DNA of 64,000 nt from Dehalococcoidia bacterium. Its GTDB lineage: Bacteria > Chloroflexota > Dehalococcoidia > GIF9 > AB-539-J10. Each line of letters starts with the position of its first letter. Positions within the stretch are counted from its first letter, which is position 1. Positions 1 through 64,000 of the stretch are shown here, piece by piece. The translations under genes and the position numbers were made by a program. The DNA lies in the NCBI GenBank assembly GCA_030615625.1, contig JAUWYX010000002.1, positions 82,722 through 146,721 on the forward strand, written 5' to 3'. Under the pieces are notes generated by a model, which did no database searches, was not told where the DNA came from, and worked only from the letters and a program-made list of their open reading frames with translations.

Positions 1-2670
1 CTTGATATCTATTTTCACAGGGACACAAAGCTCGACAGCCCCGGGCATAAGTTCGGCAACCAGGGATTTCATTTCCTCCACTTCCTCTTCGGGCACCTCA
101 AAGAGCAATTCGTCGTGTATTTGTAACAGCATCTTGCTCTTAAGATTCCGCTTTCCCATTTCCCGATGGAGATTTATCATGGCAATTTTAATGATGTCGG
201 CGGAACTGCCCTGCACCGGGGCATTTATAGCCATGCGCTCCGCAGCTTCCCTGACCATTCGGTTGGAAGAATTAATTTCAGGCAGGAACCGCCGCCTCCC
301 CAACACTGTCTGTACATAGCCCAGCTTCCGGGCTTGCTCCTTGGTTGCCTCGAGATATTCCTTCACCCTGGGATATTTCTCAAAATACAGGGCGATAAAT
401 TGAGAGGCTTCCTCCCGGCTGAGATTGGTGGCTTGCTCCAATCCATAATCGCTCATGCCATAAACAACCCCGAAATTGACTATTTTGGCATTTCGGCGCA
501 TCTCAGGGGTCACTTCACCGGCGGGGATGCCGAAGATTTTAGAGGCGGTCGTGGCGTGGATATCCTCGTCGTGGGCAAAGGCGGCAATGAGACCGGGGTC
601 TTGAGAGAGGTGAGCCAGGGCTCTAAGGTCAATCTGGGAATAATCGGCGCTTAAAAGGTATGCCCCGGGCGGAGCTACGATAGCTTTCCTTATCTTATTT
701 CCAAGTTCACTTCTTATAGGTATATTCTGGAGGTTGGGGTCGCTGGAGGAGAGTCGGCCGGTAGCTGTGCCCGTCTGGTTGAAATTGGTATGCACCCTCC
801 CCGTCTTATGGTTAATAAGCGCGGGCAGGGCATCAACATAGGTCGACTTGAGCTTACTAAGCTGGCGGTATTCCAGTATAAATTCAATTACGGGATGAAC
901 GCCTCTCAATGCTTCCATGACCGAGGCTTCGGTGGAGTAGCCGGTTTTCGTTCTGCGAGACTGGGGTAGCTTGAGCTCCTGGAAAAGCACCCTGCCTAAT
1001 TGCTGGGGCGAGTTGATATTAAATTGATGCCCGACACTGCTGTAGATTTCCTTCTCCAGTCTTAGCAGTTCCTGGCCCAGCTCCAGAGACATCTCACGGA
1101 GCAGGTCGGTATCCAAAAGAATGCCATCTCTCTCCATAGCTACCAGAACTGGAATCAAAGCCATCTCCACCTCGGTGAAAAGCTGCCACAGTCCCTGTTT
1201 TCGTAGCTCGGTTTCCAAACTCTCCTTTAAACTCCAAGCGATATCCACGCTGGCGCAGGCATAATCGGCAATTCGTTTTACCTCCAGCAGGGATAGGGAG
1301 CTTTGTTTCTTTCCTGTGCCAGTTAATTCAGCGGGGGTTACTATTTCGGTGCCCAGTTTATTAAAGGCTAGCGCTTTAAGCCCCAGGTTTTTTTCGCCAA
1401 GGAGATAAGCCGCGAGCATGGGGTCGAAATTCAAATTCTCAAGCTTAACCCCACAAACAGCCAGTACCGCCATAACATGTTTGCCATTATGGGTAATTTT
1501 GCCTATGCTGGCATTTTCTAAAATTGTTTTGAGCCGGGCTGTAACCTGGGTTAGCGGCAATTGCGGCGGCTGATTTAGACCAAGGTGCCCCAGAGGTATA
1601 TAAAACGCCTTCCCCCGGGCTGGCGATATTGCTATTCCTACCAAATCGGCCATCGCAGCCTTTTCGCCCGTGGTTTCAATCTCGATGGCGAAGTCCTGTG
1701 CTTTTTCCAGCTCGCCTATAAGCTGCTCCAAAGCTGTCTCGGTGTTCACCACGTGGCACTTGACTGCCGAGGGCTGATGGCTCTCGGCCTTCATTTGGGG
1801 CAGCCTGGGAAGCAATTTAATGAACTCAAGCTCCTGGAAAAGCCTTGCTACTTCGTTCCGGTCATAGTGGCTTACCTGGCAGGTTTTCAAGTCCAGCTTG
1901 ACAGGAACATCTTTGACTATAGTAGCCAACTCTTTATTCCGGAAAGCCCGAGTCCGATATTCGCGTAGCGTGTCCTGCAACTTGCTCGGCGTTATATCTT
2001 CAATATGGTCGTAGATTCCCTGGAGGCTGCCATATTGCTGAAGTAATTTAGTGGCTGTTTTCTCACCGACGCCTGGCAGGCCAGGTATATTGTCCGAGAC
2101 ATCGCCAGCCAGCGCTTTAAGGTCGGGGAGTTGTTCTGGTTTGATGCCATATTTCTGCTCTACTGCCTCTTCATCGTACAGGATGGTATCTGTGAAGGTC
2201 CGCCTGGGAGCAAGGGTTTTCACTCGAGGCAAGACAGCCTGCAGCATGTCATTGTCCCCGGTAACAATGATGGTCTCAACGCCCTGCTCATCAGCCTGCC
2301 TGCTTAAGGTGCCCAGGACATCATCGGCCTCGAAGCCATCGATTTCAAAAACGGGGATATGGAAGGCTTCCACCAACTGGTGAACCTTTTTTATCTGGCT
2401 TTTCAACTCCTCCGGCGTGGCCGGGCGCTGCGCTTTGTACTCCTCGAACATTTCATGCCTGAAGGTCGGCGTGGGACGGTCAAAGGCGACAGCCCAGTGA
2501 GTGGGCTTAAAATCAGCAAATACTTTGAGCAGGGTACTGGCAAAGCCATAGACGGCATTTACCAGCTCCCCGGTCCTGGGTTGGGTTAGCGGGGGCAGGG
2601 CGTGAAAGGCGCGGTGCACCAGGGCATTGCCGTCAAAAAGCAGCAAAAGCGGTTTCTCTTCCTTTGCCAT
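1..2670 (-). CDS. polA: DNA polymerase I (PolA); partial, the C-terminal part runs off the window start
   Basis: Reverse-strand translation is continuous from the ATG at 2670-2668 (MAKEEKPLLLFDGNALVHRAFHALPPL..., a 5'-3' exonuclease N-terminus) through the polymerase-domain motifs (...VNFGVVYGMSDYGL..., ...LLQIHDELLFEV...) and runs off position 1. The plus-strand ORFs in this interval are antisense artefacts. Confidence 0.85.
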   Translation of the reverse strand, partial: MAKEEKPLLLLFDGNALVHRAFHALPPLTQPRTGELVNAVYGFASTLLKVFADFKPTHWAVAFDRPTPTFRHEMFEEYKAQRPATPEELKSQIKKVHQLVEAFHIPVFEIDGFEADDVLGTLSRQADEQGVETIIVTGDNDMLQAVLPRVKTLAPRRTFTDTILYDEEAVEQKYGIKPEQLPDLKALAGDVSDNIPGLPGVGEKTATKLLQQYGSLQGIYDHIEDITPSKLQDTLREYRTRAFRNKELATIVKDVPVKLDLKTCQVSHYDRNEVARLFQELEFIKLLPRLPQMKAESHQPSAVKCHVVNTETALEQLIGELEKAQDFAIEIETTGEKAAMADLVGIAISPARGKAFYIPLGHLGLNQPPQLPLTQVTARLKTILENASIGKITHNGKHVMAVLAVCGVKLENLNFDPMLAAYLLGEKNLGLKALAFNKLGTEIVTPAELTGTGKKQSSLSLLEVKRIADYACASVDIAWSLKESLETELRKQGLWQLFTEVEMALIPVLVAMERDGILLDTDLLREMSLELGQELLRLEKEIYSSVGHQFNINSPQQLGRVLFQELKLPQSRRTKTGYSTEASVMEALRGVHPVIEFILEYRQLSKLKSTYVDALPALINHKTGRVHTNFNQTGTATGRLSSSDPNLQNIPIRSELGNKIRKAIVAPPGAYLLSADYSQIDLRALAHLSQDPGLIAAFAHDEDIHATTASKIFGIPAGEVTPEMRRNAKIVNFGVVYGMSDYGLEQATNLSREEASQFIALYFEKYPRVKEYLEATKEQARKLGYVQTVLGRRRFLPEINSSNRMVREAAERMAINAPVQGSSADIIKIAMINLHREMGKRNLKSKMLLQIHDELLFEVPEEEVEEMKSLVAELMPGAVELCVPVKIDIK

Positions 2671-2788
2671 AGCCTTATTATACTATGGCTCCACCGAAAC
2701 CCTAAACAAAAGAAAGGAGAAATTTAATTCTTCCCATCGAAAGCCCAATGACCAAAACATGATAAAATCATGCCAGAAAGCTTGACAA

Positions 2789-3553
2789 ATGGCAGACACC
2801 ACTCACATTAATACAACCAGGCATAACCGTTTCTGGGAGATAGACCTCTTACGCACCATCGCCATAGTAGGTATGATAACCTTCCATACGCTCGATCTAC
2901 TTTACTTTTTTGACCTCTACCCCACCAATATGCTCTATGGGTTCTGGTGGTGGTGGATCAGAAGAGTGAACGCAGGAATTTTCATTTTCCTCGCCGGAGT
3001 AGCGCTCACAATCACCTATTCCAGAGGGAAGAACATGTCAGGGTTTATGCTCAGAGGCCTGAAAATATTCGGATGGGGCATGGCGCTTACTCTGATTACA
3101 TTGCTAATCTCCAGAACAGAGTACATCCGATTCGGCATACTTCACTTCTTCGGTATTGCGTTCATACTCACGCCTTTCTTTTTAAGATTCCGCTTCATCA
3201 ACCTGATACTGGGCATCGCTCTGCTGGCAGCAGGCATTTACCTGTGGGGTACTTCTTTCGACTTTCCTTGGCTGCTCTGGCTGGGGCTGAAGCCACATTA
3301 CTTCCGCACGCTGGATTACTTCCCGCTGCTGCCGTGGTTTGGCCTCTTTCTTGTGGGGATGTTTTTCGGCAAAATTCTATACCCGCAAGGAAATAGGCGC
3401 TTCAATATACATGAATTCAACGACCCTGTTACCTCAGCACTGACTTTTCCAGGAAGACATCCGCTGGTGATATATCTCGCCCAGTGGCCGACAGTTATCG
3501 GGGTCCTCCTCCTCCTGTTCCCTGCCAAGGTGCTCCCCTACTTCCCATTCTAA
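2789..3553 (+). CDS. Polytopic membrane protein, DUF1624 / heparan-alpha-glucosaminide N-acetyltransferase-like acyltransferase family
   Basis: N-terminal RFWEIDLLRTIAIVGMITFH motif and multiple hydrophobic segments typical of DUF1624 membrane acyltransferase-like proteins. Confidence 0.5.
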   Translation: MADTTHINTTRHNRFWEIDLLRTIAIVGMITFHTLDLLYFFDLYPTNMLYGFWWWWIRRVNAGIFIFLAGVALTITYSRGKNMSGFMLRGLKIFGWGMALTLITLLISRTEYIRFGILHFFGIAFILTPFFLRFRFINLILGIALLAAGIYLWGTSFDFPWLLWLGLKPHYFRTLDYFPLLPWFGLFLVGMFFGKILYPQGNRRFNIHEFNDPVTSALTFPGRHPLVIYLAQWPTVIGVLLLLFPAKVLPYFPF

Positions 3554-3580
3554 GCATGGCTCCAGAACTGCACCGACGCC

Positions 3581-4204
3581 TTAGTAACTGGTAAAAAAGA
3601 CCATCATTACGTAGATACCGAAGTGTATGATAAAACAAGGCAAAAACGACCTCGTTCTGTAAGCTACATAACCCAAAATGAAGCCGCCGGGGATGCAGGC
3701 CAGCGTCTCTAAAAAGGGCTTGCCCAGATGAAGCAACACAAAAGGAATGGCCTGCACAAAGATGGCACTTTTGCCTATCAACTTTTCCAGTCCAAACAGC
3801 ATATATCCACGGAACAGAAACTCCCAGGCAAACATGTATAGTGCGGTGTCGAGCAGCAGCTTGGACCAGTCTATGGCATCCCTGTGATAGTAAGAGTGAA
3901 ACTCGGGCATTTTACCGACCTCATAGAGAATCAGTGCCATGGCAGCAAGGCAGGCCGCGGTTAGAATTATCGACGCTTTCCAGCGGCCAATGCGGATGCC
4001 ATAATCCCAGGGCTTATCCCGAAAAAGCAGAAAGCCCGCCGCCAGCGGGACCAGCAGGTAATAAATGAGCTCCGTTGCCCGGGGAAAATCAATGTTTAAA
4101 GGATAGTAACGTTTCAGGACTAATACCAGCGTGGATATGCTGACCACCGCCAGAAGGTTCAGGTCATAGCCCCCTAACATCCTGTTTTTGATGTACTTTT
4201 GCAT
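3581..4204 (-). CDS. CPBP-family (CAAX) intramembrane metalloprotease
   Basis: Multi-TM protein with the signature motifs EFLFRG (EExxxR-like) and FVLLHLGK (HxxxN/H) of CPBP/Abi glutamic endopeptidases. Confidence 0.6.
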   Translation of the reverse strand: MQKYIKNRMLGGYDLNLLAVVSISTLVLVLKRYYPLNIDFPRATELIYYLLVPLAAGFLLFRDKPWDYGIRIGRWKASIILTAACLAAMALILYEVGKMPEFHSYYHRDAIDWSKLLLDTALYMFAWEFLFRGYMLFGLEKLIGKSAIFVQAIPFVLLHLGKPFLETLACIPGGFILGYVAYRTRSFLPCFIIHFGIYVMMVFFTSY

Positions 4205-4616
4205 TCCAGTTGCGACGGACTACACCTTCTTATTAGCCCATGGTTCCAAGGCACCTTCTAATGGCAGTAGTGTACCACAAACGACTATTTAGACAATCCG
4301 TTCAAGCGGCAACCATGCAGCGTTAGTAGTTGACATTCGAAGCAGAAATTTGCTACAATTACCTCTTTAAGGTTTATAACTTGGGGAAAAGTCACCTGAG
4401 GTCTTTCTCCTAATGAAAAAACTCCATCCGCAGCAATTTCAAGGGTACCGTCACAGCCACGCTTCTAAAAACCTGTGCGTATAAGTTTGTAAGCAATAGT
4501 TGTTTGCATTTATTAGACACATACCGTAAAGGAGGTGAAGGTTATAGAGTAAATATAGTTTTATGAGTTTTATTAGGCCTTTTATGTAAAAAGAATCTAA
4601 AAGGGAGGAGGGAAAA

Positions 4617-6164
4617 ATGGCTTTAAAGAAATATTGCATTATTGCTCTTGTGGCAGTCATGGTGATGGTGTTGTCCGTGGGGAGCCCTATTGTCGTCGCC
4701 GAGTACTCACCTGAGTCCTCACCTGGGCTCCACACGGGTTGGATGATGGAGCTCGGTGGAGATAACATCACGTATAACCGCACGTATGAATACTATATCC
4801 CGACCGGTTACACCGGTTCAGAGGAGGTCCCCCTGTTGTTTTCGTTTCACGGCTTGGGCAGCAGCGGATTAGGCCAGATCACTCTAACCGAGTTTGATGT
4901 ACTTGCCGAACAAGAAGGGTTTATTGCCGTGTTTCCGAATGCCACAACATTAGATCCGGCGAGTTATCCCTCCTGCGCAGAGGGTTTGCCAGATCTCCCC
5001 GGTGCAGAAATCCAGTGGAATATGGGTGCACCAGGGTCATTGCAATACTGCGCAGGTATTGATGATGTGGGATTTGCTTCGGACATGGTTGACTGGTTTG
5101 AAAATAACTATAACATTGATGAAAGCCGGATCTACGCCACGGGGATGTCCAACGGCGCCATGTTTTCATACTTACTGGCCTTTAACCTGACGGGCACGTT
5201 TGCAGGCATCGCACCGGTTTGTTCACCAATGACGTTAAATCTGGGTGGGAGCACCACTCCGATAACCGTGATAGTGATGATGGGCACAGCCGACCCAATC
5301 GTTCCTTATGAGGGTTATGGTAGCCTAAATGTCACTTATTCTACCAATGAGACTATCGCTTACTGGCGTGGGGTCGACAATACAACCACCGGGCCGGTGG
5401 AAACTGTATGGGGGCCAACTGAGTCGGATTCGACCGTAGTTACCCGCTATGTTTACAGCGGAGGAACGGACGGGACCGAGGTGATATTGTTTAAGGTCGA
5501 TGGGGGCGGGCATACATGGCCCGGCGGGCCCGAGTATGCGCCCGAGTGGGTGATTGGCAAATTTTCCAATCATATCGACGGCAGTGCACAAATATGGAAG
5601 TATTTACCGCCGGAAAAATATTTCCTGACAATATACAGCACTAAAGGTGGCTCGGTAACCACTCCTGGCCGGGAGACATTCGCCAATATCGAGTTTGACG
5701 GAGCTACTATGTTCTTCTATCCCGGCACCGGTGACACCGTGGTCGACCTTGTGGCCACACCATTTAGTAGTAACTGGGAGTTCGTCAACTGGACCGGTGA
5801 CGTGAGTACCATCGCCGATGCCGATGCTGCCACAACCACTATCACTATCACCCCGGACAGAGACTATGAAATCACAGCCAATTTTCAGCTTGTGTCAGAA
5901 GAAGAGCCCGGGGGATGCTTCATAGCCACCGCAGCCTACGGAACTTCCACCGCTGAACAACTCGATGTGTTGCGAGAGTTCCGGGATGACGTGTTGCTGG
6001 AAAGCACCGTGGGCTCTCGACTTGTTGACCTCTACTACCAGGTCAGCCCCCCTATCGCAGACTTCATATCGGAACATAGCTTTGTGAGAACCCTGGTCAG
6101 GGAGCTCCTGATTGACCCCGTTGTTTGGTTAGTTGAAGCCACGGGAGATATATGGCGGAATTAA
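4617..6164 (+). CDS. Secreted alpha/beta-hydrolase (esterase/PHB-depolymerase-like) with one InlB-B-type repeat and a conserved C-terminal module
   Basis: N-terminal signal peptide. The hydrolase region has LLFSFHGLGSSG and a GMSNG nucleophile elbow (GxSxG). A ~75-aa repeat (VNWTGDVSTIADADAATTTITITPDRDYEITANF) follows. The C-terminus is GGCFIATAAYGTSTAEQLDVLREFRD...SPPIADFI, shared with two other proteins in the window. There is a strong RBS (AAAGGGAGGAGGG) upstream. Confidence 0.6.
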   Translation: MALKKYCIIALVAVMVMVLSVGSPIVVAEYSPESSPGLHTGWMMELGGDNITYNRTYEYYIPTGYTGSEEVPLLFSFHGLGSSGLGQITLTEFDVLAEQEGFIAVFPNATTLDPASYPSCAEGLPDLPGAEIQWNMGAPGSLQYCAGIDDVGFASDMVDWFENNYNIDESRIYATGMSNGAMFSYLLAFNLTGTFAGIAPVCSPMTLNLGGSTTPITVIVMMGTADPIVPYEGYGSLNVTYSTNETIAYWRGVDNTTTGPVETVWGPTESDSTVVTRYVYSGGTDGTEVILFKVDGGGHTWPGGPEYAPEWVIGKFSNHIDGSAQIWKYLPPEKYFLTIYSTKGGSVTTPGRETFANIEFDGATMFFYPGTGDTVVDLVATPFSSNWEFVNWTGDVSTIADADAATTTITITPDRDYEITANFQLVSEEEPGGCFIATAAYGTSTAEQLDVLREFRDDVLLESTVGSRLVDLYYQVSPPIADFISEHSFVRTLVRELLIDPVVWLVEATGDIWRN

Positions 6165-6316
6165 GGTGATGTAGAGTGTTGGGTTATACGGAGAAGCTTG
6201 CCCATTGGTACAAGGGTGAGACACCGACCCAGCAAAGGATATCATACCTGCCATGCCCAGAGCCGACCGTGTCTGGACACGGTCGGCTCTTTTATTACCA
6301 TTCTCTCCACACTCGA

Positions 6317-6341
6317 CAGCGCGGGGGGTGTGATATAATAA
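6317..6341 (+). promoter_or_regulatory. Putative promoter with extended -10 (GCGCGGGGGGTGTGATATAATA) upstream of the small secreted protein genes
   Basis: TGATATAAT fits TGnTATAAT. Nearly the same box (GCGCGGGGCGTGATATAATA) recurs at 44988-45007. Confidence 0.45.
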
Positions 6342-6433
6342 ATGCAAACCAAGATTTTGGGGAACTAAACTATTACAGGAGAAGGTAGTGGTTGAAGCCT
6401 CGTTGAGACAAATAATGACGAGGTGTTTTTAAA

Positions 6434-6973
6434 GTGAGTGGAAGTACTAGGAAGAAACTGCTAGCTAGCCTCTCTGCCCTTCTGGCAGCTATAATGATAT
6501 TTGCTACCTTTTGTGCTCCCCAGGAAGATAAAGTACAAGAGGCATTAAATCAAACCAAGATGCAAGCGCTATTCGGACAATTGCTTGCGTCCCAAAATAT
6601 TTCAATCGGATTTGGTAATACTGGGGGAGATTTAGCAAGGGTAAGCTACGCGGGTGGAAACTATACCATAACCATTCACAATAGTTACGCAGGCGCAAAC
6701 GTATCAGTAATCAAGGCGTTCCTTGCTCATGAACTCACCCATGTTAAGTGGGCAGTAAATGGCACCGGTGCCCTCGTCACTCATAACCTCACCTTCGCGG
6801 AGGAATACGATGCTTGGAAAACACAAACCGAGGTTTGGAGGGCACATAAAGGCGGCTTAACAGACGACCAGCTCGATCAAAAGGAGCAGCTTATATTCAC
6901 CAACGGGGGATACCGGAATAAGGACGAGGTGAAGACAACGCTGGAGTGGGTGGGCTATACGTTCGGCGACTAA
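6434..6973 (+). CDS. Small secreted/anchored protein with an HExxH motif (putative mini zinc-metallopeptidase-like); GTG start
   Basis: N-terminus MSGSTRKKLLASLSALLAAIMIFAT is a hydrophobic signal/anchor. AFLAHELTHVKW contains HExxH. The 5' ~110 bp, including the upstream leader, are ~95% identical to the next gene. Confidence 0.45.
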   Translation: MSGSTRKKLLASLSALLAAIMIFATFCAPQEDKVQEALNQTKMQALFGQLLASQNISIGFGNTGGDLARVSYAGGNYTITIHNSYAGANVSVIKAFLAHELTHVKWAVNGTGALVTHNLTFAEEYDAWKTQTEVWRAHKGGLTDDQLDQKEQLIFTNGGYRNKDEVKTTLEWVGYTFGD

Positions 6974-7015
6974 AGGCTCGCTGAGGCAAACAAATAATGT
7001 CGAGGTGTTTTTAAA

Positions 7016-7627
7016 GTGAGTGGAAGTACTAAGAAGAAACTGCTAGCTAGCCTCTCTGCCCTTCTGGCTGCTATAATGATATTCGCTACCTCTAGTGCTT
7101 CCCAGGAAGAAATGAACTACACGCAACATGAGGAGCCGGGTTTTGGAGTGACCTTCGAATACCCGCAAGGTTGGCGCCTGGTGAGGTGGGACCTCGAATC
7201 CCCTCCTTATGCGGGTGGTATATGCATATACACTGAGTACACCGGGGAGGACTTGAAGGAGCCGAGGGCCGTTGCCCTGATACTTTCGATAGTTCCTGCG
7301 GTGGAACAGGGAGGGAGTCTGACAACGGTGGATGAGTATGTTGACTATACAATCGTGCAGAGAAGCATCGGTACTACTATGGTTATCAGTGATAATAGCA
7401 CAACGATCGCAGGCCAGTCTGCAAGGGAGGTAAGCATCTCCTACGACCTTCTCCTCCCACCGAACGTTATAGACCCCACACTTGTAACTTGCATAACAAC
7501 CTGGGTGGTCTGCAAGAAAAATGGGTACTTTTATGACCTTCAATTCAGTGCCGGCGCAGCCGACTACGATGACTTCTTCGAAAAAGTTTACGAACATGCT
7601 AAAGAAACGATTAGCTTTGCATCGTAA
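7016..7627 (+). CDS. Small secreted/anchored protein, paralogous N-terminus to the upstream gene; PsbP/DUF1795-like fold suspected
   Basis: N-terminus MSGSTKKKLLASLSALLAAIMIFAT is almost identical to the 6434 gene. The mature part (FEYPQGWRLVRWDL...) is unrelated to its neighbour. Fold assignment is tentative. Confidence 0.45.
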   Translation: MSGSTKKKLLASLSALLAAIMIFATSSASQEEMNYTQHEEPGFGVTFEYPQGWRLVRWDLESPPYAGGICIYTEYTGEDLKEPRAVALILSIVPAVEQGGSLTTVDEYVDYTIVQRSIGTTMVISDNSTTIAGQSAREVSISYDLLLPPNVIDPTLVTCITTWVVCKKNGYFYDLQFSAGAADYDDFFEKVYEHAKETISFAS

Positions 7628-8009
7628 GGCTTTTGAGAAGACCCTGGCATTTGCCTAGCCCAAGACTTATCTTAATCTAACCAGCACCGGGTATTTATCA
7701 GGTCAATCGACCACCTTGTTCCTCAAGCTATTGGATACCCCGGGCACACCACCATCTTAAATATTAGTAATAGTCTAGTTTTTCCTGAAAGCTGCATATA
7801 ATTTGCCCTGTTCTATACGTTCCGGCTCCACATTTTTGTAGTTGCCCCGATTTCATCGGGGCTAGTAATCACCGCCCCAACAAGGTTGACCAAGACGGAG
7901 ACGTGCCCGATGACCCTTACTACTCAGGATAGTGACCTGGAGCAGCTTGTATCACAGTCCTGGGAAACAGGGGTATAATAAACAAGGAAGGGAGAAGACG
8001 AGCAAAGGC

Positions 8010-9731
8010 ATGAAAAACAGCGAGGTGGCTAAGGTATTTCAGGACATTGCTGACCTTCTGGAGCTTAAAGGGGAGAATGTCTTCAAGATTCGCGCCTATC
8101 AGAAGGCAGCCAGGGCTATCGAGCACTACCCCAGGGAATTAAAGGTTATGATTGACGAAGGGGAGGAGTTGCAGAGTATTCCCGGCGTGGGTGAGGCAAT
8201 AGCTAAAAAGACCACCGAGCTGATAACGACCGGTAAGCTGGGTTATTATGAGAATCTGAAGGCTGAGTTTCCCCAAGGGGTAACTAATCTCCTGGCCATA
8301 CCAGGGATTGGGCCTAAGACGGCTCACAAGCTTTCCAGTGAGTTAGGGATAAGCTCTGTGGATGAACTGGAGCGAGCAATCAATGAGGGGCGAGTGGCTA
8401 AGGTCTTCCGTCTGGGCGAAAAGACCGCTGATAATATCCTTCACCAAATCCAGGCATTGCGCCGCAAAGACCAGCGCATCCCTATTGGCGAAGCTTTGCC
8501 CATTGTCGAGGACATATTAGGCGCCCTCCGCTCCGTCCCCGGCGTGAGAAATCTCACTCCCGCTGGCAGCTTACGGCGCTTTCGGGAAACATTGGGTGAT
8601 ATTGACCTGATGGGCACTGCCGATAACCCTAAAGAGGTTATAGATGCTTTTGTTGCCCTGCCTCACGTAAGGCAGGTGCTGGCCCAGGGGTCAACCAAGG
8701 CCAGTGTTATTGTCAGCGGCGGGTTGCAAGTTGACTTGAGGATGGTGGAGCATGACTCCTTCGGTTCCTTGCTTCAGTATTTTACCGGGAGTAAACAGCA
8801 TAACATTTCCTTGAGAGAAAGAGGGCATAAGCAAGGGTTAAAGCTGAGTGAGTATGGGATAACTGTTATAGCTACAGATAAGCTGGAAAAATTTTCTACG
8901 GAGGAAGAATTCTATCATCGGCTGGGACTTCAGTATATTCCACCAGAACTCAGAGAAGCTCAGGGTGAAATAAAAAAGGCTGAGCAGGGAGCTATACCAA
9001 AACTCGTGGAGTTATCTGACATAAAGGGAAACTTTCATACGCATACTGAATGGAGCGATGGGCATGATTCCATCGAGGAACTGGCTCTGGCTGCCAAAGA
9101 TATGGGCTATCAATATATCGCAATCACGGAACATTCCGCTGGACGTGGTATTGCTCACGGTCTCAATGTGGAGAGGCTGAGGAGGCAAGTTGCTGAAATC
9201 AGAGCTCTTAACGGGCGCTTAACCGGGATTCATGTGCTTACTGGCATCGAGGTTGATATTCGGGCGGATGGCAGCTTAGACCTGCCACACGAAATTCTAT
9301 CTGAATTGGATATGGTGATTGCTGCTGTACACTCCGCTATGCACCAAAGTGAAGAAAAGATGACCCGGAGGGTAATAGACGCCATAGAAAATCCCGATGT
9401 TGATATGATTGCCCACCCTACTTGCCGCCTTTTGGGAGAGCGTGAGCCCGTAGCCATAGACTTAGAAGCCATCTTTCAGGCGGCAGCTAAGTATAATAAG
9501 ATTATGGAGATTAACGCCATGCCTGACCGCCTCGATTTAAAGGATATCCATGCTTTCCGTGCCAGAGATTTGGGAGTAAAGCTCGCCATCGGGACCGATG
9601 CTCATAGCATTGCTCATCTGGGCTTTATGCGATTCGGGGTTGGCGTCGCTCGACGGGCTTGGTGTGAGCCGCAGCATATATTAAATACTTTACCCCTGAC
9701 AGAATTGCTTGCCTTTTTAAATAGGAATTGA
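8010..9731 (+). CDS. polX: DNA polymerase X family protein with C-terminal PHP phosphoesterase domain
   Basis: Pol-beta-like N-terminus (KIRAYQKAARAIE, helix-hairpin-helix GIGPKTA) and a PHP domain (FHTHTEWSDGHDSIEELA...ITEHS). The ATG at 8010 is preceded by GGAAGGGAGAAG. The track's 7932 start is an upstream extension. Confidence 0.85.
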   Translation: MKNSEVAKVFQDIADLLELKGENVFKIRAYQKAARAIEHYPRELKVMIDEGEELQSIPGVGEAIAKKTTELITTGKLGYYENLKAEFPQGVTNLLAIPGIGPKTAHKLSSELGISSVDELERAINEGRVAKVFRLGEKTADNILHQIQALRRKDQRIPIGEALPIVEDILGALRSVPGVRNLTPAGSLRRFRETLGDIDLMGTADNPKEVIDAFVALPHVRQVLAQGSTKASVIVSGGLQVDLRMVEHDSFGSLLQYFTGSKQHNISLRERGHKQGLKLSEYGITVIATDKLEKFSTEEEFYHRLGLQYIPPELREAQGEIKKAEQGAIPKLVELSDIKGNFHTHTEWSDGHDSIEELALAAKDMGYQYIAITEHSAGRGIAHGLNVERLRRQVAEIRALNGRLTGIHVLTGIEVDIRADGSLDLPHEILSELDMVIAAVHSAMHQSEEKMTRRVIDAIENPDVDMIAHPTCRLLGEREPVAIDLEAIFQAAAKYNKIMEINAMPDRLDLKDIHAFRARDLGVKLAIGTDAHSIAHLGFMRFGVGVARRAWCEPQHILNTLPLTELLAFLNRN

Positions 9732-9851
9732 TGATTAGCATGGCCCTTTTTGACTTAAATGGCGCTTTGCCCCTGAAGGCACAGGGAAATTCCGGAGGAA
9801 TGTCAGTTCCTTGACATGCCACCGAATAATTACGAAAAAAGGAGGTTCATA

Positions 9852-10649
9852 ATGGCAGAACAGGACGTACTCTACACCAAGGAGGATAACATTGGCATAA
9901 TAACGCTTAACCGTGCCGAAAAACTGAATGCGCTAACACACGAAATGCTCCGCAGTATTAATTCAATTATCGAAGACATTAAGAAGGATGGCAAGGTGAG
10001 AGCTGTCATACTGACTGGAAACGGTCGTGCTTTCTCTGCTGGAACCGATATCTCAGGCGAAGTGCCACAGACAGCGGAGGTAGAGATAAACCTTATGAAA
10101 GAGAAGACCTCCACAGAGTACCGCCAGTCAATTTGGTTCTTCAACAGTATTCCCAAGCCAGTGATTTGCGCCATCAACGGGGCCGCCGTAGGCATTGCAG
10201 CCGAATTTTCACTACATTGCGATATCAGAATCGCTGCTGAAAGTGCCAGGTGGGGACAGGTGTTCGTCTTGAGAGGCATGACACCGGACACCGGCGCAGG
10301 GACTTATCTTCTACCTCGCATCGTGGGACTATCCAAAGCCTGTGAACTGGTATTCTCAGGAGATATCATCGACGCTCAAGAGATGCTGCGAATAGGACTG
10401 GTGAGCAAAGTTGTGCCTGACGCAGAATTGATGCCCACAGCTATAGCAATGGCCAAGAAGCTAACCAGAGGTGCCCCTTTAGCAGTACAGATGGCTAAGC
10501 AATTGATGTATAGAGGCCTTGAGCAAACCATGGAAGCTCACCAGGAGGCTGCGCGCTACTGCTTCCAGTTAAGTTGCAAGACAGAGGATGTCCAGGAAGG
10601 CATCGTATCCTTCTTTGAAAAGAGGGAGCCTCGCTGGAAAGGCAAATAG
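9852..10649 (+). CDS. Enoyl-CoA hydratase/isomerase (crotonase) family protein
   Basis: Crotonase-fold motifs (ITLNRAEKLNAL, AVILTGNGRAFSAGTDI, ICAINGAAVGI). The ATG at 9852 follows AAAGGAGG. Confidence 0.8.
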   Translation: MAEQDVLYTKEDNIGIITLNRAEKLNALTHEMLRSINSIIEDIKKDGKVRAVILTGNGRAFSAGTDISGEVPQTAEVEINLMKEKTSTEYRQSIWFFNSIPKPVICAINGAAVGIAAEFSLHCDIRIAAESARWGQVFVLRGMTPDTGAGTYLLPRIVGLSKACELVFSGDIIDAQEMLRIGLVSKVVPDAELMPTAIAMAKKLTRGAPLAVQMAKQLMYRGLEQTMEAHQEAARYCFQLSCKTEDVQEGIVSFFEKREPRWKGK

Positions 10650-10810
10650 CCTGTCAGTCAGTGCGTTTGCCTGTCTTGAAGGCTCCCGAGGTTTCGTGGA
10701 GGAGAAAGCCTGTTTTTAACGCGAAATAGGAACACTTATGCCTGCGTGAATGTGCTGGATTAACCGCTTAGATGCTATAATCAAAACAAATAACAGAAGG
10801 AGGAAACACG

Positions 10811-11821
10811 ATGTTTAAAACACGCATAACCGAGCTTTTCGGTATCAAGTATCCTATCACCCAGGGTGGAATGATGTGGATTTCCCGGGCAGAACTGGTA
10901 GCCGCAGTGTCCAACGCCGGAGGGCTCGGCATTATCACGGCATTTACATTTCCAACCCCCGCGGAGCTGGCCGCTGAAATCAAAAAGACCAGAGCACTTA
11001 CTGATAAGCCCTTCGGGGTAAATATAACGCTGTTGCCCACTCTTCACCCTGTGGATATTGACGGCTATTTAGATGCGGTCATCAATTCTGGAATAAAGAT
11101 TGTGGAAACAGCCGGCAGAAGCCCGGAGCCATATATGGAGCGGCTTAAGGCGGCTGGAGTAAAGGTGATACACAAGTGCACCGCAGTCCGCTTCGCTCGC
11201 ACCGCTCAGCGAATAGGCTGCGACGCCGTTAGCATTGATGGTTTTGAGTGCGCCGGACACCCTGGCGAAGAGGACGTTACTTCCCTCGTCTTGATTCCTC
11301 TGACTGCTGATGCTGTAGAAATTCCCGTTATTGCCTCTGGAGGCTTCGGCGATGGGCGTGGTCTTGTTGCCGCCCTGGCACTGGGAGCAGAAGCAGTCAA
11401 TATGGGTACCCGCTTCATGGCAACTAAAGAGGCGCCAGGACATGCCAAAGTAAAAGAATTCTTAATCACAGCATCGGAGCGTGACACAGTATTGTTGCTG
11501 CGCTCATTCCGTAACACGATGAGAGCATTGAAAAACCCCACAGCCGAAAAGGTGCTCGAGCTGGAAAAGCAAGGTGCCGATATACATCAACTGGAATCGC
11601 TCATCAGTGGTAGGGTAGGTCTGAACCTGCTTGAATCAGGTGATATCGATAACGGCTTGCTTAGCGTGGGGCAGGTAATAGGCCTTGTTCATGACATTCC
11701 CACGGTCAAGGAGTTGATAGACAGGATAGTAAAGGAAGCTGAGGAGGTTGTCTCCAATATAGCCGCCGGCGGCATTTTCAAGCCACTGCGCAAGCCGACT
11801 GATGTCGCAAATAAGCAGTAA
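10811..11821 (+). CDS. Nitronate monooxygenase / 2-nitropropane dioxygenase (NMO, FabK-like) family flavoprotein
   Basis: N-terminus MFKTRITELFGIKYPITQGGMMWISRAELVAAVSNAGGLGII is the NMO family signature. RBS AGGAGG upstream. Confidence 0.75.
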   Translation: MFKTRITELFGIKYPITQGGMMWISRAELVAAVSNAGGLGIITAFTFPTPAELAAEIKKTRALTDKPFGVNITLLPTLHPVDIDGYLDAVINSGIKIVETAGRSPEPYMERLKAAGVKVIHKCTAVRFARTAQRIGCDAVSIDGFECAGHPGEEDVTSLVLIPLTADAVEIPVIASGGFGDGRGLVAALALGAEAVNMGTRFMATKEAPGHAKVKEFLITASERDTVLLLRSFRNTMRALKNPTAEKVLELEKQGADIHQLESLISGRVGLNLLESGDIDNGLLSVGQVIGLVHDIPTVKELIDRIVKEAEEVVSNIAAGGIFKPLRKPTDVANKQ

Positions 11822-11906
11822 ACCCTGTCAATTATAGATAGGCTCATAATGGCAGGGGTTACCATGCTATTAATCATACAGGAGGATGGGTTCTGTTCTA
11901 TTTTAG

Positions 11907-12176
11907 TTGATGATGACAGAGATAAATATCACCAAAGTTGTTGTTAAGTGGGTAGATGCTAAAATTTACCCAGGGATGCATAAGTCTAGCGAAGCATTAG
12001 AACGCAAGATGGACACATTTGAGAGCTTAGGATACCTTATTGAAAAGAATGACCAAGCCACTATTATCGCTCATGAAATTACAGATGAAGGCGAATATCG
12101 GGATGTGCTTTTGATACCTAGTGGCTCTGTCATATCCATTTACGAATTAGTAACCAGCCCACTCGATAATAGCTAG
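11907..12176 (+). CDS. Hypothetical small protein (89 aa) at the edge of a low-GC island
   Basis: Open frame in an AT-rich segment. No recognisable motif. Confidence 0.3.
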   Translation: MMMTEINITKVVVKWVDAKIYPGMHKSSEALERKMDTFESLGYLIEKNDQATIIAHEITDEGEYRDVLLIPSGSVISIYELVTSPLDNS

Positions 12177-12522
12177 GTTACTTCCTTACCTACTTCTTCG
12201 ATTGTCGTTTTCTGATTCGGGGCTTGTTCCAATATGGACTCCGACAGTTTGGACACAATGTTGGTTTTGCTACCTTGGGTATCCATTTATATTCACACCT
12301 CTTGCACTCAAGAAGTCTAAACCTTAGCCGTCTGGTCATATACAAACCTCCCTATAGACGGGCTTGATATTATCATACAATGATAACAACTCAATGTCAA
12401 TACTTTATTGGCATTGACATACCTATAGCATATATGCTAGAAAAAGCTTGCGTCTGGAATGAGTCGCTTAGCGTCTCGTATTGGGGCGTGAACCCCAAAA
12501 GTCCAGTCGCTTTTTTATTGTC

Positions 12523-13458
12523 ATGTATCTTTGTTACCTTGACGAATCTGGGACTGCAGATATTCCTGGTAGTACCTCACACTATGTACTCGCTGGGCTA
12601 TCTATTCCTTACTCAAACTGGAAGAACCAAGATAAAGAAATTGAGCAAATAAAAGGAAAATATGGTCTTCAGGACACTGAGCTCCATGTTGGTTGGATGC
12701 TTAGACAATACAAAGAGGAGTCAAAAATTCCGAATTTCTTGAAGCTAAGTTTTACACAAAGAAGGTCTAAAGTAAAGCAATTGCAGAAAGCAACCCTACT
12801 GAGACTTCAAAAGACAGGAGGCTCAGCCCATAAGCAAGTCAAGAAAAACTTTGCACAAACTGATGGATATATTCACCTCACTTACCAAGAAAGAGTGCAG
12901 GTCGTGATGGAGGTTGCGACTCGTGTATCACGATGGGGCAATGCTAGATTGTTTGCAGAATGTGTGGACAAGGTTTTCTTCGACCCCGCTCGCACTGGGA
13001 GGACTGTTGCTGAACAGGCTTTTGAACAAGTTGTTACAAGGTTCGAACATTACCTGCAACTAATAGGTGCCAAAGACCCCATTCCTGAACTATGCTATGG
13101 TCTATTAATCCATGATAATAATGAGACAGTTGCCAAGAGACATACAGCTTTGATGAAAGATTATTATAAGAAGGGAACTAGCTACCTGTCTTTAGAACGT
13201 ACAATCGAGACACCATTGTTTGTTGATAGCCAACTTACATGTATGGTACAAATCGCTGACCTATGTGCATACGGATTGCGTAGATATCTTGAGAATGGCG
13301 AAGAAAATATATTCAAGCTCGTAATGAAGAGGGCAGACAGAAAACAGGGAGAACTCGTTGGTATAAGGCATTATACCGATTCAAGCTGTACCTGCAAAAT
13401 CTGCTCTCAACGCAGAACTCCTACGGGCGTACAAGCTGACTTGCCCCTATCCATTTAA
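12523..13458 (+). CDS. DUF3800 family protein
   Basis: N-terminal MYLCYLDESGT matches the DUF3800 (YxDESG) signature. Start trimmed to the ATG at 12523. Lies in an AT-rich segment. Confidence 0.6.
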   Translation: MYLCYLDESGTADIPGSTSHYVLAGLSIPYSNWKNQDKEIEQIKGKYGLQDTELHVGWMLRQYKEESKIPNFLKLSFTQRRSKVKQLQKATLLRLQKTGGSAHKQVKKNFAQTDGYIHLTYQERVQVVMEVATRVSRWGNARLFAECVDKVFFDPARTGRTVAEQAFEQVVTRFEHYLQLIGAKDPIPELCYGLLIHDNNETVAKRHTALMKDYYKKGTSYLSLERTIETPLFVDSQLTCMVQIADLCAYGLRRYLENGEENIFKLVMKRADRKQGELVGIRHYTDSSCTCKICSQRRTPTGVQADLPLSI

Positions 13459-13588
13459 CGACTCAATTTATGACAGGCTATACCTTCTATGCCCGAATTT
13501 TCTATCAACTTCAACCAACAGTACAGGAGGATGTGGTGCCTTGAGTCCTTGGGCTGATGGAGATATAATATGATTTTCCGGAATAATT

Positions 13589-14293
13589 GTGGAGGTGGCT
13601 GGAGTGTCCACTCGAGATACTCAGGCAATCCAAGGGCTGAAAAGTGCTATTGCTGAAGGCAAGAATTGGTATGTGGCCGTGCTTGAAGCCACTCGCCTCT
13701 GGAGTAGTCCTGAAGAGGACTACGACGGGCGACATTATCAATATCTTGTTGACAACGAAGCTTTCGATTGGCTAGTTCTGGCGGAGAGGTTATGTGAAGA
13801 GCTCGATGGACTTATTTCAGAAAAGGAGCGGGCAAATCTTCTCTTCTTCGGTATACCACCAATAGAATTATCTAAAGACGAGTTTAAAAATATAATTGGT
13901 GACTTTAAATACCAGGCTCACCTCAACTATTTCTATGGCATTCTTGTGGAAAAATTTCTCATTTTGGCTGTAACTGAAGAGATACGAAAGAAAAAGAGAG
14001 TTTTAGGTTTGAACAACGATAACGGAATAGTTGATGAGGCCTACCAACGCATTTATGATGCCACTCAATTTGCCCTTTTAAAGCAGTTTAGAAAAGAAAG
14101 ACATTATCCTCAGCTCAGGTCTATAAGCCTGAGCGAGCTTAATGAATTTACCTATTGGCTATTTAAATATCGTATAAAAGGGCGTGATAAATCCCGCGTG
14201 GCCAGCGATACTAAAAAAGCCCTGACAAAGTTGCACGGGTTATTGAAGCTAAAAACTAAATCGCTCCGCTTTTCACCTTCAGAAAGCCAATAA
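13589..14293 (+). CDS. Hypothetical protein (about 234 aa), island-associated; start uncertain
   Basis: Long open frame in the AT-rich segment, convergent with valS. No recognisable domain. Confidence 0.4.
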   Translation: MEVAGVSTRDTQAIQGLKSAIAEGKNWYVAVLEATRLWSSPEEDYDGRHYQYLVDNEAFDWLVLAERLCEELDGLISEKERANLLFFGIPPIELSKDEFKNIIGDFKYQAHLNYFYGILVEKFLILAVTEEIRKKKRVLGLNNDNGIVDEAYQRIYDATQFALLKQFRKERHYPQLRSISLSELNEFTYWLFKYRIKGRDKSRVASDTKKALTKLHGLLKLKTKSLRFSPSESQ

Positions 14294-14311
14294 CTCTTAG
14301 CTATCAGCCGA

Positions 14312-16969
14312 TTAAGAGCTCAGTTGAGATAATTCTTGGTGTAACCTTTTCAATTTATCTTCGAACATAGCAAGCTTTTGTTTCTCTCTTTCAATAACCT
14401 GAGATGGCGCTTTGCTTAAAAAGGCGTTATCTCTTAGCCTGGCTTCAAGTTGGGCGATTCTTCCTTTGATTTCCTCACTTTCCTTTACCAGTCGTTGTTC
14501 TTCAATACGCCGGTCCACCATGCCCGCCAAAGGCACAACTACCTCAGCCTCTTTCAACACCAAAACCAGGGCTTTATCTTTAGTGGGTCCTCTTTCCTGA
14601 CGACCGAGTATTGTTAAGGGGCGAACTTTAGCCAGTGTTTCTATTATATTTGCTTGTGTGATAAGACTCGAAAGAAGCTCACCAGTATAGACTTGGGCTT
14701 CAATCCATCTGGTTGGCCCTACCTTATATTGAGCCCGAACGTTACGAATAGAGCGGATAACCTCTACTACAGAATCCATCACCCGCTCTGCTTCTGGAGC
14801 AAAGGCTTTATCGTCAGCGAGGGGATAAGGAGCTATCATTATAGAAGCTGGCATTTGCCCCTTGTCAGGTAGACGCTGCTTCAAGCTTTGCCAGAGCTCC
14901 TCGGTAACGAAAGGCATGAAAGGATGCAGAAAGCGCAGTGATTTCTCCAATGTATTGGCCAGGAAGGGCAAAGGTGAAGGGGTTAACTGGCTACGAAGCC
15001 GTATCTTAGCAATTTCAATATACCAATCACAGAACTTCGACCAGACAAAATCGTAAATCTGCTGCTCTGCTTCACCAAATTGGAACTCTTCCATCAGCTC
15101 GGTAACATTTTTGACAAGCTTGTTGAGCTGGCCATCAATCCATTGGTCTTCTATTCTCTGCGGTTGGAGCTCTATTGCCTGAGCTTCTAGCCTTTCAGCG
15201 TCCAGGCTCTGAAGGATAAATCTGGTGGCATTCCACAATTTATTAACAAAATTGCGGCTGGATTCCAATTTGCCTTTGCCCAGATTTATATCATTCCCCG
15301 GTGAACCCCCAGTAGTTAGAGCAAAGCGGAGAGCATCAACACCATACTTGCTTATAGCTTCGGCAGGGTTTATAACATTCCCTCGCAATTTGCTCATCTT
15401 TTCTCCGCTTTCATCGCGAATCAGGCCATGGAGGTAAACAGTGCAGAAAGGTATCTCGCCGGTATCCTCCAGTCCCATCATAATCATCCTGGCAACCCAG
15501 AAGAAAAGGATGTCATAGCCCGTTTCCATTACCGAGCCGGGATAGAAATAGCGGAGGTCATCAGTGTCCTCTGGCCAGCCCAGCGTAGAATGTGGCCATA
15601 GCGCTGAGCTAAACCAGGTGTCAAGGACATCAGGGTCCTGGATGATTTGTTTTGAACCACAATGAGTACATGCTGTCGGTTCATCTATCGAGGCAGTCAC
15701 CTCAGCACAGCCCTGACAGTACCATACAGGGATGCGATGTCCCCACCATAGTTGTCGGCTGATACACCAATCTTTGATATTTTCCATCCAGTCAAAATAT
15801 ATCTTGGCGAAGCGTTCCGGCATTATAGTGACCCTGCCATCTTCGACAGCCTCGATAGCAGCTTTAGCTAAGGGCTGTGTTTGGACAAACCATTGCAGGC
15901 TGACTTTGGGTTCAATCATCGTCTGGCAACGACCACAATGTCCTACCGAATGAAAATAAGGCTCTATCTTCTCCAAAAGCTTTTTGTCTTCCAGGTCGGC
16001 TAATACCTTATCTCGACAGGCAAATCTTTCCAGTCCGTGGTAGGGCCCGGCGTTTTCGTTCATAGTAGCATCAGGGTTCATGATATTTACCAAGGGCAAA
16101 TTATGTCTCTGGGCTACTTCGAAGTCTGTGGGGTCATGGGCTGGAGTTATCTTCAACGCTCCGGTGCCGAAAGAAGTATCAACAGCCTCATCAGCAATTA
16201 TGGGGATTTCCTTACCTATAATAGGGAGGGTGACACTTCGGCCTATGAGATTCTTGTAGCGCTCATCTTCGGGATTTACCGCCACAGCCGTGTCGCCGAG
16301 GAAAGTTTCCGGTCGGGTAGTAGCTACGGTGACGAAACCTTCGCTTTGAGTTAGAGGATAGCGAATATAATAAAGATGTCCGACAATATCTTTATGCTCT
16401 ACCTCGAGGTCGGAGAGGGCAGTTTGGCAGCGGGGACACCAGTTTATCATTCGCTCCCCACGATAGATTAACCCCCTGTTGTACAAACGTACAAAGGCAG
16501 TACGGACTGCTTTGCTCGGACCTTCATCCAGGGTGAAGCGCTCCCTTGTCCAATCACAAGAAGCTCCCAAGAGTTGGTGTTGACGCCTGATATTCTCCCG
16601 GCTCTTATCAGCCCATTCCCAGGTCAATTTAGTGAAATTCTCTCTGCCTATCTCCTCCTTGGTTCGCCCTTGTTTAGCCAGTTGCTGTTCCACAACCACT
16701 TGCGTGGCGATGCCAGCGTGGTCGGTCCCCGGTAACCATAAGGTGGGCTCTCCCCTCATTCTGTGCCACCTGACCATAATATCCTCCAGTGTCGCGGTTA
16801 GCGCATGCCCCAGGTGGAGCTCACCAGTAACGTTAGGAGGCGGCATGATAATGACAAAAGGCTTCTTATTGGGATCTATCTTAGGAGAAAAATAGCCCTG
16901 CTGGAGCCAGAAATCATGCCATTTCTTTTCTATCTTGCCTGGCTCATAGGCTTTAGGTACTTCGGACAT
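14312..16969 (-). CDS. valS: Valine--tRNA ligase
   Basis: Class I aaRS HIGH-type motif (PPPNVTGELHLGHAL), KMSKS motif (KMSKLRGN), C-terminal coiled coil; 885 aa. Confidence 0.9.
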   Translation of the reverse strand: MSEVPKAYEPGKIEKKWHDFWLQQGYFSPKIDPNKKPFVIIMPPPNVTGELHLGHALTATLEDIMVRWHRMRGEPTLWLPGTDHAGIATQVVVEQQLAKQGRTKEEIGRENFTKLTWEWADKSRENIRRQHQLLGASCDWTRERFTLDEGPSKAVRTAFVRLYNRGLIYRGERMINWCPRCQTALSDLEVEHKDIVGHLYYIRYPLTQSEGFVTVATTRPETFLGDTAVAVNPEDERYKNLIGRSVTLPIIGKEIPIIADEAVDTSFGTGALKITPAHDPTDFEVAQRHNLPLVNIMNPDATMNENAGPYHGLERFACRDKVLADLEDKKLLEKIEPYFHSVGHCGRCQTMIEPKVSLQWFVQTQPLAKAAIEAVEDGRVTIMPERFAKIYFDWMENIKDWCISRQLWWGHRIPVWYCQGCAEVTASIDEPTACTHCGSKQIIQDPDVLDTWFSSALWPHSTLGWPEDTDDLRYFYPGSVMETGYDILFFWVARMIMMGLEDTGEIPFCTVYLHGLIRDESGEKMSKLRGNVINPAEAISKYGVDALRFALTTGGSPGNDINLGKGKLESSRNFVNKLWNATRFILQSLDAERLEAQAIELQPQRIEDQWIDGQLNKLVKNVTELMEEFQFGEAEQQIYDFVWSKFCDWYIEIAKIRLRSQLTPSPLPFLANTLEKSLRFLHPFMPFVTEELWQSLKQRLPDKGQMPASIMIAPYPLADDKAFAPEAERVMDSVVEVIRSIRNVRAQYKVGPTRWIEAQVYTGELLSSLITQANIIETLAKVRPLTILGRQERGPTKDKALVLVLKEAEVVVPLAGMVDRRIEEQRLVKESEEIKGRIAQLEARLRDNAFLSKAPSQVIEREKQKLAMFEDKLKRLHQELSQLSS

Positions 16970-17061
16970 TAACTCTAAACCTGTCTTAGCTATCGGCTGT
17001 CAGATGAAAGAAATCTTGATATCTGAACAAACTCAAAATTCCAAATTCAAAGCTTGTTTGG

Positions 17062-18261
17062 TCATCGGGATTTTGGCTTTGGAAGAAGCTCCACCACCCT
17101 ATCCAAGACCCTTTCAGCCACCTCTCGCTTAGCCAGTAGAGGCAAGCTATCAATCTTGCCCTCTTGGTCAATTATGGTTACCTTATTGGTGTCAACGCCA
17201 AAGCCACTATCACTAGCTGTAATATCATTGGCCACGATAAAGTCAAGTCCCTTTTGCTGGAGTTTCTGCTTAGCATTTTTCACCAGGTTACTGCTCTCAG
17301 CGGCAAAGCCTACTTTAATGAAATTTCCTTTGACACTGCCTAAGATATCCGGGGGGCATTCCAGCTCTAAGGTTAACCCTGCCTCTCTTTTTTTAATCTT
17401 ATCTTTAGCCGCCTTTATCGGACGGTAATCAGCTACGGCGGCTGCCATAATGAGAGCATCAGCCTGGGAAGTTACCTTCACTACTGCTTGACGCATTTCC
17501 TGGGCTGTGCCGACTTTGATGACATCAACGCCTACGGGCTCGGGTAACGAGATAGGTGCTGTAACCAATGTTACTTTAGCTCCCCGGTCACGGGCTGCTT
17601 CAGCCAGAGCATAGCCCATTTTCCCCGATGAGCGGTTGCTGATGTAGCGAACCGGGTCGATAGGCTCTTGGGTACCGCCTGCGGTAACCACGATATGCTT
17701 GCCAGCCAGGTCTCCACCCCTCCCCAATACCTTGCGGATGTTGCCTATAATATCATCGATATCGGCGAGTCGCCCCAGACCTTCTTTACCCGAGGCTAGC
17801 CAGCCCGTGGCTGGACCAATAATCACAAAGTTGCGAGCTTTAAGCTTGGACAAATTGTCCTGGGTGATTGGATTATTGTACATGTTGGTTTCCATAGCTG
17901 GGGCTATGGCCACCGGCGCCTTGGTAGCCAGCACCGTGCAGCATAGCATGTCGTCAGCAATGCCCGCAGCCAGTTTGGCAATTATATTAGCTGTAGCAGG
18001 AGCAATGACTACTATATCGGCAGCTTCCGCCAAAGAGACATGTTCAATACTGAATTCTGAAGCCAAATCAAACATTTCAGTAACTAAAGGCCTACCGGTA
18101 ATGGCCCGGAGGGTGATGGGTGATATGAACTGGATGGCTTCTTTGGTCATAATTACATTCACATTGGCCCCTGCCTGAGTTAGCTGGCTGGCAATCTCTG
18201 CTGCTTTGTAGGCAGCAATACTCCCTGTTATCCCTAAAACTATAGTTTTGTTGCTAAGCAT
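17062..18261 (-). CDS. coaBC: Bifunctional phosphopantothenoylcysteine decarboxylase / phosphopantothenate--cysteine ligase
   Basis: Flavoprotein N-terminal domain (IVLGITGSIAAYKAAE) and the CoaB ligase C-terminal domain. It overlaps the downstream coaX by 1 nt. Confidence 0.9.
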   Translation of the reverse strand: MLSNKTIVLGITGSIAAYKAAEIASQLTQAGANVNVIMTKEAIQFISPITLRAITGRPLVTEMFDLASEFSIEHVSLAEAADIVVIAPATANIIAKLAAGIADDMLCCTVLATKAPVAIAPAMETNMYNNPITQDNLSKLKARNFVIIGPATGWLASGKEGLGRLADIDDIIGNIRKVLGRGGDLAGKHIVVTAGGTQEPIDPVRYISNRSSGKMGYALAEAARDRGAKVTLVTAPISLPEPVGVDVIKVGTAQEMRQAVVKVTSQADALIMAAAVADYRPIKAAKDKIKKREAGLTLELECPPDILGSVKGNFIKVGFAAESSNLVKNAKQKLQQKGLDFIVANDITASDSGFGVDTNKVTIIDQEGKIDSLPLLAKREVAERVLDRVVELLPKPKSR

Positions 18262-19031
18262 TACTGTTCCTTGTTCATTTCATAAATGAAACGCAGTCCA
18301 ATTAAGGTTAAATTGGGATTTATTACGTCTATGGCTGCTATCTCTTCGGCAAAAGGGTAAGCCTGGCCACCGGTAGCTATCGCCTTTGCTTTGCTTCCCA
18401 ATTCCTGTTCTATTCGCCGAATCATGCCTTCAATAAGCTCAATGTAACCAAATATTATACCTGATTGCATAGCCGCGATAGTATTTCTGCCGATGACTTG
18501 CTTGGGATGGACTAGTTCTATTCGAGGCAACATGGCAGTGCGGGCGAACAATGCTTCACTAGCTATATTAATCCCTGGGGCAATAGCCCCGCCAAGATAA
18601 TCTCCCTCCTTGGAAACAACGTCGAAAGTGGTAGCTGTGCCAAGGTCAATAATTATTAACGGTTTTCCATAGAGGTTCTGGGCAGCCACGGCGTTGACCA
18701 CGCGGTCAGGGCCAACCTCACGAGGATTATCCAGGCGGATGCGCATGCCTGTCTTAACACCAGCTTCGACCACTAAGGGTTTAGTATTTAAATATTTCCT
18801 ACACAGTTCCACGAATGTATACAGCAGCGGTGGCACAACACCACATAATACTACTCCGGTAACCTTTGAAGGCAAGACCTTTTCCCGCTCCATAAGGTTG
18901 AGCACCGCTCCGCCATACTCGTCTGAAGTGCGATGAATGCCGGTAGCTAAATTCCAGGTAGCTTTTAGCCTATCACCATCAAATATACCCAGCTTAACGT
19001 TGGTGTTCCCAATATCAATTGCTAATAACAT
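18261..19031 (-). CDS. coaX: Type III pantothenate kinase
   Basis: MLLAIDIGNTNVKLGIF N-terminus and the second DLGTATTFD phosphate motif typical of CoaX. Confidence 0.85.
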   Translation of the reverse strand: MLLAIDIGNTNVKLGIFDGDRLKATWNLATGIHRTSDEYGGAVLNLMEREKVLPSKVTGVVLCGVVPPLLYTFVELCRKYLNTKPLVVEAGVKTGMRIRLDNPREVGPDRVVNAVAAQNLYGKPLIIIDLGTATTFDVVSKEGDYLGGAIAPGINIASEALFARTAMLPRIELVHPKQVIGRNTIAAMQSGIIFGYIELIEGMIRRIEQELGSKAKAIATGGQAYPFAEEIAAIDVINPNLTLIGLRFIYEMNKEQ

Positions 19032-19128
19032 AGGTGCTTAGCTTTATCTTTATCCTCCTGGCATTATGGACTGAGTATAGCACTACTATCTAATCCATGC
19101 CATTATTGAAGCTCTGGGAAGACGGGCA

Positions 19129-19626
19129 TTAGGTAGAAGCATGATTTTCGCCACCCCCTCCTTGCAAGTCTTGTAACCTCTTGACCATCGCCTGCCAGTG
19201 TGTGCCCTGCCAGTAGATACGATGGCAGGCGGGACATTCCGTATATTGAGTTTGAGTTTCAAAAACGTGAGCGGGGACCAGGTTTTTCACCTCTTCCTTG
19301 CCCCGGGCTATTAATACTTGATTACATTCCAGGCAAAGCGAGAAGGGTTTGAAATGATAATTCAAATTCATCGTTTTCACTACTTCCTGCATCTGGAGTT
19401 TAGGGTCATCTTGTTTAATGAGTATAGTTTTGAGTTTGCCATTTGTGACCAAGCGCCTTTTCATAAATTGAGTATCTTTAGTCAAAATCACCCTGCCCTC
19501 ACTAAGAGCTGTTTTAATCATTTGACCATCGTCTTTTTGCCTAAACAGTAGAGTATCATAGCCAATCAGCCTTAACCATCGAGCCAGTTTGCCAACGTTG
19601 TTATCTGCAATGAATTTAACTTCCAT
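19129..19626 (-). CDS. Mut7-C / DUF82 RNase-like domain protein
   Basis: MEVKFIADNNVGKLARWLRLIGYDT matches the DUF82 (Mut7-C) N-terminus, with C-terminal CxxC...CPxC zinc-ribbon-like cysteines. Start trimmed to the ATG at 19626. Confidence 0.55.
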   Translation of the reverse strand: MEVKFIADNNVGKLARWLRLIGYDTLLFRQKDDGQMIKTALSEGRVILTKDTQFMKRRLVTNGKLKTILIKQDDPKLQMQEVVKTMNLNYHFKPFSLCLECNQVLIARGKEEVKNLVPAHVFETQTQYTECPACHRIYWQGTHWQAMVKRLQDLQGGGGENHAST

Positions 19627-19872
19627 CGCTTGTCCAGAACAAAGGTAATTGATTCGGCTGGAAGGCTTAGAGGTTTCGCCGATGGCAGGTGTTAAAAAAT
19701 ATGCCCACGAATAACAATTCCTATCTATTTTAACATTAATTCCGTGGCTAAAGTAGCTATTGCCACTCACCCCCTTAGATCGTTCATATCGAATCTGCGT
19801 GATTCAGATTATTGACAGAAGACGGTTTTTTTTATATCCTTTGGCTGCAAAAATCTTTAAGGAGGTTAGGAA

Positions 19873-20673
19873 ATGCCAGTTAATATGATTGTCTGTTGCA
19901 AGCAAGTGCCTGACCCTGAAGCGCCACCGTCTGTGTTTAAGGTGGTAAACAACAAGATGACCTTGCCACCAGACGTAAAACCTGTAATCGGTCAATACGA
20001 GGAATTCGCCTTGGAGGCTGCCCTCAAAATCAAGGATACCGGAGGGGGCAAAATTACTGCACTCAGCTTAGGTAATAAGTTCGTTCGCGACGTAATTAAG
20101 AAAGCGTTAGCTGTAGGGGGCGATGAACTCATTCTTCTGGAAGACGAAGCTTTTGAGGGAGGCGATAGCTGGTCAACTGCCAACGCCCTGGCTATGGCAA
20201 TAAAGAAAATAGGGGAATATGACATTATTTTCTGCGGTAGACAATCCTCTGATTGGGATGCTGGTCAAGTAGGTCTAGGCATTGCTGATATTTTAGGAAT
20301 CCCGGCTGTAACCTTAGCTCGTAAGGTGGAAGTCGTCGATGGGAAAGCGAAGGTTGAGCGAGTTATTCCCGATGGCTACCAGGTTGTTGAAGTGACACTT
20401 CCTGCCCTAATTATAGTAACCAGCGGGTTAGGAGCACTTCGTTATGCCACCTTGAAAGGAATCATGACAGCAGCTAAAAAACAACCTGTCATTTGGAAAC
20501 CAGCCGATATTGGGCTCGAGCCTTCACAAATTGGCGCTGCTGGAAGGCATAGCAAGTTAGATAAACTCTTCCAGCCAGTCAAGGAAGCCAAATGTGAAAT
20601 AATCGAAGGAGAGACACCCGCAGAGGCCGGCGCTAATCTAGCCGTAAAACTCAGGGAAGCCAAATTACTTTAA
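19873..20673 (+). CDS. etfB: Electron transfer flavoprotein beta subunit
   Basis: MPVNMIVCCKQVPDPEAPP N-terminus typical of EtfB. RBS AAGGAGG. Followed by etfA. Confidence 0.85.
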   Translation: MPVNMIVCCKQVPDPEAPPSVFKVVNNKMTLPPDVKPVIGQYEEFALEAALKIKDTGGGKITALSLGNKFVRDVIKKALAVGGDELILLEDEAFEGGDSWSTANALAMAIKKIGEYDIIFCGRQSSDWDAGQVGLGIADILGIPAVTLARKVEVVDGKAKVERVIPDGYQVVEVTLPALIIVTSGLGALRYATLKGIMTAAKKQPVIWKPADIGLEPSQIGAAGRHSKLDKLFQPVKEAKCEIIEGETPAEAGANLAVKLREAKLL

Positions 20674-20689
20674 AGTTAAGGAGGAAATA

Positions 20690-21691
20690 ATGGCTGAATA
20701 CAAAGGTATATTAGTTTGTGGTGAGCTAGCAGACGGGAAGTTAGCCTCCATTACCACTGAGTTGCTAGGATGTGGTAGGAAGCTTGCTGATGACCTGAAG
20801 GAAGACTTATCTTGCCTGCTGGCCAGCGATGCAGTTGGCGGAGCTTCTAAAGAAGCAATTGCCTTCGGAGCAGACAAGGTTTATGCTGTAGAACACCCCG
20901 CCCTCAAAGAATACCAAGCTGATTCTTATATGCAAGCCGCGGAAAAATTGGTCAAAGAGATTTCGCCTCGGACAATACTTATGGGGCAAACATCTATGGG
21001 TAGAGACTTGGCTCCTCGCCTTGCCTTCAGACTAGGTACCAGCCTGACAACAGATTGTCTCGACTTAAGCATAGACCCGGCGACAAAGCTGCTGACGCAA
21101 ACGCGTCCTGTTTATGGCGGCAATGCTCAAGCTATGTTCACCAGCGAGTTTATGCCTCAGATGGCTACTGTTAGGACCAAGGCAATGTCACCGTTGGAGC
21201 GTGATGACTCAAGGAAAGGAGAGGTCATACCCACTAAGATTGACATAGATACGTCGAAAGTAAGGACAAAGATATTAGAAACTGTTAAGGAAGAGGCGGT
21301 CGGCATTAAGCTTGAGGATGCCCCTGTGATTGTCTGTGGAGGCAGGGGGATAGGTAGTCCTGAGCCTTTCCAGACTACATTGAAGGAGCTAGCTGATTTG
21401 CTGCATGGTGCAGTAGGTGCCTCACGTCCTCCTGCTGATAATGGTTGGGTGTCAGAGGCGCTGCATATCGGCCTTACTGGAAAAATTGTTGCCCCCGATA
21501 TCTACATTGCTATAGCTGTTTCAGGTGCTAGCCAACACACAGCTGGATGTACAGGCTCCAAACACATCATAGCCATCAATAAGGATCCTGAGGCGAATAT
21601 ATTCAGAGAGGCGGAATTAGGAGTGGTGGGCAAATATGAAGAAGTGGTGCCAGCCTTAACTAACAAGCTAAAGGAGTTATTAGCTGGCTAA
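20690..21691 (+). CDS. etfA: Electron transfer flavoprotein alpha subunit
   Basis: EtfA FAD-binding C-terminal motifs ([20 protein letters not shown]). RBS AAGGAGG. Confidence 0.85.
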
Positions 21692-21760
21692 GATAGGCTG
21701 AGATAGCAGACTTATTAGCTGACCAAGATAGCGCACTAGCTTTCAGTTGATAACTGTCAG

Positions 21761-23806
21761 CTACCCCGCCTTCTTCTTGTCAGCGATGACTTTCTGACTG
21801 ACATGAGCCGGCACCTCTTCATAATGGTCAAACTCCATCACAAAGCTACCGCGCCCTTGTGTCATTGACCTTAAATCTATGGCATAACGAGTCAGTTCTG
21901 CATAGGGTGCCTGGGCTTCAATGACATTGATGCCATCACCGGGGCTCATCCCAAGCACGTGTCCCCTCTTAGTATTAAGATCGCTAGCAATATCCCCAGT
22001 ATATGTCTCAGGCACGGTTATAGTAAGATTCATTATAGGCTCAAGCAATACCGGCTGTCCCTGAGATAATCCCTTTTTTAAGGCCTGTGCTCCCGCAATC
22101 TTAAAAGCAATATCAGAAGAATCTACTGCATGGAAGCTGCCATCGTAAAGGGTTACTTTCACGTCCACTATGGGATAACCAGCTAAACCCCCTTCTTGTT
22201 TCGCCTCATTGACTCCCTTTTCCACAGAGGGAATATAGTTCTGGGGTATTGCCCCCCCAACGATTTTCTTAGCAAATTCAAATCCCCCACCCCGAGGCAA
22301 AGGTTCCAACTCCAGACGGACATGTCCATATTGACCATGTCCTCCAGTCTGCTTTTTATGTTTATACTCTGCCTTGGTTGACATAGTAATAGTTTCTTTG
22401 TAAGGAATCTTGGGCAGATCTAATTTCACCTCTACTCCAAATTTGCGACGTATTTTATCTTTGATTATCTCCAGGTGGCTATCACCAACTCCGGAAATAA
22501 TAAACTCGTTAGTATCAACTTCGCGACGTGTTTGGAGAGAAGGATCCTCCTCACAAATCCTGGGCAAAACGGTGCTCATCTTGTCTAAATCGGTTTTCGT
22601 CTGAGGCTGGATTGCCATGCTGAAATTCGCTCTGGGGAATTCGATACCAGGGAATATCACAGGATGTTCACGAGCACAGAGGGTATCCCCGGTGGTGGTT
22701 AAACTTAACCTCACTACTGCCCCAATATCTCCGGCAGCAACCTGCGGCACTGGCTGTTGATTTTTGCCCAGCACGGTAAAGAGTTGGCCAATCCGTTCCA
22801 TGTTATTCTTGTTGGCATTCCAAACCTGGGAATTACTGGAAATAACGCCTGAATAAACCCGAAAATAGCTGAGCTTGCCAACATAGGGGTCGGCGCTGGT
22901 TTTAAAAACAAGACCGGAAAAGGGGGACTCCGAATTAGGTTGGATCTCCTCTTGATTACCAGTGGCCCCATCCTTAGCTACGAAGATATCCTTTTCTTCT
23001 GGCGAAGGCAGGTAGTAGCAAATACCATTGAGAACTTGCTGGGTGCCGATGCCCTGCAAAGCAGAGCCAACAAAAACAGGCACCAGCTTGCCAGCAATTG
23101 TAGACTTTTTTATGACAGCAAGAATTTCTTCGTTGTTTATGGGCTCGCCCTCTAAATACTTGTTAATGAGTTCATCATCAGCTTCCACCGCGGCCTCTAT
23201 TAACTTTTCACGGCTAGCTTCCACTTGTTCCCGAAGTGTCGAAGGTATTTCTGCTTCCTGTGAGGCAGCGCCAATATAAGCTTTCATAGTCACCAAATCT
23301 ACAATGCCTTGAAAATCACTTTGTGACCCTATAGGTAACTGAAGAGGCAAACATCTTGGTGACAACTTAGCCTGAATTCCTTCCAAAGTAGCGAAGAAAT
23401 CAGCATTATCACGGTCCATCTTATTAATAAATATTAACCGAGGCAAATTTGCTTTTTCAGCATCGCCCCACATCTGTTCTGTGCCTACCTCCACACCCGA
23501 AGCGGCGCATATTACAACTATTGCCCCCTCGGTTACCCTCAATCCCGATCTTACTTCACCCATAAAATCAGCATATCCCGGGGGATCAATGAGATTCAGC
23601 TTCATCCCCTGCCACTCAAATGGAAGCAGGGACAGGTTGATGCCCATATGACGTTCCATCTCGAGAGGGTCATAATCTGAGGTAGCAGTGCCATTTTCAA
23701 CGTTCCCTAAACGCTGAATAGCGCCTGAGCTAAAGAGCATGGACTCAGTAAGCGAAGTTTTACCTGCCCCTTGATGAGACAGCAAGACAACATTCCGGAT
23801 TTGCAT
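21761..23806 (-). CDS. Elongation factor G family GTPase (EF-G paralogue, EF-G2-like)
   Basis: 681 aa translational GTPase with G-domain and domains II-V. The P-loop is the atypical SHQGAGKTS rather than AHIDAGKTT. Not in an rpsL-rpsG-fusA-tuf context. Confidence 0.75.
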   Translation of the reverse strand: MQIRNVVLLSHQGAGKTSLTESMLFSSGAIQRLGNVENGTATSDYDPLEMERHMGINLSLLPFEWQGMKLNLIDPPGYADFMGEVRSGLRVTEGAIVVICAASGVEVGTEQMWGDAEKANLPRLIFINKMDRDNADFFATLEGIQAKLSPRCLPLQLPIGSQSDFQGIVDLVTMKAYIGAASQEAEIPSTLREQVEASREKLIEAAVEADDELINKYLEGEPINNEEILAVIKKSTIAGKLVPVFVGSALQGIGTQQVLNGICYYLPSPEEKDIFVAKDGATGNQEEIQPNSESPFSGLVFKTSADPYVGKLSYFRVYSGVISSNSQVWNANKNNMERIGQLFTVLGKNQQPVPQVAAGDIGAVVRLSLTTTGDTLCAREHPVIFPGIEFPRANFSMAIQPQTKTDLDKMSTVLPRICEEDPSLQTRREVDTNEFIISGVGDSHLEIIKDKIRRKFGVEVKLDLPKIPYKETITMSTKAEYKHKKQTGGHGQYGHVRLELEPLPRGGGFEFAKKIVGGAIPQNYIPSVEKGVNEAKQEGGLAGYPIVDVKVTLYDGSFHAVDSSDIAFKIAGAQALKKGLSQGQPVLLEPIMNLTITVPETYTGDIASDLNTKRGHVLGMSPGDGINVIEAQAPYAELTRYAIDLRSMTQGRGSFVMEFDHYEEVPAHVSQKVIADKKKAG

Positions 23807-23893
23807 GGCCCTCCATTATAATCTTGCCCCTGAAGATACGCAACCATTGTTACATTACGAAGCGTAATGCTATAATGTAACAGTCACGCCAAG

Positions 23894-24181
23894 ATGAAAC
23901 TGAGTTACGAACAGGTGAGGCATATCGCTTGGCTTGCTCGCTTGGGCTTAAGCGAGGAGGAGGTGGATAAATTTAGCCTCCAGCTATCTAATATTCTGGA
24001 GAACTTCGAAATACTCAAGCAAGTAGATACAGGCAACGTGTCACCAGCAACTCATACCATCCCACTACAAAATGTCTTCCGGAAAGACGATGTAGCTGAC
24101 TCATATTCCCAAGCTGAGATTTTATCAAACGCACCAAAACAAGCAGAAAAATGTTTCAACGTTCAGGCAATACTAGAGTAA
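23894..24181 (+). CDS. gatC: Asp/Glu-tRNA amidotransferase subunit C
   Basis: 95 aa, MKLSYEQVRHIAWLARLGLSEEEV typical of GatC. Confidence 0.8.
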   Translation: MKLSYEQVRHIAWLARLGLSEEEVDKFSLQLSNILENFEILKQVDTGNVSPATHTIPLQNVFRKDDVADSYSQAEILSNAPKQAEKCFNVQAILE

Positions 24182-24194
24182 GCTCATCAGACAA

Positions 24195-24845
24195 ATGATT
24201 ACCGACATAGTTATCGCCATCATAGTTGGCTACCTCTTTGGCTCTTTCCCTTCAGCATATCTTGCCGGTCGTCTGAGAAAAAGGATAGACATCCGAGAGG
24301 TCGGAAGCAAAAACATGGGTGCTATGAATGTCTACTACGAGGTCGGGCGAGTAGAGGCCGTGCTAGTGACCCTGGCTGACCTGGGCAAAGGCATAGGAGC
24401 AATTCTTTTGGTGCGGTGGTTGTCAGGCATCCCTCTGACTTCAGGATTTGATCTTCTTACCGGGCTTACCAGCGCAGCTGCCATAATCGGCCATGTCTTT
24501 CCCGTTTTTCTTAAATTCCGTGGTGGTAAAGGAGGAGCTGTCGCCATCGGGATTCTCATCTTCTTGATGCCCTGGGCAGTTCCGTTTCTCTTTATTGTTT
24601 TTGCAATAGCTTTACTTGTTACTCGTAATCCCACCTTTAGTTATAGCCTGCTTCTTATTGTTTTACCATTTGTTGCCTGGCGTATCTATTTTAATACCCA
24701 CGGCGAGGATTTAATATTCTTTTCAATAGGCGTAGGGGTATTCATGGGCATACAGTACATCCCCAGGCTTAAAGAGATGCACAGCAAAACTGGTGGCGAC
24801 TGGCGCAAAGTTATCAAGCGTCGCAGCCTCAAAGAAAGGTTCTAA
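24195..24845 (+). CDS. plsY: Glycerol-3-phosphate acyltransferase PlsY
   Basis: Membrane protein with the [10 protein letters not shown] (GSGNxGATN-type) PlsY motif. Confidence 0.8.
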
Positions 24846-24847
24846 GT

Positions 24848-26320
24848 ATGCAGGCGAATGAACTGCACCAGCTAACTACCCATGAAGCACACGAGCTTCT
24901 TAAACAAAGGAAAATTTCGTCAGCGGAACTGACAAAATCTGTACTGAAGCGTATCGCTGAGATAGAAGGGAAGGTTCACGCCTGTGTCACTATTGCTGAA
25001 GACATCGCTCTGAAAGAGGCAGAAAAGGTCGATGATTACATCAAAACTGCCCATGAAATTACCCCTTTAACCGGCATCCCTATCTTAATCAAAGATGTCA
25101 TATGCACCAAGGGGATAAGAACTACCTGTGGTTCAAAGATGCTGGAAAACTTCGTCCCTCCCTATGATGCTACGGTAATAGAGAAACTGAAGGCACAGAA
25201 GGCGGTAATAGTCGGCAAAACGAATATGGATGAATTTGCCATGGGCTCTTCCACGGAGCACTCCGCCTTTTTCCCCACCCACAATCCCTGGGATTTAAGT
25301 CGTGTCCCTGGAGGTAGCAGCGGTGGCTCAGCGGCTGCTGTAGCTGTTGATGAAACTATTTATGCTCTGGGCTCTGACACTGGGGGCAGCATCCGTCAAC
25401 CAGCCGCACTTTGCAGTGTGGTGGGACTTAAACCAACCTATGGTCGGGTCAGCCGCTTCGGCTTGGTTGCTTTTGCCAGTTCTCTCGACCAAATTGGACC
25501 AATAACCAAGGATGTCACTGACTGCGCCTTGGTGATGAATGTCATTTCCGGGTATGACTCCAGAGACTCAACCTCAGCACCTTATCCTGTCCCAGACTAC
25601 ACCCGACAACTGATTCCCAGCATCAAAGGACTAAAGATTGGCATTCCCAGGGAATATCTTGTCGAGGGCGTGCAGAACCAAGTAAAAGCAGCTTTGGAAG
25701 CTGCTATAAATAAACTCCAGGAACTTGGTGCGGAAATAGATTGGGAAGTCTCTTTACCACACACTAAATACGCCCTGGCTGCTTACTATATACTTGCTCC
25801 ATCCGAAGCCTCAGCTAATTTGGCTCGCTATGACGGAGTGAAATATGGCTTTTCTGAGCGAAATGCCCGTAATGTAATCGAAACAACGGAGAGGACTCGG
25901 CAATTTGGCTTCGGGCTTGAGGTTAAAAGGCGTATAATGCTAGGCACTTATGCTCTATCCGCAGGTTATTACGACGCTTACTATCTTAAGGCACAGAAGG
26001 TGCGCACACTGATAAAACAGGAATTTGACCAGGCCTTTGAAAAATATGATGCTCTGGTCACCCCAACTTCGCCAATAGTGCCTTTTAAGCTGGGTGAAAA
26101 GTTAGAAGACCCGATGCAGATGTATCTAAGCGATGTATGCACCTTACCCATAAACATCGCTGGAATCCCGGCCATCTCCATACCCGCCGGCTTTGCTGAC
26201 AACCTACCTATAGGTATGCAAATTATGGGCAAGCCTTTCAGCGAGGAAATACTGCTGCGCATCGCCTTCGCCTATGAACAAACAACCGATTGGCATAAGA
26301 GAAAACCTCCGTTATCATGA
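24848..26320 (+). CDS. gatA: Glu-tRNA(Gln) amidotransferase subunit A
   Basis: Amidase signature [12 protein letters not shown] and the catalytic Ser-cisSer-Lys context; 490 aa. Confidence 0.9.
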
Positions 26321-26413
26321 AAATAGTGCGAGTGACATGCTATTCAGGCTATGTCTCTGCCGAAGCGCCGCAATCCTTTATGACTTTCCATATCCTGTGG
26401 ATTTGGGCACAAT

Positions 26414-26551
26414 ATGACTAGCAGGCGGAAGAGAAGGCAGGCTGAACGCAGGCTTGCCAAGGCTGGCAAACGGACTCAGATTTCGATTTGGACCATCGTT
26501 ATTATCGCCCTGGTAGTTTTGGTGGTTGGCTTAGCCCGAACTTGCGGATAA
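26414..26551 (+). CDS. Possible small membrane protein (45 aa); weak call
   Basis: ATG-initiated MTSRRKRRQAERRLAKAGKRTQISIWTIVIIALVVLVVGLARTCG: a basic N-terminus followed by one TM helix. Below the ORF-track size cutoff. Confidence 0.25.
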   Translation: MTSRRKRRQAERRLAKAGKRTQISIWTIVIIALVVLVVGLARTCG

Positions 26552-26875
26552 CTCACCGACAGAGCGGGGTCAACTGTATTTTTTACAATACATGGTAAGA
26601 CAGAACTGAATTTAGTGACGGAGTTCATCTCCGCCTAAAGGAGAGAATAGCGTATTCACCCCCTCGAATTAGCTCGTGACACAAAAGCTCTCCGTGAAGA
26701 AATACAGCAGAACGCTATGCAACAAATTGGCCACATGTGGGCGTTAAGAAGGAACGAAGGAACCGGCTTGGGACTATTATGATACGAGGCTTAGGCCACA
26801 ATCAACCAAAAGGCACAGCCGTGGCAGGCCACTCAATAAGATTCCTGGCTCAGAGGTGAATTACACGTGATTAAT

Positions 26876-27934
26876 TCACAAGTTATATAGAGACACCCAC
26901 TTAGGCTTCATATCCCTTATATTCCGGAAGACTTCATCAAAGTCGAAGCTGTAGTCAAAATGCTCCTTTGCTTGGTGTCTCATATGTCCTCGTATCTCAA
27001 GGTGGCGGATAACGATTAGCTCTTCCTCTTCATGAGACGCATGCACAAGTTGGATTCCCGAAGGACTCCAGACGCCGCTTTCGCCGCAGAAGCGCCTACC
27101 ACTTTTTTCAAACACGCCCACGCAGTTAGCCCCGATGCTCCATACCTGGTTATGGGCAGCCAATGCTGAGTGCATCAGCCTCCAGATGAACTGATAGTAG
27201 TTGTCTAGCTGCAGGTTAAGCAAGGGGTACTTACGGACTGCTTCCATTCGCCAAGCAGCCAAGGTAATGATAACATCCACATCATCGTCAAAAGCATATC
27301 TTCTGCCCAGACCTACAAAACACAGGTCATAGCACATCACTATTCCCATCCTCCCCCATCGCATATCCAGCACCAACCTCCTGTCACTTCCTCTGTGAAA
27401 AAAGAGTTTATCCAGCGGAGTTAAAAATATCTTGTCGTAGAATATATTATTGTAATCAGCGTCCGGCGTCATCACAAAGGTGCTATCGTGTATCTTTGCG
27501 TGGTGTTTATCCACTCTTACATTGCTAAAGAAGACCATCTTCAGCCCGTTGCCGCTGCCAACTAGCCCCGCTTTTATACCATCCAGCACCCTTTTTACCT
27601 CCGGCTGGTGGTTATCACTGGCTTTCAGTTGCTCCTGTACCTCTGCCTTGTGGCCCGCGTCCCAAACATAGCCAGAAATACACAATTCTGGAAAGATCAG
27701 GATATCAGCACTCACCTCGTGGGCTACCTGTACGATACTTTCCATGCGTGAGAGATTGTAGCTAATATCAAACTTGGGGTTTATATTCGCTATCATAAAT
27801 GTAGGGCAAGCTTCGCTTTCGGAGAATGTCACATCCATCACCTTGTATCCGCTGACCAGAGTGGCAACGGCACCATCTCCTTGTTTTACACTTGCCGATG
27901 TATTTGGTTCGGTTTTCCTTTGCTTCTCACTCAT
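26876..27934 (-). CDS. Carbon-nitrogen hydrolase (nitrilase/amidase superfamily) protein
   Basis: IFPELCISGYVWD (catalytic Glu region) and GIVMCYDLCF (catalytic Cys) motifs of the CN-hydrolase family. The exact start is uncertain. Confidence 0.7.
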   Translation of the reverse strand: MSEKQRKTEPNTSASVKQGDGAVATLVSGYKVMDVTFSESEACPTFMIANINPKFDISYNLSRMESIVQVAHEVSADILIFPELCISGYVWDAGHKAEVQEQLKASDNHQPEVKRVLDGIKAGLVGSGNGLKMVFFSNVRVDKHHAKIHDSTFVMTPDADYNNIFYDKIFLTPLDKLFFHRGSDRRLVLDMRWGRMGIVMCYDLCFVGLGRRYAFDDDVDVIITLAAWRMEAVRKYPLLNLQLDNYYQFIWRLMHSALAAHNQVWSIGANCVGVFEKSGRRFCGESGVWSPSGIQLVHASHEEEELIVIRHLEIRGHMRHQAKEHFDYSFDFDEVFRNIRDMKPKWVSLYNL

Positions 27935-28057
27935 TCGTACATTCTACACCAACCGTTGTGCCAGGCAAAAGAAGTTTTTGAGAGTGTGTTTTGGCTCGTC
28001 AAGCCACTTCCCTGTGCTCGGTATGGAAATAGAAAGCCTGTGCCGTTGAACAATCTG

Positions 28058-28350
28058 GGTGATGAAGCCTTCCCATCCCCGGGCTTTTCGCTGAACATCA
28101 ATTAACTTGGCATGCTCGGAGTTGATTTCGGGAATTAAGATGGGCACATCTTCATCGTAGCGGAAGGCTGAGGCCGTACTTATAACCGCTTTATCTCTGG
28201 CAAATTTCGGTTACAGAATCTTCGCCTGGTCGGATTCTACGGCGGGAAAGACGATATCCAGAGCGGAGACATCCATGTAGGTAGCATTCTGGACGGGCAT
28301 GGCCATAACCTCCTCTACCGGAGGCTCCTGGCAGAACCAGCGCAAGGCTC
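28058..28350 (-). pseudogene. Degenerate internal fragment of asd (partial segmental duplicate)
   Basis: About 290 bp with ~90% nucleotide identity to asd positions ~29076-29350. It carries frame-disrupting differences. The ORF 27944..28147 encodes ...ILIPEINSEHAKLIDVQRKARGWEGFIT, matching the internal Asd peptide ILIPGINSEHAKLIDVQRKARGWKGFIT. Confidence 0.6.
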
Positions 28351-28437
28351 AGTTTCTACGTTGTTGCCAGGCTGGCTTCGCCAGCCGAGGTAATCTCGGT
28401 GGGGAAAGAGTAGGAGAAAAGTAGAGTTGCCCCCATT

Positions 28438-29520
28438 TTACGAGGAAATATACCCTTCTCTGATAAGGAGTTCGGCGACAAGAACTGCGCCCTTAGCAGC
28501 TCCCATCTTGGTGTTGTGGGATACGAGAAGGTACTTGATGCCGTTTTTCAGGACGTTGTCTTTCCTGATTCTACCGACCACGGTGGCCATGCCATCCTCA
28601 GCATCACGGTCAAGTCGCGGCTGAGGTCGGAACGGGTCTTCGTGGACTATTATCATGTGTCTGGGGGCTGAAGGCAGGTCAGTGTCACCAGGCGAACCAA
28701 CATATTCCCTCATGGCCCTGGCAACCTCGTCCGCCTCACAGGCTTTCTGGGTGGAGACGAAGACTGATTCCGTATGTCCTTCCCGAACATTAACACGGGT
28801 GCAGGTGCAGCTTACGTTGAACTTGGCTGAACTGATAGAATTACCTGCGAACCTGCCCAAGATTTTCTGCGTTTCACGCTGTACCTTTTCTTCTTCCCCG
28901 GCAATAAAGGGAATAACATTATCCAGGATGTCGAGGCCTATCACTCCCGGGCTCCGGCCTGCTCCTGACAGGGCTTGCATGGAGGTCATTATAACGGCAT
29001 TCACGCCAAACGATTCGCAGATTGGTTTTAGGGCTATAGCCAGGCCGGTGGTGGTGCAGTTGGGAATAGGTGTAATGAAGCCTTTCCATCCCCGGGCTTT
29101 TCTCTGAACATCAATTAATTTGGCATGCTCGGAGTTGATACCCGGAATTAAGATGGGCACATCCTCATCGTAGCGGAAGGCTGAGGCCGTGCTTATAACC
29201 GCTTTATCTCTGGCGAACTTCGGTTCCAGAATCTTCGCCTGGTCGGACTCTATGGCGGAAAAGACGATATCCAGGGCGGAGGCATCCATCTCGGCGGCAT
29301 TCTGGACAGGCATAGTCATAACCTCCTCTACCGGAGGCTCCTGGCAGAACCAGCGCAAGGCTCCAGACTGGGCATCGGTTATGGCTTCCTTATAGCTGCG
29401 CCCTGCTGACCTCTCGGAGGCAGCAAGGGCAGCAATTTGAATCCAGGGGTGACCCTTCAGGGCAACGAGAAATTGCTGACCAACTATGCCAGTGGCTCCG
29501 ACGATTGCAGCTTTTACCAT
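28438..29520 (-). CDS. asd: Aspartate-semialdehyde dehydrogenase
   Basis: MVKAAIVGATGIVGQQF NAD-binding N-terminus and Asd dimerisation/catalytic domain. The start at 29520 is preceded by an AGAGGGA RBS. Confidence 0.85.
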   Translation of the reverse strand: MVKAAIVGATGIVGQQFLVALKGHPWIQIAALAASERSAGRSYKEAITDAQSGALRWFCQEPPVEEVMTMPVQNAAEMDASALDIVFSAIESDQAKILEPKFARDKAVISTASAFRYDEDVPILIPGINSEHAKLIDVQRKARGWKGFITPIPNCTTTGLAIALKPICESFGVNAVIMTSMQALSGAGRSPGVIGLDILDNVIPFIAGEEEKVQRETQKILGRFAGNSISSAKFNVSCTCTRVNVREGHTESVFVSTQKACEADEVARAMREYVGSPGDTDLPSAPRHMIIVHEDPFRPQPRLDRDAEDGMATVVGRIRKDNVLKNGIKYLLVSHNTKMGAAKGAVLVAELLIREGYISS

Positions 29521-29718
29521 GGTTTCCCTCTGCTCTGTTTTCAATTTAAGGATAATCGGGCACTATAAATTAAATACTTATTTCTTGTCAAATTTCGTGC
29601 ACCTGCTGATACCTTGTCAGGTGTCGCCTTGGTAGCTCCTCATGTTTGGCCTATATATCTATATTTTCTCCCTGCAGATTAGGCACAAGCAGCTTGCACT
29701 CCCTTTTACTGAGCTAAT

Positions 29719-29790
29719 CGGGGCGAGAGGACTTGAACCTCCGACCTCAGCGTCCCGAACGCTGCGCGCTACCAACTGCGCTACGCCCCG
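29719..29790 (-). tRNA. tRNA-Pro (anticodon CGG)
   Basis: Reverse complement reads CGGGGCGTAGCGCAGTTGGTAGCGCGCAGCGTTCGGGACGCTG...GGTTCAAGTCCTCTCGCCCCGA. It has a 7-bp acceptor stem and D-loop AGTTGGTAG. Anticodon stem CAGCG/CGCTG has loop TTCGGGA (anticodon CGG). T-loop GGTTCAAGTCC. CCA is not encoded. Confidence 0.8.
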
Positions 29791-29833
29791 TTTGCCTATG
29801 CTATTATATGATGCTTTAACTATTGAGGCAAGG

Positions 29834-31018
29834 GTGAAATATTGCGTTTTAATAATTGATGGAGCATCAGGTTGGCCATTGGCTGCTCATGGTGGGAGGA
29901 CTTGCCTGGAGCTGGCGCATACTCCGAACATGGATGCTATGGCAAAGGCGGGTGCTGTCGGGCTGCTTCGCACCGTGCCGCCGGGGATGGAACCTAGCAG
30001 CGCCTGTGCCTGTATGTCCGTGCTGGGTTATGACCCTCAGGTATATTACCAAGGCCGGAGCGCCATTGAGGCTCGTGGCATGGGCGTTCCTATTAACAAA
30101 GGAGAGATCGTTTTTCGCTGCAATTTGGTAGCCGTTCGCAACGGGAGAATGTGGAGCTATAGTTGCGGGCATATCAGTACTGGCGAAGGCCGAGCTCTTA
30201 TCGCTAGTTTGAATGAAAAGCTTGGCAGCGATAAAGTGCATTTCTATCCTGGTGTGAGCTATAGACATATATGTAAGATAAAAGGGAAGGAAGATGCCCT
30301 CCTGGCTAGCTGTACTCCACCGCATGATATTCCCGACAAAGCTATTGACGAATTTCTTCCCAAAGGGCCTGGGAGCGACCTGTTAAGAGAGCTTATGGCA
30401 CGCTCTGAGCTTGTGCTTCGTGACCATCCTGTGAATATGGAGCGAGGAGCACGCGGCGATATTCCAGCTACCATGGTCTGGCTTTTCTGGAGTAGTGGTA
30501 AAATACCTGATATGCCAGCCTTCAAAGAGGTCTATGGACTCGATGCTGCTATAACGTCCGGAGTGGATATTATGCGGGGCTTAGCCCGAATGACAGGTAT
30601 GCGGGTGATGGATATTTCCGGTGTGACCGGCGGTCTGGACAACGATTACGTTGCTCAGACAATTGGTGCCCTGGAAGCACTTGGGGAATATGATATGGTG
30701 GTTATTCATGTGGAAGCAACCGATGAGTCGGCCCATGCCGGCCTAGTTAAGGACAAAATAGAGGCCATTCAGAGCGTGGATAAAGAGGTTGTGAGTCGGC
30801 TTCGTTCCTGGAACAGGGATGCCCTCCGGGTGCTAATTCTGCCTGACCACTCCACGCCGATCAAGATTCAGACCCATGTTGCTGACCCCGTTCCATTTAT
30901 ACTCTGGGGGCCGGGATTCACAGCTAGTGGGGCAAAGAGATTTACCGAAGCAGAGGCTAAAGGCACAGGCTTTTTTGTCGAAGAAGGATATAGTATTATG
31001 GGCAGGCTGATAGAGTAA
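29834..31018 (+). CDS. apgM: Cofactor-independent phosphoglycerate mutase, archaeal type (ApgM; alkaline-phosphatase superfamily)
   Basis: VKYCVLIIDGASGWPLAAHGGRTCLELAHTPNMDAMA matches the ApgM N-terminus (MKYxxLIxDGxAD). GTG start at 29834 after a GAGGCAAGG RBS. The longer ORF from 29642 would overlap the tRNA. Confidence 0.7.
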   Translation: MKYCVLIIDGASGWPLAAHGGRTCLELAHTPNMDAMAKAGAVGLLRTVPPGMEPSSACACMSVLGYDPQVYYQGRSAIEARGMGVPINKGEIVFRCNLVAVRNGRMWSYSCGHISTGEGRALIASLNEKLGSDKVHFYPGVSYRHICKIKGKEDALLASCTPPHDIPDKAIDEFLPKGPGSDLLRELMARSELVLRDHPVNMERGARGDIPATMVWLFWSSGKIPDMPAFKEVYGLDAAITSGVDIMRGLARMTGMRVMDISGVTGGLDNDYVAQTIGALEALGEYDMVVIHVEATDESAHAGLVKDKIEAIQSVDKEVVSRLRSWNRDALRVLILPDHSTPIKIQTHVADPVPFILWGPGFTASGAKRFTEAEAKGTGFFVEEGYSIMGRLIE

Positions 31019-31032
31019 ATAAAGGTGAAGAG

Positions 31033-32253
31033 ATGGCACTGATAGTTCAGAAGTATGGTGGCAGCTCGGTGGCTGATGCCGAGAAGATTAAAAATGTAGC
31101 TCGCCGTATTGCTAAAGCAAAAGACGAAGGAAATCAAGTGGTGGTCGTTGTTTCGGCCATGGGACACACCACCGATAACTTGATTAAATTAGCTTACCAG
31201 GTTAATGAACAGCCTGGTGATAGGGAGCTTGATGTTCTTTTGTCCACTGGGGAGATAGTTTCCAGTACCCTTTTAGCCCTGGCTTTGGAGAGTTTGGGGT
31301 GCAAGGCAGTCAGCCTTACCGGCGCTCAGGCAGGCATCCAGACTGATTCTAGTTACAGTCGAGCTCGGATTCTCCGCGTCGACACGAAACGAGTGGTCAG
31401 TGAGTTAGAAAAGGGGAATATTGCCATTGTGGCTGGGTTTCAGGGCGTGACTCAAGAAATGGATATTACCACTTTGGGTCGTGGTGGTTCCGATACGACG
31501 GCAGTTGCTCTCGCTGCCAGCTTGAGTGCCGAGATATGCCAGATATATACTGATGTCGAAGGTGTCTATACTGCTGACCCACACCTTATTCCCGGAGCCA
31601 GGAAATTAAAGGACATTGGCTATGAAGAGATGTTAGAGCTGGCTAGCTATGGAGCCAGGGTAATGCATAACAGAGCAGTGGAATTGGGAGAGTTGTATAA
31701 TGTGCCTATCTTGGTGGCTTCTAGCTTTAGCGACAGCCCTGGTACCATTATTTGTAAGGAGGCCTCTATGGAAGTAAAAAACAAGGCAAGGGGTATTGCC
31801 TATGATACCAATGTGTCTAAAGTCACCGTCGTTGGTGTCCCCGACCATCCTGGCATTGCTGCGGCAATCTTTGAGCCCCTGGCTAGAGCAAATATAAGTG
31901 TAGATACCATCGTCCAGAATGCCAGCATTAACAATATTACTGATCTCACGTTTACGGTGGCGCGGAGTGATTTGCTTAAGGCAATGTCCATCGTGGAGCC
32001 AGTGGTTAAATCTGTGGGGGGTAAGCAATGTGTCACCGACTCCACATTGGCCAAAGTTAGCATCGTAGGTACTGGCATGCAAAATACACCGGGCTATGCC
32101 GCCAGAATGTTTCGCGTTCTTTATGAACAGGGCATCAACATCCAGTTAATTACCACCTCCGAAATAAGGATAACCTGTATTCTCTCTGAGGATAAGGTTA
32201 AGGATGCTGTTCAAGCATTGCATCAAGCTTTTGAGCTAGAGAAAGAAACTTGA
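31033..32253 (+). CDS. lysC: Aspartate kinase
   Basis: MALIVQKYGGSSVADAEKI N-terminus, and two C-terminal ACT domains. Confidence 0.9.
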   Translation: MALIVQKYGGSSVADAEKIKNVARRIAKAKDEGNQVVVVVSAMGHTTDNLIKLAYQVNEQPGDRELDVLLSTGEIVSSTLLALALESLGCKAVSLTGAQAGIQTDSSYSRARILRVDTKRVVSELEKGNIAIVAGFQGVTQEMDITTLGRGGSDTTAVALAASLSAEICQIYTDVEGVYTADPHLIPGARKLKDIGYEEMLELASYGARVMHNRAVELGELYNVPILVASSFSDSPGTIICKEASMEVKNKARGIAYDTNVSKVTVVGVPDHPGIAAAIFEPLARANISVDTIVQNASINNITDLTFTVARSDLLKAMSIVEPVVKSVGGKQCVTDSTLAKVSIVGTGMQNTPGYAARMFRVLYEQGINIQLITTSEIRITCILSEDKVKDAVQALHQAFELEKET

Positions 32254-32285
32254 CAATCTTGGCTTGACATCATAAGTATAAGGTT

Positions 32286-33170
32286 ATGGAAATGTATATA
32301 GCCTCCTACCAACAGGAAGAGGAAGAAAAGGCTCGATTAAGGCAACGACTGAGCAAGGAAGCCATAGATTTAGCCCTTCAGGGTAGGTGGGAGGAGGCTG
32401 AAGCGGTAAACAAGGACATAATTGAGAGATTTCCTACTGATGTCGAGGCTTATAATCGCGTTGGCCGAGCTTTGACAAAGTTAGGGGATTTTGGCCGAGC
32501 TAAGGAAGCCTATTTTAAGGCTCTGGAGCTTGCCCCTGAGAATGCTATTGCTAAGAAAAATGTTGCCCGTTTAACTAACTTGTCAGAGTCTATGGCGACC
32601 TTGAGTAGCGACCCTCAGAAAGCTTCGACCCGAAGAGCTCAAGCTCGAAGAGTTGCTCTTGACCTTTTCATAACTGAGATGGGCAAGGCTGGGGTGGTTA
32701 ATCTTCATAATGTGGCTCCAGGCGAGGTCCTAGCTAAGATGGGGTTTGGTGACCAAGTGCACTTGGAAGCAAGAGGGCAGCACCTGGTTGTGGTGAGTCA
32801 GAGTGGAGAATATTTGGGCGAGGTGGAGCCGAGACAGGGATTGCGCCTCATCAAACTAATGCTAGGTGGAAATAGATACGATGCGGCAATTCTCAATGTA
32901 GAAGAAGATAAAGTACAGGTTATTATTAAAGAGGTGTATCAACATCCCAGCCAAGTGGGACGTCCCTCCTTTCTTGTTAAAGCTACAGAGCACCTGCGCA
33001 CGCGTATTAAAGAAAGCCTCCTCAGGCGAGGAATCATTACTGATGAAAGTGAGGCCTCGCCTGAGCTTGGATATCTCGAGGAAGAAGAAGATCTTGGCCC
33101 CGAAGAGGAATCTTTGCCTGAAGGTTTCACCGTCGTTGGTGAAGATGGTGAGAGAGGAATTGAGATTTGA
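32286..33170 (+). CDS. TPR-repeat protein of unknown function
   Basis: N-terminal region with TPR-like helices ([52 protein letters not shown]) and an acidic C-terminus. The stop overlaps the gyrA start. Confidence 0.5.
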
Positions 33171-35602
33171 TGGAAGCCGCAATAGTAAAGCCTATTGATA
33201 TCGAAGAGGAGATGAAAAGCTCCTATCTAGACTATGCGATGAGTGTCATCGTCTCCCGAGCCCTGCCTGATGTACGTGATGGCTTGAAGCCAGTGCAGCG
33301 ACGTGTTTTGTACGCTATGGATGGCTTGGGGTTACGATACAACAGTCCATACAAAAAGAGTGCCCGCATTGTTGGTGAAGTCATGGGGAAGTATCATCCC
33401 CATGGAGATTCCCCGATATATGAAGCTATGGTACGCATGGCTCAGGATTTTTCTCTGAGATATCCCTTAGTTGATGGGCAGGGTAATTTTGGCAGCGTTG
33501 ACAATGATCCACCAGCGGCAATGAGGTATACCGAAGCTCGCCTTTCCAAAATTGCCGAGGAAATGTTAGTTGACATCGAAAAAGATACCGTCGCCTTTGT
33601 TCCCAACTTCGATGATTCTCTCCAGGAACCCTCTGTCTTGCCCGCCAAGTTGCCTAATTTACTAGCTAGTGGCTCTTCAGGCATAGCTGTGGGAATGACG
33701 ACAAACATCCCTCCTCATAACTTAGACGAGATATGTGATGCCATTGTCTATCTAATTGACAATCCCCAAGCCACTGTAGAGGAACTAATGGAGTTGGTCA
33801 AAGGTCCCGATTTTCCCACTGGCGGGATAATTTGGGGGAAAGGGGGCATAGACAATGCTTATACTACAGGGCAAGGAAAAATTATACTCCGCGCTAAAGC
33901 CAACGAACTGACTAGCAAGGGGGGCAAGAGACAAATAGTTGTTACTGAACTTCCCTATCAGGTAAACAAAGCAGCTTTGGTAGAGAGGATAGCTGAGCTG
34001 GTTAAAGTGAAGAAAATTTCGGGGATAGCCGAGGTGCGTGATGAGTCGGATAGGGAAGGCATGCGCATTGTTATCGAACTCAAAAAAGAAGCACAACCTC
34101 GACAGGTACTTAATAACCTCTACAAGTATACTGCGATGCAATCTGCCTTTTACATCAATATGGTTGCTTTGGTTAATGGACAACCTAAAGTAATTAATCT
34201 TAAAGAGGCGCTAACTTCTTACATTGACTTTCGTTCTCAAGTCATTACCAGGAGGTCTCAGTTTGAACTTGATAAGGCAAAGGATAGGGCTCACATCCTC
34301 GAGGGCTTCAGAATTGCCCTAAACAATATGGAGCAGGTGATCAAGATTATTCGACAGTCTCAAACCGTAGAGTCCGCTCGTGCCAATCTAATGGCAGCTT
34401 TTACTCTGTCACAGATTCAAGCGCAAGCTATCCTTGATATGCCGCTTCGTAGATTGGCTAAGCTAGAGCAAGACAAAATAACTGAGGAATATGCCGCTGT
34501 GATAAAGAGTATTTCCTATCTTGAGGATTTGTTAGCTAACCCTCGGAAAGTATTATCACTTGTTGCCCAGGATGCCGAGGAGCTTAAATCCAAGTATGGT
34601 GATTCCCGGCGGACCATAGTGGAAGCAGAAGAAATCGAAGAATTTCGTACGGAAGACCTTGTTCCCCATGAGGCAATGGTAGTTACCTTGACTAACAGGG
34701 GGTTCATTAAAAGAATTCCTGCCAGCACTTATCGGCTGCAACACCGTGGCGGAAAAGGCGTCATGGGAATGGTAACCCGGGGTGGCGATACAGTGAACCA
34801 CGTCTTGGTAGCTGACACCCATGATAATCTCCTTTTCTTTACCAGCACTGGTAAGGTTTACTGTCTTAAGTGCTACGAGATTCCCGAGGATTCATCCCGC
34901 ACGGCCAAAGGGATAGCCCTGGTTAATTTATTGCCTATTGACTTGAAAGACGAAGTAACTGTGTTGTTAGCCCTGGCAAGCTTTCCTTCAGACAAGTTCT
35001 TATTAATGGCCACTAAGGGTGGCGTGATAAAAAAGACTACACTGAGCAAATTTGCTTCGATAAGGAGGAATGGCATTATTGCTATGGGGCTCAGAAATGA
35101 AGATAAGCTGATCTCGTCCGGTGTAGTTGCTGATGAAGATGAGGTCATCCTGGTAAGTCGAAATGGGCAGGCTATGAGATTTAAGGTCAAAAGCTTGAGG
35201 ACTGCGTCTCGAACTAGTGGCGGTGTCCGTGGCATTCGTCTTGTTGACGATTATGTTGTTGGTATGGACATTGTCCTTCCCGATGCTTATGTGCTCACAG
35301 TGACCGAAAAGGGTTTTGGCAAGCTGACCCCGATAAAAAATTATCCTGTTCACAATAGGGGAGGCAAGGGGGTGAGGGCTTATAGGGTTGGCCCGAAAAC
35401 GGGTAATCTAGCTGTGTCCAAGCTTGTTTTCTCGCAAGGCTCCCTGGTGATGTTATCAGCCAGGGGCAACGTGGTGAACATTCCTATGGAGCAGGTCTCA
35501 ATTCAGGGCAGGGGTGGCCGGGGAGCCAGGCTAATGGGCTTAGCCGAAGGTGATAGCGTGGTTTCGGCCACCTGGGTTTTCCGGCACGATGAAATCCTGT
35601 GA
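33170..35602 (+). CDS. gyrA: DNA gyrase subunit A
   Basis: [29 protein letters not shown] active-site region and C-terminal beta-pinwheel repeats. Confidence 0.9.
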
Positions 35603-35772
35603 GCAAAATTTACCCTTCGCGTTCTTGTGATTCTGGCTCCTTTGCTTCTTGTCATTCCGAGTGTAATGAAAAATCTAGCCCCTCCACTAACGCTCAGGGC
35701 GACAAAACGCCTCAAAGGACTATTGACACATTCGTAATATATAATATAGATTTGTAGCATAAGGAGGTGAAT

Positions 35773-36213
35773 ATGTTCTGCTCTCAATGTGGCGCGGAAA
35801 ATCCCGAGAGGGCTAAGTTTTGCTCCAAGTGTGGCGCCGGGCTTGGTGTTGCGGCAATGCCAACTGAAGGTGCGGCTAAACCCGAAGCGGAGAGTAGCAC
35901 AGGTTTGTCAGCCAATGTTGCCGGACTTCTTTGCTACGTGGTTGCCTGGGTAACGGGGATAGTTTTCGTAGTGCTGGAAAAGAAGAGCACCTTCGTTAAA
36001 TTCCATGCCTGGCAATCCATTATGACCTTCGGGGTATTAACCGTAGCCAATCTTATCTTGCGCTGGATTCCCTTTGTTGGCTGGATCCTGGAGATACTTA
36101 TTGGGATCTTGATGTTTGTCTTGTGGCTTATCCTTATCATCCAGGCAGGCACGGGCAAGATGTGGAAGGTGCCCTGGGCAGGCGACTGGGCTGAGAAGCA
36201 AATCAGCAAGTAA
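35773..36213 (+). CDS. Zinc-ribbon / membrane protein (zinc-ribbon N-terminus plus DUF4870-like TM domain)
   Basis: MFCSQCGAENPERAKFCSKCG zinc ribbon followed by three hydrophobic helices. ATG at 35773 after AAGGAGGTG. Confidence 0.5.
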   Translation: MFCSQCGAENPERAKFCSKCGAGLGVAAMPTEGAAKPEAESSTGLSANVAGLLCYVVAWVTGIVFVVLEKKSTFVKFHAWQSIMTFGVLTVANLILRWIPFVGWILEILIGILMFVLWLILIIQAGTGKMWKVPWAGDWAEKQISK

Positions 36214-36439
36214 AAGTTTTTAAAGACCCGGTGCCCCAAGCCCGATAAATCAGGCAGCTACGGCCAGCTCTTTAGCGTCGCCGCTGTAGAGTTCTGCCTC
36301 GGGAAATTCTGCTTCTGTTATTCCATTGTACTATAGGCAGCCGCTGCATGTGCTGTAAAAAATTGATATGTTACTCGTGCTATGGCGCAAAAATCTCCTT
36401 TAGAGATTAAGTGGAGGGTGGTATAATAAGATTTAATAT

Positions 36440-38041
36440 ATGGGTTCTGAGGTTTTTTACCGCAAGTGGCGGCCACAGACCTTAAGCGAGGTGCTGGGAC
36501 AAGAGCCTGTGACTCAGACTCTGCGTCATGCTGTAGAGGGTGGGAAGATAGCTCATGCTTATCTTTTTTGCGGTCCACGAGGTACAGGCAAAACCAGCAC
36601 GGCACGCATCTTAGCCAAAGCAGCCAACTGTCCTAATCAAGCAGGTGGCGAGCCGTGCAATGCTTGCGATATGTGTCGTTCAATCACCGAGGGCAGGGCT
36701 TTGGATGTAATAGAGATAGATGCCGCCAGCAATCGTGGCATTGACGAAATCCGTAGCCTGAGGGAAAAGGCAAATTACGCCCCCAGCCTTGCTCGCTACA
36801 AGGTATATATTATAGACGAAGTCCACATGCTTACCGAGGCAGCTTGCAATGCCTTGTTGAAGACGTTGGAGGAGCCACCCGGGCATGTAATTTTTGTTTT
36901 AGCTACCACGGAAGCGCACAAGGTGATAGCCACCATAGTATCGAGATGTCAGCGGTTTAATTTCCATCGCCTGCGGCAAACCGAGATAATGGATAAACTC
37001 AAGCTAATATGCGAGAAGGAGGGAATTCATATTGAGCCTGATTCCTTAAGGCTTATTGCTCGTGCTGCTACCGGCAGCCTCCGAGATGCTGAAAATATTT
37101 TACAACAGATGATTGCTTACTATGGCAATCAAATTGAGCTTGATCAGGTTCAATCGGAGCTTGGCATCGGCCGGGATTCACGAGTTAGACAACTAGCACG
37201 ATGTGTGGTCAGTAGGGATGTGGCTGCTGGGCTAAAAGTTATAAATAGCCTCAATAGCGATGGTGTTGACCTTCGTCAGTTTAATCTGGGCTTGGTAGAA
37301 TACCTTCGAGGATTGTTGCTGGCTAAATCCCGATGCGAAGAGGCTCTAGATGTTACCAGCGAAGACTTAGCTGAAATGGCAAGCCTTGCGACCAATGCTA
37401 CGCTGGATTATCTGCTTAAGGCAGTTAAGTCTTTCTCTAGCATAGATTTTCGAAGTGATAATTACTCCGCTTTGTCCTTAGAATTGGCTTTACTGAGTTG
37501 TGCTTTGTCTCCACCTACAGGACAAGAACAGCTAATTACAACTAAACCTTCGGAGGTAGCGGATGCTACTGAGATAACTGAGTCCTTAGAGGAAGCTGGG
37601 GTTCCTGTAGCACTGGATAGCTCTGAGATTCCAAGCGAGGTTCCTGTGGCACTGGATAGCACTGAGGTTCCAAGCGAAGAGATTTCTCAGAACATTGATT
37701 ACCTCCGTAGCCGCTGGAGGGAGTTCATTAAATCTTTGCGAGGGGAAGGTTCCAGTGGCAATTTGGATGCTTTTTTGCGTAGCGCCTGCGACCCCGTAGC
37801 TCTTGAGGATGATACACTGGTGTTAGGTTTCTATTATTCCTTCCATAAGGAGAAAATCGAAGACGCTAAATATCGACATCTGGTGGAGAAAAAGCTTAAG
37901 GAGGTCTTTGGTCGGCCCTATAAGATACGGTGTATTTTAGTTGATTATAAAAGGGAAGCCCCGTCCCAGGCAAGGACACAAAACCCGGTAATTAAAGCTG
38001 CTCTGGAAATGGGAGCCAGGATTAGTGAGGAGGAGTTGTAA
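36440..38041 (+). CDS. dnaX: DNA polymerase III subunit gamma/tau
   Basis: Clamp-loader AAA+ motifs (GPRGTGKTSTARILAKA, Walker B DEVHML, sensor SRCQRF). An extended -10 (TGGTATAAT) lies at ~36410. Confidence 0.85.
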   Translation: MGSEVFYRKWRPQTLSEVLGQEPVTQTLRHAVEGGKIAHAYLFCGPRGTGKTSTARILAKAANCPNQAGGEPCNACDMCRSITEGRALDVIEIDAASNRGIDEIRSLREKANYAPSLARYKVYIIDEVHMLTEAACNALLKTLEEPPGHVIFVLATTEAHKVIATIVSRCQRFNFHRLRQTEIMDKLKLICEKEGIHIEPDSLRLIARAATGSLRDAENILQQMIAYYGNQIELDQVQSELGIGRDSRVRQLARCVVSRDVAAGLKVINSLNSDGVDLRQFNLGLVEYLRGLLLAKSRCEEALDVTSEDLAEMASLATNATLDYLLKAVKSFSSIDFRSDNYSALSLELALLSCALSPPTGQEQLITTKPSEVADATEITESLEEAGVPVALDSSEIPSEVPVALDSTEVPSEEISQNIDYLRSRWREFIKSLRGEGSSGNLDAFLRSACDPVALEDDTLVLGFYYSFHKEKIEDAKYRHLVEKKLKEVFGRPYKIRCILVDYKREAPSQARTQNPVIKAALEMGARISEEEL

Positions 38042-38054
38042 CGAAAGGAGGTAG

Positions 38055-38360
38055 ATGGATAAATCAATATTGCGTCAAGCCCAGCAACTTCAGGCAAAGT
38101 TGGCGAAAGCCCAAGAAGAATTGGGCAGCATTACCGTGGAAGCTACCAGTGGAGGTGGTGCCGTCAAAGTGGTGCTTGATGGACACCAAAAGGTTCACTC
38201 CGTGGAGATATCTCCCGAAGCGGTAGAGGCTGGAGATGTTGAGTTACTGCAAGATTTGGTCATGGCTGCTGTTAACGAGGCTATTACCAAGTCGCAGGAG
38301 CTTGTTAATAAGCACCTCAGCAGTTTGACCGGTGGTCTCAATATACCGGGGTTACTTTAG
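38055..38360 (+). CDS. ybaB: Nucleoid-associated protein YbaB/EbfC
   Basis: 101 aa with ...QAQQLQAKLAKAQEEL... and the conserved core typical of YbaB. Conserved dnaX-ybaB-recR order. Confidence 0.85.
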   Translation: MDKSILRQAQQLQAKLAKAQEELGSITVEATSGGGAVKVVLDGHQKVHSVEISPEAVEAGDVELLQDLVMAAVNEAITKSQELVNKHLSSLTGGLNIPGLL

Positions 38361-38477
38361 GCAAAAGTTTGGAGCCGCGTCACTCTATGCCACCCGGAGC
38401 AAAGCGAAGGGTCTAAAAAGGGTTTTGGAGATTCTTTGCTGCGCTCAGAATGACAATCAGGTAAAGAGTCAGGGAAA

Positions 38478-39077
38478 ATGAGATTTGTCGCTGAGCCTAT
38501 AGCTAGATTAATTGAGGAATTAAATAAGCTGCCTGGAATCGGGCCAAAAAGTGCTAAAAGGCTGGCTTATCATCTCTTACGCAACCCTGATGAAGAAGCC
38601 AAGGCTTTAGCCGAGGCCATTTTAACACTTAAGGAAAAGATAAAGCTTTGTTCGGTTTGTTTTGACAACACTGATTGTGACCCTTGCCGCGTTTGTCAGG
38701 ATAAAGAGCGTGACCATTCTAAAATTTGTGTCGTGGAGAAACCTTCAGATATCCTTCCTTTGGAGCAGACGGGGAAATATAACGGTGTTTATCATGTGCT
38801 TCATGGAACTATCAGCCCGACAGAAGGTGTAGGGCCTGAAGAGCTAAAGATAAAGGAGCTTCTGGCTCGTCTTAAAGATGGCTCAGTAACCGAAGTGATT
38901 GTCGCAACCAATCCCAATGTAGAGAGCGAAACTATGGCTATGTATCTGCACCGGATTATCACGCCTCTGGGCTTTCGCGTCACTCGCCTGGCTCGTGGCT
39001 TGCCCTTCGGTGCTGAGTTGGAATATGCTGATGACCTAACCTTGGGGCAAGCACTGGAAAACAGGCGAGAATTCTGA
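38478..39077 (+). CDS. recR: Recombination protein RecR
   Basis: HhH motif LPGIGPKSAKRLAYHLL, C4 zinc finger CSVCFDNTDCDPCRVC, Toprim domain. Confidence 0.9.
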   Translation: MRFVAEPIARLIEELNKLPGIGPKSAKRLAYHLLRNPDEEAKALAEAILTLKEKIKLCSVCFDNTDCDPCRVCQDKERDHSKICVVEKPSDILPLEQTGKYNGVYHVLHGTISPTEGVGPEELKIKELLARLKDGSVTEVIVATNPNVESETMAMYLHRIITPLGFRVTRLARGLPFGAELEYADDLTLGQALENRREF

Positions 39078-39116
39078 CAAGGTGTACATAGCTGCACCCC
39101 GAAAATAAAACAGAAA

Positions 39117-39290
39117 TTCTGTAAGAGGTAAGTTTTCCCAAAATCTGAGGGGCCTTCTCGTTTATCAGATTAGCACTATGGGTTGGTATGAGAGGTGGCG
39201 CTCAGCCCCTATCATTCAATTTAGCGATTTTTTACCAATCCGAGAAATTCCAAAAACTCTTGATGGTGCAGACGATGTGATACAATAGTA
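39117..39290. repeat. Element 1 copy a: intergenic repeat with promoter module upstream of the beta-helix gene
   Basis: GTAAGTTTTCCCAAAATCTGAGGGGCC...TATGGGTTGGTATGAGAG...TTTTTACCAATCCGAGAAATTCCAAAAACTCTTGATGG...GTGATACAATAG. It is ~75-85% identical to the copies at 43886, 46607 and 55937. Confidence 0.6.
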
Positions 39291-39581
39291 TAAGATAGGA
39301 TCTTGCAAAACCTAAGCTGTTAATTGTCCTATGTGCTGATCGGGGGTTGAGGAAAAAAGTGACAGAATGGTGGGGAAAAGAGATTACGGGGAGCGATGAG
39401 GCGGCGCCTTTAGGTGGTCACCTGGCCGCGGGTAGCTAACGATGAAACCGACCTTTTGAAGGTCGGTTTTGTGTTTTTAGAGAGGGTGATGCTTGTCGAA
39501 CTGAAAGTTGTGCGATAGAGAGGCCCCTAGGCCTCTGGTCGAGGGGCTATAAGTCAACATAAAAGCAATAAAGGGGGAGAA

Positions 39582-41786
39582 GTGAAAAAGATATTTAGTA
39601 TCCTTTTTGCCCTGGTGCTGGTGGTGAGTTTGGGGCTGGCGTCGACGGCGCCAGTTTTGGCAGATGTTATTGATGTGCCCGGTGACTACCCCACTATCCA
39701 GCAAGCCATTGATGCTGCCTCGGATGGTGACACCATCATGGTGGCGGCGGGTTTGTATGAAGAGAATGTTGAGATTGACAAGTCGTTGACCTTAAAGGGC
39801 GCCCAGGCCGGGGTTGATGCCCGCAACCGCAGTGGCGCTGAGACGATTATTGAACCAGATGAAGGAACAGGGATAAGAATAATTACCGCTGACGACCGAG
39901 ACATCGAGATTGATGGTTTGACGGTGCAGAACGCTGAGCATGGAATCGCGACTCCGGAACCTGAAATGGCCGCTGATATTACCGTCAAAAACGTACGCGT
40001 GTTAAACCCCAGTGAATTCGGGATTAGCCTCACCTTCACCCTGAGAGCAACGATTGAGTATTGCTATGTGGAAGGTGCGACACAAGCCATTAACGCGGGT
40101 GCCCTCGAGCCGTTTCCTCCGACTGTGGCGACCTTCAGGAACAACAAAGTCGTTAACTCGAGGTTTGGCATCACCGGGTACCTCGAAGAAGATTCGCTTA
40201 TCGAAGGCAACGAGGTGAGGGACTTCGTTGCTGGGGGCATAGGCATCAGTGGGTCGTTCCTTAACACCGAAATCAGGAATAACACAGTAACCGGCTATGT
40301 CGATGGCGCGGGCATGAGTTTCGAGGAGCACTACGGCCGCGACCTTTCTGAGAATGTGACTGTGGAAGGTAATACCTTCACAGAGAATAAGCTCGGTATC
40401 TATGTGTTTGATACGCAGACAACACTTACTGGAATCACCGTTAATTTCAACAACATCGCCGACAACTCTCGGTATGGTGTGTGGAACGAGGGAGGCGAGA
40501 CACTGGACGCCACCAAGAACTGGTGGGGCGCTGCCAGCGGACCCGGTAGAGTGGGACCGGGTGACGGCGATGGCGTCTCTACAAAGGTGTTTTACTCGCC
40601 GTGGCTGGGTGCCCAGGTCGGCACCGAGCCAATGACCTGGGGCGTGGACCCGACGAGTTCTATCCAGGACGCCATTGATGCGGCAGCCCATGGCGACACC
40701 ATCATAGCGGCGGAGGGGAAATACGAGGAGGACTTGAATATCGACAAGTCTCTGAACCTCCAGTCGGCAGGCGGGATTGAAGTGACTACTATTACCGGCT
40801 CTGTCAGTATAGAACTGGACGCTGAGATAGTCTTCATTGGTGGAGATGACGCTGGGTTCACCATCGATGCTGATGGTGGTGACTTCGCCTTATGGTTTTC
40901 CATCAACAATGAAAGCGAGGTCTCCATCAGTCACAATGTACTCGCTGGTGCTGTAGATGGCATAACCACCCGGAGCGGCCTGCTGGACAACAGCACCGTC
41001 ACCATCGGGGATAACCAAATCCACGAAAATGACTACGGAATCTACCTGGAATCCGTTGCCGGCGACAGCACCGTGCTCATCAACTCTAACCGCCTCGCTG
41101 GAAACGACGGTTACGGGCTCTACGTCGAAGACAGCGCCGTTATCGTTGACGCCACCTCCAACTGGTGGGGCGATGCCAGCGGACCCAGTGGTGGCGTGAC
41201 CGATCCTGTTACCGGAAAGATTGCGGATGGCACCGGAGATGCTGTTTCGGAACATGTCCACTTTGACCCCTGGCTGCTGACTTATCAATATGCCCTCACA
41301 ATCTCCAGCACCGGTGGGGGTTCAGTAGTCGTCCCTGGCGAGGGGATTTTTACCTATGAGCCTGGAACGGTGGTTGACCTGATAGCGATTACAGACACTT
41401 TCTATAACTTCTACGCGTGGACTGGAGATGTGGGCAACATCGCTAATGTCAACGGCGCAGCAACCAACATCACTATGAACGACAACTATTCTATAACAGC
41501 CAACTTCAATTTTGGGCCGTTTGGGTGGTGCTTCATCGCTACCGCAGCCTACGGTACCGATACAGCAAAGGAGTTAGCCATCCTGAGAGAGTTCAGGGAC
41601 GAGGTCCTGCTGCCTAACAGCTTGGGTGTTATGCTTGTATCTCTCTACTATAAAACCAGCCCTTTCATAGCCAACTTTATCTCCCAACACGAGGTCCTGA
41701 GAACAGCGGTGAGAGTGGGCTTCGTTGACCCAATTGTGAAAATATTAACTTGGACTCAGGGTTTATGGTTGGCGGGAGGCTCATGA
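39582..41786 (+). CDS. Secreted right-handed beta-helix (pectate-lyase/NosD-like) protein with two beta-helix modules, one InlB-B-type repeat and the conserved C-terminal module
   Basis: Signal peptide MKKIFSILFALVLVVSLGLA. There are two modules beginning PGDYPTIQQAIDAASDGDTIMVAAGLYEE and SSIQDAIDAAAHGDTIIAAEGKYEE. Each ends with the NWWG-ASGP...F-PWL motif. The InlB-B-type repeat is ...VVDLIAITDTFYNFYAWTGDV...ITANF. The C-terminus is WCFIATAAYGTDTAKELAILREFRD...SPFIANFI. GTG start with a GGGGGAGAAG RBS. Confidence 0.6.
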   Translation: MKKIFSILFALVLVVSLGLASTAPVLADVIDVPGDYPTIQQAIDAASDGDTIMVAAGLYEENVEIDKSLTLKGAQAGVDARNRSGAETIIEPDEGTGIRIITADDRDIEIDGLTVQNAEHGIATPEPEMAADITVKNVRVLNPSEFGISLTFTLRATIEYCYVEGATQAINAGALEPFPPTVATFRNNKVVNSRFGITGYLEEDSLIEGNEVRDFVAGGIGISGSFLNTEIRNNTVTGYVDGAGMSFEEHYGRDLSENVTVEGNTFTENKLGIYVFDTQTTLTGITVNFNNIADNSRYGVWNEGGETLDATKNWWGAASGPGRVGPGDGDGVSTKVFYSPWLGAQVGTEPMTWGVDPTSSIQDAIDAAAHGDTIIAAEGKYEEDLNIDKSLNLQSAGGIEVTTITGSVSIELDAEIVFIGGDDAGFTIDADGGDFALWFSINNESEVSISHNVLAGAVDGITTRSGLLDNSTVTIGDNQIHENDYGIYLESVAGDSTVLINSNRLAGNDGYGLYVEDSAVIVDATSNWWGDASGPSGGVTDPVTGKIADGTGDAVSEHVHFDPWLLTYQYALTISSTGGGSVVVPGEGIFTYEPGTVVDLIAITDTFYNFYAWTGDVGNIANVNGAATNITMNDNYSITANFNFGPFGWCFIATAAYGTDTAKELAILREFRDEVLLPNSLGVMLVSLYYKTSPFIANFISQHEVLRTAVRVGFVDPIVKILTWTQGLWLAGGS

Positions 41787-41866
41787 ACGTAACAGCAATC
41801 CCGGGCACTAAGTAAACCCTAGGGGGAGCCATTGTAGTTGAGGCAAGCCCGACAAAACTTCGAAAA

Positions 41867-41903
41867 ACCGCTTGACGGTATAGAGGATGTGATATAATAA
41901 TTC
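41867..41903 (+). promoter_or_regulatory. Putative sigma-70-type promoter (CTTGAC -35, 18-nt spacer, extended -10 TGATATAAT) of the second beta-helix gene
   Basis: AAAACTTCGAAAAACCGCTTGACGGTATAGAGGATGTGATATAATAA, with the same architecture as the element 1 promoter module. Confidence 0.5.
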
Positions 41904-42010
41904 AGAAAATTGTAACATGCATTTAATTAACAGGATTTTAACACAAATAGTTTATTATACTGTAAGCCGAAGATTTTGGGGAAAGTGAACTGTTACGAAG
42001 GAGGTGAAGA

Positions 42011-43630
42011 ATGAAAAGGATATTTAGTATCCTGTTTGCCCTGGTGCTGGTGGTGAGCCTGGGGCTAGTGATGGCGACGCCGGTTTCGGCAGGCAACATT
42101 ATTCATGTGCCCGATGACTACGAAACTATCCAAGAAGCCATTGATGCGGCAGGCTCTGGCGACACCATCACAGTGGCGGCGGGGACATGCGCCGCCTTCC
42201 AGGTGCAGGGAAAGACAAATATAAGCATAATCAGCGCTGAGGGGGCAACCGTTACTACCGCAAACTGTTTTACGGTTGACATCGGGCCAATAGTAGGGGA
42301 CGTATGGGTCATGGCTGCGGTGAATGCGTCAGAAAACATCAATATTGAGGGTATTAACTTTGATGGAACCGAGCTCAGCGAAGAAGAAAATGTTTGCGGC
42401 ATCGCCTACCTTGACAGCACAGGGAGACTTGCTGACCTGACGATGGCAAACATTATCGGCACCGAATGGTATTTGGGGGGGGTGGCTATCATAGGTGATG
42501 TCGGCACCTCTGTGGTGAACCTCTCAGGCGTCACCGTCGAGAACTCAGGTGCGGGTGTCGCCATATTGAATGCTGAGACCAATCTTGACGGCTGTACCAT
42601 TACAGAGAATTGGCTAGCAGGTATCCTAATAGGTTGGCCGCTTGACGGGTTCGATCCGTCCACTGCAGAGGTGAAAGGGTCCACAATCTCTAACAACTAC
42701 GGTACAGGCATAGCTGTTTTCGATGATTCTACCCTGGAAGCTCACTTCAACAACATCGTCGGCAACACTGATTTTGGTTTGTGGAACGATGGAGGTGGGA
42801 CGGTGGACGCCACCTACAACTGGTGGGGCGATGCCAGCGGACCATACCACCCCATAGCTAACCCTGGCGGTGAGGGCAATCCCGTCAGCGATGATATGAA
42901 TTTCGAGCCCTGGCTGGAGGCTGAGGCGGTAACAGAGACGGTAACCGATGGCACCGTTGATGCCACGGACGAGGCTGACACCGAGGTTGAGGTAGACGGC
43001 ACAGCTACGGTAACCGTGGCTCCGTATGACGATAATCCCGGCGGGTCCGCTCCAACCGGCTTCAGCTCACAGGATAAATATATCGATGTCTACGTTCCCG
43101 ATACTACGGAAGTCACCGAGCTTGAGATAAGGCTTTACTATACCGATGCTGAAGTAGAGGCGGCAGACGTCGACGAAGAATCGCTACGGCTCTTCTGGTG
43201 GAACGACACTGCCTGGGTGCAGTGCTCAGACGGCGGAGTCAATACCGCCAGCACCAATGGCTACAGCGGTTATATGTGGGCAAAAATAAGAAATAATACC
43301 ACGCCGTCTCTGGCCGACTTGCAGGGGACGGAATTTGGTGGTTATGGCCATCCGTCGGAAACTCCGGGAGGTTGTTTTATCGCTACCACAGCCTACGGTA
43401 CCGATACAGCCAAGGAACTAGACATCCTGAGAGAGTTCAGGGACGAGGTTCTGCTGCCCAACAGCCTAGGCGCCGAGTTTGTATCTCTCTATTATAAAAC
43501 CAGTCCGCCCATAGCCAACTTTATCTCCCAACACGAGGTTCTAAGAACAGCGGTGAGGGTGTGCTTTATTGACCCGATTGTGAAAGTATTAAATTGGAGC
43601 CACGATTTATGGTCGGCGAGAGGCTCATGA
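42011..43630 (+). CDS. Secreted beta-helix protein, paralogue of 39582..41786 with a divergent central region and the same C-terminal module
   Basis: The signal peptide and first ~55 codons are ~85% nucleotide-identical to the upstream paralogue. It has the NWWGDASGP motif, an acidic Thr/Glu/Asp-rich linker, and the C-terminal GGCFIATTAYGTDTAKELDILREFRD...SPPIANFI. The last ~260 bp plus the 3' flank are ~90% identical to 41535-41830. Confidence 0.6.
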   Translation: MKRIFSILFALVLVVSLGLVMATPVSAGNIIHVPDDYETIQEAIDAAGSGDTITVAAGTCAAFQVQGKTNISIISAEGATVTTANCFTVDIGPIVGDVWVMAAVNASENINIEGINFDGTELSEEENVCGIAYLDSTGRLADLTMANIIGTEWYLGGVAIIGDVGTSVVNLSGVTVENSGAGVAILNAETNLDGCTITENWLAGILIGWPLDGFDPSTAEVKGSTISNNYGTGIAVFDDSTLEAHFNNIVGNTDFGLWNDGGGTVDATYNWWGDASGPYHPIANPGGEGNPVSDDMNFEPWLEAEAVTETVTDGTVDATDEADTEVEVDGTATVTVAPYDDNPGGSAPTGFSSQDKYIDVYVPDTTEVTELEIRLYYTDAEVEAADVDEESLRLFWWNDTAWVQCSDGGVNTASTNGYSGYMWAKIRNNTTPSLADLQGTEFGGYGHPSETPGGCFIATTAYGTDTAKELDILREFRDEVLLPNSLGAEFVSLYYKTSPPIANFISQHEVLRTAVRVCFIDPIVKVLNWSHDLWSARGS

Positions 43631-43689
43631 GCGTAACAGCAATCTCGGGCACTAAGTAAACCCTAGGGGGAGTGAAGAGAAACGGTGTA

Positions 43690-43714
43690 AGAGCCGAGGC
43701 TCAGCCTCGGCTCT
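43690..43714. repeat. Palindromic hairpin element (10-bp stem GAGCCGAGGC / GCCTCGGCTC)
   Basis: AGAGCCGAGGCTCAGCCTCGGCTCT. A second, near-identical 13-bp-stem copy lies at 58379-58408. No U-tract follows. Confidence 0.5.
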
Positions 43715-43875
43715 CCCTTTATGGTGCTCTTGGTTTAGTTATCGTGGCACCCTGGATTGCTATAGCGGTGGTCATTATAGTTGGGGCAGGCGCTGAAAAA
43801 CAGGCCAGAATTTTAACAACGTACACCGACTTGTCGGTGCTGTACCTCAAAGACAAAACCTTGCTTACATCGGGG

Positions 43876-44040
43876 TAACAGATTAGGTTTCCCAAAAACC
43901 TGAAGGGGTCTCTGGCTCATCAAATTGCTACTATGGGTCGTATGAGAGCCGGCACCCAGCCTGTGTCACCAGATTCACCGATTTTCTACCAGATGCGGAT
44001 GATTTTATGTAAAATTTGCCAAGCACAGACACTTAAGTGG
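43876..44040. repeat. Element 1 copy b
   Basis: GGTAACAGATTAGGTTTCCCAAAAACCTGAAGGGGTCTCTGGCTCATCAAATTGCTACTATGGGTCGTATGAGAGCCGGCACCCAGCC...; upstream of the DUF169 gene. Confidence 0.6.
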
Positions 44041-44119
44041 TGTGATAGACTACAAATTAAGACTCTGAGGAAACTAAATTATTATTTATTATGTATGCTT
44101 ACCAAAGGAGGAACATAAC

Positions 44120-44911
44120 ATGGCAAATCTAAAACAAATCGATGAGGCGTTGACTTATTATGTGCGGCCACAAACCTTTCCACTTGCGATCAGGATGTGC
44201 GAATCCAAAGAAGAACTCCCTGATAAGACTAGGACACCCCAAAAAGACATAGGAATAACTGTTTCGTTGTGTCACGCAATTAATATGGCGCGGCGCTATG
44301 GCTGGACTATAGCTGTTGACAAGTTTCAGAGCTGTTACGTTGCTGGTATAAGTATGGGATTCTTACCTCTGCTGCCAGATGTCGTTGATGGGAGCTTCCA
44401 GGAGTCCCTTGGGTTATGGGGAATGAACAAAAAACAGGCAGCAGCGGCTATTCAAAACCTTCCCAAATTTGAATATGGTAAGTACAAGAATGTACTCATG
44501 AGTCCTCTAAACAGAGCTACCTTCGAACCACATCTTATCCTGGTTTATGGCAATCCCGCTCAAATATGGATGCTCCTTACGGGTTACCTCACTGGGACAG
44601 GTAAGACAGGTCTAGACACCACTTTGGCTATAGGAGCCGGATGTACAACCTATATCACCCGGACTATCGAAAAAGACGAGTGCCAATTCGCCTTGTTAAG
44701 CCTTGGTGAACGGCTGATTCCTCACACTCAAGATTATGAATGTGCCTTTTCGATACCCATGAGCAAGATTGAGAAAACGATTCAAGGTTTGGAAATAGGT
44801 CATAAGATTGGTGTTTTCAGGTATCCGCTTCCCACGTTTTTGAGATATGACTCACCGCATCCACCCGGATATGACAAAATGCTGAGTCATCTGCTGGGAA
44901 AAGAATCTTAG
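44120..44911 (+). CDS. DUF169-family (COG2043-like) protein
   Basis: About 263 aa, with size and sequence character consistent with DUF169; assignment from memory and tentative. RBS AAAGGAGG. Confidence 0.4.
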   Translation: MANLKQIDEALTYYVRPQTFPLAIRMCESKEELPDKTRTPQKDIGITVSLCHAINMARRYGWTIAVDKFQSCYVAGISMGFLPLLPDVVDGSFQESLGLWGMNKKQAAAAIQNLPKFEYGKYKNVLMSPLNRATFEPHLILVYGNPAQIWMLLTGYLTGTGKTGLDTTLAIGAGCTTYITRTIEKDECQFALLSLGERLIPHTQDYECAFSIPMSKIEKTIQGLEIGHKIGVFRYPLPTFLRYDSPHPPGYDKMLSHLLGKES

Positions 44912-44934
44912 CGAGGCGGGTCTCAGCCCTTATC

Positions 44935-45005
44935 CCCAATTTGCCGATTCTTTTGCCAATCCAAAAAATTCCGAAAAATGCTTGCCAGCGCGGGGCGTGA
45001 TATAA
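44935..45005 (+). promoter_or_regulatory. Promoter module (A-tract, CTTGCC -35-like, extended -10 GTGATATAAT) shared with element 1
   Basis: TTTTGCCAATCCAAAAAATTCCGAAAAATGCTTGCCAGCGCGGGGCGTGATATAATATG parallels the 3' half of element 1 (TTTTTACCAATCCGAGAAATTCCAAAAACTCTTGATGG...GTGATACAATAG) and the GCGCGGGGGGTGTGATATAATA box at 6317-6341. Confidence 0.5.
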
Positions 45006-45072
45006 TATGAACCAAGATTCTGGAAAGCTAAACCATTACAGATTTAGTTATCCATTGAGCAAGGAGGGAACA

Positions 45073-46605
45073 ATGAGGACAAAAGAGCAGTATATACAGG
45101 GTCTGGCAAAAATGAAGCGAAACATTTACTTCAATGGCGCGCTAATCGACCATACAGACGAGCTACAGATGGACTGTATAAATACCATCGGCACCACATT
45201 TGACGAGGCTCTCAAGCCAGAGAACCAGGACCTGTGCACCGCCATTTCTCATCTCACCGGCGAGCGTATCAGCCGCTTCACCCACATCCACCAGAACACC
45301 GACGACCTGCACAAGAAGCAGGACATGACCCGCATGCTCTGCCAGAAGGTAGCCGGCTGCATCCAGCGGTGCATGGGCATTGACGCCACCAATGCCGTCT
45401 ACAACGTTTCTTACGAAGCGGACAAGATGAACAAAGGCGCCACACAGTACCACGAGAACTTCAAGAAGTGGCTTATTCGCTTCCAAACAGAAGACCTGGT
45501 GGGCTGCTGCGCCCAGACGGACGTCAAGGGCGATAGGATGCTCAGGCCTGCTGACCAGCCAAACCCGGATGCCTACGTACGGATTAAAGAGAGGCGCAGT
45601 GATGGCATCATCGTCAGCGGCTGCAAGTTACACATCTCCGAGGCATCAGTTGCTGATGAGATACTGGTGGTGCCGACACGAGCGTTGCGTCCAGAGGACA
45701 AGGACTACGCCGTCGCCTTCGCCATCCCGGGCGATTGGGAAGGACTGAAACAGATTGTTACCGTCCATAACCTCAGGCCCAGAGAACACTTCAAGCGTGG
45801 CTTCCTGCCCGGAGCCACAGATTCCTATATGATATTTGACAACTGCTTCGTGCCCTGGGAAAGAGTCTTCCTCGCCGGCGAATGGCAGCATGGCGGCGTG
45901 CTGGCTCTCCTCTTCGCCCTTTTCCACCGCCACTCCTATTCTGGCTGCAAACCGGCTCTTGGCGACGTACTTTTGGGAACCGCGTCACTTGCTGCCGAGG
46001 TGAATAACATCCACAAGACACCCGGCGTCCGGAAGAAGCTGGCTGAAATTATCATGGTCACCGAGCTGGGTTATGCTGCGGGATACACAGCCTCTGCCCT
46101 GGGCAAGCCAGAGGTCTACATACCCGGGGTGGGATTTGTGCCCTATGGCCCCGGCTCCTATATACCCAATTCAATTTACTGCAACGTCGGCCGCTGCCTG
46201 ACGGGTGAGGCAGTCTATCATGAAGCTGAGATGCTCTGCGATATCACCGGCGGCGTGGTAGCCACCTTCCCACACGAGAAAGATTTCCTGAACCCCGAGA
46301 CCCGTGACTTTCTACTGAAATACACAAAGCGCAATCCGGACATGCCCGTGGAGGATCAGGCACAGCTATGGCGTTATCTGAGTGATGTGCTCTGCTCAGC
46401 GACCGGAGGCATACACAATGTCGGCAGTTACCATGGTGGTGGCTCACCTATCATGGAACAAATCGCCATCACTACCCAGTACGACATCGAGTCCAGGAAG
46501 AAGCTGGTCAGGTACATCGCCGGCATGAGCGGTGGCGACCCTGATGCCCTGAGCAAAAAGATGACTCAGCCAAGCAAGATACCCGCCGAGGCAGCCAGGC
46601 GGTAA
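45073..46605 (+). CDS. 4-hydroxybutyryl-CoA dehydratase / 4-hydroxyphenylacetate 3-hydroxylase (HpaB/AbfD) family flavoprotein
   Basis: MRTKEQYIQGLAKMKRNIYFNGALI..., FTHIHQNTDDLHKKQDMTRMLCQKVAGCIQRCMGIDATNAVY, and DKDYAVAFAIPGD closely parallel the AbfD-type family. ATG at 45073 after AAGGAGGGA. Confidence 0.7.
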   Translation: MRTKEQYIQGLAKMKRNIYFNGALIDHTDELQMDCINTIGTTFDEALKPENQDLCTAISHLTGERISRFTHIHQNTDDLHKKQDMTRMLCQKVAGCIQRCMGIDATNAVYNVSYEADKMNKGATQYHENFKKWLIRFQTEDLVGCCAQTDVKGDRMLRPADQPNPDAYVRIKERRSDGIIVSGCKLHISEASVADEILVVPTRALRPEDKDYAVAFAIPGDWEGLKQIVTVHNLRPREHFKRGFLPGATDSYMIFDNCFVPWERVFLAGEWQHGGVLALLFALFHRHSYSGCKPALGDVLLGTASLAAEVNNIHKTPGVRKKLAEIIMVTELGYAAGYTASALGKPEVYIPGVGFVPYGPGSYIPNSIYCNVGRCLTGEAVYHEAEMLCDITGGVVATFPHEKDFLNPETRDFLLKYTKRNPDMPVEDQAQLWRYLSDVLCSATGGIHNVGSYHGGGSPIMEQIAITTQYDIESRKKLVRYIAGMSGGDPDALSKKMTQPSKIPAEAARR

Positions 46606-46680
46606 CAGGTAAGCCTTTCCCAAAAACCTGAAGGGGTCTCTGGCTCATCAGCTTGCTGGAGACAGTTTCCAAAATGGCCG
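46602..46680. repeat. Element 1 copy c (5' part only, truncated)
   Basis: CAGGTAAGCCTTTCCCAAAAACCTGAAGGGGTCTCTGGCTCATCAGCTTGCT, immediately after the stop of the AbfD-family gene. Confidence 0.55.
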
Positions 46681-46749
46681 CCGATATAAATCTTGATAAG
46701 CTGGGCGTTAGTATGTCATTCCTAGCCAACTTATAAATATTATGTCAAT

Positions 46750-46927
46750 CAGATCAGAACTGCAAATCCCCCGTGGTTTGGCTCTGCCGATGGTTTCGCA
46801 AAATCAAACTATCCTTACCGGGTCGACATCTATAGTCCAGCCCCGCGGCAAAGTGAGCCGGGATAACATCCGAGTTGAGTCAGGGCCGCGGAGGAAGAGT
46901 TGCCAGCGATACCGGCCCCTGGCCCTG
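46750..46927. repeat. Element 2 copy (degenerate duplicate of the priA 3' end plus downstream sequence)
   Basis: CAGAACTGCAAATCCCCCGTGGTTTGGCTCTGCCGATGGTTTCGCAAAATCAAAC...GGGTCGACATCTATAGTCCAGCCCCGCGGCAAAGTGAGCCGGGATAACATCCGAGTTGAGTCAGGGCCGCGGAGGAAGAGTTGCCAGCGATACC matches 58006-58200 and, from AATCAAACC onward, the native priA 3' end at 61609-61740. Confidence 0.65.
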
Positions 46928-47005
46928 CTCCCTTGAAGTTCTGTACCCTACGCTATGATCCGAAGCCTCAATTCCTACCTTTGAGCTTTGAGGCGTTCGA
47001 TGTGC

Positions 47006-48118
47006 TCAAATCCCATCCAGCCGGTGAGACACCCTCTCCTCCGTTATCCCCAGTTTGGCGGCAATTTCCTTCTTCTCCAGCCCAGCTTTCTTCAACCTGA
47101 ATATCTCCTTTGTCTGTTTTCCCTTCTCTTCCTTTCTGCCAGCTATTTCCTTTATGTCAAAGATGTGCCCTATCGCTTTTGTCTCTATAAGCTTCTTCTC
47201 TTCCATGCCGGCAAAGACCTTCTCGCCCGCTTCAGTCCGGATTATCACTGTTGACCACCCCTCGGCGGAGCCATCGCTGCCGATGGCGATATCGGCCAGG
47301 TCAACAGCGAAATCCCGGCAAACCAGGCAATGCCTGGGGACACAGCTCTTGACCTCGGTTATGGGCAAAGACAGCTTCTTCCCGCCGGCATATATGTTGA
47401 ACTCATCGGAAATATCCAGCTTATCTACCTGGTTGATATCCACCCCCTTTGCTCTGACTTTCTCTGCTATACCGGCATATTCGTAGTTTTCGCGGCAGAA
47501 CAGTCCTACGGTAAGTTTCACCGGTGATGCCAGAGGTAGGCCTTTGTGCTTCAGGTATCTTATCGACTGTATATGGCACGGGGAACCCACAACGCAGATT
47601 TTGCTCAGTCCGCGGTCAACAACAGCAGCTCGCAACGCCTTCAGCACCGGCACCACGCCGTATTTGGTACCAGCTGCCTGGATAATCTCATCCCTGGTCC
47701 TGGCAATACAGGCTATCGGTGCCCAGCCGTCTCTGCCAACTACCAGTGCCCCGTCTATGACGCCGCTGTCCAGTGCGTACAGAAGTAGCGTGGTTACGAT
47801 TCCACCGTTCTGGCAGGTTCTTTCAATTTCTGTGTCTTTTGTTCTTGCCGTCACCGCACGCCTGTATAGCCCTATTCTTTCCTTTTTTCCCCAGCCGATG
47901 GTGCTGCCCTCTATAGCCTTCATCAGATCGTGCCTGAGCATGTAGCAGGCTTCGTAACAGATACTGCAACCCACGCAATCCATGGTGCGCTTGGTCCGCT
48001 TCGGCTTGCCCTCAACAAACTTGATGTGAAAGCTGGGGCAGGCCAGAATACATGCCCCACATACCGTGCACTCCCCCGTGTCTATTATCTTGGCCTCTAA
48101 ATCTTCATAGCTCGGCAT
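47006..48118 (-). CDS. F420-hydrogenase/dehydrogenase beta-subunit-like (FrhB/FdhB family) FeS-flavoprotein with C-terminal helix-turn-helix
   Basis: N-terminal 2x[4Fe-4S] ferredoxin motifs (CTVCGACILACP, CVGCSICYEACY), a FrhB_FdhB core, and C-terminal KKEIAAKLGITEERVSHRL (HTH-like). The ATG at 48118 is preceded by AGGAG. Confidence 0.55.
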   Translation of the reverse strand: MPSYEDLEAKIIDTGECTVCGACILACPSFHIKFVEGKPKRTKRTMDCVGCSICYEACYMLRHDLMKAIEGSTIGWGKKERIGLYRRAVTARTKDTEIERTCQNGGIVTTLLLYALDSGVIDGALVVGRDGWAPIACIARTRDEIIQAAGTKYGVVPVLKALRAAVVDRGLSKICVVGSPCHIQSIRYLKHKGLPLASPVKLTVGLFCRENYEYAGIAEKVRAKGVDINQVDKLDISDEFNIYAGGKKLSLPITEVKSCVPRHCLVCRDFAVDLADIAIGSDGSAEGWSTVIIRTEAGEKVFAGMEEKKLIETKAIGHIFDIKEIAGRKEEKGKQTKEIFRLKKAGLEKKEIAAKLGITEERVSHRLDGI

Positions 48119-48378
48119 ATATTTATACTCCTGCTTCGGGAATAACAAGCCAGGCTATTTTACCAGACATAGTTTCAGGATGTCAGACTCACCCTGACTC
48201 AGATGTGCACCACGCGATCTTAATAGGCCACAACTACATGTTTGATAAGCACAGCAGAACATGCCCTAGGTGTCTCCTGTTCTCAGGAGCTACACCACAC
48301 AATACGAATCCTGAAGGTCACTCATGGACCGAGGGCACACAGGCAGATGTTCCATACTACACCTAAAAGCTATTCGCT

Positions 48379-50067
48379 CTACTTTAGTTCCCCGCTGGCT
48401 TTCATCCTGGCTATCTCTTCTTCCCTCAATTGCCTCTTGAATAGCTTCAGGGTGACGGTGAGAGGTAGCTCTTCCCTGAACTCAATGAATTTGGGCACGG
48501 CATAAGCTGGCAGCTTCTCCCGGCAGTGACCGATTATCTCTTCGGCTGTCACTTTCCCCCGAGCCTCTTTTTTTAGCCTGATGAAAGCTTTTATCCTTTC
48601 GCTGCCCGGGCGCTCTGGGTCAGGAATCCCAATCGCCACCGCATCGCCAACCGCCGGGTGTTCATACAGAGCGTCGTCAACCAGCCTGGTGTAGACTTTG
48701 AGTCCAGATATATTGGCCATATCCTTGAGCCGGTCTGTGATGTAGAAATAGCCATCCTCTTCCATTCTTACCACATCACCGGTGGGCAGCCAGCCGTCAA
48801 CAAGCCCTTTACCCACCTCAGGCCAATAGCCAATCATTATCTGCGGTCCACGAACCCACAGCTCACCTTCTTGCCCCGGGGCCACCTCCTGACCTGTGTC
48901 CAAGTTTACAATTTTGACATCTGTATCCGGCAAGGGAATGCCTATGGAACCAAACTTTTCGAAAGGCATGAAGCCCGTGATTTTGGAGAAAGATGAAAGG
49001 TTAATGTGTGTACCACCACCGGTTTCGGTTAGCCCATAGGCTTCGGTTACGGGCACACCAGTTTCTTGCCTGAATTTCCGAGCAATCTCGGGAGCCAGCG
49101 CTGCTGTTGTGGAGAAAAACATTGTGGTAATCCTGCCAAGCCCTTGAGCTACAAGCCGTGAGTATTGAGTCGGCACGCAGGCACAGAAAAAGGGGCGATA
49201 CTTCGTCAACATCTGCGCCAGAGTGTCAATGTCTCTCGGGTCGGGAAGCAAGTAACACTTGAGCCCCCAGTAGACACCGAAATGCATAAGTAAGTGACCA
49301 TACGTATGAAAAAGAGGAATGGGGATCATGCCCGAAGCCTTGCCCTTGATTCCAACTTTTAAGGGCTCATATGCCCACGCAGTCTGTATCACTGCCGCTA
49401 TTCGATTATAATGGGTCAACATTACTCCCTTGGGTAAGCCAGTGGCGCCTCCTGTGAATGGTAGGACAGCCAGGTCTTTCATTGGATCGATGTCAACATC
49501 AGGAGGCTTGGGCTCATGGCTGTCTATTAATTCACGGAATTGATATGTGTTTGGTATTTTTTTCAACTCCGGCTCTTCCGATGAATAATCCATGACAGAG
49601 GTGACTATTATGTTCTTGATCTTGGTTCTGTCCTTTATTGAATCTACCGTCTCCAGGGACATCTCGGTGCAGATAACTGTCTCAGCTTCTGATTCACCGA
49701 TCTCGTATGTCAAGTCAGCGGCCTTGTGCATAACGCTGCATGGGACATGGGCTGCCCCGGTTTTCATAATCCCGAAGTCGCTTATCATAAACTGCGGGCA
49801 ATTTGGTAGAACGGTGGCTACTTTGTCGCCTTTCTTAACACCTAAATCAACCAGTGCCGCAGCCAACCTGTCGCTAAGAAGCTTCATCTCGCTATAAAGG
49901 ATTTCTTTCCCCAGATAGAAACAGGCAGCTCTGTCAGGAAACTCAGCCGCAGTGGCATCCAGAAGGCTGTGGGCAGTCATCTTTGGATAAGGTTCTCTTG
50001 TCTGCGGAAGCTTGTACGGCCCCATCTTATATTGCTTTAACCAGGGTTTTTCAGCCATAGCGACCAC
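48379..50067 (-). CDS. AMP-dependent synthetase/ligase (acyl-CoA synthetase)
   Basis: AMP-binding motif FTGGATGLPKGVMLTHYN and the C-terminal ANL superfamily domain. Confidence 0.8.
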   Translation of the reverse strand: MVAMAEKPWLKQYKMGPYKLPQTREPYPKMTAHSLLDATAAEFPDRAACFYLGKEILYSEMKLLSDRLAAALVDLGVKKGDKVATVLPNCPQFMISDFGIMKTGAAHVPCSVMHKAADLTYEIGESEAETVICTEMSLETVDSIKDRTKIKNIIVTSVMDYSSEEPELKKIPNTYQFRELIDSHEPKPPDVDIDPMKDLAVLPFTGGATGLPKGVMLTHYNRIAAVIQTAWAYEPLKVGIKGKASGMIPIPLFHTYGHLLMHFGVYWGLKCYLLPDPRDIDTLAQMLTKYRPFFCACVPTQYSRLVAQGLGRITTMFFSTTAALAPEIARKFRQETGVPVTEAYGLTETGGGTHINLSSFSKITGFMPFEKFGSIGIPLPDTDVKIVNLDTGQEVAPGQEGELWVRGPQIMIGYWPEVGKGLVDGWLPTGDVVRMEEDGYFYITDRLKDMANISGLKVYTRLVDDALYEHPAVGDAVAIGIPDPERPGSERIKAFIRLKKEARGKVTAEEIIGHCREKLPAYAVPKFIEFREELPLTVTLKLFKRQLREEEIARMKASGELK

Positions 50068-50078
50068 GATATCACCCC

Positions 50079-51935
50079 CTATACCTTATCGATTACATAA
50101 TCCAGATTCAGATCCTTGAGCTTTTCCGGCGTTGGCTTTCCGGTCTTTTTGTCCCAGCCGCGGAACTCATAATAGGCATCCAGCGACTGGTCTAATTTTT
50201 TCACCATATGTCCCTGGGCAGCACCCTCAGGTAATGGCTCCTCAAGCAATCGCTTCGGCAGAGTATCATCTGCCCTGGTCAGGCCGTCCCTGACGCTGAA
50301 AGCTCTCGCCAGGTTATAGACCCTCTCCCCGGCTTTTCTGAAATCGTTGACACTAAACTCCCAGCCAACGCAGTTGGCTATCATGTCAACCCAGTCTTCG
50401 GCAGCCAGTGCCATGCCCATGAACTTGCATGTCCCCACGCAATCGAAGACGGTGAGGGCATCTTCGAGGTCTTTGACCACCTTAGCCTCGGCAGGATTTT
50501 CCACAATCCAGTCTTCGATTCGGCTATCTTCAACACACAGGAAAGGAATATCTACGAAGGCTGGCCCTTCAACGTAAGCTGTAATATGGTCGCCGCCGCG
50601 GTTAGCCGTGGCAAATGCCAGACCGCATATCTTGGCTGCCCTAGGGTCATAAGCCGGCAACTCCAGCCCTTTGACGTGCATGGCAAACCTTTCCGCGCCC
50701 TTGTCCAGCTTCGCCGCTACTCTCTTAGTCCCTTCAGCCAGCAGGTCACCAATACCTTCCCTTTTGGCTATCTTGTGTATGAGCTGAATGACAACATCTG
50801 GCTCACCGAATTTCATCTCCAGCCCGTCGGTATCAGCTTTGGTCAATATCCCTTTTTCATAGCACTCTATGGCAAAGGCTATAGTGCTCCCGGTAGAGAC
50901 TACATCCAGCCCGTAGTCATCGCACAAGTTATGTGCCAGTGTCACTGCCTCAAGGTTCTCCAGCGCGCACATGGCACCAAAGGCGCCGATTGTTTCATAT
51001 TCCGGCCCTTCACCCTTACAGGCATAAGGACCGCTCTTCACCACACTTACCCTGCAGCAGCTAATGGGACAGGCGTAGCAATGCTTCCTGTCCACCAAGA
51101 GCGTGCTTTCCAGCGTGATTCCACTTATTTTGTCTATATCCGGCACAACGCCGGTCTGCCAGTTCCTGGTAGGAAACCCTCCCCTGACGTTTACCAAATC
51201 GGTAACCATGGCCGTCCCGTAGGTCTCGAGAGTAATCTTCAGCAGGCTTTCATTAACCAGGTCATAGTTCCTCTTCGAGATTTGGCTGAAAGCATCTTTG
51301 TTGGCTATTTTAATCTCCTGTGTCCCTCTGGCAGCCACTGCCTTCAGACGTTTCGACCCCATTACTGTCCCAACACCACATCTCCCGGCAGGCCGGTGAA
51401 CATCATTGAAAATACCGGCATATCTGACTAAGTTCTCACCAGCTATGCCAATGCAGGCAACATTGAAGTCCTCACCCAGTTCTTCTCTAATTAGCCTGTA
51501 TGTTTCACCAACACCTTTGCCCCAGAGGTGCTTGGCGTCTCTGAGTTCGACTTTGCCGTCATCTATTACCAGGTAGACCGGCTTGGGTGATATACCTTCG
51601 AAGATAATCCCGTCGAAACCTGAGTTTTTCAGGTAGACTCCCCAGCTACCCCCCGAGTTCGCCTCTGCCCAGAAACCGGTTAGAGGCGACTTGGTAACTA
51701 CACAATATCTTCCGGCGCTTGGTGATTCTGTGCCGGTCAAGGGCCCGGTCATAAAAATAAGCTTATTGTCGGGTCCAAGTGGGTCAGTGCCTTTGGACAC
51801 TTCGTCGAAAAGGTATTTTGTTGCCAGTCCGCTCCCTCCCAGGAACATCTTGCAGTCATCCTCTTTAAGAGCCTCTTCTGATACCTTGCCGTTTGTTAAA
51901 TCAACCCTGAGTATCTGTCCCATGTAACCGAACAT
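50079..51935 (-). CDS. Tungsten-containing aldehyde:ferredoxin oxidoreductase (AOR family)
   Basis: MFGYMGQILRVDLTNGKV N-terminus, AOR_N plus pterin-binding domains, and Cys ligands for the 4Fe-4S cluster. The ATG at 51935 follows GGAGGA. Confidence 0.85.
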   Translation of the reverse strand: MFGYMGQILRVDLTNGKVSEEALKEDDCKMFLGGSGLATKYLFDEVSKGTDPLGPDNKLIFMTGPLTGTESPSAGRYCVVTKSPLTGFWAEANSGGSWGVYLKNSGFDGIIFEGISPKPVYLVIDDGKVELRDAKHLWGKGVGETYRLIREELGEDFNVACIGIAGENLVRYAGIFNDVHRPAGRCGVGTVMGSKRLKAVAARGTQEIKIANKDAFSQISKRNYDLVNESLLKITLETYGTAMVTDLVNVRGGFPTRNWQTGVVPDIDKISGITLESTLLVDRKHCYACPISCCRVSVVKSGPYACKGEGPEYETIGAFGAMCALENLEAVTLAHNLCDDYGLDVVSTGSTIAFAIECYEKGILTKADTDGLEMKFGEPDVVIQLIHKIAKREGIGDLLAEGTKRVAAKLDKGAERFAMHVKGLELPAYDPRAAKICGLAFATANRGGDHITAYVEGPAFVDIPFLCVEDSRIEDWIVENPAEAKVVKDLEDALTVFDCVGTCKFMGMALAAEDWVDMIANCVGWEFSVNDFRKAGERVYNLARAFSVRDGLTRADDTLPKRLLEEPLPEGAAQGHMVKKLDQSLDAYYEFRGWDKKTGKPTPEKLKDLNLDYVIDKV

Positions 51936-51985
51936 GTTTGCTCCTCCTTTTTTTTTGCTCGCATGTGCTCCTAAACTGGTCTTTT

Positions 51986-52249
51986 TCACTCTTCGAATTT
52001 TGTCTTGACAGCATCCATTCGCCGCACACGGTGGATTGTCTCAAACGGCGTCTGCGTCAAGTGGAGGACTCGTCTCAATACCTTCTCATCAGGTGCCTCC
52101 CACTCACAGAAGTGCTTGTTTCCAGCGAAATCGCAGTAACTACACCTCCAGGAGACGCCTTTTGGCATGTAATTGGGTGCGGCCTTAGCGCGTGCAATCA
52201 ACTCCTCCTCAGTGAACGGTGCCTTATGAACAACTATAAAACGTGGCAT
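51986..52249 (-). CDS. DUF4242-family small protein
   Basis: MPRFIVVHKAPFTEEEL...HFCEWEAPDEKVLRRVLH resembles DUF4242 (MPxFMDVH...FCLxEAPD...VH). Confidence 0.45.
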   Translation of the reverse strand: MPRFIVVHKAPFTEEELIARAKAAPNYMPKGVSWRCSYCDFAGNKHFCEWEAPDEKVLRRVLHLTQTPFETIHRVRRMDAVKTKFEE

Positions 52250-52309
52250 TTTTACCTCCTGATGGTTCCCCCGAAATTTCTTGAAGTTAGCACAGTGGCT
52301 CCAGTAAAG

Positions 52310-53476
52310 CTAAAAATCTATACTCTTTCCTTCGTATGTGTAGCCCAAGAACCTCTCGGTCTCTGCAACATTAGGTATTCTGGCAGAAACAATCAGCGAG
52401 CCATCGGCCATGATATTGTCTATTAGCTTCTCCATCGCCTTGTTGAAGCTATTCAATGAAATACCCGTTTCTTTAATGCTCAGCGGTTGATTGATATTAT
52501 GAGCCAGTCCTCGTATAGCTTGTGTTAAAATTGTTGCTGCCCTTTTCCCTTTAGGTACTTCAAGTTTGATAGCGTAAGCTATCTCTGCCCAGAGTTCTTC
52601 GCGAACTTCACCGATGAACTCGATGGTGTAGGGCAGAAACAGCCCAACCGCTCTGCCATGGGGAATATGGAATAGGGCGCCAAGGGAATGACCTGCAGCA
52701 TGGGCCATAGATGACAGCGCGTTGATGAAGCCGATACCTGCGATACAGCCTGCATTATGCATCTTTTCCCTGGCTTCCATGTCATTCCCATCCTTCACCA
52801 CTCTAGGAAGATACTGGAAAACAAGCTGTATAGCTTTGATACAGAGACCGTCGGTGAAGTCGTTCTTCCAGGTACAGGTATATCCTTCGACTGCGTGAGT
52901 TAGTGCGTCCATGCCTGTGTCTGCTGTGATTTGTGGAGGCATTGCCCGTGCCAGTTCTGGGTCTACAATAGCAATGTCTGGGACGATCTCCCGGTTAATA
53001 AGGCTCAGCTTCCTTTGGTCAGCTGTATCGGTAAGCACTACCGCAAAAGTTGCCTCGGCACCCGTGCCCGAAGTTGTGGCAACGCAAACAAGCTTGCACT
53101 TGGCACCCAGACCCAAATCCGAAATAAATGGGTTTATTTCCTCTGGCTTTATGTCTGGCCTTTCATATTGCACCCTCATCGCCTTAGCTGCGTCCATAAC
53201 CGAGCCCCCACCTACAGCAACAACCAAATCCGGTCCATACTGGTTCATCAGAGCCACACCCTTTTGTACCGTCTGCAGCGACGGGTCGGGCTCAACCTCA
53301 TCAAAGACAGTGGCTTGTATCCCCGCTTGGGAAAGCTGTTCTTTGACTTTGTCAACGAAACCCAGACTCACAATGTTCTTATCGGTAACGATGAACGCCG
53401 ATTTCCCCTTCAATTGAGCCAGGTGGCTCAGTGCATCTTGTCCAAAAACTACCTCAGGAACCACGAAGTACCACAT
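52310..53476 (-). CDS. Iron-containing alcohol dehydrogenase
   Basis: Fe-ADH family motifs (GGGSVMDAAKAM, the metal-binding His cluster HxxxH...H); 388 aa. Confidence 0.85.
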   Translation of the reverse strand: MWYFVVPEVVFGQDALSHLAQLKGKSAFIVTDKNIVSLGFVDKVKEQLSQAGIQATVFDEVEPDPSLQTVQKGVALMNQYGPDLVVAVGGGSVMDAAKAMRVQYERPDIKPEEINPFISDLGLGAKCKLVCVATTSGTGAEATFAVVLTDTADQRKLSLINREIVPDIAIVDPELARAMPPQITADTGMDALTHAVEGYTCTWKNDFTDGLCIKAIQLVFQYLPRVVKDGNDMEAREKMHNAGCIAGIGFINALSSMAHAAGHSLGALFHIPHGRAVGLFLPYTIEFIGEVREELWAEIAYAIKLEVPKGKRAATILTQAIRGLAHNINQPLSIKETGISLNSFNKAMEKLIDNIMADGSLIVSARIPNVAETERFLGYTYEGKSIDF

Positions 53477-53578
53477 AGCTACCTCCTCTTCATAAACTGG
53501 TTATATTTCTATAACAACATTATGTCAGCAAACAACAGCTATTATCAGCCTGCTTGTGGCTTCACACTATATAAATGT

Positions 53579-53989
53579 CTAATCAGGGAATACGGTCTCA
53601 AATGCAGTCATGCAGTTGACCAGTTCCACGGCTGCCCTGGGCATCTTCATGATTTGGGCCATATCACCTTTGACCTTGATCTTGCCGGTCATCATAGACT
53701 GGACTGGGTCAACCTTTTTGTCCAGTATTTGCTTCATGTTGGTGAACGAGCCGAATATGCGGTATTTCGGAGACTTCTCATTTTCGTCCGTAATCACGCG
53801 AGCCTCGCGGCATTCACCATGCCACAGGTCAAGGTACATGATGTCCCTGTGTTTGTACGATGCATCGGGCTCCACGATAATGTATATGTCTCCTTCCCAC
53901 TTCTTAGCTGCCTCTTTGTATGCCTGGCTGGTTTCCAGCGCCTTTTTCAGTGCATCCACCCACTCTTGTGATCCAAACAAAATAGCCAT
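53579..53989 (-). CDS. SCP2 sterol-carrier-like domain protein
   Basis: C-terminal MTGKIKVKGDMAQIMKM matches the SCP2 signature (GKLKxxGNMxLAMKL). Confidence 0.55.
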   Translation of the reverse strand: MAILFGSQEWVDALKKALETSQAYKEAAKKWEGDIYIIVEPDASYKHRDIMYLDLWHGECREARVITDENEKSPKYRIFGSFTNMKQILDKKVDPVQSMMTGKIKVKGDMAQIMKMPRAAVELVNCMTAFETVFPD

Positions 53990-54126
53990 TTTAACCTCCT
54001 CCTGATGAATTTCGGCTGTAAATTATACCATTTTTTACCCACTCAAGACGTGTTACATAGACACTACCACCCCCTCCCTGAAAATCGATCACTTATATCC
54101 AGCAGTCAGTGACGACGCAGACTACG

Positions 54127-54531
54127 CTATTTCAGTACCATTATCTTTGAAATCTTGAGCAATAGCAAAGGATTGCCCCCAGACTTCAGCTTGCCGGTGA
54201 GCATAGCCACTATAGGGCTGAGTTGGCCAGAGCTAATATGTGCTAGATTTTCAAACCCAGCTTCCATATATGCCGTCGGCTTGGCTACGGCATCATTCTG
54301 CAGCTCAAGTTTGCCTTGATCGAGATGTAGTGTAACGGCTACACCTGACGTCGACTCCTTGATGACTACACTTCCTTTCACCTTCTCAACGCTCTTATAC
54401 TTCTTAGGGTCCTTGAGGTTTGTGTCCATAATCTCCTTGAGCATTACACCCAGACCGTTAAGTTCTTTCCCCTCCTTCACCTTGACTTCAGTCACCTTCA
54501 ATATACCTCCCTTCAAGGATGTCTCCTGCAA
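54127..54531 (-). CDS. SCP2-like domain protein (second copy, divergent)
   Basis: C-terminal LTGKLKSGGNPLLLLKI. Same size class as the neighbouring gene. Confidence 0.4.
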   Translation of the reverse strand: MQETSLKGGILKVTEVKVKEGKELNGLGVMLKEIMDTNLKDPKKYKSVEKVKGSVVIKESTSGVAVTLHLDQGKLELQNDAVAKPTAYMEAGFENLAHISSGQLSPIVAMLTGKLKSGGNPLLLLKISKIMVLK

Positions 54532-54603
54532 AATTTCTTCACCGATTTATCCCTTCATGGTATATTATATTATAATTATCATGACTATTGTAAGGGTATT
54601 TTT

Positions 54604-55479
54604 ATGGAAAGCAACACAGCCGACAAAGATATTATCCGATATATTGCCGGATCAGCAGAGGCATATTTTGCCCCGGACGGGAAAAGACTCCCCGTTATCA
54701 GCCTGAAAACAGCGGCGTCCATCGCCAATTCGCAAGGAATCTCGACCAAAGAGGTGGAAATAACGGCGTTAAAGCAGGGAATTGTCCCCCGGCGATATCT
54801 CCGAAATATAGGCACAATAGGTCTGGTTGGGCAAATTAAACTATTGCAATCAACCGTGGCCGTGGTAGGTGCGGGGGGGTTAGGTGGCACTGTTATCGAG
54901 TTATTGGCCAGACAAGGAGTAGGCCATCTGATTATCATAGATAATGACTGCTTCACTGAGCGGGATTTGAACAGGCAAATTATGTCCACAGAAGAAAATC
55001 TGGGCGAATACAAAGTTACCGTGGCAGCAAAAAGAGCCGGGGAGATAAATTCAGCAACCACAGTCACTACATTTCGGGAAAGGTTGACCAAGGAGAATGC
55101 TCAAAAGCTTCTTGGCAGTGCTCAGGTAGTAGCCGATGGACTTGATAATCTGCCATCACGGTTGGCGGTTGAGCAGGCTTGTCGTCAACTGGCAATACCC
55201 TATGTCTATGCGTCGATAGCCGGCTTTGGTGGTCAACTCATGACTATTTTTCCTGAAGACACGGGGCTGTCTTCAGTTTATGGGTCATCCAATACTATTC
55301 CCGGACAGGGTATAGAGACTAAAATCGGTAACCCTACAGCCACACCTGCAATCATTGCCGCATTACAGGTTCAGGAGGTAGTCAAAATCATCACTGGAGT
55401 CGGTAAACCTGCACGTAACCAGATCCTCTTGGTGGATGCCAGGGAATGTATTATCGACAAAATTGAACTGGGAAGGTAG
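54604..55479 (+). CDS. ThiF/MoeB/HesA-family E1-like adenylyltransferase with an extra N-terminal segment
   Basis: Rossmann-type nucleotide-binding motif VAVVGAGGLGG plus the ThiF core. The ~75-aa N-terminal extension is of unknown function. Confidence 0.65.
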   Translation: MESNTADKDIIRYIAGSAEAYFAPDGKRLPVISLKTAASIANSQGISTKEVEITALKQGIVPRRYLRNIGTIGLVGQIKLLQSTVAVVGAGGLGGTVIELLARQGVGHLIIIDNDCFTERDLNRQIMSTEENLGEYKVTVAAKRAGEINSATTVTTFRERLTKENAQKLLGSAQVVADGLDNLPSRLAVEQACRQLAIPYVYASIAGFGGQLMTIFPEDTGLSSVYGSSNTIPGQGIETKIGNPTATPAIIAALQVQEVVKIITGVGKPARNQILLVDARECIIDKIELGR

Positions 55480-55483
55480 GGAA

Positions 55484-55768
55484 ATGGCATTAGTTACAGT
55501 GCGCTTCTATAGTCTCTGGCGTTCTTATCTCGACACAGATAGCACCACTTTGCAAGCTGATCACATAGATGACGCACTAACTCAGCTCGAAGAGAAATTT
55601 GGTTCTCGCCTCCGAGAGAAACTCGAGGCTGCTGGGATTCATCTGGATGGGAAGATACAGGACTATTCGCTCATTTTGCTGAACGGTATCGCCTTGCGCA
55701 ATCTGAAGAGCACTGCCCTAAAAGAAGGAGATGTGCTACACATCTTTCCACCCGCCATCGGTGGGTAA
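55484..55768 (+). CDS. MoaD/ThiS-family sulfur-carrier protein (C-terminal Gly-Gly)
   Basis: 94 aa beta-grasp-sized protein ending ...HIFPPAIGG*. It lies directly downstream of the ThiF-like gene. Confidence 0.6.
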   Translation: MALVTVRFYSLWRSYLDTDSTTLQADHIDDALTQLEEKFGSRLREKLEAAGIHLDGKIQDYSLILLNGIALRNLKSTALKEGDVLHIFPPAIGG

Positions 55769-55899
55769 CAGCCGAAGAATATCTGATTGTACCTTGTACC
55801 CTTCCGAGTAATTTGGCATACGCCCTCTTTCCTCACAGAGAAAGTTTGCTTTGTCAATCTCCTGATTTGTGTAGTTGCCTGATTTATCAGGCTTTGCCC

Positions 55900-56135
55900 T
55901 TCAACAAGCCAGGCAAGATACCCGTCGAGGCAGCCAGGCGGTAACAGGTAAGTCTTTCCCAAAAACCTGAAGGGTTTTCTGGCTTATCAGCTTGCTATTA
56001 TGGGTTGGTATGAGAGCTAGTGCCCAGCCTCTATCACTCAATTTATGGACTTTTTTACCGAATGGTGATGAAACTTTGAAAAAATCTTGGAAAATCAGAA
56101 AAACTATTGACAATTCCTTCATTAGTGATATAATA
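55900..56135. repeat. Element 1 copy d, including a 3' remnant of the AbfD-family gene and the promoter module
   Basis: 55906-55945 (CAAGATACCCGTCGAGGCAGCCAGGCGGTAACAGGTAAG) duplicates the last ~12 codons plus stop of 45073..46605 (...SKIPAEAARR*). Then comes GTAAGTCTTTCCCAAAAACCTGAAGGG..., followed by TTGACAATTCCTTCATTAGTGATATAATAGG (TTGACA-N17-TGnTATAAT). Confidence 0.65.
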
Positions 56136-56409
56136 GGCTCCATAAGAATAGTCTTAAAAAAATAGTATTTAAGACTAATATCAAGGTGGGTGGTCAAGTG
56201 TGTGCGTCAGGGGTTTGTTATAGTTCCTACGATGCTCCTAAGAGCACATACAGCTATGTGAACGAGGCTCTTTTTCCCTGCCATGGCAAAATCAATCCTC
56301 CCTTTCGAAACCTAAAATCATTGCCAGGCATAGCCGAGGCAATCCCTTCTCTCTTGAGTCGAAGGATAAGGATTTTGGAAAAACCGAACTGTTACTAAGG
56401 AGTTGAAGT

Positions 56410-57993
56410 ATGAAGATAATACTTAGCTCGAGGAGACGCCACTACGTGAAAAGACTTGGCATCTTTTTGATTACGGTAGCCTTAATTGTGGGAATAGCAG
56501 GCTGTGAGGGTAGTTGTAGTTCTACTCCTGTTCAATACGATCTCACCACCTCCAGTACTGCAGGCGGCGACGTAGTTATCTCCGGTGAGGGAACTTATGC
56601 CGATGGAGCAATAGTCACCATGGAGGCCGTGGCGGATGAGTGTTACGAGTTCGTCAACTGGACCGGCGCAGACGTCGCCGACCCCTACTCTCCCATAACC
56701 ACCATCACTATGGATGAAGCTAAGAGTATAACCGCCAATTTTGCCCTGCTGAGCTACGACCTTACAGCAGACAGCACAGATGGTGGCGAGGTAACCACTC
56801 CTGGCGAGGGGACTTTTACCTATGACTGCGGCACGGTGGTTGACCTGGTGGCGACTCCAGATGCTTACTACGGGTTTGTCGAGTGGACCGGCGATGTGGA
56901 CACCATCGCCGATGTTTATGCTGCCTCAACCGCCATCACCATGAACGGCGACTATTCTATCACCGCTAACTTCATCCTGTTCGCCGGAGGGAACGGAACA
57001 GCCGAGAATCCCTATCAGATTGCGGATTGGTACCACCTTGATAATGTCCGCAATTATCTAAGCAGCTACTTTATCGTCATAAACGACCTCGATTCCAACT
57101 CTATTGGCTATACAGAGCTGGCGAGTGAGACAAGCCACGAAGGAAAAGGCTGGGAGCCAATTGGAAGTATTGCTGTAAATGACGCATTCGTCGGCAGCTT
57201 CGACGGTCAGGGGTACGAGATATGCGACCTGTTTATCGACCGCCCTGACGAATCTGATGTGGGGCTCTTCGGTGTTGTTGAAGAATTAGGGGTCATCGAG
57301 AATGTCGGCGTAGTAGTAAACGGCAATGTGACTGGCCAAGACGATGTTGGCGTTCTGGTGGGAAAGAATGAGGGCACTGTAAGCAACTCCTGTTCCACCG
57401 GCAATGTGACTGGCAACCTCAATGTTGGCGGTCTGGTGGGATGGAATTTTAAGGGCACTGTCACCGACACCTATTCCACCGGCAATGTAACTGGCCTAGA
57501 CAATGTTGGCGGTCTGGTGGGATGGAATACGGGCACTATGAGCAACTCCTATTCCACGGGCGGCGTGACTGGCAATACGAGTGTTGGCGGTCTGACCGGA
57601 AAGAATGGCGGCACTGCGAGCAACTCCTATGCCACCGGCAGCGTGACTGGTGATGATAATGTCGGTGGTCTGGTGGGAAAGAATGACAACACTGGCACTG
57701 TTAGCAACTCCTATTCCACTGGCAGTGTGACTGGCAATACGCATGTTGGCGGTCTGATGGGAAGGAATCAGGGCACTGAGAGCAACTCCTTCTGGGACAC
57801 CGAGACCAGCGGACAAGCTACTTCAGATGGAGGGGACGGCAAGACCACCGCGGAAATGCAGGACATCACCACCTTCTCAGGAGCAGGCTGGGACATAATC
57901 ACAGTCGCCAATCCTGGCACGCGCAACCCTTCCTACATCTGGAATATCGTTAACACTGTGACTTATCCATTCCTGAGCTGGCAGCCTGTTTAA
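56410..57993 (+). CDS. Lipoprotein with two InlB-B-type repeats and tandem GLUG-motif repeats
   Basis: Lipobox LIVGIAGC. Two ~80-aa repeats (FVNWTGADV...ITANF and FVEWTGDV...ITANF). It also has at least six GLUG-type repeats (VGGLVGxNxGTxSNSYSTGxVTG). Confidence 0.65.
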   Translation: MKIILSSRRRHYVKRLGIFLITVALIVGIAGCEGSCSSTPVQYDLTTSSTAGGDVVISGEGTYADGAIVTMEAVADECYEFVNWTGADVADPYSPITTITMDEAKSITANFALLSYDLTADSTDGGEVTTPGEGTFTYDCGTVVDLVATPDAYYGFVEWTGDVDTIADVYAASTAITMNGDYSITANFILFAGGNGTAENPYQIADWYHLDNVRNYLSSYFIVINDLDSNSIGYTELASETSHEGKGWEPIGSIAVNDAFVGSFDGQGYEICDLFIDRPDESDVGLFGVVEELGVIENVGVVVNGNVTGQDDVGVLVGKNEGTVSNSCSTGNVTGNLNVGGLVGWNFKGTVTDTYSTGNVTGLDNVGGLVGWNTGTMSNSYSTGGVTGNTSVGGLTGKNGGTASNSYATGSVTGDDNVGGLVGKNDNTGTVSNSYSTGSVTGNTHVGGLMGRNQGTESNSFWDTETSGQATSDGGDGKTTAEMQDITTFSGAGWDIITVANPGTRNPSYIWNIVNTVTYPFLSWQPV

Positions 57994-58005
57994 TACAACT
58001 AGCAC

Positions 58006-58342
58006 TCAGACCAGAACTGCAAATTCCCCGTGGTTGGGCTCTGCCGATGGTTTCGCAAAATCAAACCATACCCACCGGGTCGACATCTATAGTCCAGCCC
58101 CGCGGCAAAGTGAGCCGGGATAACATCCGAGTTGGGCTAGGACCACGGAGGAAGAGTTGCCAGCGATACCTGCCCCTGGCTCTGAAGGCAAAAGTAGGCA
58201 CAGGACCAATTACATTGAAATCAATCATGTCCTTTCTTGCCTTTTCATCAAGAATTAGACGATACACCCTCTCTGCCTCACGGCGACATAACTCTTCATT
58301 GGTGTGGCTATAAACCAGGCGGACTAACTGGCTAAAAGGGGG
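58006..58342 (-). pseudogene. Element 2 copy: duplicated 3' fragment of priA (last ~94 codons) plus downstream sequence
   Basis: The reverse strand encodes PPFSQLVRLVYSHTNEELCRREAERVYRLILDEKARKDMIDFNVIGPVPTFAFRARGRYRWQLFLRGPSPTRMLSRLTLPRGWTIDVDPVGMV*. This is ~90% identical to the native PriA C-terminus at 61611-61892. The ORF 58061..58267 is part of it. Confidence 0.7.
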
Positions 58343-58378
58343 GGAGCAGCTCGTAATGATGGAAGGGGAGCATAAACA

Positions 58379-58408
58379 GAGAGCCGAGGCTCAAAAGCCT
58401 CGGCTCTC
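58379..58408. repeat. Palindromic hairpin element (13-bp perfect stem GAGAGCCGAGGCT / AGCCTCGGCTCTC, loop CAAA)
   Basis: Second copy of the GAGCCGAGGCT palindrome seen at 43690-43714. It sits between element 2 and the acylase stop. Confidence 0.5.
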
Positions 58409-58484
58409 CATACCAGCCCTGGCTAGCAGTCGGAATGGGCTACACCCACCAGACTTTCGAATCCTGTGGCCGTAGCTTTAATTT

Positions 58485-61001
58485 CTAGAACACCCTCCTC
58501 CATGTTTCCACTGCCTCGATATCCTTACTGCGGAATAACATGTGCTTGTATTGCCAGGCTGCGTACAGCGGCAATTGGTCGAACGCATAAGGGCTGGGAC
58601 CTAGAAAACTCACAAACCCGCTCTGTCCGGGCGGAATCACACTTACCGCATGTGGTGGTGGTCCCTTCGCTCCTGCACCTGGTTTTGCATGTGACGGTGG
58701 CTTTGAGGGCATTTCGGCGATGTGATTGTAGGTGCCGCGGTTCATATAGGGATGGCTGGCCGGGTCCCCTGGTAGAGCTCCCTGCTCGTCATAAGTCTGC
58801 ATGCTCACCGGGGTAAGCCAGGTGGACATATCTTCGCCATATGCGAGCTTCAGGTCATCAATAGCATCTTTCAGCGCGCCGACAATCAGTGCATCCAGTG
58901 CGGCGTCAGAGGGATACCCAGGGTAGTTGAGGGAGCCATCGTCCCTGAAGACGCGGAGTAAGAGGCTGGGCCTACCCTTTATCTGCCCGATTATGTCGGG
59001 TGAAAGGATACCGGCAAACACTGCGGGAACGATTCTGTCATACCAGGAGTTAAAGATGGTCAGACCAGCATGGTCGTACGTGGGATTGGGGTCAGTAGGC
59101 CATTTGGGTGACACAAGGTCGACATAGCTAACAGGAAGAGGTGTTGCGGTAGCCCAGGCTAAGAGGTACCCTAGTGCTCCCTCGACCTCTGGGTCAGTGG
59201 TTGTTCCCAAGTAGGCTGTGACCACGGCTATCAGATCCGCGACGAAGTTCATTCCGTTGATATTGTTGTATCCCGCAATCTGGTTAATCATGTTCATGTC
59301 GTCGAATGTCACGTCTCCCCTTGGAGCGTAATAATCAGCTAGAACATTCATCAGAATCTGTACACGGTGACCCTCGCCCCAGCCAAAATCTGATTCTGCA
59401 TAGGGCCAGTCGGCGATTGGCTTGTTGTTCCAGTTGGTAAGCCAGCCCTGCTCGGGGTTGATGACCCTGGGCATCTCTTCAGGGCCTGTGACACGAACCC
59501 ACTCTTGTGTTCCGTCACCCATCAAGGGCAACCTGCGATCAGCATCTACCGGCTTTACCGGGAAGCGCCCAGCATGCCAGTAGCCTATGTTCCCTTCCCT
59601 GTCAGCCCAGCAGAAGTTGTGGGAAGGCCATATCAGTTCCACTGCCGCCTCAAATTCCTCAATGTTCGTTGCCTCCTGGAAGAGCTGCCAACCTTGCTCG
59701 GCACCAATCTCATTCCTGTAGAAGGGGGTATGCAGGGTAATAGCCGTGCCCGCAGCTATGCCGACGATAGGACCATAGTGCGAGCGATAAAAGGTCTCCG
59801 TCACCGGTCCCGGTAGCCCCTGAACCTGGAATGTCTCTGTTCTAACTTCCATGTCACGCCAGTTACCTTCGTACAAATACTGTAATGGGTTCTCAGGATT
59901 CAGCACCAGGATGCGTATGTCTATGACATCGGAAGAACCGGTGGTTGACGTCCAGGCGCCATGTTCGCTGACACCAATCAAAATGAATGGACCGGATCCG
60001 GGGAATGCCATACCCTGGGCACTGATTCCCGCGCCATGCAACCCTATCTCGTAAACGATTTGCGGAATCGTATGCCCCATCTGCGGTCCTCCCAGTTCAA
60101 GTGCGTTCCCAGTTGCCGACAATTCCGGACTGATAAGCACGGCGTTGCTTCCAAATTTTGTCGGCATACCCAGCGACTCAAGCGTTTCATCCTGAGCTGC
60201 CCGCGACTCCTCATACTGCTCAAGGAGTCCGCTGACGCCATCGGGGAAGTCGAACGAAGGCATACTCAAGAAAGTCGCTCCATAAGCCTCGTCGGCTATG
60301 GTCACAGGTGCTCCAGGGTCATTCAGTGGGAAGAGCTCGTTCCAGATGAGCCCTCCACTCGCTGGGCCATGCATTCCCTGAAGCGTAAGTAGAGCTTCGT
60401 AGAAAGCGCCCTCGTTGCCGCCTGTTCCGCCAAATTGCCAGGCCATCAGCACTGTAACGGCTACCACATCTGCGACGCTAAAGGGCTCAAGTTTATCAAC
60501 TAGCTCCATCCCGATATATTCAACAGGTATAAGGGATAGGTCGCCCTGAGCTGCTGCAGCTAAGGCCTCGGAAATGTAAAGATTTATGCCGTCTACGTAA
60601 GCCTCAATCATCGGCTTGAGATGTTCGTAGCCTTCGCCCGGGTCCCACTCCTCATAAATTTGCAGTAACTCGTCCTGGTTATACCACAACGCTCTCATTT
60701 CCATATCCTGCGGGAGGACGCTTGGGCCTAGTAATTCAGCAAGACGTCCGGAAGCCATTCTCCTGAAGACGTCGGCCTGCCAGAGTCTGTCTTGAGCCAT
60801 GGCATAGCCAGTTCCAAAGCCCAAACCCTCTTTCGTATCCGAGAAAACATGGGGAACTCCATAATCGTCTCTTATGATCCGGAGGTAGCGCCAAGGATGC
60901 CCATCAGCCGTACCGGCGGCCACGCCAGGTAATGGAAAGGTGCTGATTACGAGCACAACGATCAATAGGACTGCTAATATCGATATCTTGGCTTTAGACA
61001 T
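58485..61001 (-). CDS. Secreted penicillin amidase (peptidase S45, Ntn-hydrolase) family protein
   Basis: Signal peptide. YLRIIRDDYGVPHVFSDTKEGLGFGTGYAMAQDRLWQADVFRRMASGRLAELLG matches the S45 N-terminal signature (RDxxGVPHI...GYxxAQDRLxQM...RRxAxGxLSE); 838 aa. Confidence 0.8.
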   Translation of the reverse strand: MSKAKISILAVLLIVVLVISTFPLPGVAAGTADGHPWRYLRIIRDDYGVPHVFSDTKEGLGFGTGYAMAQDRLWQADVFRRMASGRLAELLGPSVLPQDMEMRALWYNQDELLQIYEEWDPGEGYEHLKPMIEAYVDGINLYISEALAAAAQGDLSLIPVEYIGMELVDKLEPFSVADVVAVTVLMAWQFGGTGGNEGAFYEALLTLQGMHGPASGGLIWNELFPLNDPGAPVTIADEAYGATFLSMPSFDFPDGVSGLLEQYEESRAAQDETLESLGMPTKFGSNAVLISPELSATGNALELGGPQMGHTIPQIVYEIGLHGAGISAQGMAFPGSGPFILIGVSEHGAWTSTTGSSDVIDIRILVLNPENPLQYLYEGNWRDMEVRTETFQVQGLPGPVTETFYRSHYGPIVGIAAGTAITLHTPFYRNEIGAEQGWQLFQEATNIEEFEAAVELIWPSHNFCWADREGNIGYWHAGRFPVKPVDADRRLPLMGDGTQEWVRVTGPEEMPRVINPEQGWLTNWNNKPIADWPYAESDFGWGEGHRVQILMNVLADYYAPRGDVTFDDMNMINQIAGYNNINGMNFVADLIAVVTAYLGTTTDPEVEGALGYLLAWATATPLPVSYVDLVSPKWPTDPNPTYDHAGLTIFNSWYDRIVPAVFAGILSPDIIGQIKGRPSLLLRVFRDDGSLNYPGYPSDAALDALIVGALKDAIDDLKLAYGEDMSTWLTPVSMQTYDEQGALPGDPASHPYMNRGTYNHIAEMPSKPPSHAKPGAGAKGPPPHAVSVIPPGQSGFVSFLGPSPYAFDQLPLYAAWQYKHMLFRSKDIEAVETWRRVF

Positions 61002-61610
61002 TTTCCATCACTCTCCTTTCCTTTTGTAATAGTTCGCCCTGAAACGTAGTTTAGCCTCTCTGAAATCTCAGTCCATAGTACATCACCCCCTCGCTGTCAA
61101 GCCTCCATCACCAGTCATCACCCCAACCAGCACAGGCACGAGCGTAATCCCAAAGATTCTGGCTGTCACCTGCCTTCTTCCCATTGTCGTACATCCCTTG
61201 CTCATTGTTTTACATTTATCCTCCTCCCTCGACAGAGCTTCAGCGTGAGCTCAGTCGCACGCCCCGGACAGGTTCTTATCCTTCTTCCCTCAAGCGGAAG
61301 GGGATTGCTTGGGCTATGCCTGGCATGGCCTGGGATTTCGAATGGGAGGATAGATTTTGCCGTGGCTGGGAAAAAAGAGCCGAGACTACATGTCTATATG
61401 CGCTCAACTGAATCTGATGAGGACTAAAGTAACCCCTGACACACACTCTTGACCCCCACTTTTGTATTATTTTATAGTACCACCATCAACAGAAATTTGT
61501 CAACAGGTCTTAACCATGTGGATAAGTAGAAAGCAGCCATATACTCGGCAATAAGAAGAACAAAATGGGAAAGCCCAATATTGATTATCCCCTGAGAAAT
61601 GTCTGTAGAA

Positions 61611-64000
61611 TCAAACCATCCCTACGGGGTCGACATCTATAGTCCAGCCCCGCGGCAAAGTGAACCGGGATAACATCCGGGTTGAGTCAGGGCCACGGAG
61701 GAAGAGTTGCCAGCGATACCTGCCCCTGGCCCTGAAGGCAAAAGCGGGCACAGGACCAATTACATTGAAATCAATCATGTCCTCTCTTGCCCTTTCATCA
61801 AGAATTAGACGATGCACCCTCTCTGCCTCACAGCGACATAGCTCCTCATTGGTGTGGCTATAAACCAGGCGGACTAACTGGCTAAAAGGGGGATAATTGT
61901 ATCGGCGGCGATAATCTATTTCTTTATAATAAAAACCAAGATAATCATGCCTGGCAGCAGCTTCAATAATGTAGTTATCGGGGGAGTAAGTCTGGATGAT
62001 GACCTTCCCCGCTTTAACCCCACGCCCCGCCCTGCCAGCTACCTGACACAGGAGTTGAAAAGTGCGCTCGCTACTTCGGAAATCAGGAAAATTAAGGCCG
62101 GTATCGGCACTGATTATCCCGGCCAGGGTCACTTGAGGCAGATCTAATCCTTTGGCTATCATCTGGGTGCCAATAAGCACATCTGCCTTGTGGTCACGAA
62201 AATTCTTTAACAACTCCTCATGAGCATATCTCCTGGTAATCACATCTCTGTCCCAGCGAAGCAATCTTGCTTCAGGGAAGAAATGCCTTATCTCTTCTTC
62301 TACCCTCTGCGTGCCAATGCCCAGAAACCTCAGATAACGCCGAGAACACCGGGGGCAGCTTTGGGGTGCTGGAACAGAATAACGACAGCGATGGCAAATT
62401 AGCCTTTTCTCCGCTGAATGGTAAGTAAGGGCTATGGAGCAGCGGGGGCAGCGAAAGACAAAGCCACAGTTACGACATCGAACAAAGGTAGCTGTGCCCC
62501 GACGGTTAAGGAAAAGAATTATCTGCTCGCCCTGCGCCAAAGTTTCTTTCATGGCAGCTAACAAGGAACGGCTAAACAAGCTTGTGTTTCCGGCTTTAAG
62601 TTCTTCCCTCAAATCCACTATGCTTACTTCGGGGAGAGGGGAATAACCACGAGGAGTAATTCTTTCCTTTAGCTCTACAAGATAATATTCGCCTTGCTGT
62701 GCCTTATGGAAACTGCCAATATCAGGGGTAGCACTGCCCAGGATGACAACAGCATCGCTGAGTTGAGCCAATTCAATGGCCACGTCGCGGGCATGATAGC
62801 GAGGTGACTTATCTTCTTGTTTGTATGTCCATTCATGCTCTTCATCGATAATGATAAGACCGAGGTTGGCCAGGGGCGCAAATAATGCGCTCCTCGGTCC
62901 GATGACGACGTCGCAGTTTCCCTCCACTATCCATTGCCACTCGTCGAACTGTTCTCCCAAGGAAAGGCCACTATGCAGTACTGCCACACGCCCGGGGAAG
63001 CGATCAGCAAATCTCTCTACTGTTTGTTGGGTCAAAGCGATTTCAGGGATAAGACAAATGCCTCGCTTACCGGCGGCAATAACCTGAGCTAATGCCCGCA
63101 GGTAAATCTCAGTCTTTCCGCTGCCAGTAACGCCAAAAAGGAGAAAAACCGGTGGACTGCTAGATTGCCTTGCTTCCTTCACAATGACATCTTGGATCGA
63201 TTCCCAAGCAGTTTGTTGAGATGAGGTGAGAATCGGAGCTGGAGAAGTTGTGAGGCTGAGGTGAGATAAGGGGTCACGTCTTACCCTGAGCCTTTCCACT
63301 GAGACCAAATGGCGGCTCTCCAGGGCTTTGATAGTGGCAAGAGAGCTATTGAGACGTTTCCTCAGTTCGCTAATTGAAATAGGTTGAGTCTGCCCGGTCA
63401 GAAATTCTAATAGTTCTGCCTGTTTATAAGCTCTAGACTTATCCAGGCGAGCTTTCTCCGCTTCAATTTCTTCTCTGTCAGCTATTAACTTAATATAAGG
63501 AAGCGTTTTGGGCTTTATCTTTGCCTTTTCCAATTCCAGAGTTTTTGCAATTAGCTGACGGTCTAGCAACTGGTCGGTAATTTGCTTGGCTTTTCTTTTG
63601 CCAATTGCTTTCTCCAGCTCAGCCAAGCTTGTCTTCCCCTCCCTTCTCATAATGTGCAGGATTTGCCTTTGCTCGGGTGTCAGGGGCAAATCTACTTGGG
63701 AATCTGTTAGCTGAAAGCAAGTAATAGCCCGTCTCTCAAATCCCGGAGGCAGCATTAAAGCCAGGGCATCGAAAAGGGGGGCAAAATAGTGTTCGCTTAT
63801 CCACTGGGCAAGCTTTATTTGTATCGGGGAAAGCAAAGGAAAATCAGTAACAATGCCAGCTATTTCCTTAGTTTCTTCAACCGATGGCTCGTCTGATAAT
63901 CGGAGCACAATCCCCTGAATAACCCTGGAGCCAAAGGGCACCCATACTGCTTGCCCGGCACTAATATTGAGCCCTGGCGGTATGGCATAGCAAAAAGTTG
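61611..64000 (-). CDS. priA: Primosomal protein N' (PriA helicase); N-terminus extends beyond the window end
   Basis: VPFGSRVIQGIV N-terminal motif, Walker A GVTGSGKTE, DEAH-like DEEHE, and Cys4 zinc-binding CRNCGFVFRCPRCS...CHRCRY. The frame remains open upstream of 63941 (...AIPPGLNISAGQAVWVPFGSR) to the window edge. Its 3' ~285 bp form the native copy of element 2. Confidence 0.9.
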   Translation of the reverse strand, partial: TFCYAIPPGLNISAGQAVWVPFGSRVIQGIVLRLSDEPSVEETKEIAGIVTDFPLLSPIQIKLAQWISEHYFAPLFDALALMLPPGFERRAITCFQLTDSQVDLPLTPEQRQILHIMRREGKTSLAELEKAIGKRKAKQITDQLLDRQLIAKTLELEKAKIKPKTLPYIKLIADREEIEAEKARLDKSRAYKQAELLEFLTGQTQPISISELRKRLNSSLATIKALESRHLVSVERLRVRRDPLSHLSLTTSPAPILTSSQQTAWESIQDVIVKEARQSSSPPVFLLFGVTGSGKTEIYLRALAQVIAAGKRGICLIPEIALTQQTVERFADRFPGRVAVLHSGLSLGEQFDEWQWIVEGNCDVVIGPRSALFAPLANLGLIIIDEEHEWTYKQEDKSPRYHARDVAIELAQLSDAVVILGSATPDIGSFHKAQQGEYYLVELKERITPRGYSPLPEVSIVDLREELKAGNTSLFSRSLLAAMKETLAQGEQIILFLNRRGTATFVRCRNCGFVFRCPRCSIALTYHSAEKRLICHRCRYSVPAPQSCPRCSRRYLRFLGIGTQRVEEEIRHFFPEARLLRWDRDVITRRYAHEELLKNFRDHKADVLIGTQMIAKGLDLPQVTLAGIISADTGLNFPDFRSSERTFQLLCQVAGRAGRGVKAGKVIIQTYSPDNYIIEAAARHDYLGFYYKEIDYRRRYNYPPFSQLVRLVYSHTNEELCRCEAERVHRLILDERAREDMIDFNVIGPVPAFAFRARGRYRWQLFLRGPDSTRMLSRFTLPRGWTIDVDPVGMV

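What the first reader, a model, noticed from the sequence alone, without database searches (positions are those of the whole stretch)
47006..55768. Accessory redox module: tungsten AOR, Fe-ADH, acyl-CoA ligase, two SCP2 carriers, DUF4242, FrhB-like/HTH, with ThiF/MoaD and an AbfD-family enzyme nearby
A co-directional (minus-strand) run places seven genes together: SCP2 (53579..53989), SCP2-like (54127..54531), Fe-ADH, DUF4242, AOR, acyl-CoA synthetase and a FrhB/FdhB-like FeS-flavoprotein.

Divergently, a ThiF/MoeB-like E1 and a MoaD/ThiS-like Gly-Gly sulfur carrier are encoded. These fit pterin-cofactor sulfuration, and AOR needs tungstopterin. About 1.5 kb upstream is a 4-hydroxybutyryl-CoA-dehydratase / HpaB-family gene.

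Taken together the genes read as a pathway interconverting a hydrophobic acid, aldehyde, alcohol and CoA-ester. SCP2 domains typically bind lipids, sterols or alkyl chains. The substrate is unknown.

The cassette lies inside the priA-repeat-bounded accessory region, so it is probably horizontally acquired.
Basis: inference. Interest (0 to 1): 0.55.

Follow-up and report, generated by a model that had tools for sequence, protein, structure and literature searches.

The report
Mobile tungsten aldehyde-oxidation cassette in Dehalococcoidia
This is a real, widely shared 9-kb gene cassette of uncultured anaerobic Dehalococcoidia that probably converts a greasy alcohol or aldehyde into an acyl-CoA, and its tungsten enzyme sits next to a likely F420-type electron-acceptor protein not previously reported beside this enzyme family.

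Summary
All nine genes are at the stated places, with three start codons corrected.

The core order SCP2-(SCP2)-Fe-ADH-(DUF4242)-AOR-acyl-CoA ligase-FrhB-like is kept in every evaluable Dehalococcoidia species genome whose AOR is at least 77% identical: 22/22 downstream and 23/23 upstream. It is found next to 0/25 distant AORs. An AOR-ligase-SCP2 core also occurs in Asgard and other archaea.

The AOR is a canonical AOR-clade tungsten enzyme. The "FrhB-like/HTH" protein is the most interesting part:
- Its closest solved relatives are the F420-reductase plug-in subunits (zeta, FwdI) of Ca. Ethanoperedens CO dehydrogenase and tungsten formylmethanofuran dehydrogenase.
- Its three nearest relative clusters elsewhere also sit beside AOR genes.
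- It carries a conserved C-terminal helix-turn-helix.

The likely route is alcohol to aldehyde to acid to acyl-CoA. SCP2 proteins would carry the substrate, and AOR electrons would go through the FrhB-like flavoprotein to F420 or a similar carrier.

The cassette is a true accessory element. Close relatives have an empty priA/abfD site, and the insert is flanked by a duplicated target. AbfD lies outside the cassette.

Substrate, F420 use and complex formation are inferred, not shown.

The parts
55484..55768 (+). MoaD/ThiS-like sulfur carrier, 94 aa, ends in Gly-Gly. It is divergent from the main operon and is the cassette's first gene on the priA side.
   Evidence: Pfam ThiS 24.0 bits against a cut-off of 22.5. 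TIGR01687 MoaD family 46.0 bits against a cut-off of 49.5. The translation ends ...PPAIGG. It is called as 94 aa in L001. It is adjacent to the cluster in 10/21 species genomes and in many metagenome loci.
54604..55479 (+). ThiF/MoeB-family adenylyltransferase (E1-like), 291 aa.
   Evidence: Pfam ThiF E 2e-53. It scores below all NCBIfam equivalog cut-offs. It is missing from L143, L145, L151, L161 and L162, which keep MoaD.
54496..54603 (.). Divergent AT-rich promoter region between SCP2b and ThiF. It contains the conserved motif ATAATTATAATATAATA.
   Evidence: Sequence. The motif is conserved in L001, L003, L004, L007, L008, L009 and L042. Its function has not been tested.
54127..54495 (-). 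SCP2b, the second and more divergent SCP2-fold protein, 122 aa.
   Evidence: Pfam SCP2 E 5e-10. Called as 122 aa in L001. Present in 15/23 evaluable clusters.
53579..53989 (-). SCP2a, lipid-carrier-fold protein, 136 aa. It is a core member of the cluster.
   Evidence: Pfam SCP2 E 5e-12. PDB 2CX7 (Thermus SCP2) E 7e-17. AF2 model pLDDT 92, with TM 0.84-0.88 to 2CX7; all top folds are lipid-binding SCP2 proteins. Present in 23/23 clusters. Orthologues lie next to AOR-ligase in Asgard L030/L031 and in L036.
52310..53476 (-). Iron-type (group III) alcohol dehydrogenase, 388 aa. It is closest to the ADH domain of AdhE.
   Evidence: Pfam Fe-ADH plus ADH_Fe_C. PDB 3ZDR E 5e-90. Present in 23/23 clusters.
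51986..52249 (-). DUF4242 / SCO4226-like small protein, 87 aa, role unknown. It is AOR-linked in three lineages.
   Evidence: Pfam PF14026 E 2e-10. Present in 12/23 clusters. It is also next to AOR in L082 and L052. There is no PDB match by sequence.
50079..51935 (-). Tungsten aldehyde:ferredoxin-oxidoreductase-family catalytic subunit, 618 aa, of the AOR clade proper.
   Evidence: PDB 1AOR E 9e-159 over the full length; FOR, WOR5 and BamB score far weaker. The residues aligned to Cys288/291/295/494, Glu313 and His448 of P. furiosus AOR are conserved. The exact protein is on an independent contig.
48379..50067 (-). AMP-forming acyl-CoA synthetase, FadD-like, 562 aa, 11 nt downstream of the AOR gene.
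   Evidence: Pfam AMP-binding plus AMP-binding_C. Best NCBIfam hits are long-chain-fatty-acid-CoA ligase models, all below cut-off. Best PDB hit is 3G7S, A. fulgidus FadD-1, E 6e-56. Present in 22/22 clusters, and in 5/5 of the clade with AOR 58-77% identical.
48119..48378 (-). 260-nt spacer before the FrhB-like gene. It has a conserved promoter-like TCTGACA-N17-TGGTAAAAT (48157-48186) and an AGGAG ribosome-binding site.
   Evidence: In other lineages this gap is only 18-24 nt.
47006..48118 (-). FrhB-like flavo-iron-sulfur protein, 370 aa. It has an N-terminal 2x[4Fe-4S] ferredoxin domain (about 47909-48091), an FrhB F420-reductase core (about 47159-47875) and a C-terminal helix plus helix-turn-helix tail (47009-47146).
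   Evidence: Pfam. Closest solved chains are 8RIU_B (E 1e-54), 3ZFS_C (FrhB) and 8RJA_E; 8RIU_B and 8RJA_E are identified as the zeta and FwdI F420-reductase modules in PMC11493965. The Cys motifs and the tail are conserved in 31 homologues. The tail hits HTH families. In the AF2 model the tail has pLDDT of about 86-89 and forms three helices. Present in 22/22 clusters. The nearest relatives elsewhere are AOR-adjacent.
46746..46927 (.). Copy of the priA 3' end. It marks the right boundary of the cassette and is one half of the duplicated target.
   Evidence: 92% identical to 58003-58184 and 94% identical to 61609-61734. The same copy follows the FrhB-like gene in L004, L042, L016 and L007 and in L138 and L145.
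55907..55996 (.). Copy of the abfD 3' end and junction repeat. It marks the left boundary of the cassette and is the other half of the duplicated target.
   Evidence: 93% identical to 46568-46657. The same arrangement, priA then this copy then MoaD, is seen in L149.
45007..46605 (+). AbfD-type 4-hydroxybutyryl-CoA dehydratase family gene. It is a neighbour, not a member of the cassette.
   Evidence: PDB 1U8V E 3e-91, with the residues aligned to Cys99, Cys103, His292 and Cys299 conserved. It lies outside the duplicated target and is present at empty sites L092, L094, L101, L103, L108, L113 and L118.

Best explanation
Window 46928-55906 is a roughly 9-kb accessory metabolic cassette of uncultured anaerobic Dehalococcoidia. 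It most likely feeds a poorly soluble primary alcohol or aldehyde into CoA-dependent catabolism.

Proposed steps:
1. The AdhE-type iron alcohol dehydrogenase oxidises the alcohol to the aldehyde.
2. The tungsten AOR oxidises the aldehyde to the acid.
3. The FadD-like AMP-forming ligase traps the acid as acyl-CoA. This fixes the direction of flux.

Accessory roles:
- The SCP2 proteins hold the hydrophobic substrate, intermediates or acyl-CoA.
- The two electrons from the AOR are not released to free ferredoxin. They pass from its [4Fe-4S] cluster into the dedicated FrhB-like protein (2x[4Fe-4S], then [4Fe-4S], then FAD). That protein reduces a hydride carrier, most probably F420, as the homologous zeta and FwdI modules do for CO dehydrogenase and tungsten formylmethanofuran dehydrogenase.
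- MoaD, with or without ThiF, supplies dithiolene sulfur for the tungstopterin.
- The conserved C-terminal helix-turn-helix of the FrhB-like protein may add redox-dependent transcriptional feedback or serve as a docking element.

Shown: gene identities, cofactor-ligand conservation, conserved gene order, recurrent AOR/FrhB adjacency, and accessory status.

Inferred: direction of the pathway, chain length and type of substrate, physical AOR-FrhB complex, F420 as acceptor, and DNA binding.
For: Domain and family assignments.

AOR catalytic and cluster ligands are conserved.

Gene order is conserved in 22/22 and 23/23 evaluable species genomes, and absent next to 25 distant AORs. It is seen again in metagenome loci and in L169, where an SDR, DUF35 and a thiolase follow the cluster.

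The AOR-ligase-SCP2a core is kept in Asgard and other archaeal MAGs.

FrhB-like protein as the AOR partner:
- Its closest solved homologues are plug-in F420 reductases with the same architecture. One of them serves a tungstopterin enzyme.
- In the 50%-identity representative library, the three nearest clusters outside its own clade lie directly beside AOR genes that are only 42-45% identical to this AOR: L081 AOR-MoaD-FrhB, L082 FrhB-AOR-DUF4242, L083 AOR-FrhB.
- More distant relatives sit in Mbh/Fpo/Frh-type contexts, which shows a modular electron-transfer role.
- The gap between the ligase and FrhB-like genes is only 18-24 nt in several lineages.

Other support:
- SCP2a has the fold of lipid-binding SCP2 proteins.
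- MoaD-like genes in an aor operon have a precedent (PMC6365974).
- EtfBA and an enoyl-CoA hydratase are encoded elsewhere in the window.
Against: - There is no expression, biochemical or structural datum for any of these proteins.
- F420 specificity cannot be read from sequence. F420 biosynthesis in this Dehalococcoidia lineage was not checked. Only the phylum-level statement that some Chloroflexi make F420 is available.
- In the window's subclade the FrhB-like gene has its own conserved promoter-like site and a 260-nt gap. It also carries an HTH. Both also fit a regulator.
- The related AOR-ligase-SCP2 clusters of Asgard and other lineages lack the FrhB-like gene, so it is not essential to the chemistry.
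- The ADH is closest to AdhE, which works on short alcohols. No chain-length assignment for the ligase reaches a curated cut-off.
- In L036 the neighbours are a PLP decarboxylase and a TPP enzyme. These point to amino-acid-derived aldehydes rather than lipids.
- The AF2 model of the FrhB-like protein is poor, with mean pLDDT 59.
Confidence: 0.55

Rival explanations
1. The FrhB-like/HTH protein is mainly a redox-sensing transcription factor for the cassette: FeS clusters and flavin as the sensor, HTH as the output. The AOR would use free ferredoxin, like the archaeal homodimeric AORs.
For: The C-terminal tail is strongly conserved and matches the Sigma70_r4, GerE and HTH_3 families. It is confidently modelled as helix-turn-helix. 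The gene has its own conserved promoter-like site in this subclade. The AOR is closest to the ferredoxin-dependent P. furiosus enzyme. The Asgard-type clusters work without this protein.
Against: Full cofactor-binding architecture is kept. All close solved relatives are catalytic F420 oxidoreductase modules. AOR-adjacent relatives L081 and L083 have no HTH tail. In several lineages the gene is only 18-24 nt behind the ligase gene. The two roles need not exclude each other; the flavoenzyme/repressor PutA is an example (own knowledge).
Confidence: 0.15
2. Same enzymes, different substrate class. The cassette would oxidise short-chain alcohols (ethanol to acetyl-CoA) or amino-acid-derived aromatic or branched aldehydes, as in the Aromatoleum phenylalanine route. 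The SCP2 proteins would have another role.
For: The ADH is closest to the AdhE ADH domain. In L036 the AOR-ligase-SCP2-ADH set sits with a PLP decarboxylase and a TPP-dependent enzyme. AORs have broad substrate ranges, and the A. aromaticum enzyme acts on phenylacetaldehyde (PMC6365974).
Against: SCP2a is present in 23/23 clusters and has the fold of lipid, fatty-acid and acyl-CoA carriers. The ligase resembles FadD-type enzymes more than acetate-CoA ligases. In L169 a DUF35/thiolase/SDR set follows the cluster.
Confidence: 0.2
3. The pathway runs in reverse as an electron sink. Acids would be reduced by the AOR to aldehydes and then by the ADH to alcohols, as in acetogens.
For: AORs are reversible. 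The AOR plus ADH route is known from acetogens (own knowledge; acid reduction by an AOR is also reported in PMC9295118, listed).
Against: An ATP-consuming AMP-forming ligase is fixed next to the AOR gene in 27/27 evaluable clusters of both clades, and it has no role in that route. A partner working at the F420 potential (-340 mV) could not drive acid reduction; this follows the reasoning given for zeta and FwdI in PMC11493965.
Confidence: 0.07
4. The cassette plus AbfD forms a 4-hydroxybutyrate or 1,4-diol route: diol to hydroxyaldehyde to 4-hydroxybutyrate to 4-hydroxybutyryl-CoA to crotonyl-CoA.
For: The AbfD-type gene, with its FeS ligands conserved, is 400 bp away. The ADH and the ligase give weak hits to 4-hydroxybutyrate dehydrogenase and 4-hydroxybutyrate-CoA ligase.
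Against: AbfD is convergent and lies outside the duplicated target. It is present at empty sites without the cassette, and it is absent near the cluster in more than half of the species genomes. Those weak hits are far below the best hits.
Confidence: 0.03

Closest known systems
F420-reducing CO dehydrogenase (zeta subunit) and tungsten formylmethanofuran dehydrogenase (FwdI) of Ca. Ethanoperedens thermophilum (PDB 8RIU, 8RJA; PMC11493965)
   Same: [quoted passage not shown] These chains are its best solved matches (E 1e-54 and 9e-48). In both published cases the module replaces ferredoxin or polyferredoxin as the exit for electrons from a low-potential metalloenzyme, one of which is a tungstopterin enzyme.
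   Different: Here the associated enzyme is an AOR-family aldehyde oxidoreductase in a bacterium. The paper never mentions AOR or aldehydes. The C-terminal extension here is an HTH motif rather than zeta's dimerisation tail. Neither a complex nor F420 reduction has been shown.
AorABC of Aromatoleum aromaticum (and the Moorella enzyme); PMC6365974
   Same: It is a tungsten AOR that hands electrons to dedicated FeS and flavin subunits, and from there to a two-electron pyridine-type carrier instead of ferredoxin. MoaD-like maturation genes lie in the operon.
   Different: No AorA (four-cluster) or AorC (FAD/NAD) homologue is present. The partner belongs to the unrelated FrhB family. The AOR is closer to P. 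furiosus AOR (9e-159) than to AorB (2e-125). The ligase, ADH and SCP2 genes are extra.
Pyrococcus furiosus AOR (PDB 1AOR)
   Same: It is the best full-length match, and all cluster and catalytic residues are conserved.
   Different: It is a homodimeric, ferredoxin-dependent archaeal enzyme. It has no adjacent ligase, SCP2 or FrhB-like gene. Archaeal AOR loci at 43-47% identity lack them as well.
Thermus thermophilus SCP2 (2CX7/1WFR) and eukaryotic SCP2 / MFE-2 SCP2-like domains
   Same: Same fold (TM 0.84-0.88 to 2CX7). The family binds fatty acids, acyl-CoAs, sterols and isoprenoid quinones.
   Different: Here there are two stand-alone paralogues fixed in an AOR/ADH/ligase operon. The ligand is unknown.
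ADH plus AOR alcohol/aldehyde routes of acetogens, Pelobacter and Desulfovibrio (own knowledge)
   Same: An iron ADH is combined with a tungsten AOR for alcohol/aldehyde/acid interconversion.
   Different: Those routes use ferredoxin and short-chain substrates. They have no linked SCP2, FadD-like ligase or FrhB-like module.

Membership tests
AOR clade of the tungsten aldehyde oxidoreductase (AFOR) family | AFOR_N plus AFOR_C domains over the full length, with the best match to characterised AORs rather than FOR, GAPOR, WOR5 or BamB | tested here: met
   Pfam E 1e-136 and 3e-82. 1AOR scores 9e-159, against FOR 2e-107, WOR5 2e-74 and BamB 9e-73. The GAPOR model matches only at 5e-12 and only in part.
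AOR clade of the tungsten aldehyde oxidoreductase (AFOR) family | Four Cys ligands of the [4Fe-4S] cluster and catalytic Glu313/His448 (P. furiosus numbering; own knowledge of the 1AOR structure) | tested here: met
   All six positions are conserved in the residue-by-residue alignment.
AOR clade of the tungsten aldehyde oxidoreductase (AFOR) family | Contains tungsten bis-pyranopterin and oxidises aldehydes | not testable with these tools
   Needs metal analysis and enzyme assays.
AorABC-type three-subunit bacterial AOR | Adjacent genes for AorA (four [4Fe-4S] clusters) and AorC (FAD, NAD-reducing) | tested here: not met
   No such genes are in the cassette. The only FeS-flavoprotein belongs to the FrhB family.
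Plug-in F420-reductase modules (zeta / FwdI type; FrhB family) | Ferredoxin domain with two CxxCxxCxxxC-type motifs, plus FrhB_N and FrhB_C with conserved Cys | tested here: met
   C17/20/23/27, C48/51/54/58 and the core Cys residues are invariant in 31 homologues.
Plug-in F420-reductase modules (zeta / FwdI type; FrhB family) | Genomic association with the metalloenzyme it serves | tested here: met
   It is present in 22/22 clusters. AOR adjacency recurs in L081, L082 and L083.
Plug-in F420-reductase modules (zeta / FwdI type; FrhB family) | Binds the partner enzyme and reduces F420 | not testable with these tools
   The F420 site is not defined by sequence motifs. F420 biosynthesis genes of the host were not examined.
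Helix-turn-helix DNA-binding domain (sigma-70 region 4 / LuxR type) | Match above the family threshold and a tri-helical fold | tested here: inconclusive
   The window tail scores 20.8 bits, below 24.1; the homologue tail scores 27.1 bits, above 24.1. The AF2 model shows three helices at pLDDT of about 86-89. DNA binding has not been tested.
SCP2 sterol/lipid carrier fold | Pfam SCP2 above threshold, and an alpha/beta SCP2 fold | tested here: met
   Both proteins are above the 21.3-bit cut-off. The SCP2a model has TM 0.84-0.88 to 2CX7. SCP2b was not modelled. Ligand binding cannot be tested here.
MoaD/ThiS sulfur carriers with E1-like activator | Beta-grasp family match, C-terminal Gly-Gly, and an adjacent ThiF-family adenylyltransferase | tested here: met
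   The TIGR01687 score is just under its cut-off (46.0 against 49.5). A role in tungstopterin synthesis is inferred from the aorD/aorE precedent.
4-hydroxybutyryl-CoA dehydratase (AbfD) family (neighbour gene) | Best match to 1U8V, and Cys99/Cys103/His292/Cys299 cluster ligands (own knowledge of 1U8V) | tested here: met
   E 3e-91, and all four positions are conserved. However, the gene is not part of the cassette.
Genomic island / mobile cassette | Presence/absence polymorphism at one locus among close relatives, with direct repeats of the target flanking the insert | tested here: met
   Empty sites occur in L092, L094, L101, L103, L108, L113 and L118. Filled sites occur in L138, L145, L149 and others. 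The priA 3' end and the abfD-end repeat are duplicated.
Genomic island / mobile cassette | Own integrase or recombinase | tested here: not met
   All ORFs of 46928-55906 are accounted for by the nine genes. None is a recombinase.

The most novel reading that the evidence does not exclude
The cassette encodes the first deazaflavin (F420)-coupled tungsten aldehyde oxidoreductase. In this reading a bacterial AOR is wired to a zeta/FwdI-type reductase, which makes aldehyde oxidation irreversible. The partner's conserved helix-turn-helix would let the same flavo-FeS protein report redox state to the promoter. AOR/FrhB pairing would be a general design, overlooked until now, that is also present in other uncultured lineages (L081-L083).
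Probability: 0.3. Interest if true: 0.75.

Novelty: new variant of a known kind. Interest (0 to 1): 0.62.

Why it matters
Dehalococcoidia are among the most abundant bacteria of anoxic sediments and aquifers, and their many AOR genes are routinely booked as ferredoxin-reducing (for example). FrhB homologues in such genomes are often booked as "hydrogenase".

If this AOR delivers electrons to F420 through a dedicated module, three things follow:
- The list of AOR electron-acceptor designs (free ferredoxin, AorABC to NAD, polyferredoxin WOR5) gains a new member.
- The plug-in F420-reductase principle, described so far only for ethane-oxidising archaea, extends to bacteria and to aldehyde oxidation.
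- Energy and redox budgets inferred for these organisms change.

The SCP2-ADH-AOR-ligase set also suggests a defined route for degrading hydrophobic alcohols or aldehydes in sediments. It is compact enough (9 kb) to be expressed and tested.

Tried and rejected
- The first look-up with the longest AOR ORF found nothing. The true start is Met19.
- From the species-genome synteny alone I first judged the cluster to be ancestral and not horizontally acquired. The priA-anchored metagenome scan overturned this by showing empty and differently filled sites.
- The 4-hydroxybutyrate pathway idea that includes AbfD was rejected, because AbfD lies outside the insert.
- Assigning F420 specificity from sequence is not possible, since the site is not defined by residues.
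- The AF2 model of the FrhB-like protein from a shallow alignment was poor (pLDDT 59). It was used only for the tail and was not sent to fold search.
- An Rfam scan of 43.5-62 kb found nothing.
- The junction repeat shows no significant RNA structure.
- Literature searches for AOR with FrhB/F420, for AOR with SCP2, and for Dehalococcoidia with AOR found no description of this cluster.
- No operator could be defined from the promoter alignments beyond a conserved AT-rich motif.
- DUF4242 has no solved relative by sequence.

Full report
**What is there**

The window is a piece of a Dehalococcoidia (Chloroflexota) genome. Its AOR, FrhB-like and SCP2 proteins have hundreds of 75-98% identical relatives. 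Wherever these are named, they come from Dehalococcoidia/Chloroflexi MAGs. The surroundings are housekeeping genes: valS, coaBC, fusA, gyrA, dnaX, recR and priA.

Three starts needed correction, using an independent Logan assembly that carries the identical proteins (L001) and the ribosome-binding site:
- AOR, 50079-51935
- FrhB-like, 47006-48118
- SCP2b, 54127-54495
- MoaD, 55484-55768

**Is the grouping meaningful?**

Yes. A scan of one genome per GTDB species with the AOR returned 79 loci. I then searched these with all window proteins by tblastn.

| AOR identity to the window | Downstream | Upstream | Other |
|---|---|---|---|
| At least 77% (about 30 species-level MAGs) | ligase and FrhB-like in 22/22 evaluable | Fe-ADH and SCP2a in 23/23 | SCP2b 15/23, DUF4242 12/23, MoaD 10/21, ThiF 9/21 |
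| 58-77% (Promethearchaeota, Hodarchaeota, an unclassified archaeon, Desulfobacterota-labelled MAGs, other Dehalococcoidia) | ligase in 5/5, FrhB-like in 0/5 | an SCP2a-type protein in several loci | |
| Below 58% (mostly archaeal) | ligase and FrhB-like in 0/25 evaluable | - | - |

The core is therefore SCP2a-ADH-AOR-ligase, with FrhB-like added in the Dehalococcoidia clade. DUF4242, SCP2b, MoaD and ThiF are frequent accessories.

A further locus, L169, repeats the cluster. There a short-chain dehydrogenase, DUF35 and a thiolase follow it, which fits downstream CoA-ester catabolism.

**The enzymes**

- *AOR.* It belongs to the AOR clade proper: 1AOR scores 9e-159 over the full length, while FOR, WOR5 and BamB score much weaker. 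The residues aligned to Cys288/291/295/494, Glu313 and His448 of the P. furiosus enzyme are conserved.
- *ADH.* It is a group III iron enzyme, closest to the ADH domain of AdhE (3ZDR, 5e-90).
- *Ligase.* It is FadD-like (best PDB hit A. fulgidus FadD-1). It reaches no curated equivalog threshold.
- *SCP2a.* It folds with high confidence (pLDDT 92) into the SCP2 lipid-carrier fold, with TM 0.84-0.88 to Thermus SCP2. All further fold matches are fatty-acid, sterol, quinone or alkyl-chain binders.
- *MoaD-like protein.* It ends in Gly-Gly. MoaD-like genes inside the A. aromaticum aor operon are described as putative W-cofactor maturation factors (PMC6365974). MoaD adjacency also recurs at distant archaeal AOR loci.

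**The FrhB-like protein**

This is the part that changes the picture. Its best solved matches are 8RIU chain B and 8RJA chain E (1e-54 and 9e-48), followed by FrhB and Fsr. According to Lemaire et al. 2024 (PMC11493965), these chains are the zeta subunit of the CO dehydrogenase and FwdI of the tungsten formylmethanofuran dehydrogenase of Ca. Ethanoperedens. Both are modules built from an N-terminal two-cluster ferredoxin domain and an FrhB domain with [4Fe-4S] and FAD. They replace ferredoxin or polyferredoxin and make the enzymes reduce F420.

The window protein has exactly this architecture, and all its Cys motifs are invariant in 31 homologues.

A full HMMER search of 1.84 billion representatives found 1937 relatives at E of 1e-10 or better. 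I looked up the genomic context of the nearest ones outside the window's own clade:

| Representative | Identity | Context |
|---|---|---|
| P0244 | 41% | AOR-MoaD-FrhB |
| P0245 | 47% | FrhB-AOR-DUF4242 |
| P0246 | 36% | AOR-FrhB |
| P0247 | 37% | Mrp/Mbh-type membrane complex |
| P0248 | 36% | Nuo/Fpo-like genes |
| P0249 | 38% | a hydrogenase maturation gene |

The AORs beside P0244-P0246 are only 42-45% identical to the window's. AOR/FrhB pairing therefore recurs in at least four separate gene arrangements. More broadly, the family behaves as an exchangeable electron entry/exit module.

The paper that defined these modules never mentions aldehydes or AOR. My literature searches found no description of an AOR-FrhB or AOR-SCP2 cluster. 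In MAG papers such genes are counted as ferredoxin-dependent AORs or as "frhB hydrogenase".

**The HTH**

The last 45 residues or so (...RKEEKGKQTKEIFRLKKAGLEKKEIAAKLGITEERVSHRLDGI) are among the best conserved parts of the protein. They hit Sigma70_r4, GerE, HTH_3 and HTH_23 when scanned alone; a homologue's tail scores above the Pfam threshold. They are modelled as a long helix plus helix-turn-helix at pLDDT of about 86-89, in an otherwise poor model.

Only the closest relatives, including the AOR-linked P0245, have this tail. Alignments to all other representatives stop before it.

In the window's subclade the gene is preceded by a 260-nt spacer with a conserved TCTGACA-N17-TGGTAAAAT promoter-like site. 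In other lineages it follows the ligase gene by 18-24 nt.

I cannot decide whether the tail binds DNA, docks the AOR or mediates dimerisation.

**Most likely mechanism**

Shown: the identities and gene order above. Inferred: the rest.
1. A hydrophobic primary alcohol is oxidised by the ADH.
2. The aldehyde is oxidised by the tungsten AOR.
3. The acid is trapped by the AMP-forming ligase as acyl-CoA. An ATP-consuming ligase fixed next to the AOR argues for the oxidative direction.
4. The SCP2 proteins keep the poorly soluble species in solution or hand them over.
5. The AOR electrons go through the FrhB-like protein to a hydride carrier.

By homology the carrier is F420. All relatives down to 1e-43 are F420 enzymes, whereas the ferredoxin-dependent chlorophyll reductase HCAR scores only 7e-8. 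As argued for zeta and FwdI, coupling a couple near -500 to -600 mV to F420 at -340 mV would make the step irreversible.

Two caveats apply. F420 specificity is not readable from sequence. I could only establish that some Chloroflexi make F420 (PMC8498797), not that this lineage does.

The substrate is open. SCP2, the FadD-like ligase and the thiolase/DUF35 neighbours favour medium- to long-chain or isoprenoid compounds. The AdhE-like ADH and the decarboxylase neighbours in L036 keep short-chain and amino-acid-derived aldehydes in play.

**Accessory status**

The cassette (46928-55906) is bracketed as follows:
- On the abfD side: a copy of the priA 3' end (46746-46927; 92-94% identical to the true end at 61609-61734 and to a third copy at 58003-58342).
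- On the priA side: a copy of the abfD 3' end and junction repeat (55907-55996; 93% identical to 46568-46657).

A metagenome scan anchored on PriA returned 80 loci. In seven of them (PriA 90-93% identical) priA is followed within about 200 bp by abfD and DUF169, with a single priA end. These are empty sites. Others carry the cassette at the same place, with the second priA copy after the FrhB-like gene (L138, L145) or the abfD-end copy before MoaD (L149, PriA 96%). Still others carry GLUG/Flg_new_2 surface-protein genes, a penicillin amidase, or both.

Presence and absence are interleaved across PriA identity levels. No recombinase is encoded in the cassette. A duplicated target of several hundred bases is what a single crossover (Campbell-type insertion) of a circular intermediate would leave. 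That mechanism is my inference.

Two consequences follow. AbfD/DUF169 are neighbours by insertion site, not members of the cassette. The independent Logan contig ends in these repeats, which fits a real repeat rather than a misassembly. The same structure appears in independently assembled MAGs.

**Verdict**

The finding is real and non-random, and largely as described. Its interest lies less in "an accessory redox module with unknown substrate" than in three points:
- a recurrent pairing, undescribed in the searched literature, of tungsten AORs with zeta/FwdI-type F420-reductase-like modules, here with a conserved HTH tail;
- a fixed SCP2-ADH-AOR-ligase unit shared by Dehalococcoidia and Asgard archaea;
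- its behaviour as a movable cassette at a priA hotspot.

I rate it a new variant of known kinds (multi-subunit AORs; plug-in F420 reductases). The mechanism is plausible but untested.

Noticed in passing
window 39078-61610: The whole stretch between recR and priA is a flexible region. In L114, priA is followed directly by ORFs of recR, dnaX and gyrA size, so none of the 22.5 kb present here is there. Other relatives carry one to four large minus-strand ORFs before recR. Here the region holds two beta-helix/Flg_new_2 surface-protein genes, DUF169-abfD, the AOR cassette, a GLUG/Flg_new_2 gene and a penicillin amidase.
   Followed up: partly
window 39121-39236, 43874-44002, 46568-46657, 55907-56071: A repeat of about 100-130 nt (GGTAACAGGTAAG.CTTTCCCAAAAACCTGAAGGGG...GATTTTTT) sits at four cassette junctions. 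It has no Rfam match, and its folding energy is no better than that of shuffled sequence (z from -0.07 to -1.07). Its role is unknown.
   Followed up: partly
window 58003-58342 and 61553-61892: A third copy of the priA 3' end (94% over 284 nt) separates the GLUG gene from the penicillin-amidase gene. Cassettes appear to have accreted in tandem at the priA end.
   Followed up: partly
window 56176-56370 and 61275-61469: The 5' leader regions of the GLUG/Flg_new_2 gene and of the penicillin-amidase gene, on opposite strands, are 74.5% alike over 200 nt. Different cassettes share an upstream element.
   Followed up: no
window 48187-48378: The roughly 200 nt upstream of the FrhB-like promoter-like site are conserved across nine related loci at a level similar to coding sequence. 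They have no ORF and no Rfam hit. This could be a regulatory leader.
   Followed up: partly
L084-L086 (8001-9065; in L085 the gene is at 6116-7180): A 37% identical FrhB-like protein closes an Mrp/Mbh-type membrane-bound NiFe-hydrogenase-like gene cluster, directly after a two-cluster ferredoxin gene. This resembles an FpoF-type input module.
   Followed up: no
L036 2604-13592: In an uncultured archaeon the AOR-ligase pair sits with a PLP-dependent decarboxylase, a saccharopine-dehydrogenase-like protein, SCP2, Fe-ADH and a TPP-dependent enzyme. This hints at aldehydes derived from amino acids or 2-oxo acids. A saccharopine-dehydrogenase-like gene plus a divergent 164-aa SCP2-like gene also precede the AOR in L037.
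   Followed up: partly
L169 899-7151 and L030 4296-6973: A FAD_binding_4 plus CCG/Fer4_8 pair (GlcD/GlcF-like) lies next to the cluster both in a Dehalococcoidia-type locus and in a Promethearchaeota locus. L169 also has a second AMP-ligase.
   Followed up: no
window 28052-28350 and 29065-29363: A 299-nt direct repeat (91% identical). One copy is inside the aspartate-semialdehyde dehydrogenase gene (28438-29544, minus strand) and the other is just downstream of it.
   Followed up: no
window 39574-43672 and 56410-57993: The surface-protein genes are paralogous. They share signal-peptide and N-terminal segments (39574-39663 / 42003-42092) and C-terminal segments (41529-41828 / 43373-43672, 87%). 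The 56410 gene has six tandem 78-84-nt GLUG repeats (57321-57790).
   Followed up: no
window 29718-29790: A tRNA-Pro(CGG) gene on the minus strand overlaps the 5' part of the longest ORF of the phosphoglycerate-mutase-like gene (29642-31018). The true start of that gene is probably further downstream.
   Followed up: no
L026 and L076: Cluster copies with AOR 78%, ligase 73-75% and FrhB-like 58-65% identity occur in MAGs labelled Desulfobacteraceae and Bacillota. This is either inter-phylum transfer or mis-binning. The L026 FrhB-like tail carries an insertion within the HTH.
   Followed up: no

Follow-up and report, generated by a model that had tools for sequence, protein, structure and literature searches.

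The open reading frame at 56410..57993 (+) encodes a 527-aa protein that we read, with a probability of roughly three in four, as a lipid-anchored surface protein expressed behind a leader that would act in cis as RNA, the arrangement having probably spread by duplication and relocation. The leader, which lies between the promoter and the start codon, is the most conserved non-coding feature of the locus and has not been described before; the initial annotation missed it because the upstream repeat defined there, element 1, ended at the promoter. In the proposed scheme, transcription would begin at a perfect sigma-70 promoter and pass through the ~105-nt leader, which ends in a terminator-like hairpin and may set or coordinate envelope-protein expression via attenuation or mRNA stabilisation. 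A lipobox-bearing signal peptide of the Sec type would then be cleaved before Cys32, and lipidation of this residue would anchor the protein to the cytoplasmic membrane at its outer face. There, two small all-beta B-repeat domains would serve as a stalk presenting a right-handed beta-helix of seven GLUG coils, capped by a short C-terminal segment. Positions refer to the window, the whole 64,000-nt stretch of Dehalococcoidia DNA that was analysed.

Table. Features of the lipoprotein locus and of related sites in the window.
Feature	Position	Strand	Details
Element 1, start: pseudo-copy of the 3' end of the HpaB-like gene (45007-46605)	55907..55942	+	93%; KPGKIPVEAARR versus QPSKIPAEAARR, each followed by a stop
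Element 1, middle (E1b): lineage-specific repeated intergenic module 5' of promoters	55936..56100	+	Copies 39116-39270 and 43872-44024; partial 46606-46658
Consensus sigma-70 promoter	56107..56134	+	TTGACA 56107-56112, 16-nt spacer, TATAAT 56129-56134
Inverted repeat	56140..56186	+	19-nt arms, 79% complementary; predicted transcript 5' end
Conserved leader motif	56160..56284	+	~105 nt; nhmmer E 4.7e-33 against 111-sequence profile
Terminator-like hairpin (AGAGC-ACAU...AUGU-...GCUCU), then U-run	56241..56278	+	3' end of leader core
Shine-Dalgarno AAGGAG	56397..56402	+	7 nt 5' of ATG
Signal peptide with lipobox	56410..56505	+	aa 1-32, IAGC, Cys32
Two Flg_new_2 / divergent InlB B-repeat domains	56533..56976	+	aa 42-113 and 115-189
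Right-handed beta-helix holding the GLUG coils	56992..57804	+	aa ~195-465; regular 78-84-nt repeats at 57321-57790
C-terminal ~62 aa (FWDTETSGQ...YPFLSWQPV) and stop codon	57805..57993	+	Homologue conservation, model
Spacer 3' of gene	57994..58060		Common to L001, L202 and the scar at 46745; not shared by the region downstream of the present-day priA
Element 2, main part: duplicated last 94 codons of priA, frame intact	58061..58342	-	93.6% identical to 61611-61892
Empty counterpart of the cassette	46567..46927		True HpaB 3' end + 86 nt + spacer + 124-nt priA fragment
Second promoter (TTGACA-18-TACTAT) and leader copy	61363..61503	-	5' of penicillin-amidase gene 58485-61001

The gene had been annotated from the outset as a lipobox protein with two InlB-B-type repeats and at least six GLUG repeats, and all three assignments stand. 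The lipobox I-A-G-C (aa 29-32) follows a basic n-region (RRRH..KR) and a hydrophobic h-region (LGIFLITVALIVG) and fits the pattern [LVI][ASTVI][GAS]C with its invariant Cys; Cys32, Gly28 and Leu25 are each at least 90% conserved across 44 homologues. A Tat signal peptide, for which we looked for a conserved S/T-R-R-x-F-L-K motif together with a match to a Tat-signal model, was rejected: SRRRHY is present, but the RR pair is not kept in the orthologue consensus MKxILSSRxHxY, and NCBIfam searched at E values up to 1 gave no Tat-signal match, only ZmpA/ZmpD. In Pfam, Flg_new_2 (PF18998) scored 85.8 bits against a cut-off of 23.6 (E 2e-24) in two stretches, the match spanning profile positions 1-70 of 73, and Glug (PF07581) scored 55.9 bits against 20.5 (E 3e-15) in four HMM stretches. 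With GLUG membership defined by the gathering threshold plus tandem ~26-28-aa units bearing the core G-[GL]-[LF/V]-x-G, the protein pattern and the periodicity of the DNA identify six regular units of 26-28 aa, with one degenerate unit ahead of them. The C-terminal ~62 aa are kept among homologues, with low model confidence beyond aa 495. The second B-type repeat (aa 115-188) shares 62% identity with aa 569-642 of the beta-helix protein encoded at 39582-41786 and 42% with the protein encoded at 4617-6164. The earlier proposal that surface proteins of this region share a set of modules thus holds for the B-repeat, common to two other proteins of the window, but not for the signal peptide or the C-terminal domain, which the lipoprotein does not have in common with them.

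The AlphaFold model (pLDDT 84.4) displays two beta domains, forming the stalk, and a right-handed beta-helix. The B-repeats are all-beta without helix, the beta-helix (aa ~200-465) is predicted with pLDDT above 90, and the first 38 and last 33 residues are poorly modelled. The best Foldseek match is 3n6z, a GLUG beta-helix protein (BACOVA_03286), with an E of 1e-6 and a TM of 0.60 on the target, followed by IgA1 protease chains; phmmer aligned aa 302-496 with 7uvl/7uvk (E 1.5e-8). The confident beta-helix and its match to solved GLUG beta-helices show that the repeats are not mere low complexity, an explanation that had initially been left open.

Since the best solved relatives carry the annotation "IgA1 protease", and right-handed beta-helices are frequent among pectate lyases and polygalacturonases, to which Foldseek gave weak matches at ranks 42-48, the lipoprotein might instead be catalytic, as a metalloprotease akin to the IgA1 proteases or as a polysaccharide lyase or hydrolase of the beta-helix type. 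We regard this as very unlikely. The alignment to IgA1 proteases covers the GLUG beta-helix only, which in the pneumococcal enzyme is a non-catalytic gate domain that repositions upon substrate binding, the catalytic residues residing in the middle and C-terminal domains (PMC7695701). Assignment to the M26 IgA1-specific metalloproteases (ZmpA/B/C/D), which would call for HEXXH-bearing catalytic middle and C-terminal domains and a match to the whole family model, was rejected, as the NCBIfam ZmpA model scored 19.1 bits against a cut-off of 3000 with its alignment confined to the GLUG region; at 527 aa the protein is also far shorter than the ZmpA and ZmpD models, each of more than 1800 positions. 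The polygalacturonase matches had a probability of 0.14 and a TM of about 0.2, and no catalytic domain, Peptidase_M26 included, was matched in Pfam at E values up to 1. With no such domain, a binding or structural role is more likely than an enzymatic one, and the lipoprotein is most likely a binding or structural module of a protein-rich envelope, that is, an adhesin or envelope component. It is an ordinary member of a very large surface-protein family of uncultured Dehalococcoidia, because more than 7,900 homologues, mostly from Dehalococcoidia MAGs, share its architecture. Flg_new_2 and Glug occurred together in all 120 homologues listed, and the genome loci of homologues are almost all from Dehalococcoidia MAGs, several of which hold multiple paralogues. 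A literature search returned nothing relevant on GLUG in Dehalococcoidia.

The promoter of the gene scores 12/12 as a sigma-70 promoter and has the extended -10 TG. It had been annotated at 56108-56136 as a shared TTGACA-N17 promoter; a strong promoter does lie there, but its spacing was misread and its coordinates were off by 1-2 nt. The full pattern as annotated, with N17, has no match, and a variable-gap search found the real layout, TTGACA-N13-TGATATAAT. Its exact sequence occurs once in the window, and only the extended -10 GTGATATAAT recurs (16 sites at two or fewer mismatches versus 4.0 expected).

The most conserved block of the leader is GGTCAAGTGTGTGCGTCAG. A second copy in the window (61481-61363) belongs to the penicillin-amidase gene, and a possible second promoter-like site lies between that copy and the amidase start. 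The leader is conserved 5' of orthologues in L001-L006 and L015 and gave 152 nhmmer hits in at least 136 loci, most of its sequences having been gathered with an exact-match pattern that fixes the core. A signal peptide is encoded by 107 of the 115 ORFs 3' of the leader (93%), compared with 280 of 1101 control ORFs (p 4e-48). Rfam 15 yielded no relevant match at E values up to 10 for either copy in the window and no gathering-score match in five multi-copy loci, and literature searches returned nothing relevant on the motif. A coding function was rejected, since the reading frame that opens with the GTG at 56186 varies in length and ends after 11 codons in the amidase copy, and indels of 1-2 nt are common.

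An intrinsic terminator or attenuator would need a stable GC-containing hairpin with a U-run directly behind it. Across 111 sequences, pairing in the hairpin at the 3' end of the leader core reaches 80.5%, versus 24-45% in slid controls, with a mean dG of -10.4 kcal/mol and a mean z of -2.0; between 9 and 23 of 500 shuffles reach the observed values. The window's own copy of the hairpin is weak (-7.7 kcal/mol) and was not listed by the feature scan. A candidate antiterminator, GUGUGUGC/GCACAUAC, is 91-94% paired and overlaps the hairpin's 5' half; its 5' strand was fixed by the search pattern, and its double-sided changes are no greater than in shuffles. The same holds for covariation in the long-range helices P0/P2. 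RNAalifold on the 111 leaders returned a weak helix alone (-4.9 kcal/mol), and the fold of the single-sequence 5' UTR was no better than shuffles (z -1.1). Because the exact-match seed fixes the leader core, there is less power to see covariation. An apparent G-C to C-G covariation in the hairpin, judged by eye, was discarded, since 49 of the 110 sequences leave pair 108-157 open.

We tentatively propose that the leader may represent a new cis-regulatory RNA family of Dehalococcoidia dedicated to exported-protein genes, a shared attenuator or riboregulator coordinating the envelope proteome. It could also have no RNA function of its own and be part of a spreading 5' module (promoter, leader and signal peptide), or a DNA-level protein-binding region, in which case its link with exported proteins would come by descent. 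Such a module could spread by duplication, gene conversion or recombination. Several leader copies per genome (L059, L117, L125, L167), the single signal peptide MKIILSSRRHHYVARVSIFLITVALIAGMVGC heading many different mature proteins behind the leader, the lack of significant covariation in the long-range helices, and a 10-bp palindrome, ATAGTACTAT, that overlaps the -10/start region in many copies are all in keeping with this explanation. It nevertheless appears rather unlikely, given that the leader precedes at least five unrelated signal-peptide types and non-homologous cargo, stays 70-90% identical where the flanking DNA no longer aligns, always has the orientation of the downstream gene, and is conserved for more than 100 nt past the -10, ending in the hairpin and U-run. 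A further possibility, more doubtful, makes the leader a small RNA gene in its own right, running from promoter to terminator, with the downstream genes using promoters of their own. The strong promoter, the conserved core of ~105-130 nt and the hairpin with its U-run would make a complete unit of this kind, and the promoter-like site ahead of the amidase could serve such a downstream gene, but the promoter scan found no further + strand site between 56135 and 56410, conservation persists beyond the U-run (GCCACAGCAAAATC..CCTCCC), and the leader is always co-directional with a signal-peptide gene 45-400 nt downstream.

Element 1 spans 55901-56140 and recurs at 39116-39270, at 43872-44024 and, in part, at 46567-46658; element 2 spans 57994-58345 and recurs at 61602-61892 and 46745-46927. 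The initial annotation had the gene bracketed by these two elements; both repeats are real, but the flanks are duplicated gene ends (HpaB-like and priA) rather than element termini. E1b was also considered as a structured RNA and rejected, having no stable fold on either strand (z between -0.3 and -1.4). In related contigs, the promoter, leader, gene, 58-nt spacer and priA 3' fragment form a unit of duplication and relocation, which in L202-L205 occurs twice in tandem, in L206 lies between HpaB and FrhB, exactly at the junction corresponding to 46567-46927 of the window, and in the window itself and in L001 lies between MoaD and priA. The 86-nt filler of this scar (46659-46744) has no match in the cassette or in L206/L202. 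This comparison shows propagation of the unit, with its priA 3' piece, by segmental duplication and relocation, a process that left behind the fragments of gene ends first defined as elements 1 and 2.

Repeated sequences on both sides of the gene, differences in the position or copy number of the unit among L202-205, L206 and the window, and the "empty" junction with both flanks at 46567-46927 could instead suggest a mobile gene cassette of integron, transposon or island type, in which elements 1 and 2 would be the ends at which it recombines and strains would gain and lose the gene. This appears improbable. The marks of such a cassette would be a gene for a recombinase or transposase, attC/att sites or terminal inverted repeats, and a target-site duplication. 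The flanks, however, copy the 3' portions of two genes, HpaB and priA, keep their reading frames and are not att sites or terminal repeats; no terminal inverted repeats of note surround the cassette, no integrase, transposase or other recombinase was found among the neighbouring genes scanned (metabolic or replication genes), and the GC content shows no anomaly. The duplicated target stretch on each side of the insert fits homologous or duplicative recombination better. As to the suggested check for strain variability, each of the five related contig types carries the lipoprotein gene; the variable part is the neighbouring penicillin-amidase block, an insert absent in relatives. The notion of a discrete cassette survives in part, as a unit that is duplicated and relocated across loci, but one flanked by duplicated gene ends, without terminal inverted repeats or, among the neighbours scanned, a recombinase.

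Dehalococcoidia are abundant in sediments and aquifers, and their envelope is poorly understood. In this group, thousands of members of the lipoprotein's family carry the label "hypothetical", and the protein can now be named as a surface protein with a lipobox, a B-repeat stalk and a GLUG beta-helix. The surface-protein locus between recR and priA is seen in the comparison to grow via duplicative insertion that leaves gene-end scars, which helps to interpret "repeats" in MAGs. If the leader is a cis-regulatory RNA, the promoter-leader-signal-peptide module would be the real "cassette", reused before many cargo domains. A functional leader would be a rare instance in which a single RNA element is linked with an entire class of exported proteins, and it provides a handle for metatranscriptomics.

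Surface-layer genes are a known system with leader attenuators and long 5' leaders. The present arrangement may resemble these in its strong promoter, long conserved 5' leader and terminator-like hairpin with U-run ahead of a gene for a highly expressed envelope protein; it differs in that a single family of leaders stands before many unrelated genes for exported proteins, and it matches no Rfam family. As a surface-protein-dense locus (recR - beta-helix - beta-helix - GLUG - priA) whose content, copy number and repeat number vary among close strains, the region is comparable to strain-variable surface-gene islands such as the cell-wall-associated island of Haloquadratum walsbyi, as far as the available part of that report describes it (PMC4535781). 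Within the same limits, it differs in showing duplication and relocation with gene-end scars together with a metabolic-gene insertion, among the handful of contigs compared. At the protein level, 3n6z and the M26 IgA1 proteases (6xjb, 7uvk, 7uvl) share with the lipoprotein the PF07581 repeats and the right-handed beta-helix fold, predicted here, at an identity of 22% or less; unlike the M26 enzymes, the lipoprotein lacks metalloprotease middle and C-terminal domains and G5 or LPXTG modules, and its anchor is a predicted lipobox rather than a sortase signal. Finally, the two ~75-aa repeats serve as tandem spacer domains of a surface protein, as in Listeria-Bacteroides repeat proteins (PF18998; PF09479; TIGR02543), whereas, in contrast to Listeria internalin, the host belongs to the Chloroflexota and the protein is a lipoprotein with no LRR or GW module, whose repeats are predicted to be all-beta.

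The open reading frame named in the initial annotation encodes 527 amino acids and carries the lipobox claimed for it (I-A-G-C, Cys32) behind a basic n-region and a hydrophobic core; when 44 homologues were aligned, Cys32, Gly28 and Leu25 each showed conservation of at least 90%. A Tat signal, considered for SRRRHY, is not supported, since no Tat-signal model matched and the RR pair varies among orthologues. Both proposed repeat types lie well over their Pfam gathering scores: Flg_new_2 (“divergent InlB B-repeat”) at 85.8 bits (E = 2e-24, two copies) and Glug at 55.9 bits (E = 3e-15, four stretches). From sequence patterns and a DNA periodicity of 78–84 nt, six regular GLUG units with one degenerate unit ahead of them were resolved, in line with the minimum of six predicted. 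An AlphaFold model computed from a 44-sequence alignment (mean pLDDT 84.4) displays two all-beta domains (residues 42–113 and 115–189) and a beta-helix (residues ~200–465, pLDDT >90). Among solved structures it best matches BACOVA_03286, a GLUG beta-helix protein (3n6z, E = 1e-6, TM 0.60 on target), with Gram-positive IgA1 proteases ranked next. The confident model and these solved-fold matches rule out a composition artefact as the source of the repeats.

The same IgA1 proteases are matched by sequence over residues 302–496 (phmmer, E = 1.5e-8). In the pneumococcal enzyme, the corresponding N-terminal beta-helix domain is non-catalytic and shifts to gate the substrate, the catalytic residues residing in other domains (PMC7695701). 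Pfam found no peptidase family in the lipoprotein, and NCBIfam ZmpA reached 19 bits where its cut-off is 3000, aligned over the GLUG region only. Lacking a catalytic domain, the protein is not an IgA1 protease, and we therefore infer a lipid-anchored surface protein in which a two-domain stalk would carry a beta-helical binding or structural module.

Among 8,000 candidates scored, 7,944 were homologous at E ≤ 0.001. Flg_new_2 and Glug occur together in 120 of 120 of the matches listed, whose lengths range from 500 to about 900 residues because the number of B-repeats differs. Relatives in species-representative genomes come nearly all from Dehalococcoidia/Chloroflexota MAGs, often as several paralogues per genome; some MAGs of archaea and of other bacteria also contain the beta-helix part. 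This distribution assigns the window to an uncultured Dehalococcoidia bacterium. The archaeal relatives of the beta-helix/GLUG part (loci L026, L048, L057, L066, L069, L070, L074, L075 and L081; Thermoplasmata, Methanococcoides, Aenigmatarchaeota and halophilic lineages) are 35–52% identical, which suggests cross-domain spread or binning contamination. The loci nearest to the window are L004, whose lipoprotein shares 84% amino acid identity, and L001, which at the nucleotide level is about 91% identical across the gene and 93–94% in flanking syntenic genes.

The B-repeat had been described as a module common to surface proteins of the window, and it is indeed shared with the 39582–41786 protein (62% identity) and the 4617–6164 protein; the signal peptide and ~85-residue C-terminal domain of these two are not found in the GLUG lipoprotein. 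This domain (...LYYKTSPPIANFISQHEVLRTAVR...) is common to three secreted proteins, those at 39582–41786, 42011–43630 and 4617–6164, at 59–82% identity. The two beta-helix proteins among them also have a common signal peptide (about 71% identity).

The gene does possess its own promoter, with perfect TTGACA and TATAAT hexamers, although the proposed N17 spacing and coordinates were slightly off: the literal N17 pattern has no match, the spacer being 16 nt with an extended −10 TG. Repeated flanks likewise exist on both sides, but they are duplicated gene ends rather than what had been proposed. Element 1, the 5′ flank, starts with the final codons and stop of the HpaB-like gene, duplicated together with the sequence downstream of it (KPGKIPVEAARR* versus QPSKIPAEAARR*). 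It also contains E1b, an intergenic module of ~130–160 nt whose copies lie directly upstream of three promoters. E1b is lineage-specific, occurring in the window, L001, L004 and L206; it is absent from the orthologous recR–beta-helix spacer of L202, and its fold is neither notable nor stable. Element 2, the 3′ flank, consists of a 58-nt spacer and the last 94 codons of priA with the frame intact; identity of the fragment to the genuine 3′ end of priA is 93.6%.

Coordinates of features in the window
Feature	Position	Strand	Remarks
GLUG lipoprotein gene	56410–57993	+	
GLUG-unit periodicity	57321–57790		
Promoter	56107–56134		
Leader, copy 1	56160–56284	+	
Leader, copy 2	61481–61363	−	upstream of amidase gene
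HpaB-like gene	45007–46605		
E1b	39116–39270, 43872–44024, 55936–56097		partial copy 46606–46658
Element 2, priA fragment	58061–58342		
True priA 3′ end	61611–61892		
Element 2, shorter third copy	46745–46927		
Penicillin-amidase gene	58485–61001	−	own promoter and leader
Amidase block	58343–61610		
Junction	46567–46927		HpaB 3′ end, 86-nt filler, spacer, 124-nt priA fragment
Metabolic block	~43.7–55.8 kb		DUF169, HpaB-like, FrhB-like, acyl-CoA synthetase, AFOR, Fe-ADH, SCP2, ThiF, MoaD-like
Direct repeats (299 nt, 91%)	28052–28350, 29065–29363		unrelated to GLUG locus
Direct repeats (121 nt, 94%)	6408–6528, 6990–7110		unrelated to GLUG locus
tRNA gene	29718–29790	−	

Related loci reveal how these flanks could have arisen. 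In L001, only the spacer separates the lipoprotein gene from an intact priA, and the amidase gene with its promoter and leader is missing; the whole amidase block is missing from both L001 and L202, in which priA adjoins the GLUG gene. We therefore read the block as an insertion, bounded on each side by a directly repeated copy of the priA 3′ end. In L202–L205, dnaX-ybaB-recR precede two beta-helix proteins, then GLUG1, GLUG2 and priA. Downstream of GLUG1 come the spacer, ~100 nt of priA and, after these, another promoter and leader; here the whole unit is duplicated in tandem. The L202, L203 and L204 contigs are 98.8% identical and encode an identical GLUG1 protein; GLUG2 differs (646 residues at 8536–10476 of L202; 726 residues, about one extra B-repeat, at 8168–10348 of L203; split into 202 and 461 residues at 6763–8740 of L204), reflecting repeat-number variation or decay between close strains. 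In L206, HpaB and FrhB flank the lipoprotein gene, which precedes a priA fragment. Because the gene occupies this site there, the corresponding window junction, which holds only the two flanks and an unmatched filler, looks like the deletion scar of a second cassette copy. The ~12-kb metabolic block interrupts a surface locus that is contiguous in L202–L205. Together, the arrangements in L001, L202–L205 and L206 thus indicate an ancestral locus, recR–beta-helix–beta-helix–GLUG–priA, expanded in the window lineage by the metabolic block and the amidase; duplicated gene ends are the traces of each expansion step. The mechanism may have been integration of circular DNA by a single crossover, or tandem duplication with subsequent loss. 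A mobile cassette was rejected, given no terminal inverted repeats around it, no recombinase genes among the neighbours scanned and no GC anomaly. The “cassette” of the initial annotation is partly right, though on other grounds than those offered: it is a unit of duplication and relocation, not a demonstrable mobile element.

Conservation upstream of the orthologues in L001–L005 and L015 runs past the promoter into a leader of ~105 nt, present in two copies in all within the window. A profile search located it in 13 further genome loci and an exact-pattern scan of metagenome contigs in at least 120 loci, giving at least 152 matches in at least 136 loci (L001–L006, L015, L036, L047–L064, L082–L206) with 131 distinct cores. 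Copies sit downstream of strong promoters, and of the 115 ORFs next downstream, 107 (93%) encode a signal peptide, compared with 280 of 1101 long ORFs at the same loci (Fisher, p = 4e-48). These signal peptides belong to at least five mutually unrelated types, and the cargo spans B-repeat proteins, RCC1-like repeats, beta-helices, an amidase and a membrane protein. Read as a shared 5′ expression module, the leader has a less likely explanation than attenuation. A perfect 10-bp palindrome, ATAGTACTAT, overlaps the −10/transcription-start region of many leader-bearing promoters (L099, L093, L115, L166 and L060, for example; alignment A4, columns ~15–27) and could be an operator.

A hairpin and, after it, a U-run close the leader core. 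The hairpin is 80.5% paired across 111 sequences, versus 24–45% with partner columns slid, 9–23 of 500 shuffles reach the observed values, and its mean energy is −10.4 kcal/mol. A second helix, GUGUGUGC/GCACAUAC, whose 5′ strand was set by the search pattern used to collect leaders, is the dominant feature when the window copy is folded at minimum energy and would compete with the 5′ half of the hairpin; neither it nor a closing helix shows covariation beyond shuffles. Indels of 1–2 nt and variable stops rule out a conserved reading frame. We consider the leader a candidate cis-acting leader RNA that would most likely act by attenuation, with mRNA stabilisation a less likely alternative.

No Rfam family matches the leader and we found no description of it in the literature; it is the sole feature here that could be new. 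The lipoprotein gene was correctly described at the outset and its biology is ordinary: the protein combines the known kinds of GLUG beta-helix, InlB-type B-repeat and bacterial lipoprotein.

Follow-up and report, generated by a model that had tools for sequence, protein, structure and literature searches.

An S45 acylase gene between priA 3' copies in a Dehalococcoidia bacterium suggests a recombination scar rather than a mobile cassette

Results

The locus occupies the right-hand part of the window, the 64,000-nt stretch of Dehalococcoidia DNA analyzed here. It ends in priA (61611-64000, minus strand), which encodes primosomal protein N' and matches the Pfam models PriA_3primeBD, DEAD, Zn_ribbon_PriA, and PriA_C. 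The visible part of the gene encodes 776 aa, compared with 810-818 aa in relatives, and it therefore continues beyond the right edge. Downstream of priA on the same strand lies a gene (58485-61001) for an 838-aa S45, penicillin G acylase-like Ntn-hydrolase that is predicted to be secreted. This gene is enclosed by a gapless direct repeat of 284 nt (58059-58342 and 61609-61892; 93.7% identity, blastn E 6e-123) that begins 2 nt past the priA stop codon and spans the last 94 codons, both copies keeping the priA reading frame. Copy A (61609-61892, minus strand) is the live 3' end of priA, comprising the last 94 codons, the stop codon, and 2 further nt, while copy B (58059-58342, minus strand) is a displaced relic, in frame and devoid of its own start codon. 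The proposal of a single-gene unit between priA 3' repeats thus holds at the level of layout, as no further plausible ORF was found between the inner repeats, the others being of at most 75 aa and overlapping the leader or the relic.

A third priA 3' copy, C (46802-46927), lies 11 kb away and gives the locus a nested layout; it is 126 nt long and 94.4% identical. Copies B and C additionally have in common 56 nt past the stop codon, namely segment X, which adjoins copy B at 58003-58058 (minus strand) and copy C at 46746-46801, so that the outer relic as a whole covers 46746-46927 (minus strand). Segment X is the native priA-downstream sequence of two types of loci, named here after their GLUG and HpaB genes, and it directly follows full-length priA in seven related contigs (L035, L037, L048, L009, L013, L070, and L099). 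Since the repeats are in-frame priA coding sequence rather than attC-like palindromes, and no integrase was found, an integron gene cassette was considered and rejected. Among the scanned ORFs, which cover 2.8 kb to 64 kb of the 64-kb window, no gene for an integrase, transposase, resolvase, or other recombinase was detected.

The acylase matches PF01804 over its full length (E 5.1e-127, 426 bits, residues 41-830 against positions 3-675 of the 675-position profile), in agreement with the penicillin-amidase family assignment of the original prediction. The alpha chain is predicted at about residues 40-238 and the beta chain from Ser285, a candidate autoproteolytic site of the kind that the prediction had asked for, because Ser285 (FG|SNAVLI) aligns with residue 1 (SNAMII) of the mature penicillin G acylase (PGA) beta chains 8brr_B and 6nvw_B. 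The GGPQ and NWNN motifs and the Arg in GHRVQ align with PGA motifs that hold active-site or oxyanion residues, which we take to be beta Gln23, Asn241, and Arg263 in E. coli PGA numbering. The N-terminus, MSKAKISILAVLLIVVLVISTFPLPGVAAG, resembles by inspection a Sec signal peptide, as anticipated, and the protein looks secreted.

Comparison with the PDB beta chains 8brr/6nvw gave an E value of 7e-75, while PvdQ chains matched at 1e-18, and the PvdQ-type AHL acylase model NF051460 returned 83.5 bits, below its equivalog cut-off of 950. Judged from these scores, penicillin G acylases are much nearer relatives of the enzyme than AHL acylases of the PvdQ type. It shares with the PGA of Priestia megaterium and other PGAs (PDB 6nvw, 8brr, 1gk9) the S45 fold family with alpha and beta chains, a Ser nucleophile at the beta-chain start, and the aligned GPQ/NWNN/Arg motifs. 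Nevertheless, it is only distantly related to the PGAs (its beta chain scores 256 bits with the best solved structure), large stretches of the C-terminal half align poorly, and, unlike the PGAs, it belongs to an anaerobic Dehalococcoidia host and adjoins an aldehyde:ferredoxin oxidoreductase operon. Viral contigs yielded no close relative of the acylase.

Between copy A and the acylase lie segment Y (61512-61608, minus strand), which natively follows priA in acylase-type (Q-type) loci, and a promoter-like site (61503-61474) with a long 5' leader, which together take up 61002-61511 (minus strand). Segment Y is collinear with L095, L011, L052, L054, and L012. The leader gave no Rfam match and no consensus fold; it is 97.7% identical to that of L059-62, compared with 91.4% for the coding sequence, and its stretch 61275-61469 recurs in the leader of the GLUG gene at 74% identity. 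About 80 nt past the acylase stop codon, the anticipated palindromic hairpin is indeed present, a terminator-like structure, GAGAGCCGAGGCT/AGCCTCGGCTCTC (58380-58407, minus strand), with a 14-bp stem, a 4-nt loop, and a centroid structure of -28 kcal/mol (z-score -3.6), and a palindrome 3' of the acylase is kept in the relatives examined.

Homology to Q-type relatives ends at 58350. The last 7 nt of acylase-type spacer (CTGCTCC, 58343-58349) abut the priA relic at position -284, which defines joint J4 (58342/58343), with at most 2 nt of microhomology inside a C run; it is the only novel joint of the acylase unit. Beyond copy B and X follow, on the plus strand, the gene for a GLUG/InlB-repeat surface protein (56410-57993) with its shared leader and a perfect sigma-70-like promoter (56107-56134), the feature as a whole spanning 56107-57993, and then the last 38 nt of an HpaB gene (55907-55944) and spacer repeat R4, one of four copies of spacer R, the two together covering 55907-56071 (plus strand). 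The HpaB relic begins at joint J3 (55906/55907, GGCT microhomology), which recurs in L099 and L063. The adjacent AOR module (47006-55768) carries genes for an FrhB-like protein, an AMP-ligase, aldehyde:ferredoxin oxidoreductase, an Fe-ADH, two SCP2 proteins, ThiF, and ThiS, and the outer relic C starts at joint J2 (46927/46928, priA -126, CAGG microhomology), also present in L012.

We compared the locus with about 100 related Dehalococcoidia contigs (L numbers), all of them metagenome assemblies. The priA-recR interval ranges from 0 to 22.5 kb in relatives (0-11 nt in L004, L021, and L047) and holds the same modules in differing combinations. A second priA 3' copy within 10 kb was found in only one of the 44 relatives with a complete priA 3' end (L012). 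The priA relics differ in length: the window has one of 284 nt and one of 126 nt, L012 has one of 104 nt, and in L064-69 a relic of 49 nt lies with X between two GLUG paralogues. In Q-type relatives the AOR module directly follows the acylase. A single 5697-nt HSP (82.9%) links 63998-58350 of the window to L054-57, in which ThiS begins within about 60 nt past the acylase terminator, and L011, L027, L036, L039, and L052 are likewise collinear with the priA-acylase block. In repeat-free relatives, copy A is continuous with the rest of priA and the downstream leader, and the border 61608/61609 is unbroken; because these relatives are collinear across it, the priA-side border is not a junction.

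The closest relatives differ in what follows priA. The sister group L095-98 (priA 96.0%) is of pure acylase type, and its acylase allele is only 78% identical to that of the window; an HSP of about 95% between L095 and the window extends from 64000 to 61512, where similarity breaks just upstream of the promoter-like site. By contrast, L099 (priA 96.2%, AOR module 95.1%) carries J3 followed by the HpaB 3' end, R, X, and priA, with neither acylase nor GLUG gene. Against L054, identity is 87.1% for the acylase, 82.6% for priA, and 81.3% for thiSF. In view of such identities, the history of the acylase gene is discordant with that of its flanks.

The search for an empty site returned priA-X-GLUG in L070, where this order follows a full-length priA, and priA-X in L099, while L063 lacks the unit but carries allele A' of copy A. 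Since it carries A', we read L063 as a secondary deletion or an assembler collapse, and it may indeed represent a repeat collapsed in assembly. At least 11 related contigs carry the acylase right after priA with no repeats, an arrangement which, had all relatives displayed it, was to speak against integration in the original prediction, whereas many relatives are devoid of the acylase.

Copies A and B do not evolve independently. L094 is 99.5% identical to the window overall, yet shows 8 differences within the 284 nt of copy A, 7 of which have the state of copy B, and in the L059/L060 strain copies A' and B' are identical across the last 125 nt. Within genomes, priA 3' copies are no farther apart than orthologous copies are between genomes. 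The live copy A and the relic B exchange sequence by gene conversion, which homogenizes B and has erased the signal of which copy is the resident one; the two can also recombine, deleting the acylase unit. In the window, copies A and B show no difference over their first 47 nt, and an identical attL/attR core in all carriers was considered on that account; it was rejected, as the L059/L060 strain has four mismatches in these 47 nt (positions 3, 39, 40, and 45) and its identity lies over the last 125 nt instead.

Discussion

These comparisons suggest that the 284-nt leftover is a recombination scar between rival versions of a variable locus and not the border of a self-mobile cassette. The explanation we favor, with slightly better than even confidence, is repeated recombination anchored in priA homology and closed by an illegitimate joint. 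The acylase unit (segment Y, promoter, leader, acylase, and terminator; 61608-58343) would then be ordinary chromosomal DNA, the native downstream neighbor of priA in many Dehalococcoidia of this group, and the interval between the convergent priA and recR genes would be a recombination hot spot with several alternative versions. Incoming DNA from a relative with the acylase version would have paired with the resident chromosome inside priA, whereas its other end, some 30 nt beyond the terminator of the acylase gene, would have been joined illegitimately to the resident priA at -284, a process of homology-facilitated illegitimate recombination. The same product would arise if the fragment had first circularized and then undergone Campbell-type integration. 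The incoming DNA would have supplied the intact 3' end A, and the old 3' end B would have been displaced downstream together with its native neighbors X and the GLUG gene, the latter being the native neighbor of priA in L070 and L064-69.

Each such event would have moved the previous priA 3' end downstream, and relic C, with J2, as well as J3 may stem from earlier events of the same kind. At J3, an HpaB-type version would have replaced an earlier acylase, and the acylase would therefore have been lost and then regained. The signs expected of such scars are present: one side runs collinear through the anchor gene (L054-57, L011, and L052, and L095 by way of Y), the joints are abrupt with 0-4 nt of microhomology, and the displaced 3' fragments have differing break points. 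The mechanism, the order of events, and the direction of transfer are all inferred from present-day sequence. Homology-facilitated illegitimate recombination is, moreover, a rare process where it has been measured (PMC5361080), which weighs against the reading. No donor genome of the acylase version was identified in the comparison with relatives; copy A resembles a same-clade allele of at least 94%, so that transfer, if any, would have been from a close relative. The earlier idea of an acquired unit survives to the extent that recombination at the 3' end of priA probably brought the acylase back into this lineage, given that L099, with the same J3, is devoid of it and that the allele of the sister group L095-98 is only 78% identical; it does not survive as a self-mobile cassette.

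The opposite polarity, which we consider unlikely, is that the lineage was always priA-acylase-ThiS and that a 2.44-kb GLUG-type piece (55907-58342), running from priA -284 through the stop codon, X, the GLUG gene, its leader, and R4 to HpaB -38, was inserted into the acylase-ThiS spacer through two illegitimate joints, removing about 150-220 nt of spacer. The repeats would then be due solely to the priA end on the inserted piece, and the acylase would never have been mobile. Both flanks of 55907-58342 are indeed acylase-type sequence in the correct order and orientation (the terminator region to 58350 and the ThiS-proximal 46 nt, 55865-55910, which match L012 and the spacer of L011), and a single event would account for J3 and J4, both of which have short microhomologies. 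However, L099 carries J3 with no GLUG gene, relic B, J4, or acylase, so that J3 occurs there in the absence of J4; to arrive at L099 from the arrangement of the window, two further precise deletions would be needed. Against this polarity also stand the differing histories of the acylase and its flanks and the fact that insertion with no homologous anchor is the mechanistically rarer event (PMC5361080).

A bolder variant of the priA-anchored reading, in our estimate improbable, is that the priA 3' end acts as a standing, recombinase-free capture site. Units bounded by priA 3' copies would be looped out as circles by homologous recombination between the copies, travel from cell to cell, and integrate again at any 3' end of priA. 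If true, this would amount to an integron-like array in which units stack up with RecA as the only requirement, and whose sites gene conversion with an essential gene would keep recombination-competent.

Islands and cis-mobilizable elements at gene 3' ends can stand in tandem, as do the ssrA islands of Dehalococcoides and ICESt/CIME at fda. As in those systems, direct repeats of a gene 3' end bound the units here, in tandem order, and the original prediction expected attL and attR to be readable at the ends of a discrete mobile cassette. An integrase-less cassette of this sort, with the priA 3' copies as attL/attR, a recombinase encoded elsewhere, and tandem accretion at priA, is now disfavored and seems to us very improbable. 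Although the priA 3' end occurs three times in direct orientation, in a nested and tandem-like order, two of the copies being identical over their first 47 nt, the priA-side border is native sequence and no junction, there is no conserved core, the 47-nt identity is not kept in the L059/L060 strain, and only a single priA copy is present in relatives whose acylase follows priA. Relic lengths vary (49, 104-126, and 284 nt), with similar relics for HpaB and spacer R. Many acylase contigs are short and end in repeats, and the cassette-less L063 comes from the same sample as the cassette contig L061, but its A' allele is what homologous A' x B' deletion or assembler collapse would leave. No recombinase gene was found in the scanned window ORFs, nor a close acylase relative in viral contigs. 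In contrast to the ssrA islands and ICESt/CIME, the window thus combines no detected integrase and no conserved core with a single junction border and variable relic lengths, and its "cargo" is a native priA neighbor in relatives.

That co-occurring GLUG-type and acylase-type strains were fused into a chimeric contig is scarcely credible. Metagenome assemblers do break or mis-join at priA repeats (the contigs L006 and L016 break off within the 3' end of priA) and L063 omits the acylase unit, but the J4 partners have at most 2 nt in common, so that a k-mer graph would not create the joint, and J4 was recovered independently, from different studies and with diverged flanks. A 3344-nt Logan contig (SRR14872670) equals 58313-61656 of the window at 100% across both borders, and J4 is also present in L058 and L060-L062, from other studies. 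Its 51-nt region is identical in L001 and L060-62, and these carriers (L058, L060-62, and the Logan contig L001) have 91-92% overall identity to the window. J4 is inherited in at least six other assemblies, about 8% divergent.

The priA-anchored scar that we favor has its nearest analogues in the type VI secretion clusters of Vibrio cholerae and in Rhs loci, where orphan immunity genes and orphaned 3' regions accumulate downstream of conserved genes (2017, PMC5361080). There, as in the window, a conserved upstream gene provides the homologous anchor, new DNA enters beside it, the older 3' part is shifted downstream, and repeats of the event build a relic array with no integrase. The window differs in that its anchor is an essential replication gene instead of a toxin gene, its displaced pieces are conserved priA C-terminal coding sequence rather than variable toxin tips, its cargo consists of metabolic and surface-protein modules, and gene conversion maintains the resemblance of its relics to the live gene.

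Homology-facilitated illegitimate recombination has reportedly been described in natural transformation of Acinetobacter, Streptococcus pneumoniae, and Pseudomonas stutzeri by de Vries and Wackernagel in 2002, Prudhomme et al. in 2002, and Meier and Wackernagel in 2003. Those cases have in common with the window one homologous end, another end at a few bases of microhomology, and foreign DNA beside the anchor; they are laboratory events, whereas the mechanism proposed here is deduced from sequence. Laboratory transformation cases usually delete recipient DNA. In the window the joint would lie inside the anchor gene, and a duplicated relic therefore remains, unlike in the laboratory cases.

A scar of this kind is easily mistaken for the ends of a mobile element, and here one of the two borders is native sequence. 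The recurrent adjacency of the acylase to an operon of AOR, acyl-CoA ligase, and alcohol dehydrogenase genes offers a testable lead on its natural substrate, which may, for example, involve aromatic or fatty acids freed from N-acyl compounds. For this uncultured and environmentally widespread group of Dehalococcoidia, the comparison documents a hypervariable interval between priA, its conserved boundary gene and proposed homologous anchor, and recR, in which secreted-enzyme, surface-protein, and aldehyde-oxidoreductase modules are swapped among relatives. Every exchange leaves behind pieces of an essential gene that can be dated, and with such relic arrays one can work out from metagenomes in which order genes were gained and lost. 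Taken together, the locus suggests that accessory-gene turnover at this site is driven by homology-anchored illegitimate recombination and not by dedicated mobile elements.

Anatomy of the acylase unit

A 284-nt direct repeat on the minus strand (61609-61892, copy A, and 58059-58342, copy B; 93.7% identical, ungapped, blastn E 6e-123) bounds a unit next to priA. Of the two, copy A belongs to the live priA gene (minus strand, 61611 to beyond 64000), whose 94 final codons and stop codon it spans along with 2 further nt; copy B keeps the priA reading frame throughout. At a distance of 11 kb there is a third priA 3' copy (copy C, 46802-46927, 126 nt, 94%), and B and C have 56 nt past the priA stop, here called X, in common. 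The single credible gene between A and B encodes an acylase of 838 aa (58485-61001, minus strand) that matches PF01804 end to end (E 5e-127), followed about 80 nt past its stop by a 14-bp palindromic hairpin (58380-58407); no hidden ORFs were found within the unit. The original prediction, of an acylase gene with a hairpin between priA 3' repeats, was correct in its description, as the repeats, the acylase and the hairpin were all confirmed and a Logan contig from SRR14872670 reproduces window 58313-61656 exactly. Besides, the GAGCCGAGGC palindrome on the 3' side of the acylase recurs after the second beta-helix gene (43691-43713), and appears to be a terminator motif common to both genes.

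Among solved structures, the acylase is closest to the penicillin G acylase beta chains of Priestia megaterium (E 7e-75), with Ser285 aligned to residue 1 of the mature beta chain and the GPQ, NWNN and Arg motifs also aligned, while residues 40-238 match penicillin G acylase alpha chains. Together with the PF01804 match, these alignments place the predicted protein firmly among the S45 Ntn-hydrolases, on the penicillin G acylase branch; matches to PvdQ-type AHL acylases and cephalosporin acylases are far weaker. By inspection, its N-terminus resembles a Sec signal peptide. No close relative was found in viral contigs, and literature searches on Dehalococcoidia with penicillin acylase and on SRR14872670 returned no papers.

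A variable interval between priA and recR

In this uncultured Dehalococcoidia lineage, the unit belongs to an interval delimited by a conserved frame, dnaX-recR (36440-39077, plus strand), which faces priA. The priA-recR distance is 0-11 nt in three relatives (L004, L021, L047) vs 22.5 kb in the window, where the interval holds five modules: two beta-helix surface proteins, a DUF169 and HpaB-like gene pair, an aldehyde:ferredoxin oxidoreductase (AOR) operon from FrhB to ThiS, a GLUG/InlB-repeat surface protein, and the acylase. The same modules occur in many combinations among relatives. A scan of ORFs across the window gave no integrase, transposase or resolvase genes, and a tRNA or tmRNA as integration target was rejected, the sole tRNA of the window being a distant tRNA-Pro (29718-29790). 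Another ORF of the window (7932-9731, plus strand) specifies a PHP-domain family X DNA polymerase; polymerases of this family act in gap filling during end joining. A weak c-di-GMP-II riboswitch match (39381-39462, plus strand; 32 bits, gathering score 53.5, E 0.002) sits 120 nt upstream of the first beta-helix surface protein gene.

Sigma-70-like promoters precede both the acylase and the GLUG gene (promoter-like sites 61503-61474, minus, and 56107-56134, plus); in each case a leader about 200 nt long comes next (61275-61469, minus, and 56176-56370, plus), and identity between the two leaders is 74%. This leader also stands upstream of GLUG genes in L064-70 and of a beta-helix gene in L002, and between the window and L059-62 it is 97.7% identical vs 91.4% for the acylase coding sequence. 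A structured RNA was considered and rejected, with no Rfam match at E up to 10 and a consensus fold of only -2.9 kcal/mol with one compensatory pair; the common leader may therefore be an operator or an unstructured regulatory leader.

One native border and one joint

The acylase is the immediate 3' neighbour of priA, on the same strand, in at least 11 related contigs that have no downstream priA repeat. A single 5.7-kb alignment of window 63998-58350 to L054-57 extends from priA across its stop, through Y (about 100 nt of native sequence downstream), the leader and the acylase to the hairpin, and ThiS directly follows the hairpin in L054-57, L039, L074, L081, L090, L092, L093 and L095-98. By this collinearity, border 61608/61609 is native sequence rather than attL. 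At the other side, similarity to L054-57 ends at 58350, and a 7-nt spacer leads to priA position -284 at joint J4 (58342/58343), whose microhomology is at most 2 nt, within a C run. The same joint in L058 and L060-62, contigs from other studies with 91-92% overall identity to the window, indicates that the arrangement is real and vertically inherited. The proposal of a self-mobile single-gene cassette with readable attL and attR does not hold, since only 58342/58343 is a junction and the scanned ORFs include no recombinase gene. On the chromosome the acylase is commonly found beside priA, without repeats in the contigs just described, but it is absent from one near relative (L099). In L011 (12769-15333) it is split into several ORFs, reflecting either a pseudogene or long-read sequencing errors, and L012 (12332-12747) keeps Y and the acylase-downstream spacer, the acylase itself being gone.

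Scars elsewhere at the locus

Copy C, with X, lies past the far end of the AOR operon (joint J2, 46927/46928, CAGG microhomology), and this relic is common to L012, where it measures 104 nt. The ThiS-GLUG gap holds the final 38 nt of HpaB together with a spacer repeat, R (joint J3, 55906/55907, GGCT microhomology). Found downstream of recR, R is present in four copies of 72-93% identity in the variable interval (39121-39237, 43874-44002, 46601-46657 and 55940-56071), and marks module borders as the priA relics do. In L064-69, a 49-nt priA 3' relic plus X lies between two GLUG paralogues (e.g., L064 8123-8219), followed by the common promoter and leader, then GLUG2-X-priA, and is an independent displacement scar in another lineage. 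X is the native priA-downstream sequence of relatives in which HpaB or GLUG genes follow priA (L035, L037, L048, L070, L099), and Y that of acylase-type relatives. Relics of varied length at different genes, tiny microhomologies and the lack of a recombinase among the scanned ORFs point to probable illegitimate joints beside homologous anchors rather than a site-specific system. Outside the variable interval, another gene-fragment relic was noted, a 299-nt copy (91%) of an internal aspartate-semialdehyde dehydrogenase segment (28052-28350 vs 29065-29363), about 100 nt past that gene's stop.

Homogenization of the priA copies

Of the 18 differences between copies A and B, 9 are synonymous and 9 nonsynonymous. 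Their pN/pS, 0.31, equals that of orthologous priA ends, which is no sign of B having been a live gene until recently; the live gene and the relic undergo gene conversion. Such conversion is evident from the allele patterns: L094, 99.5% identical to the window, has 8 differences within the 284 nt of A, 7 of them with the B state; both copies of the L059/L060 strain are identical over the last 125 nt; and copies within a genome are no more distant than orthologous copies between genomes. An allele tree of the 284-nt copies, built to separate resident from donor, was star-like and uninformative, the copies being homogenised. The relic of L058 is more decayed, with 31-36 differences and indels, and lies inside a called 112-aa ORF with a PriA_C match by sequence (3899-4237), the longest ORF of the window relic being 68 aa. 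L063, from the same strain and sample as the unit-bearing L061, lacks the unit and was rejected as an ancestral empty site, its priA end equalling the A allele of that strain (0 mismatches in 284 nt); it reflects either deletion via recombination between the repeats or assembler collapse.

Order of events

At the level of gene order and identity, the closest relatives are decisive. In L099 (priA 96.2%, AOR module 95.1%), the same J3 leads into HpaB 3' end-R-X-priA, and GLUG, relic B and acylase are absent, so J3 occurs without J4. L095-98 (priA 96.0%) are of pure acylase type without J3, and their acylase (12859-15312), at the same position, has 78% nucleotide identity to that of the window; two acylase allele types therefore segregate at the priA locus. 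L095-98 lose their similarity to the window at 61512, a few bases before the acylase promoter-like site begins. With the 87.1% identity of the acylase to that of L054, vs 82.6% and 81.3% for the flanks, this divergent allele shows that the acylase and its flanks differ in history. Sliding identity along priA gave no clear break marking a crossover point.

The simplest series, which we favour with moderate confidence, has four steps, each combining one homologous exchange in priA with one illegitimate joint. An HpaB-type locus would first have received an acylase/AOR-type segment, joined at priA -126, which left relic C; the acylase would then have been replaced by an HpaB-type segment with a joint in the ThiS spacer (J3), the state of L099; a GLUG gene would have been gained between R and X; and an acylase-type segment would have been regained with a joint at priA -284 (J4), leaving relic B. 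The opposite polarity, in which a resident acylase-type locus took up a GLUG-type piece, would account for J3 and J4 by a single event, but we rate it as unlikely, as L099 would then require two extra precise deletions. The four-step series matches a model of homologous exchange plus illegitimate joint that has been put forward for T6SS effector-immunity arrays, with a similar hypothesis for Rhs loci (PMC5361080).

Origin and significance of the acylase

The GC content of the acylase is 53.9% vs 48.8% for the window, and its codon usage is moderately unusual (distance 0.149 vs about 0.07 for long core genes). This deviation is weak as a sign of foreign origin and says little on the matter, because other secreted-protein genes of the window, one of them outside the variable interval, have similar traits. 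The predicted acquisition at the priA end stands in part: the acylase was probably regained there in this lineage by homology-anchored illegitimate recombination, not as a self-mobile cassette.

An operon of ThiS/ThiF, two SCP2 genes, Fe-ADH, AOR, AMP-ligase and an FrhB-like gene repeatedly adjoins the acylase (Q-type, i.e., acylase-type, loci, e.g., L055 3489-15996; window 47006-61001), and a role of the enzyme in freeing organic acids for an acid-reducing or acid-activating pathway is a speculative reading of this adjacency. The downstream priA copy is, on balance, best seen as a displaced relic of homology-anchored illegitimate recombination in a hypervariable interval. The structure is real, and adds a further case to a type of scar already known, here with an uncommon gene and host.
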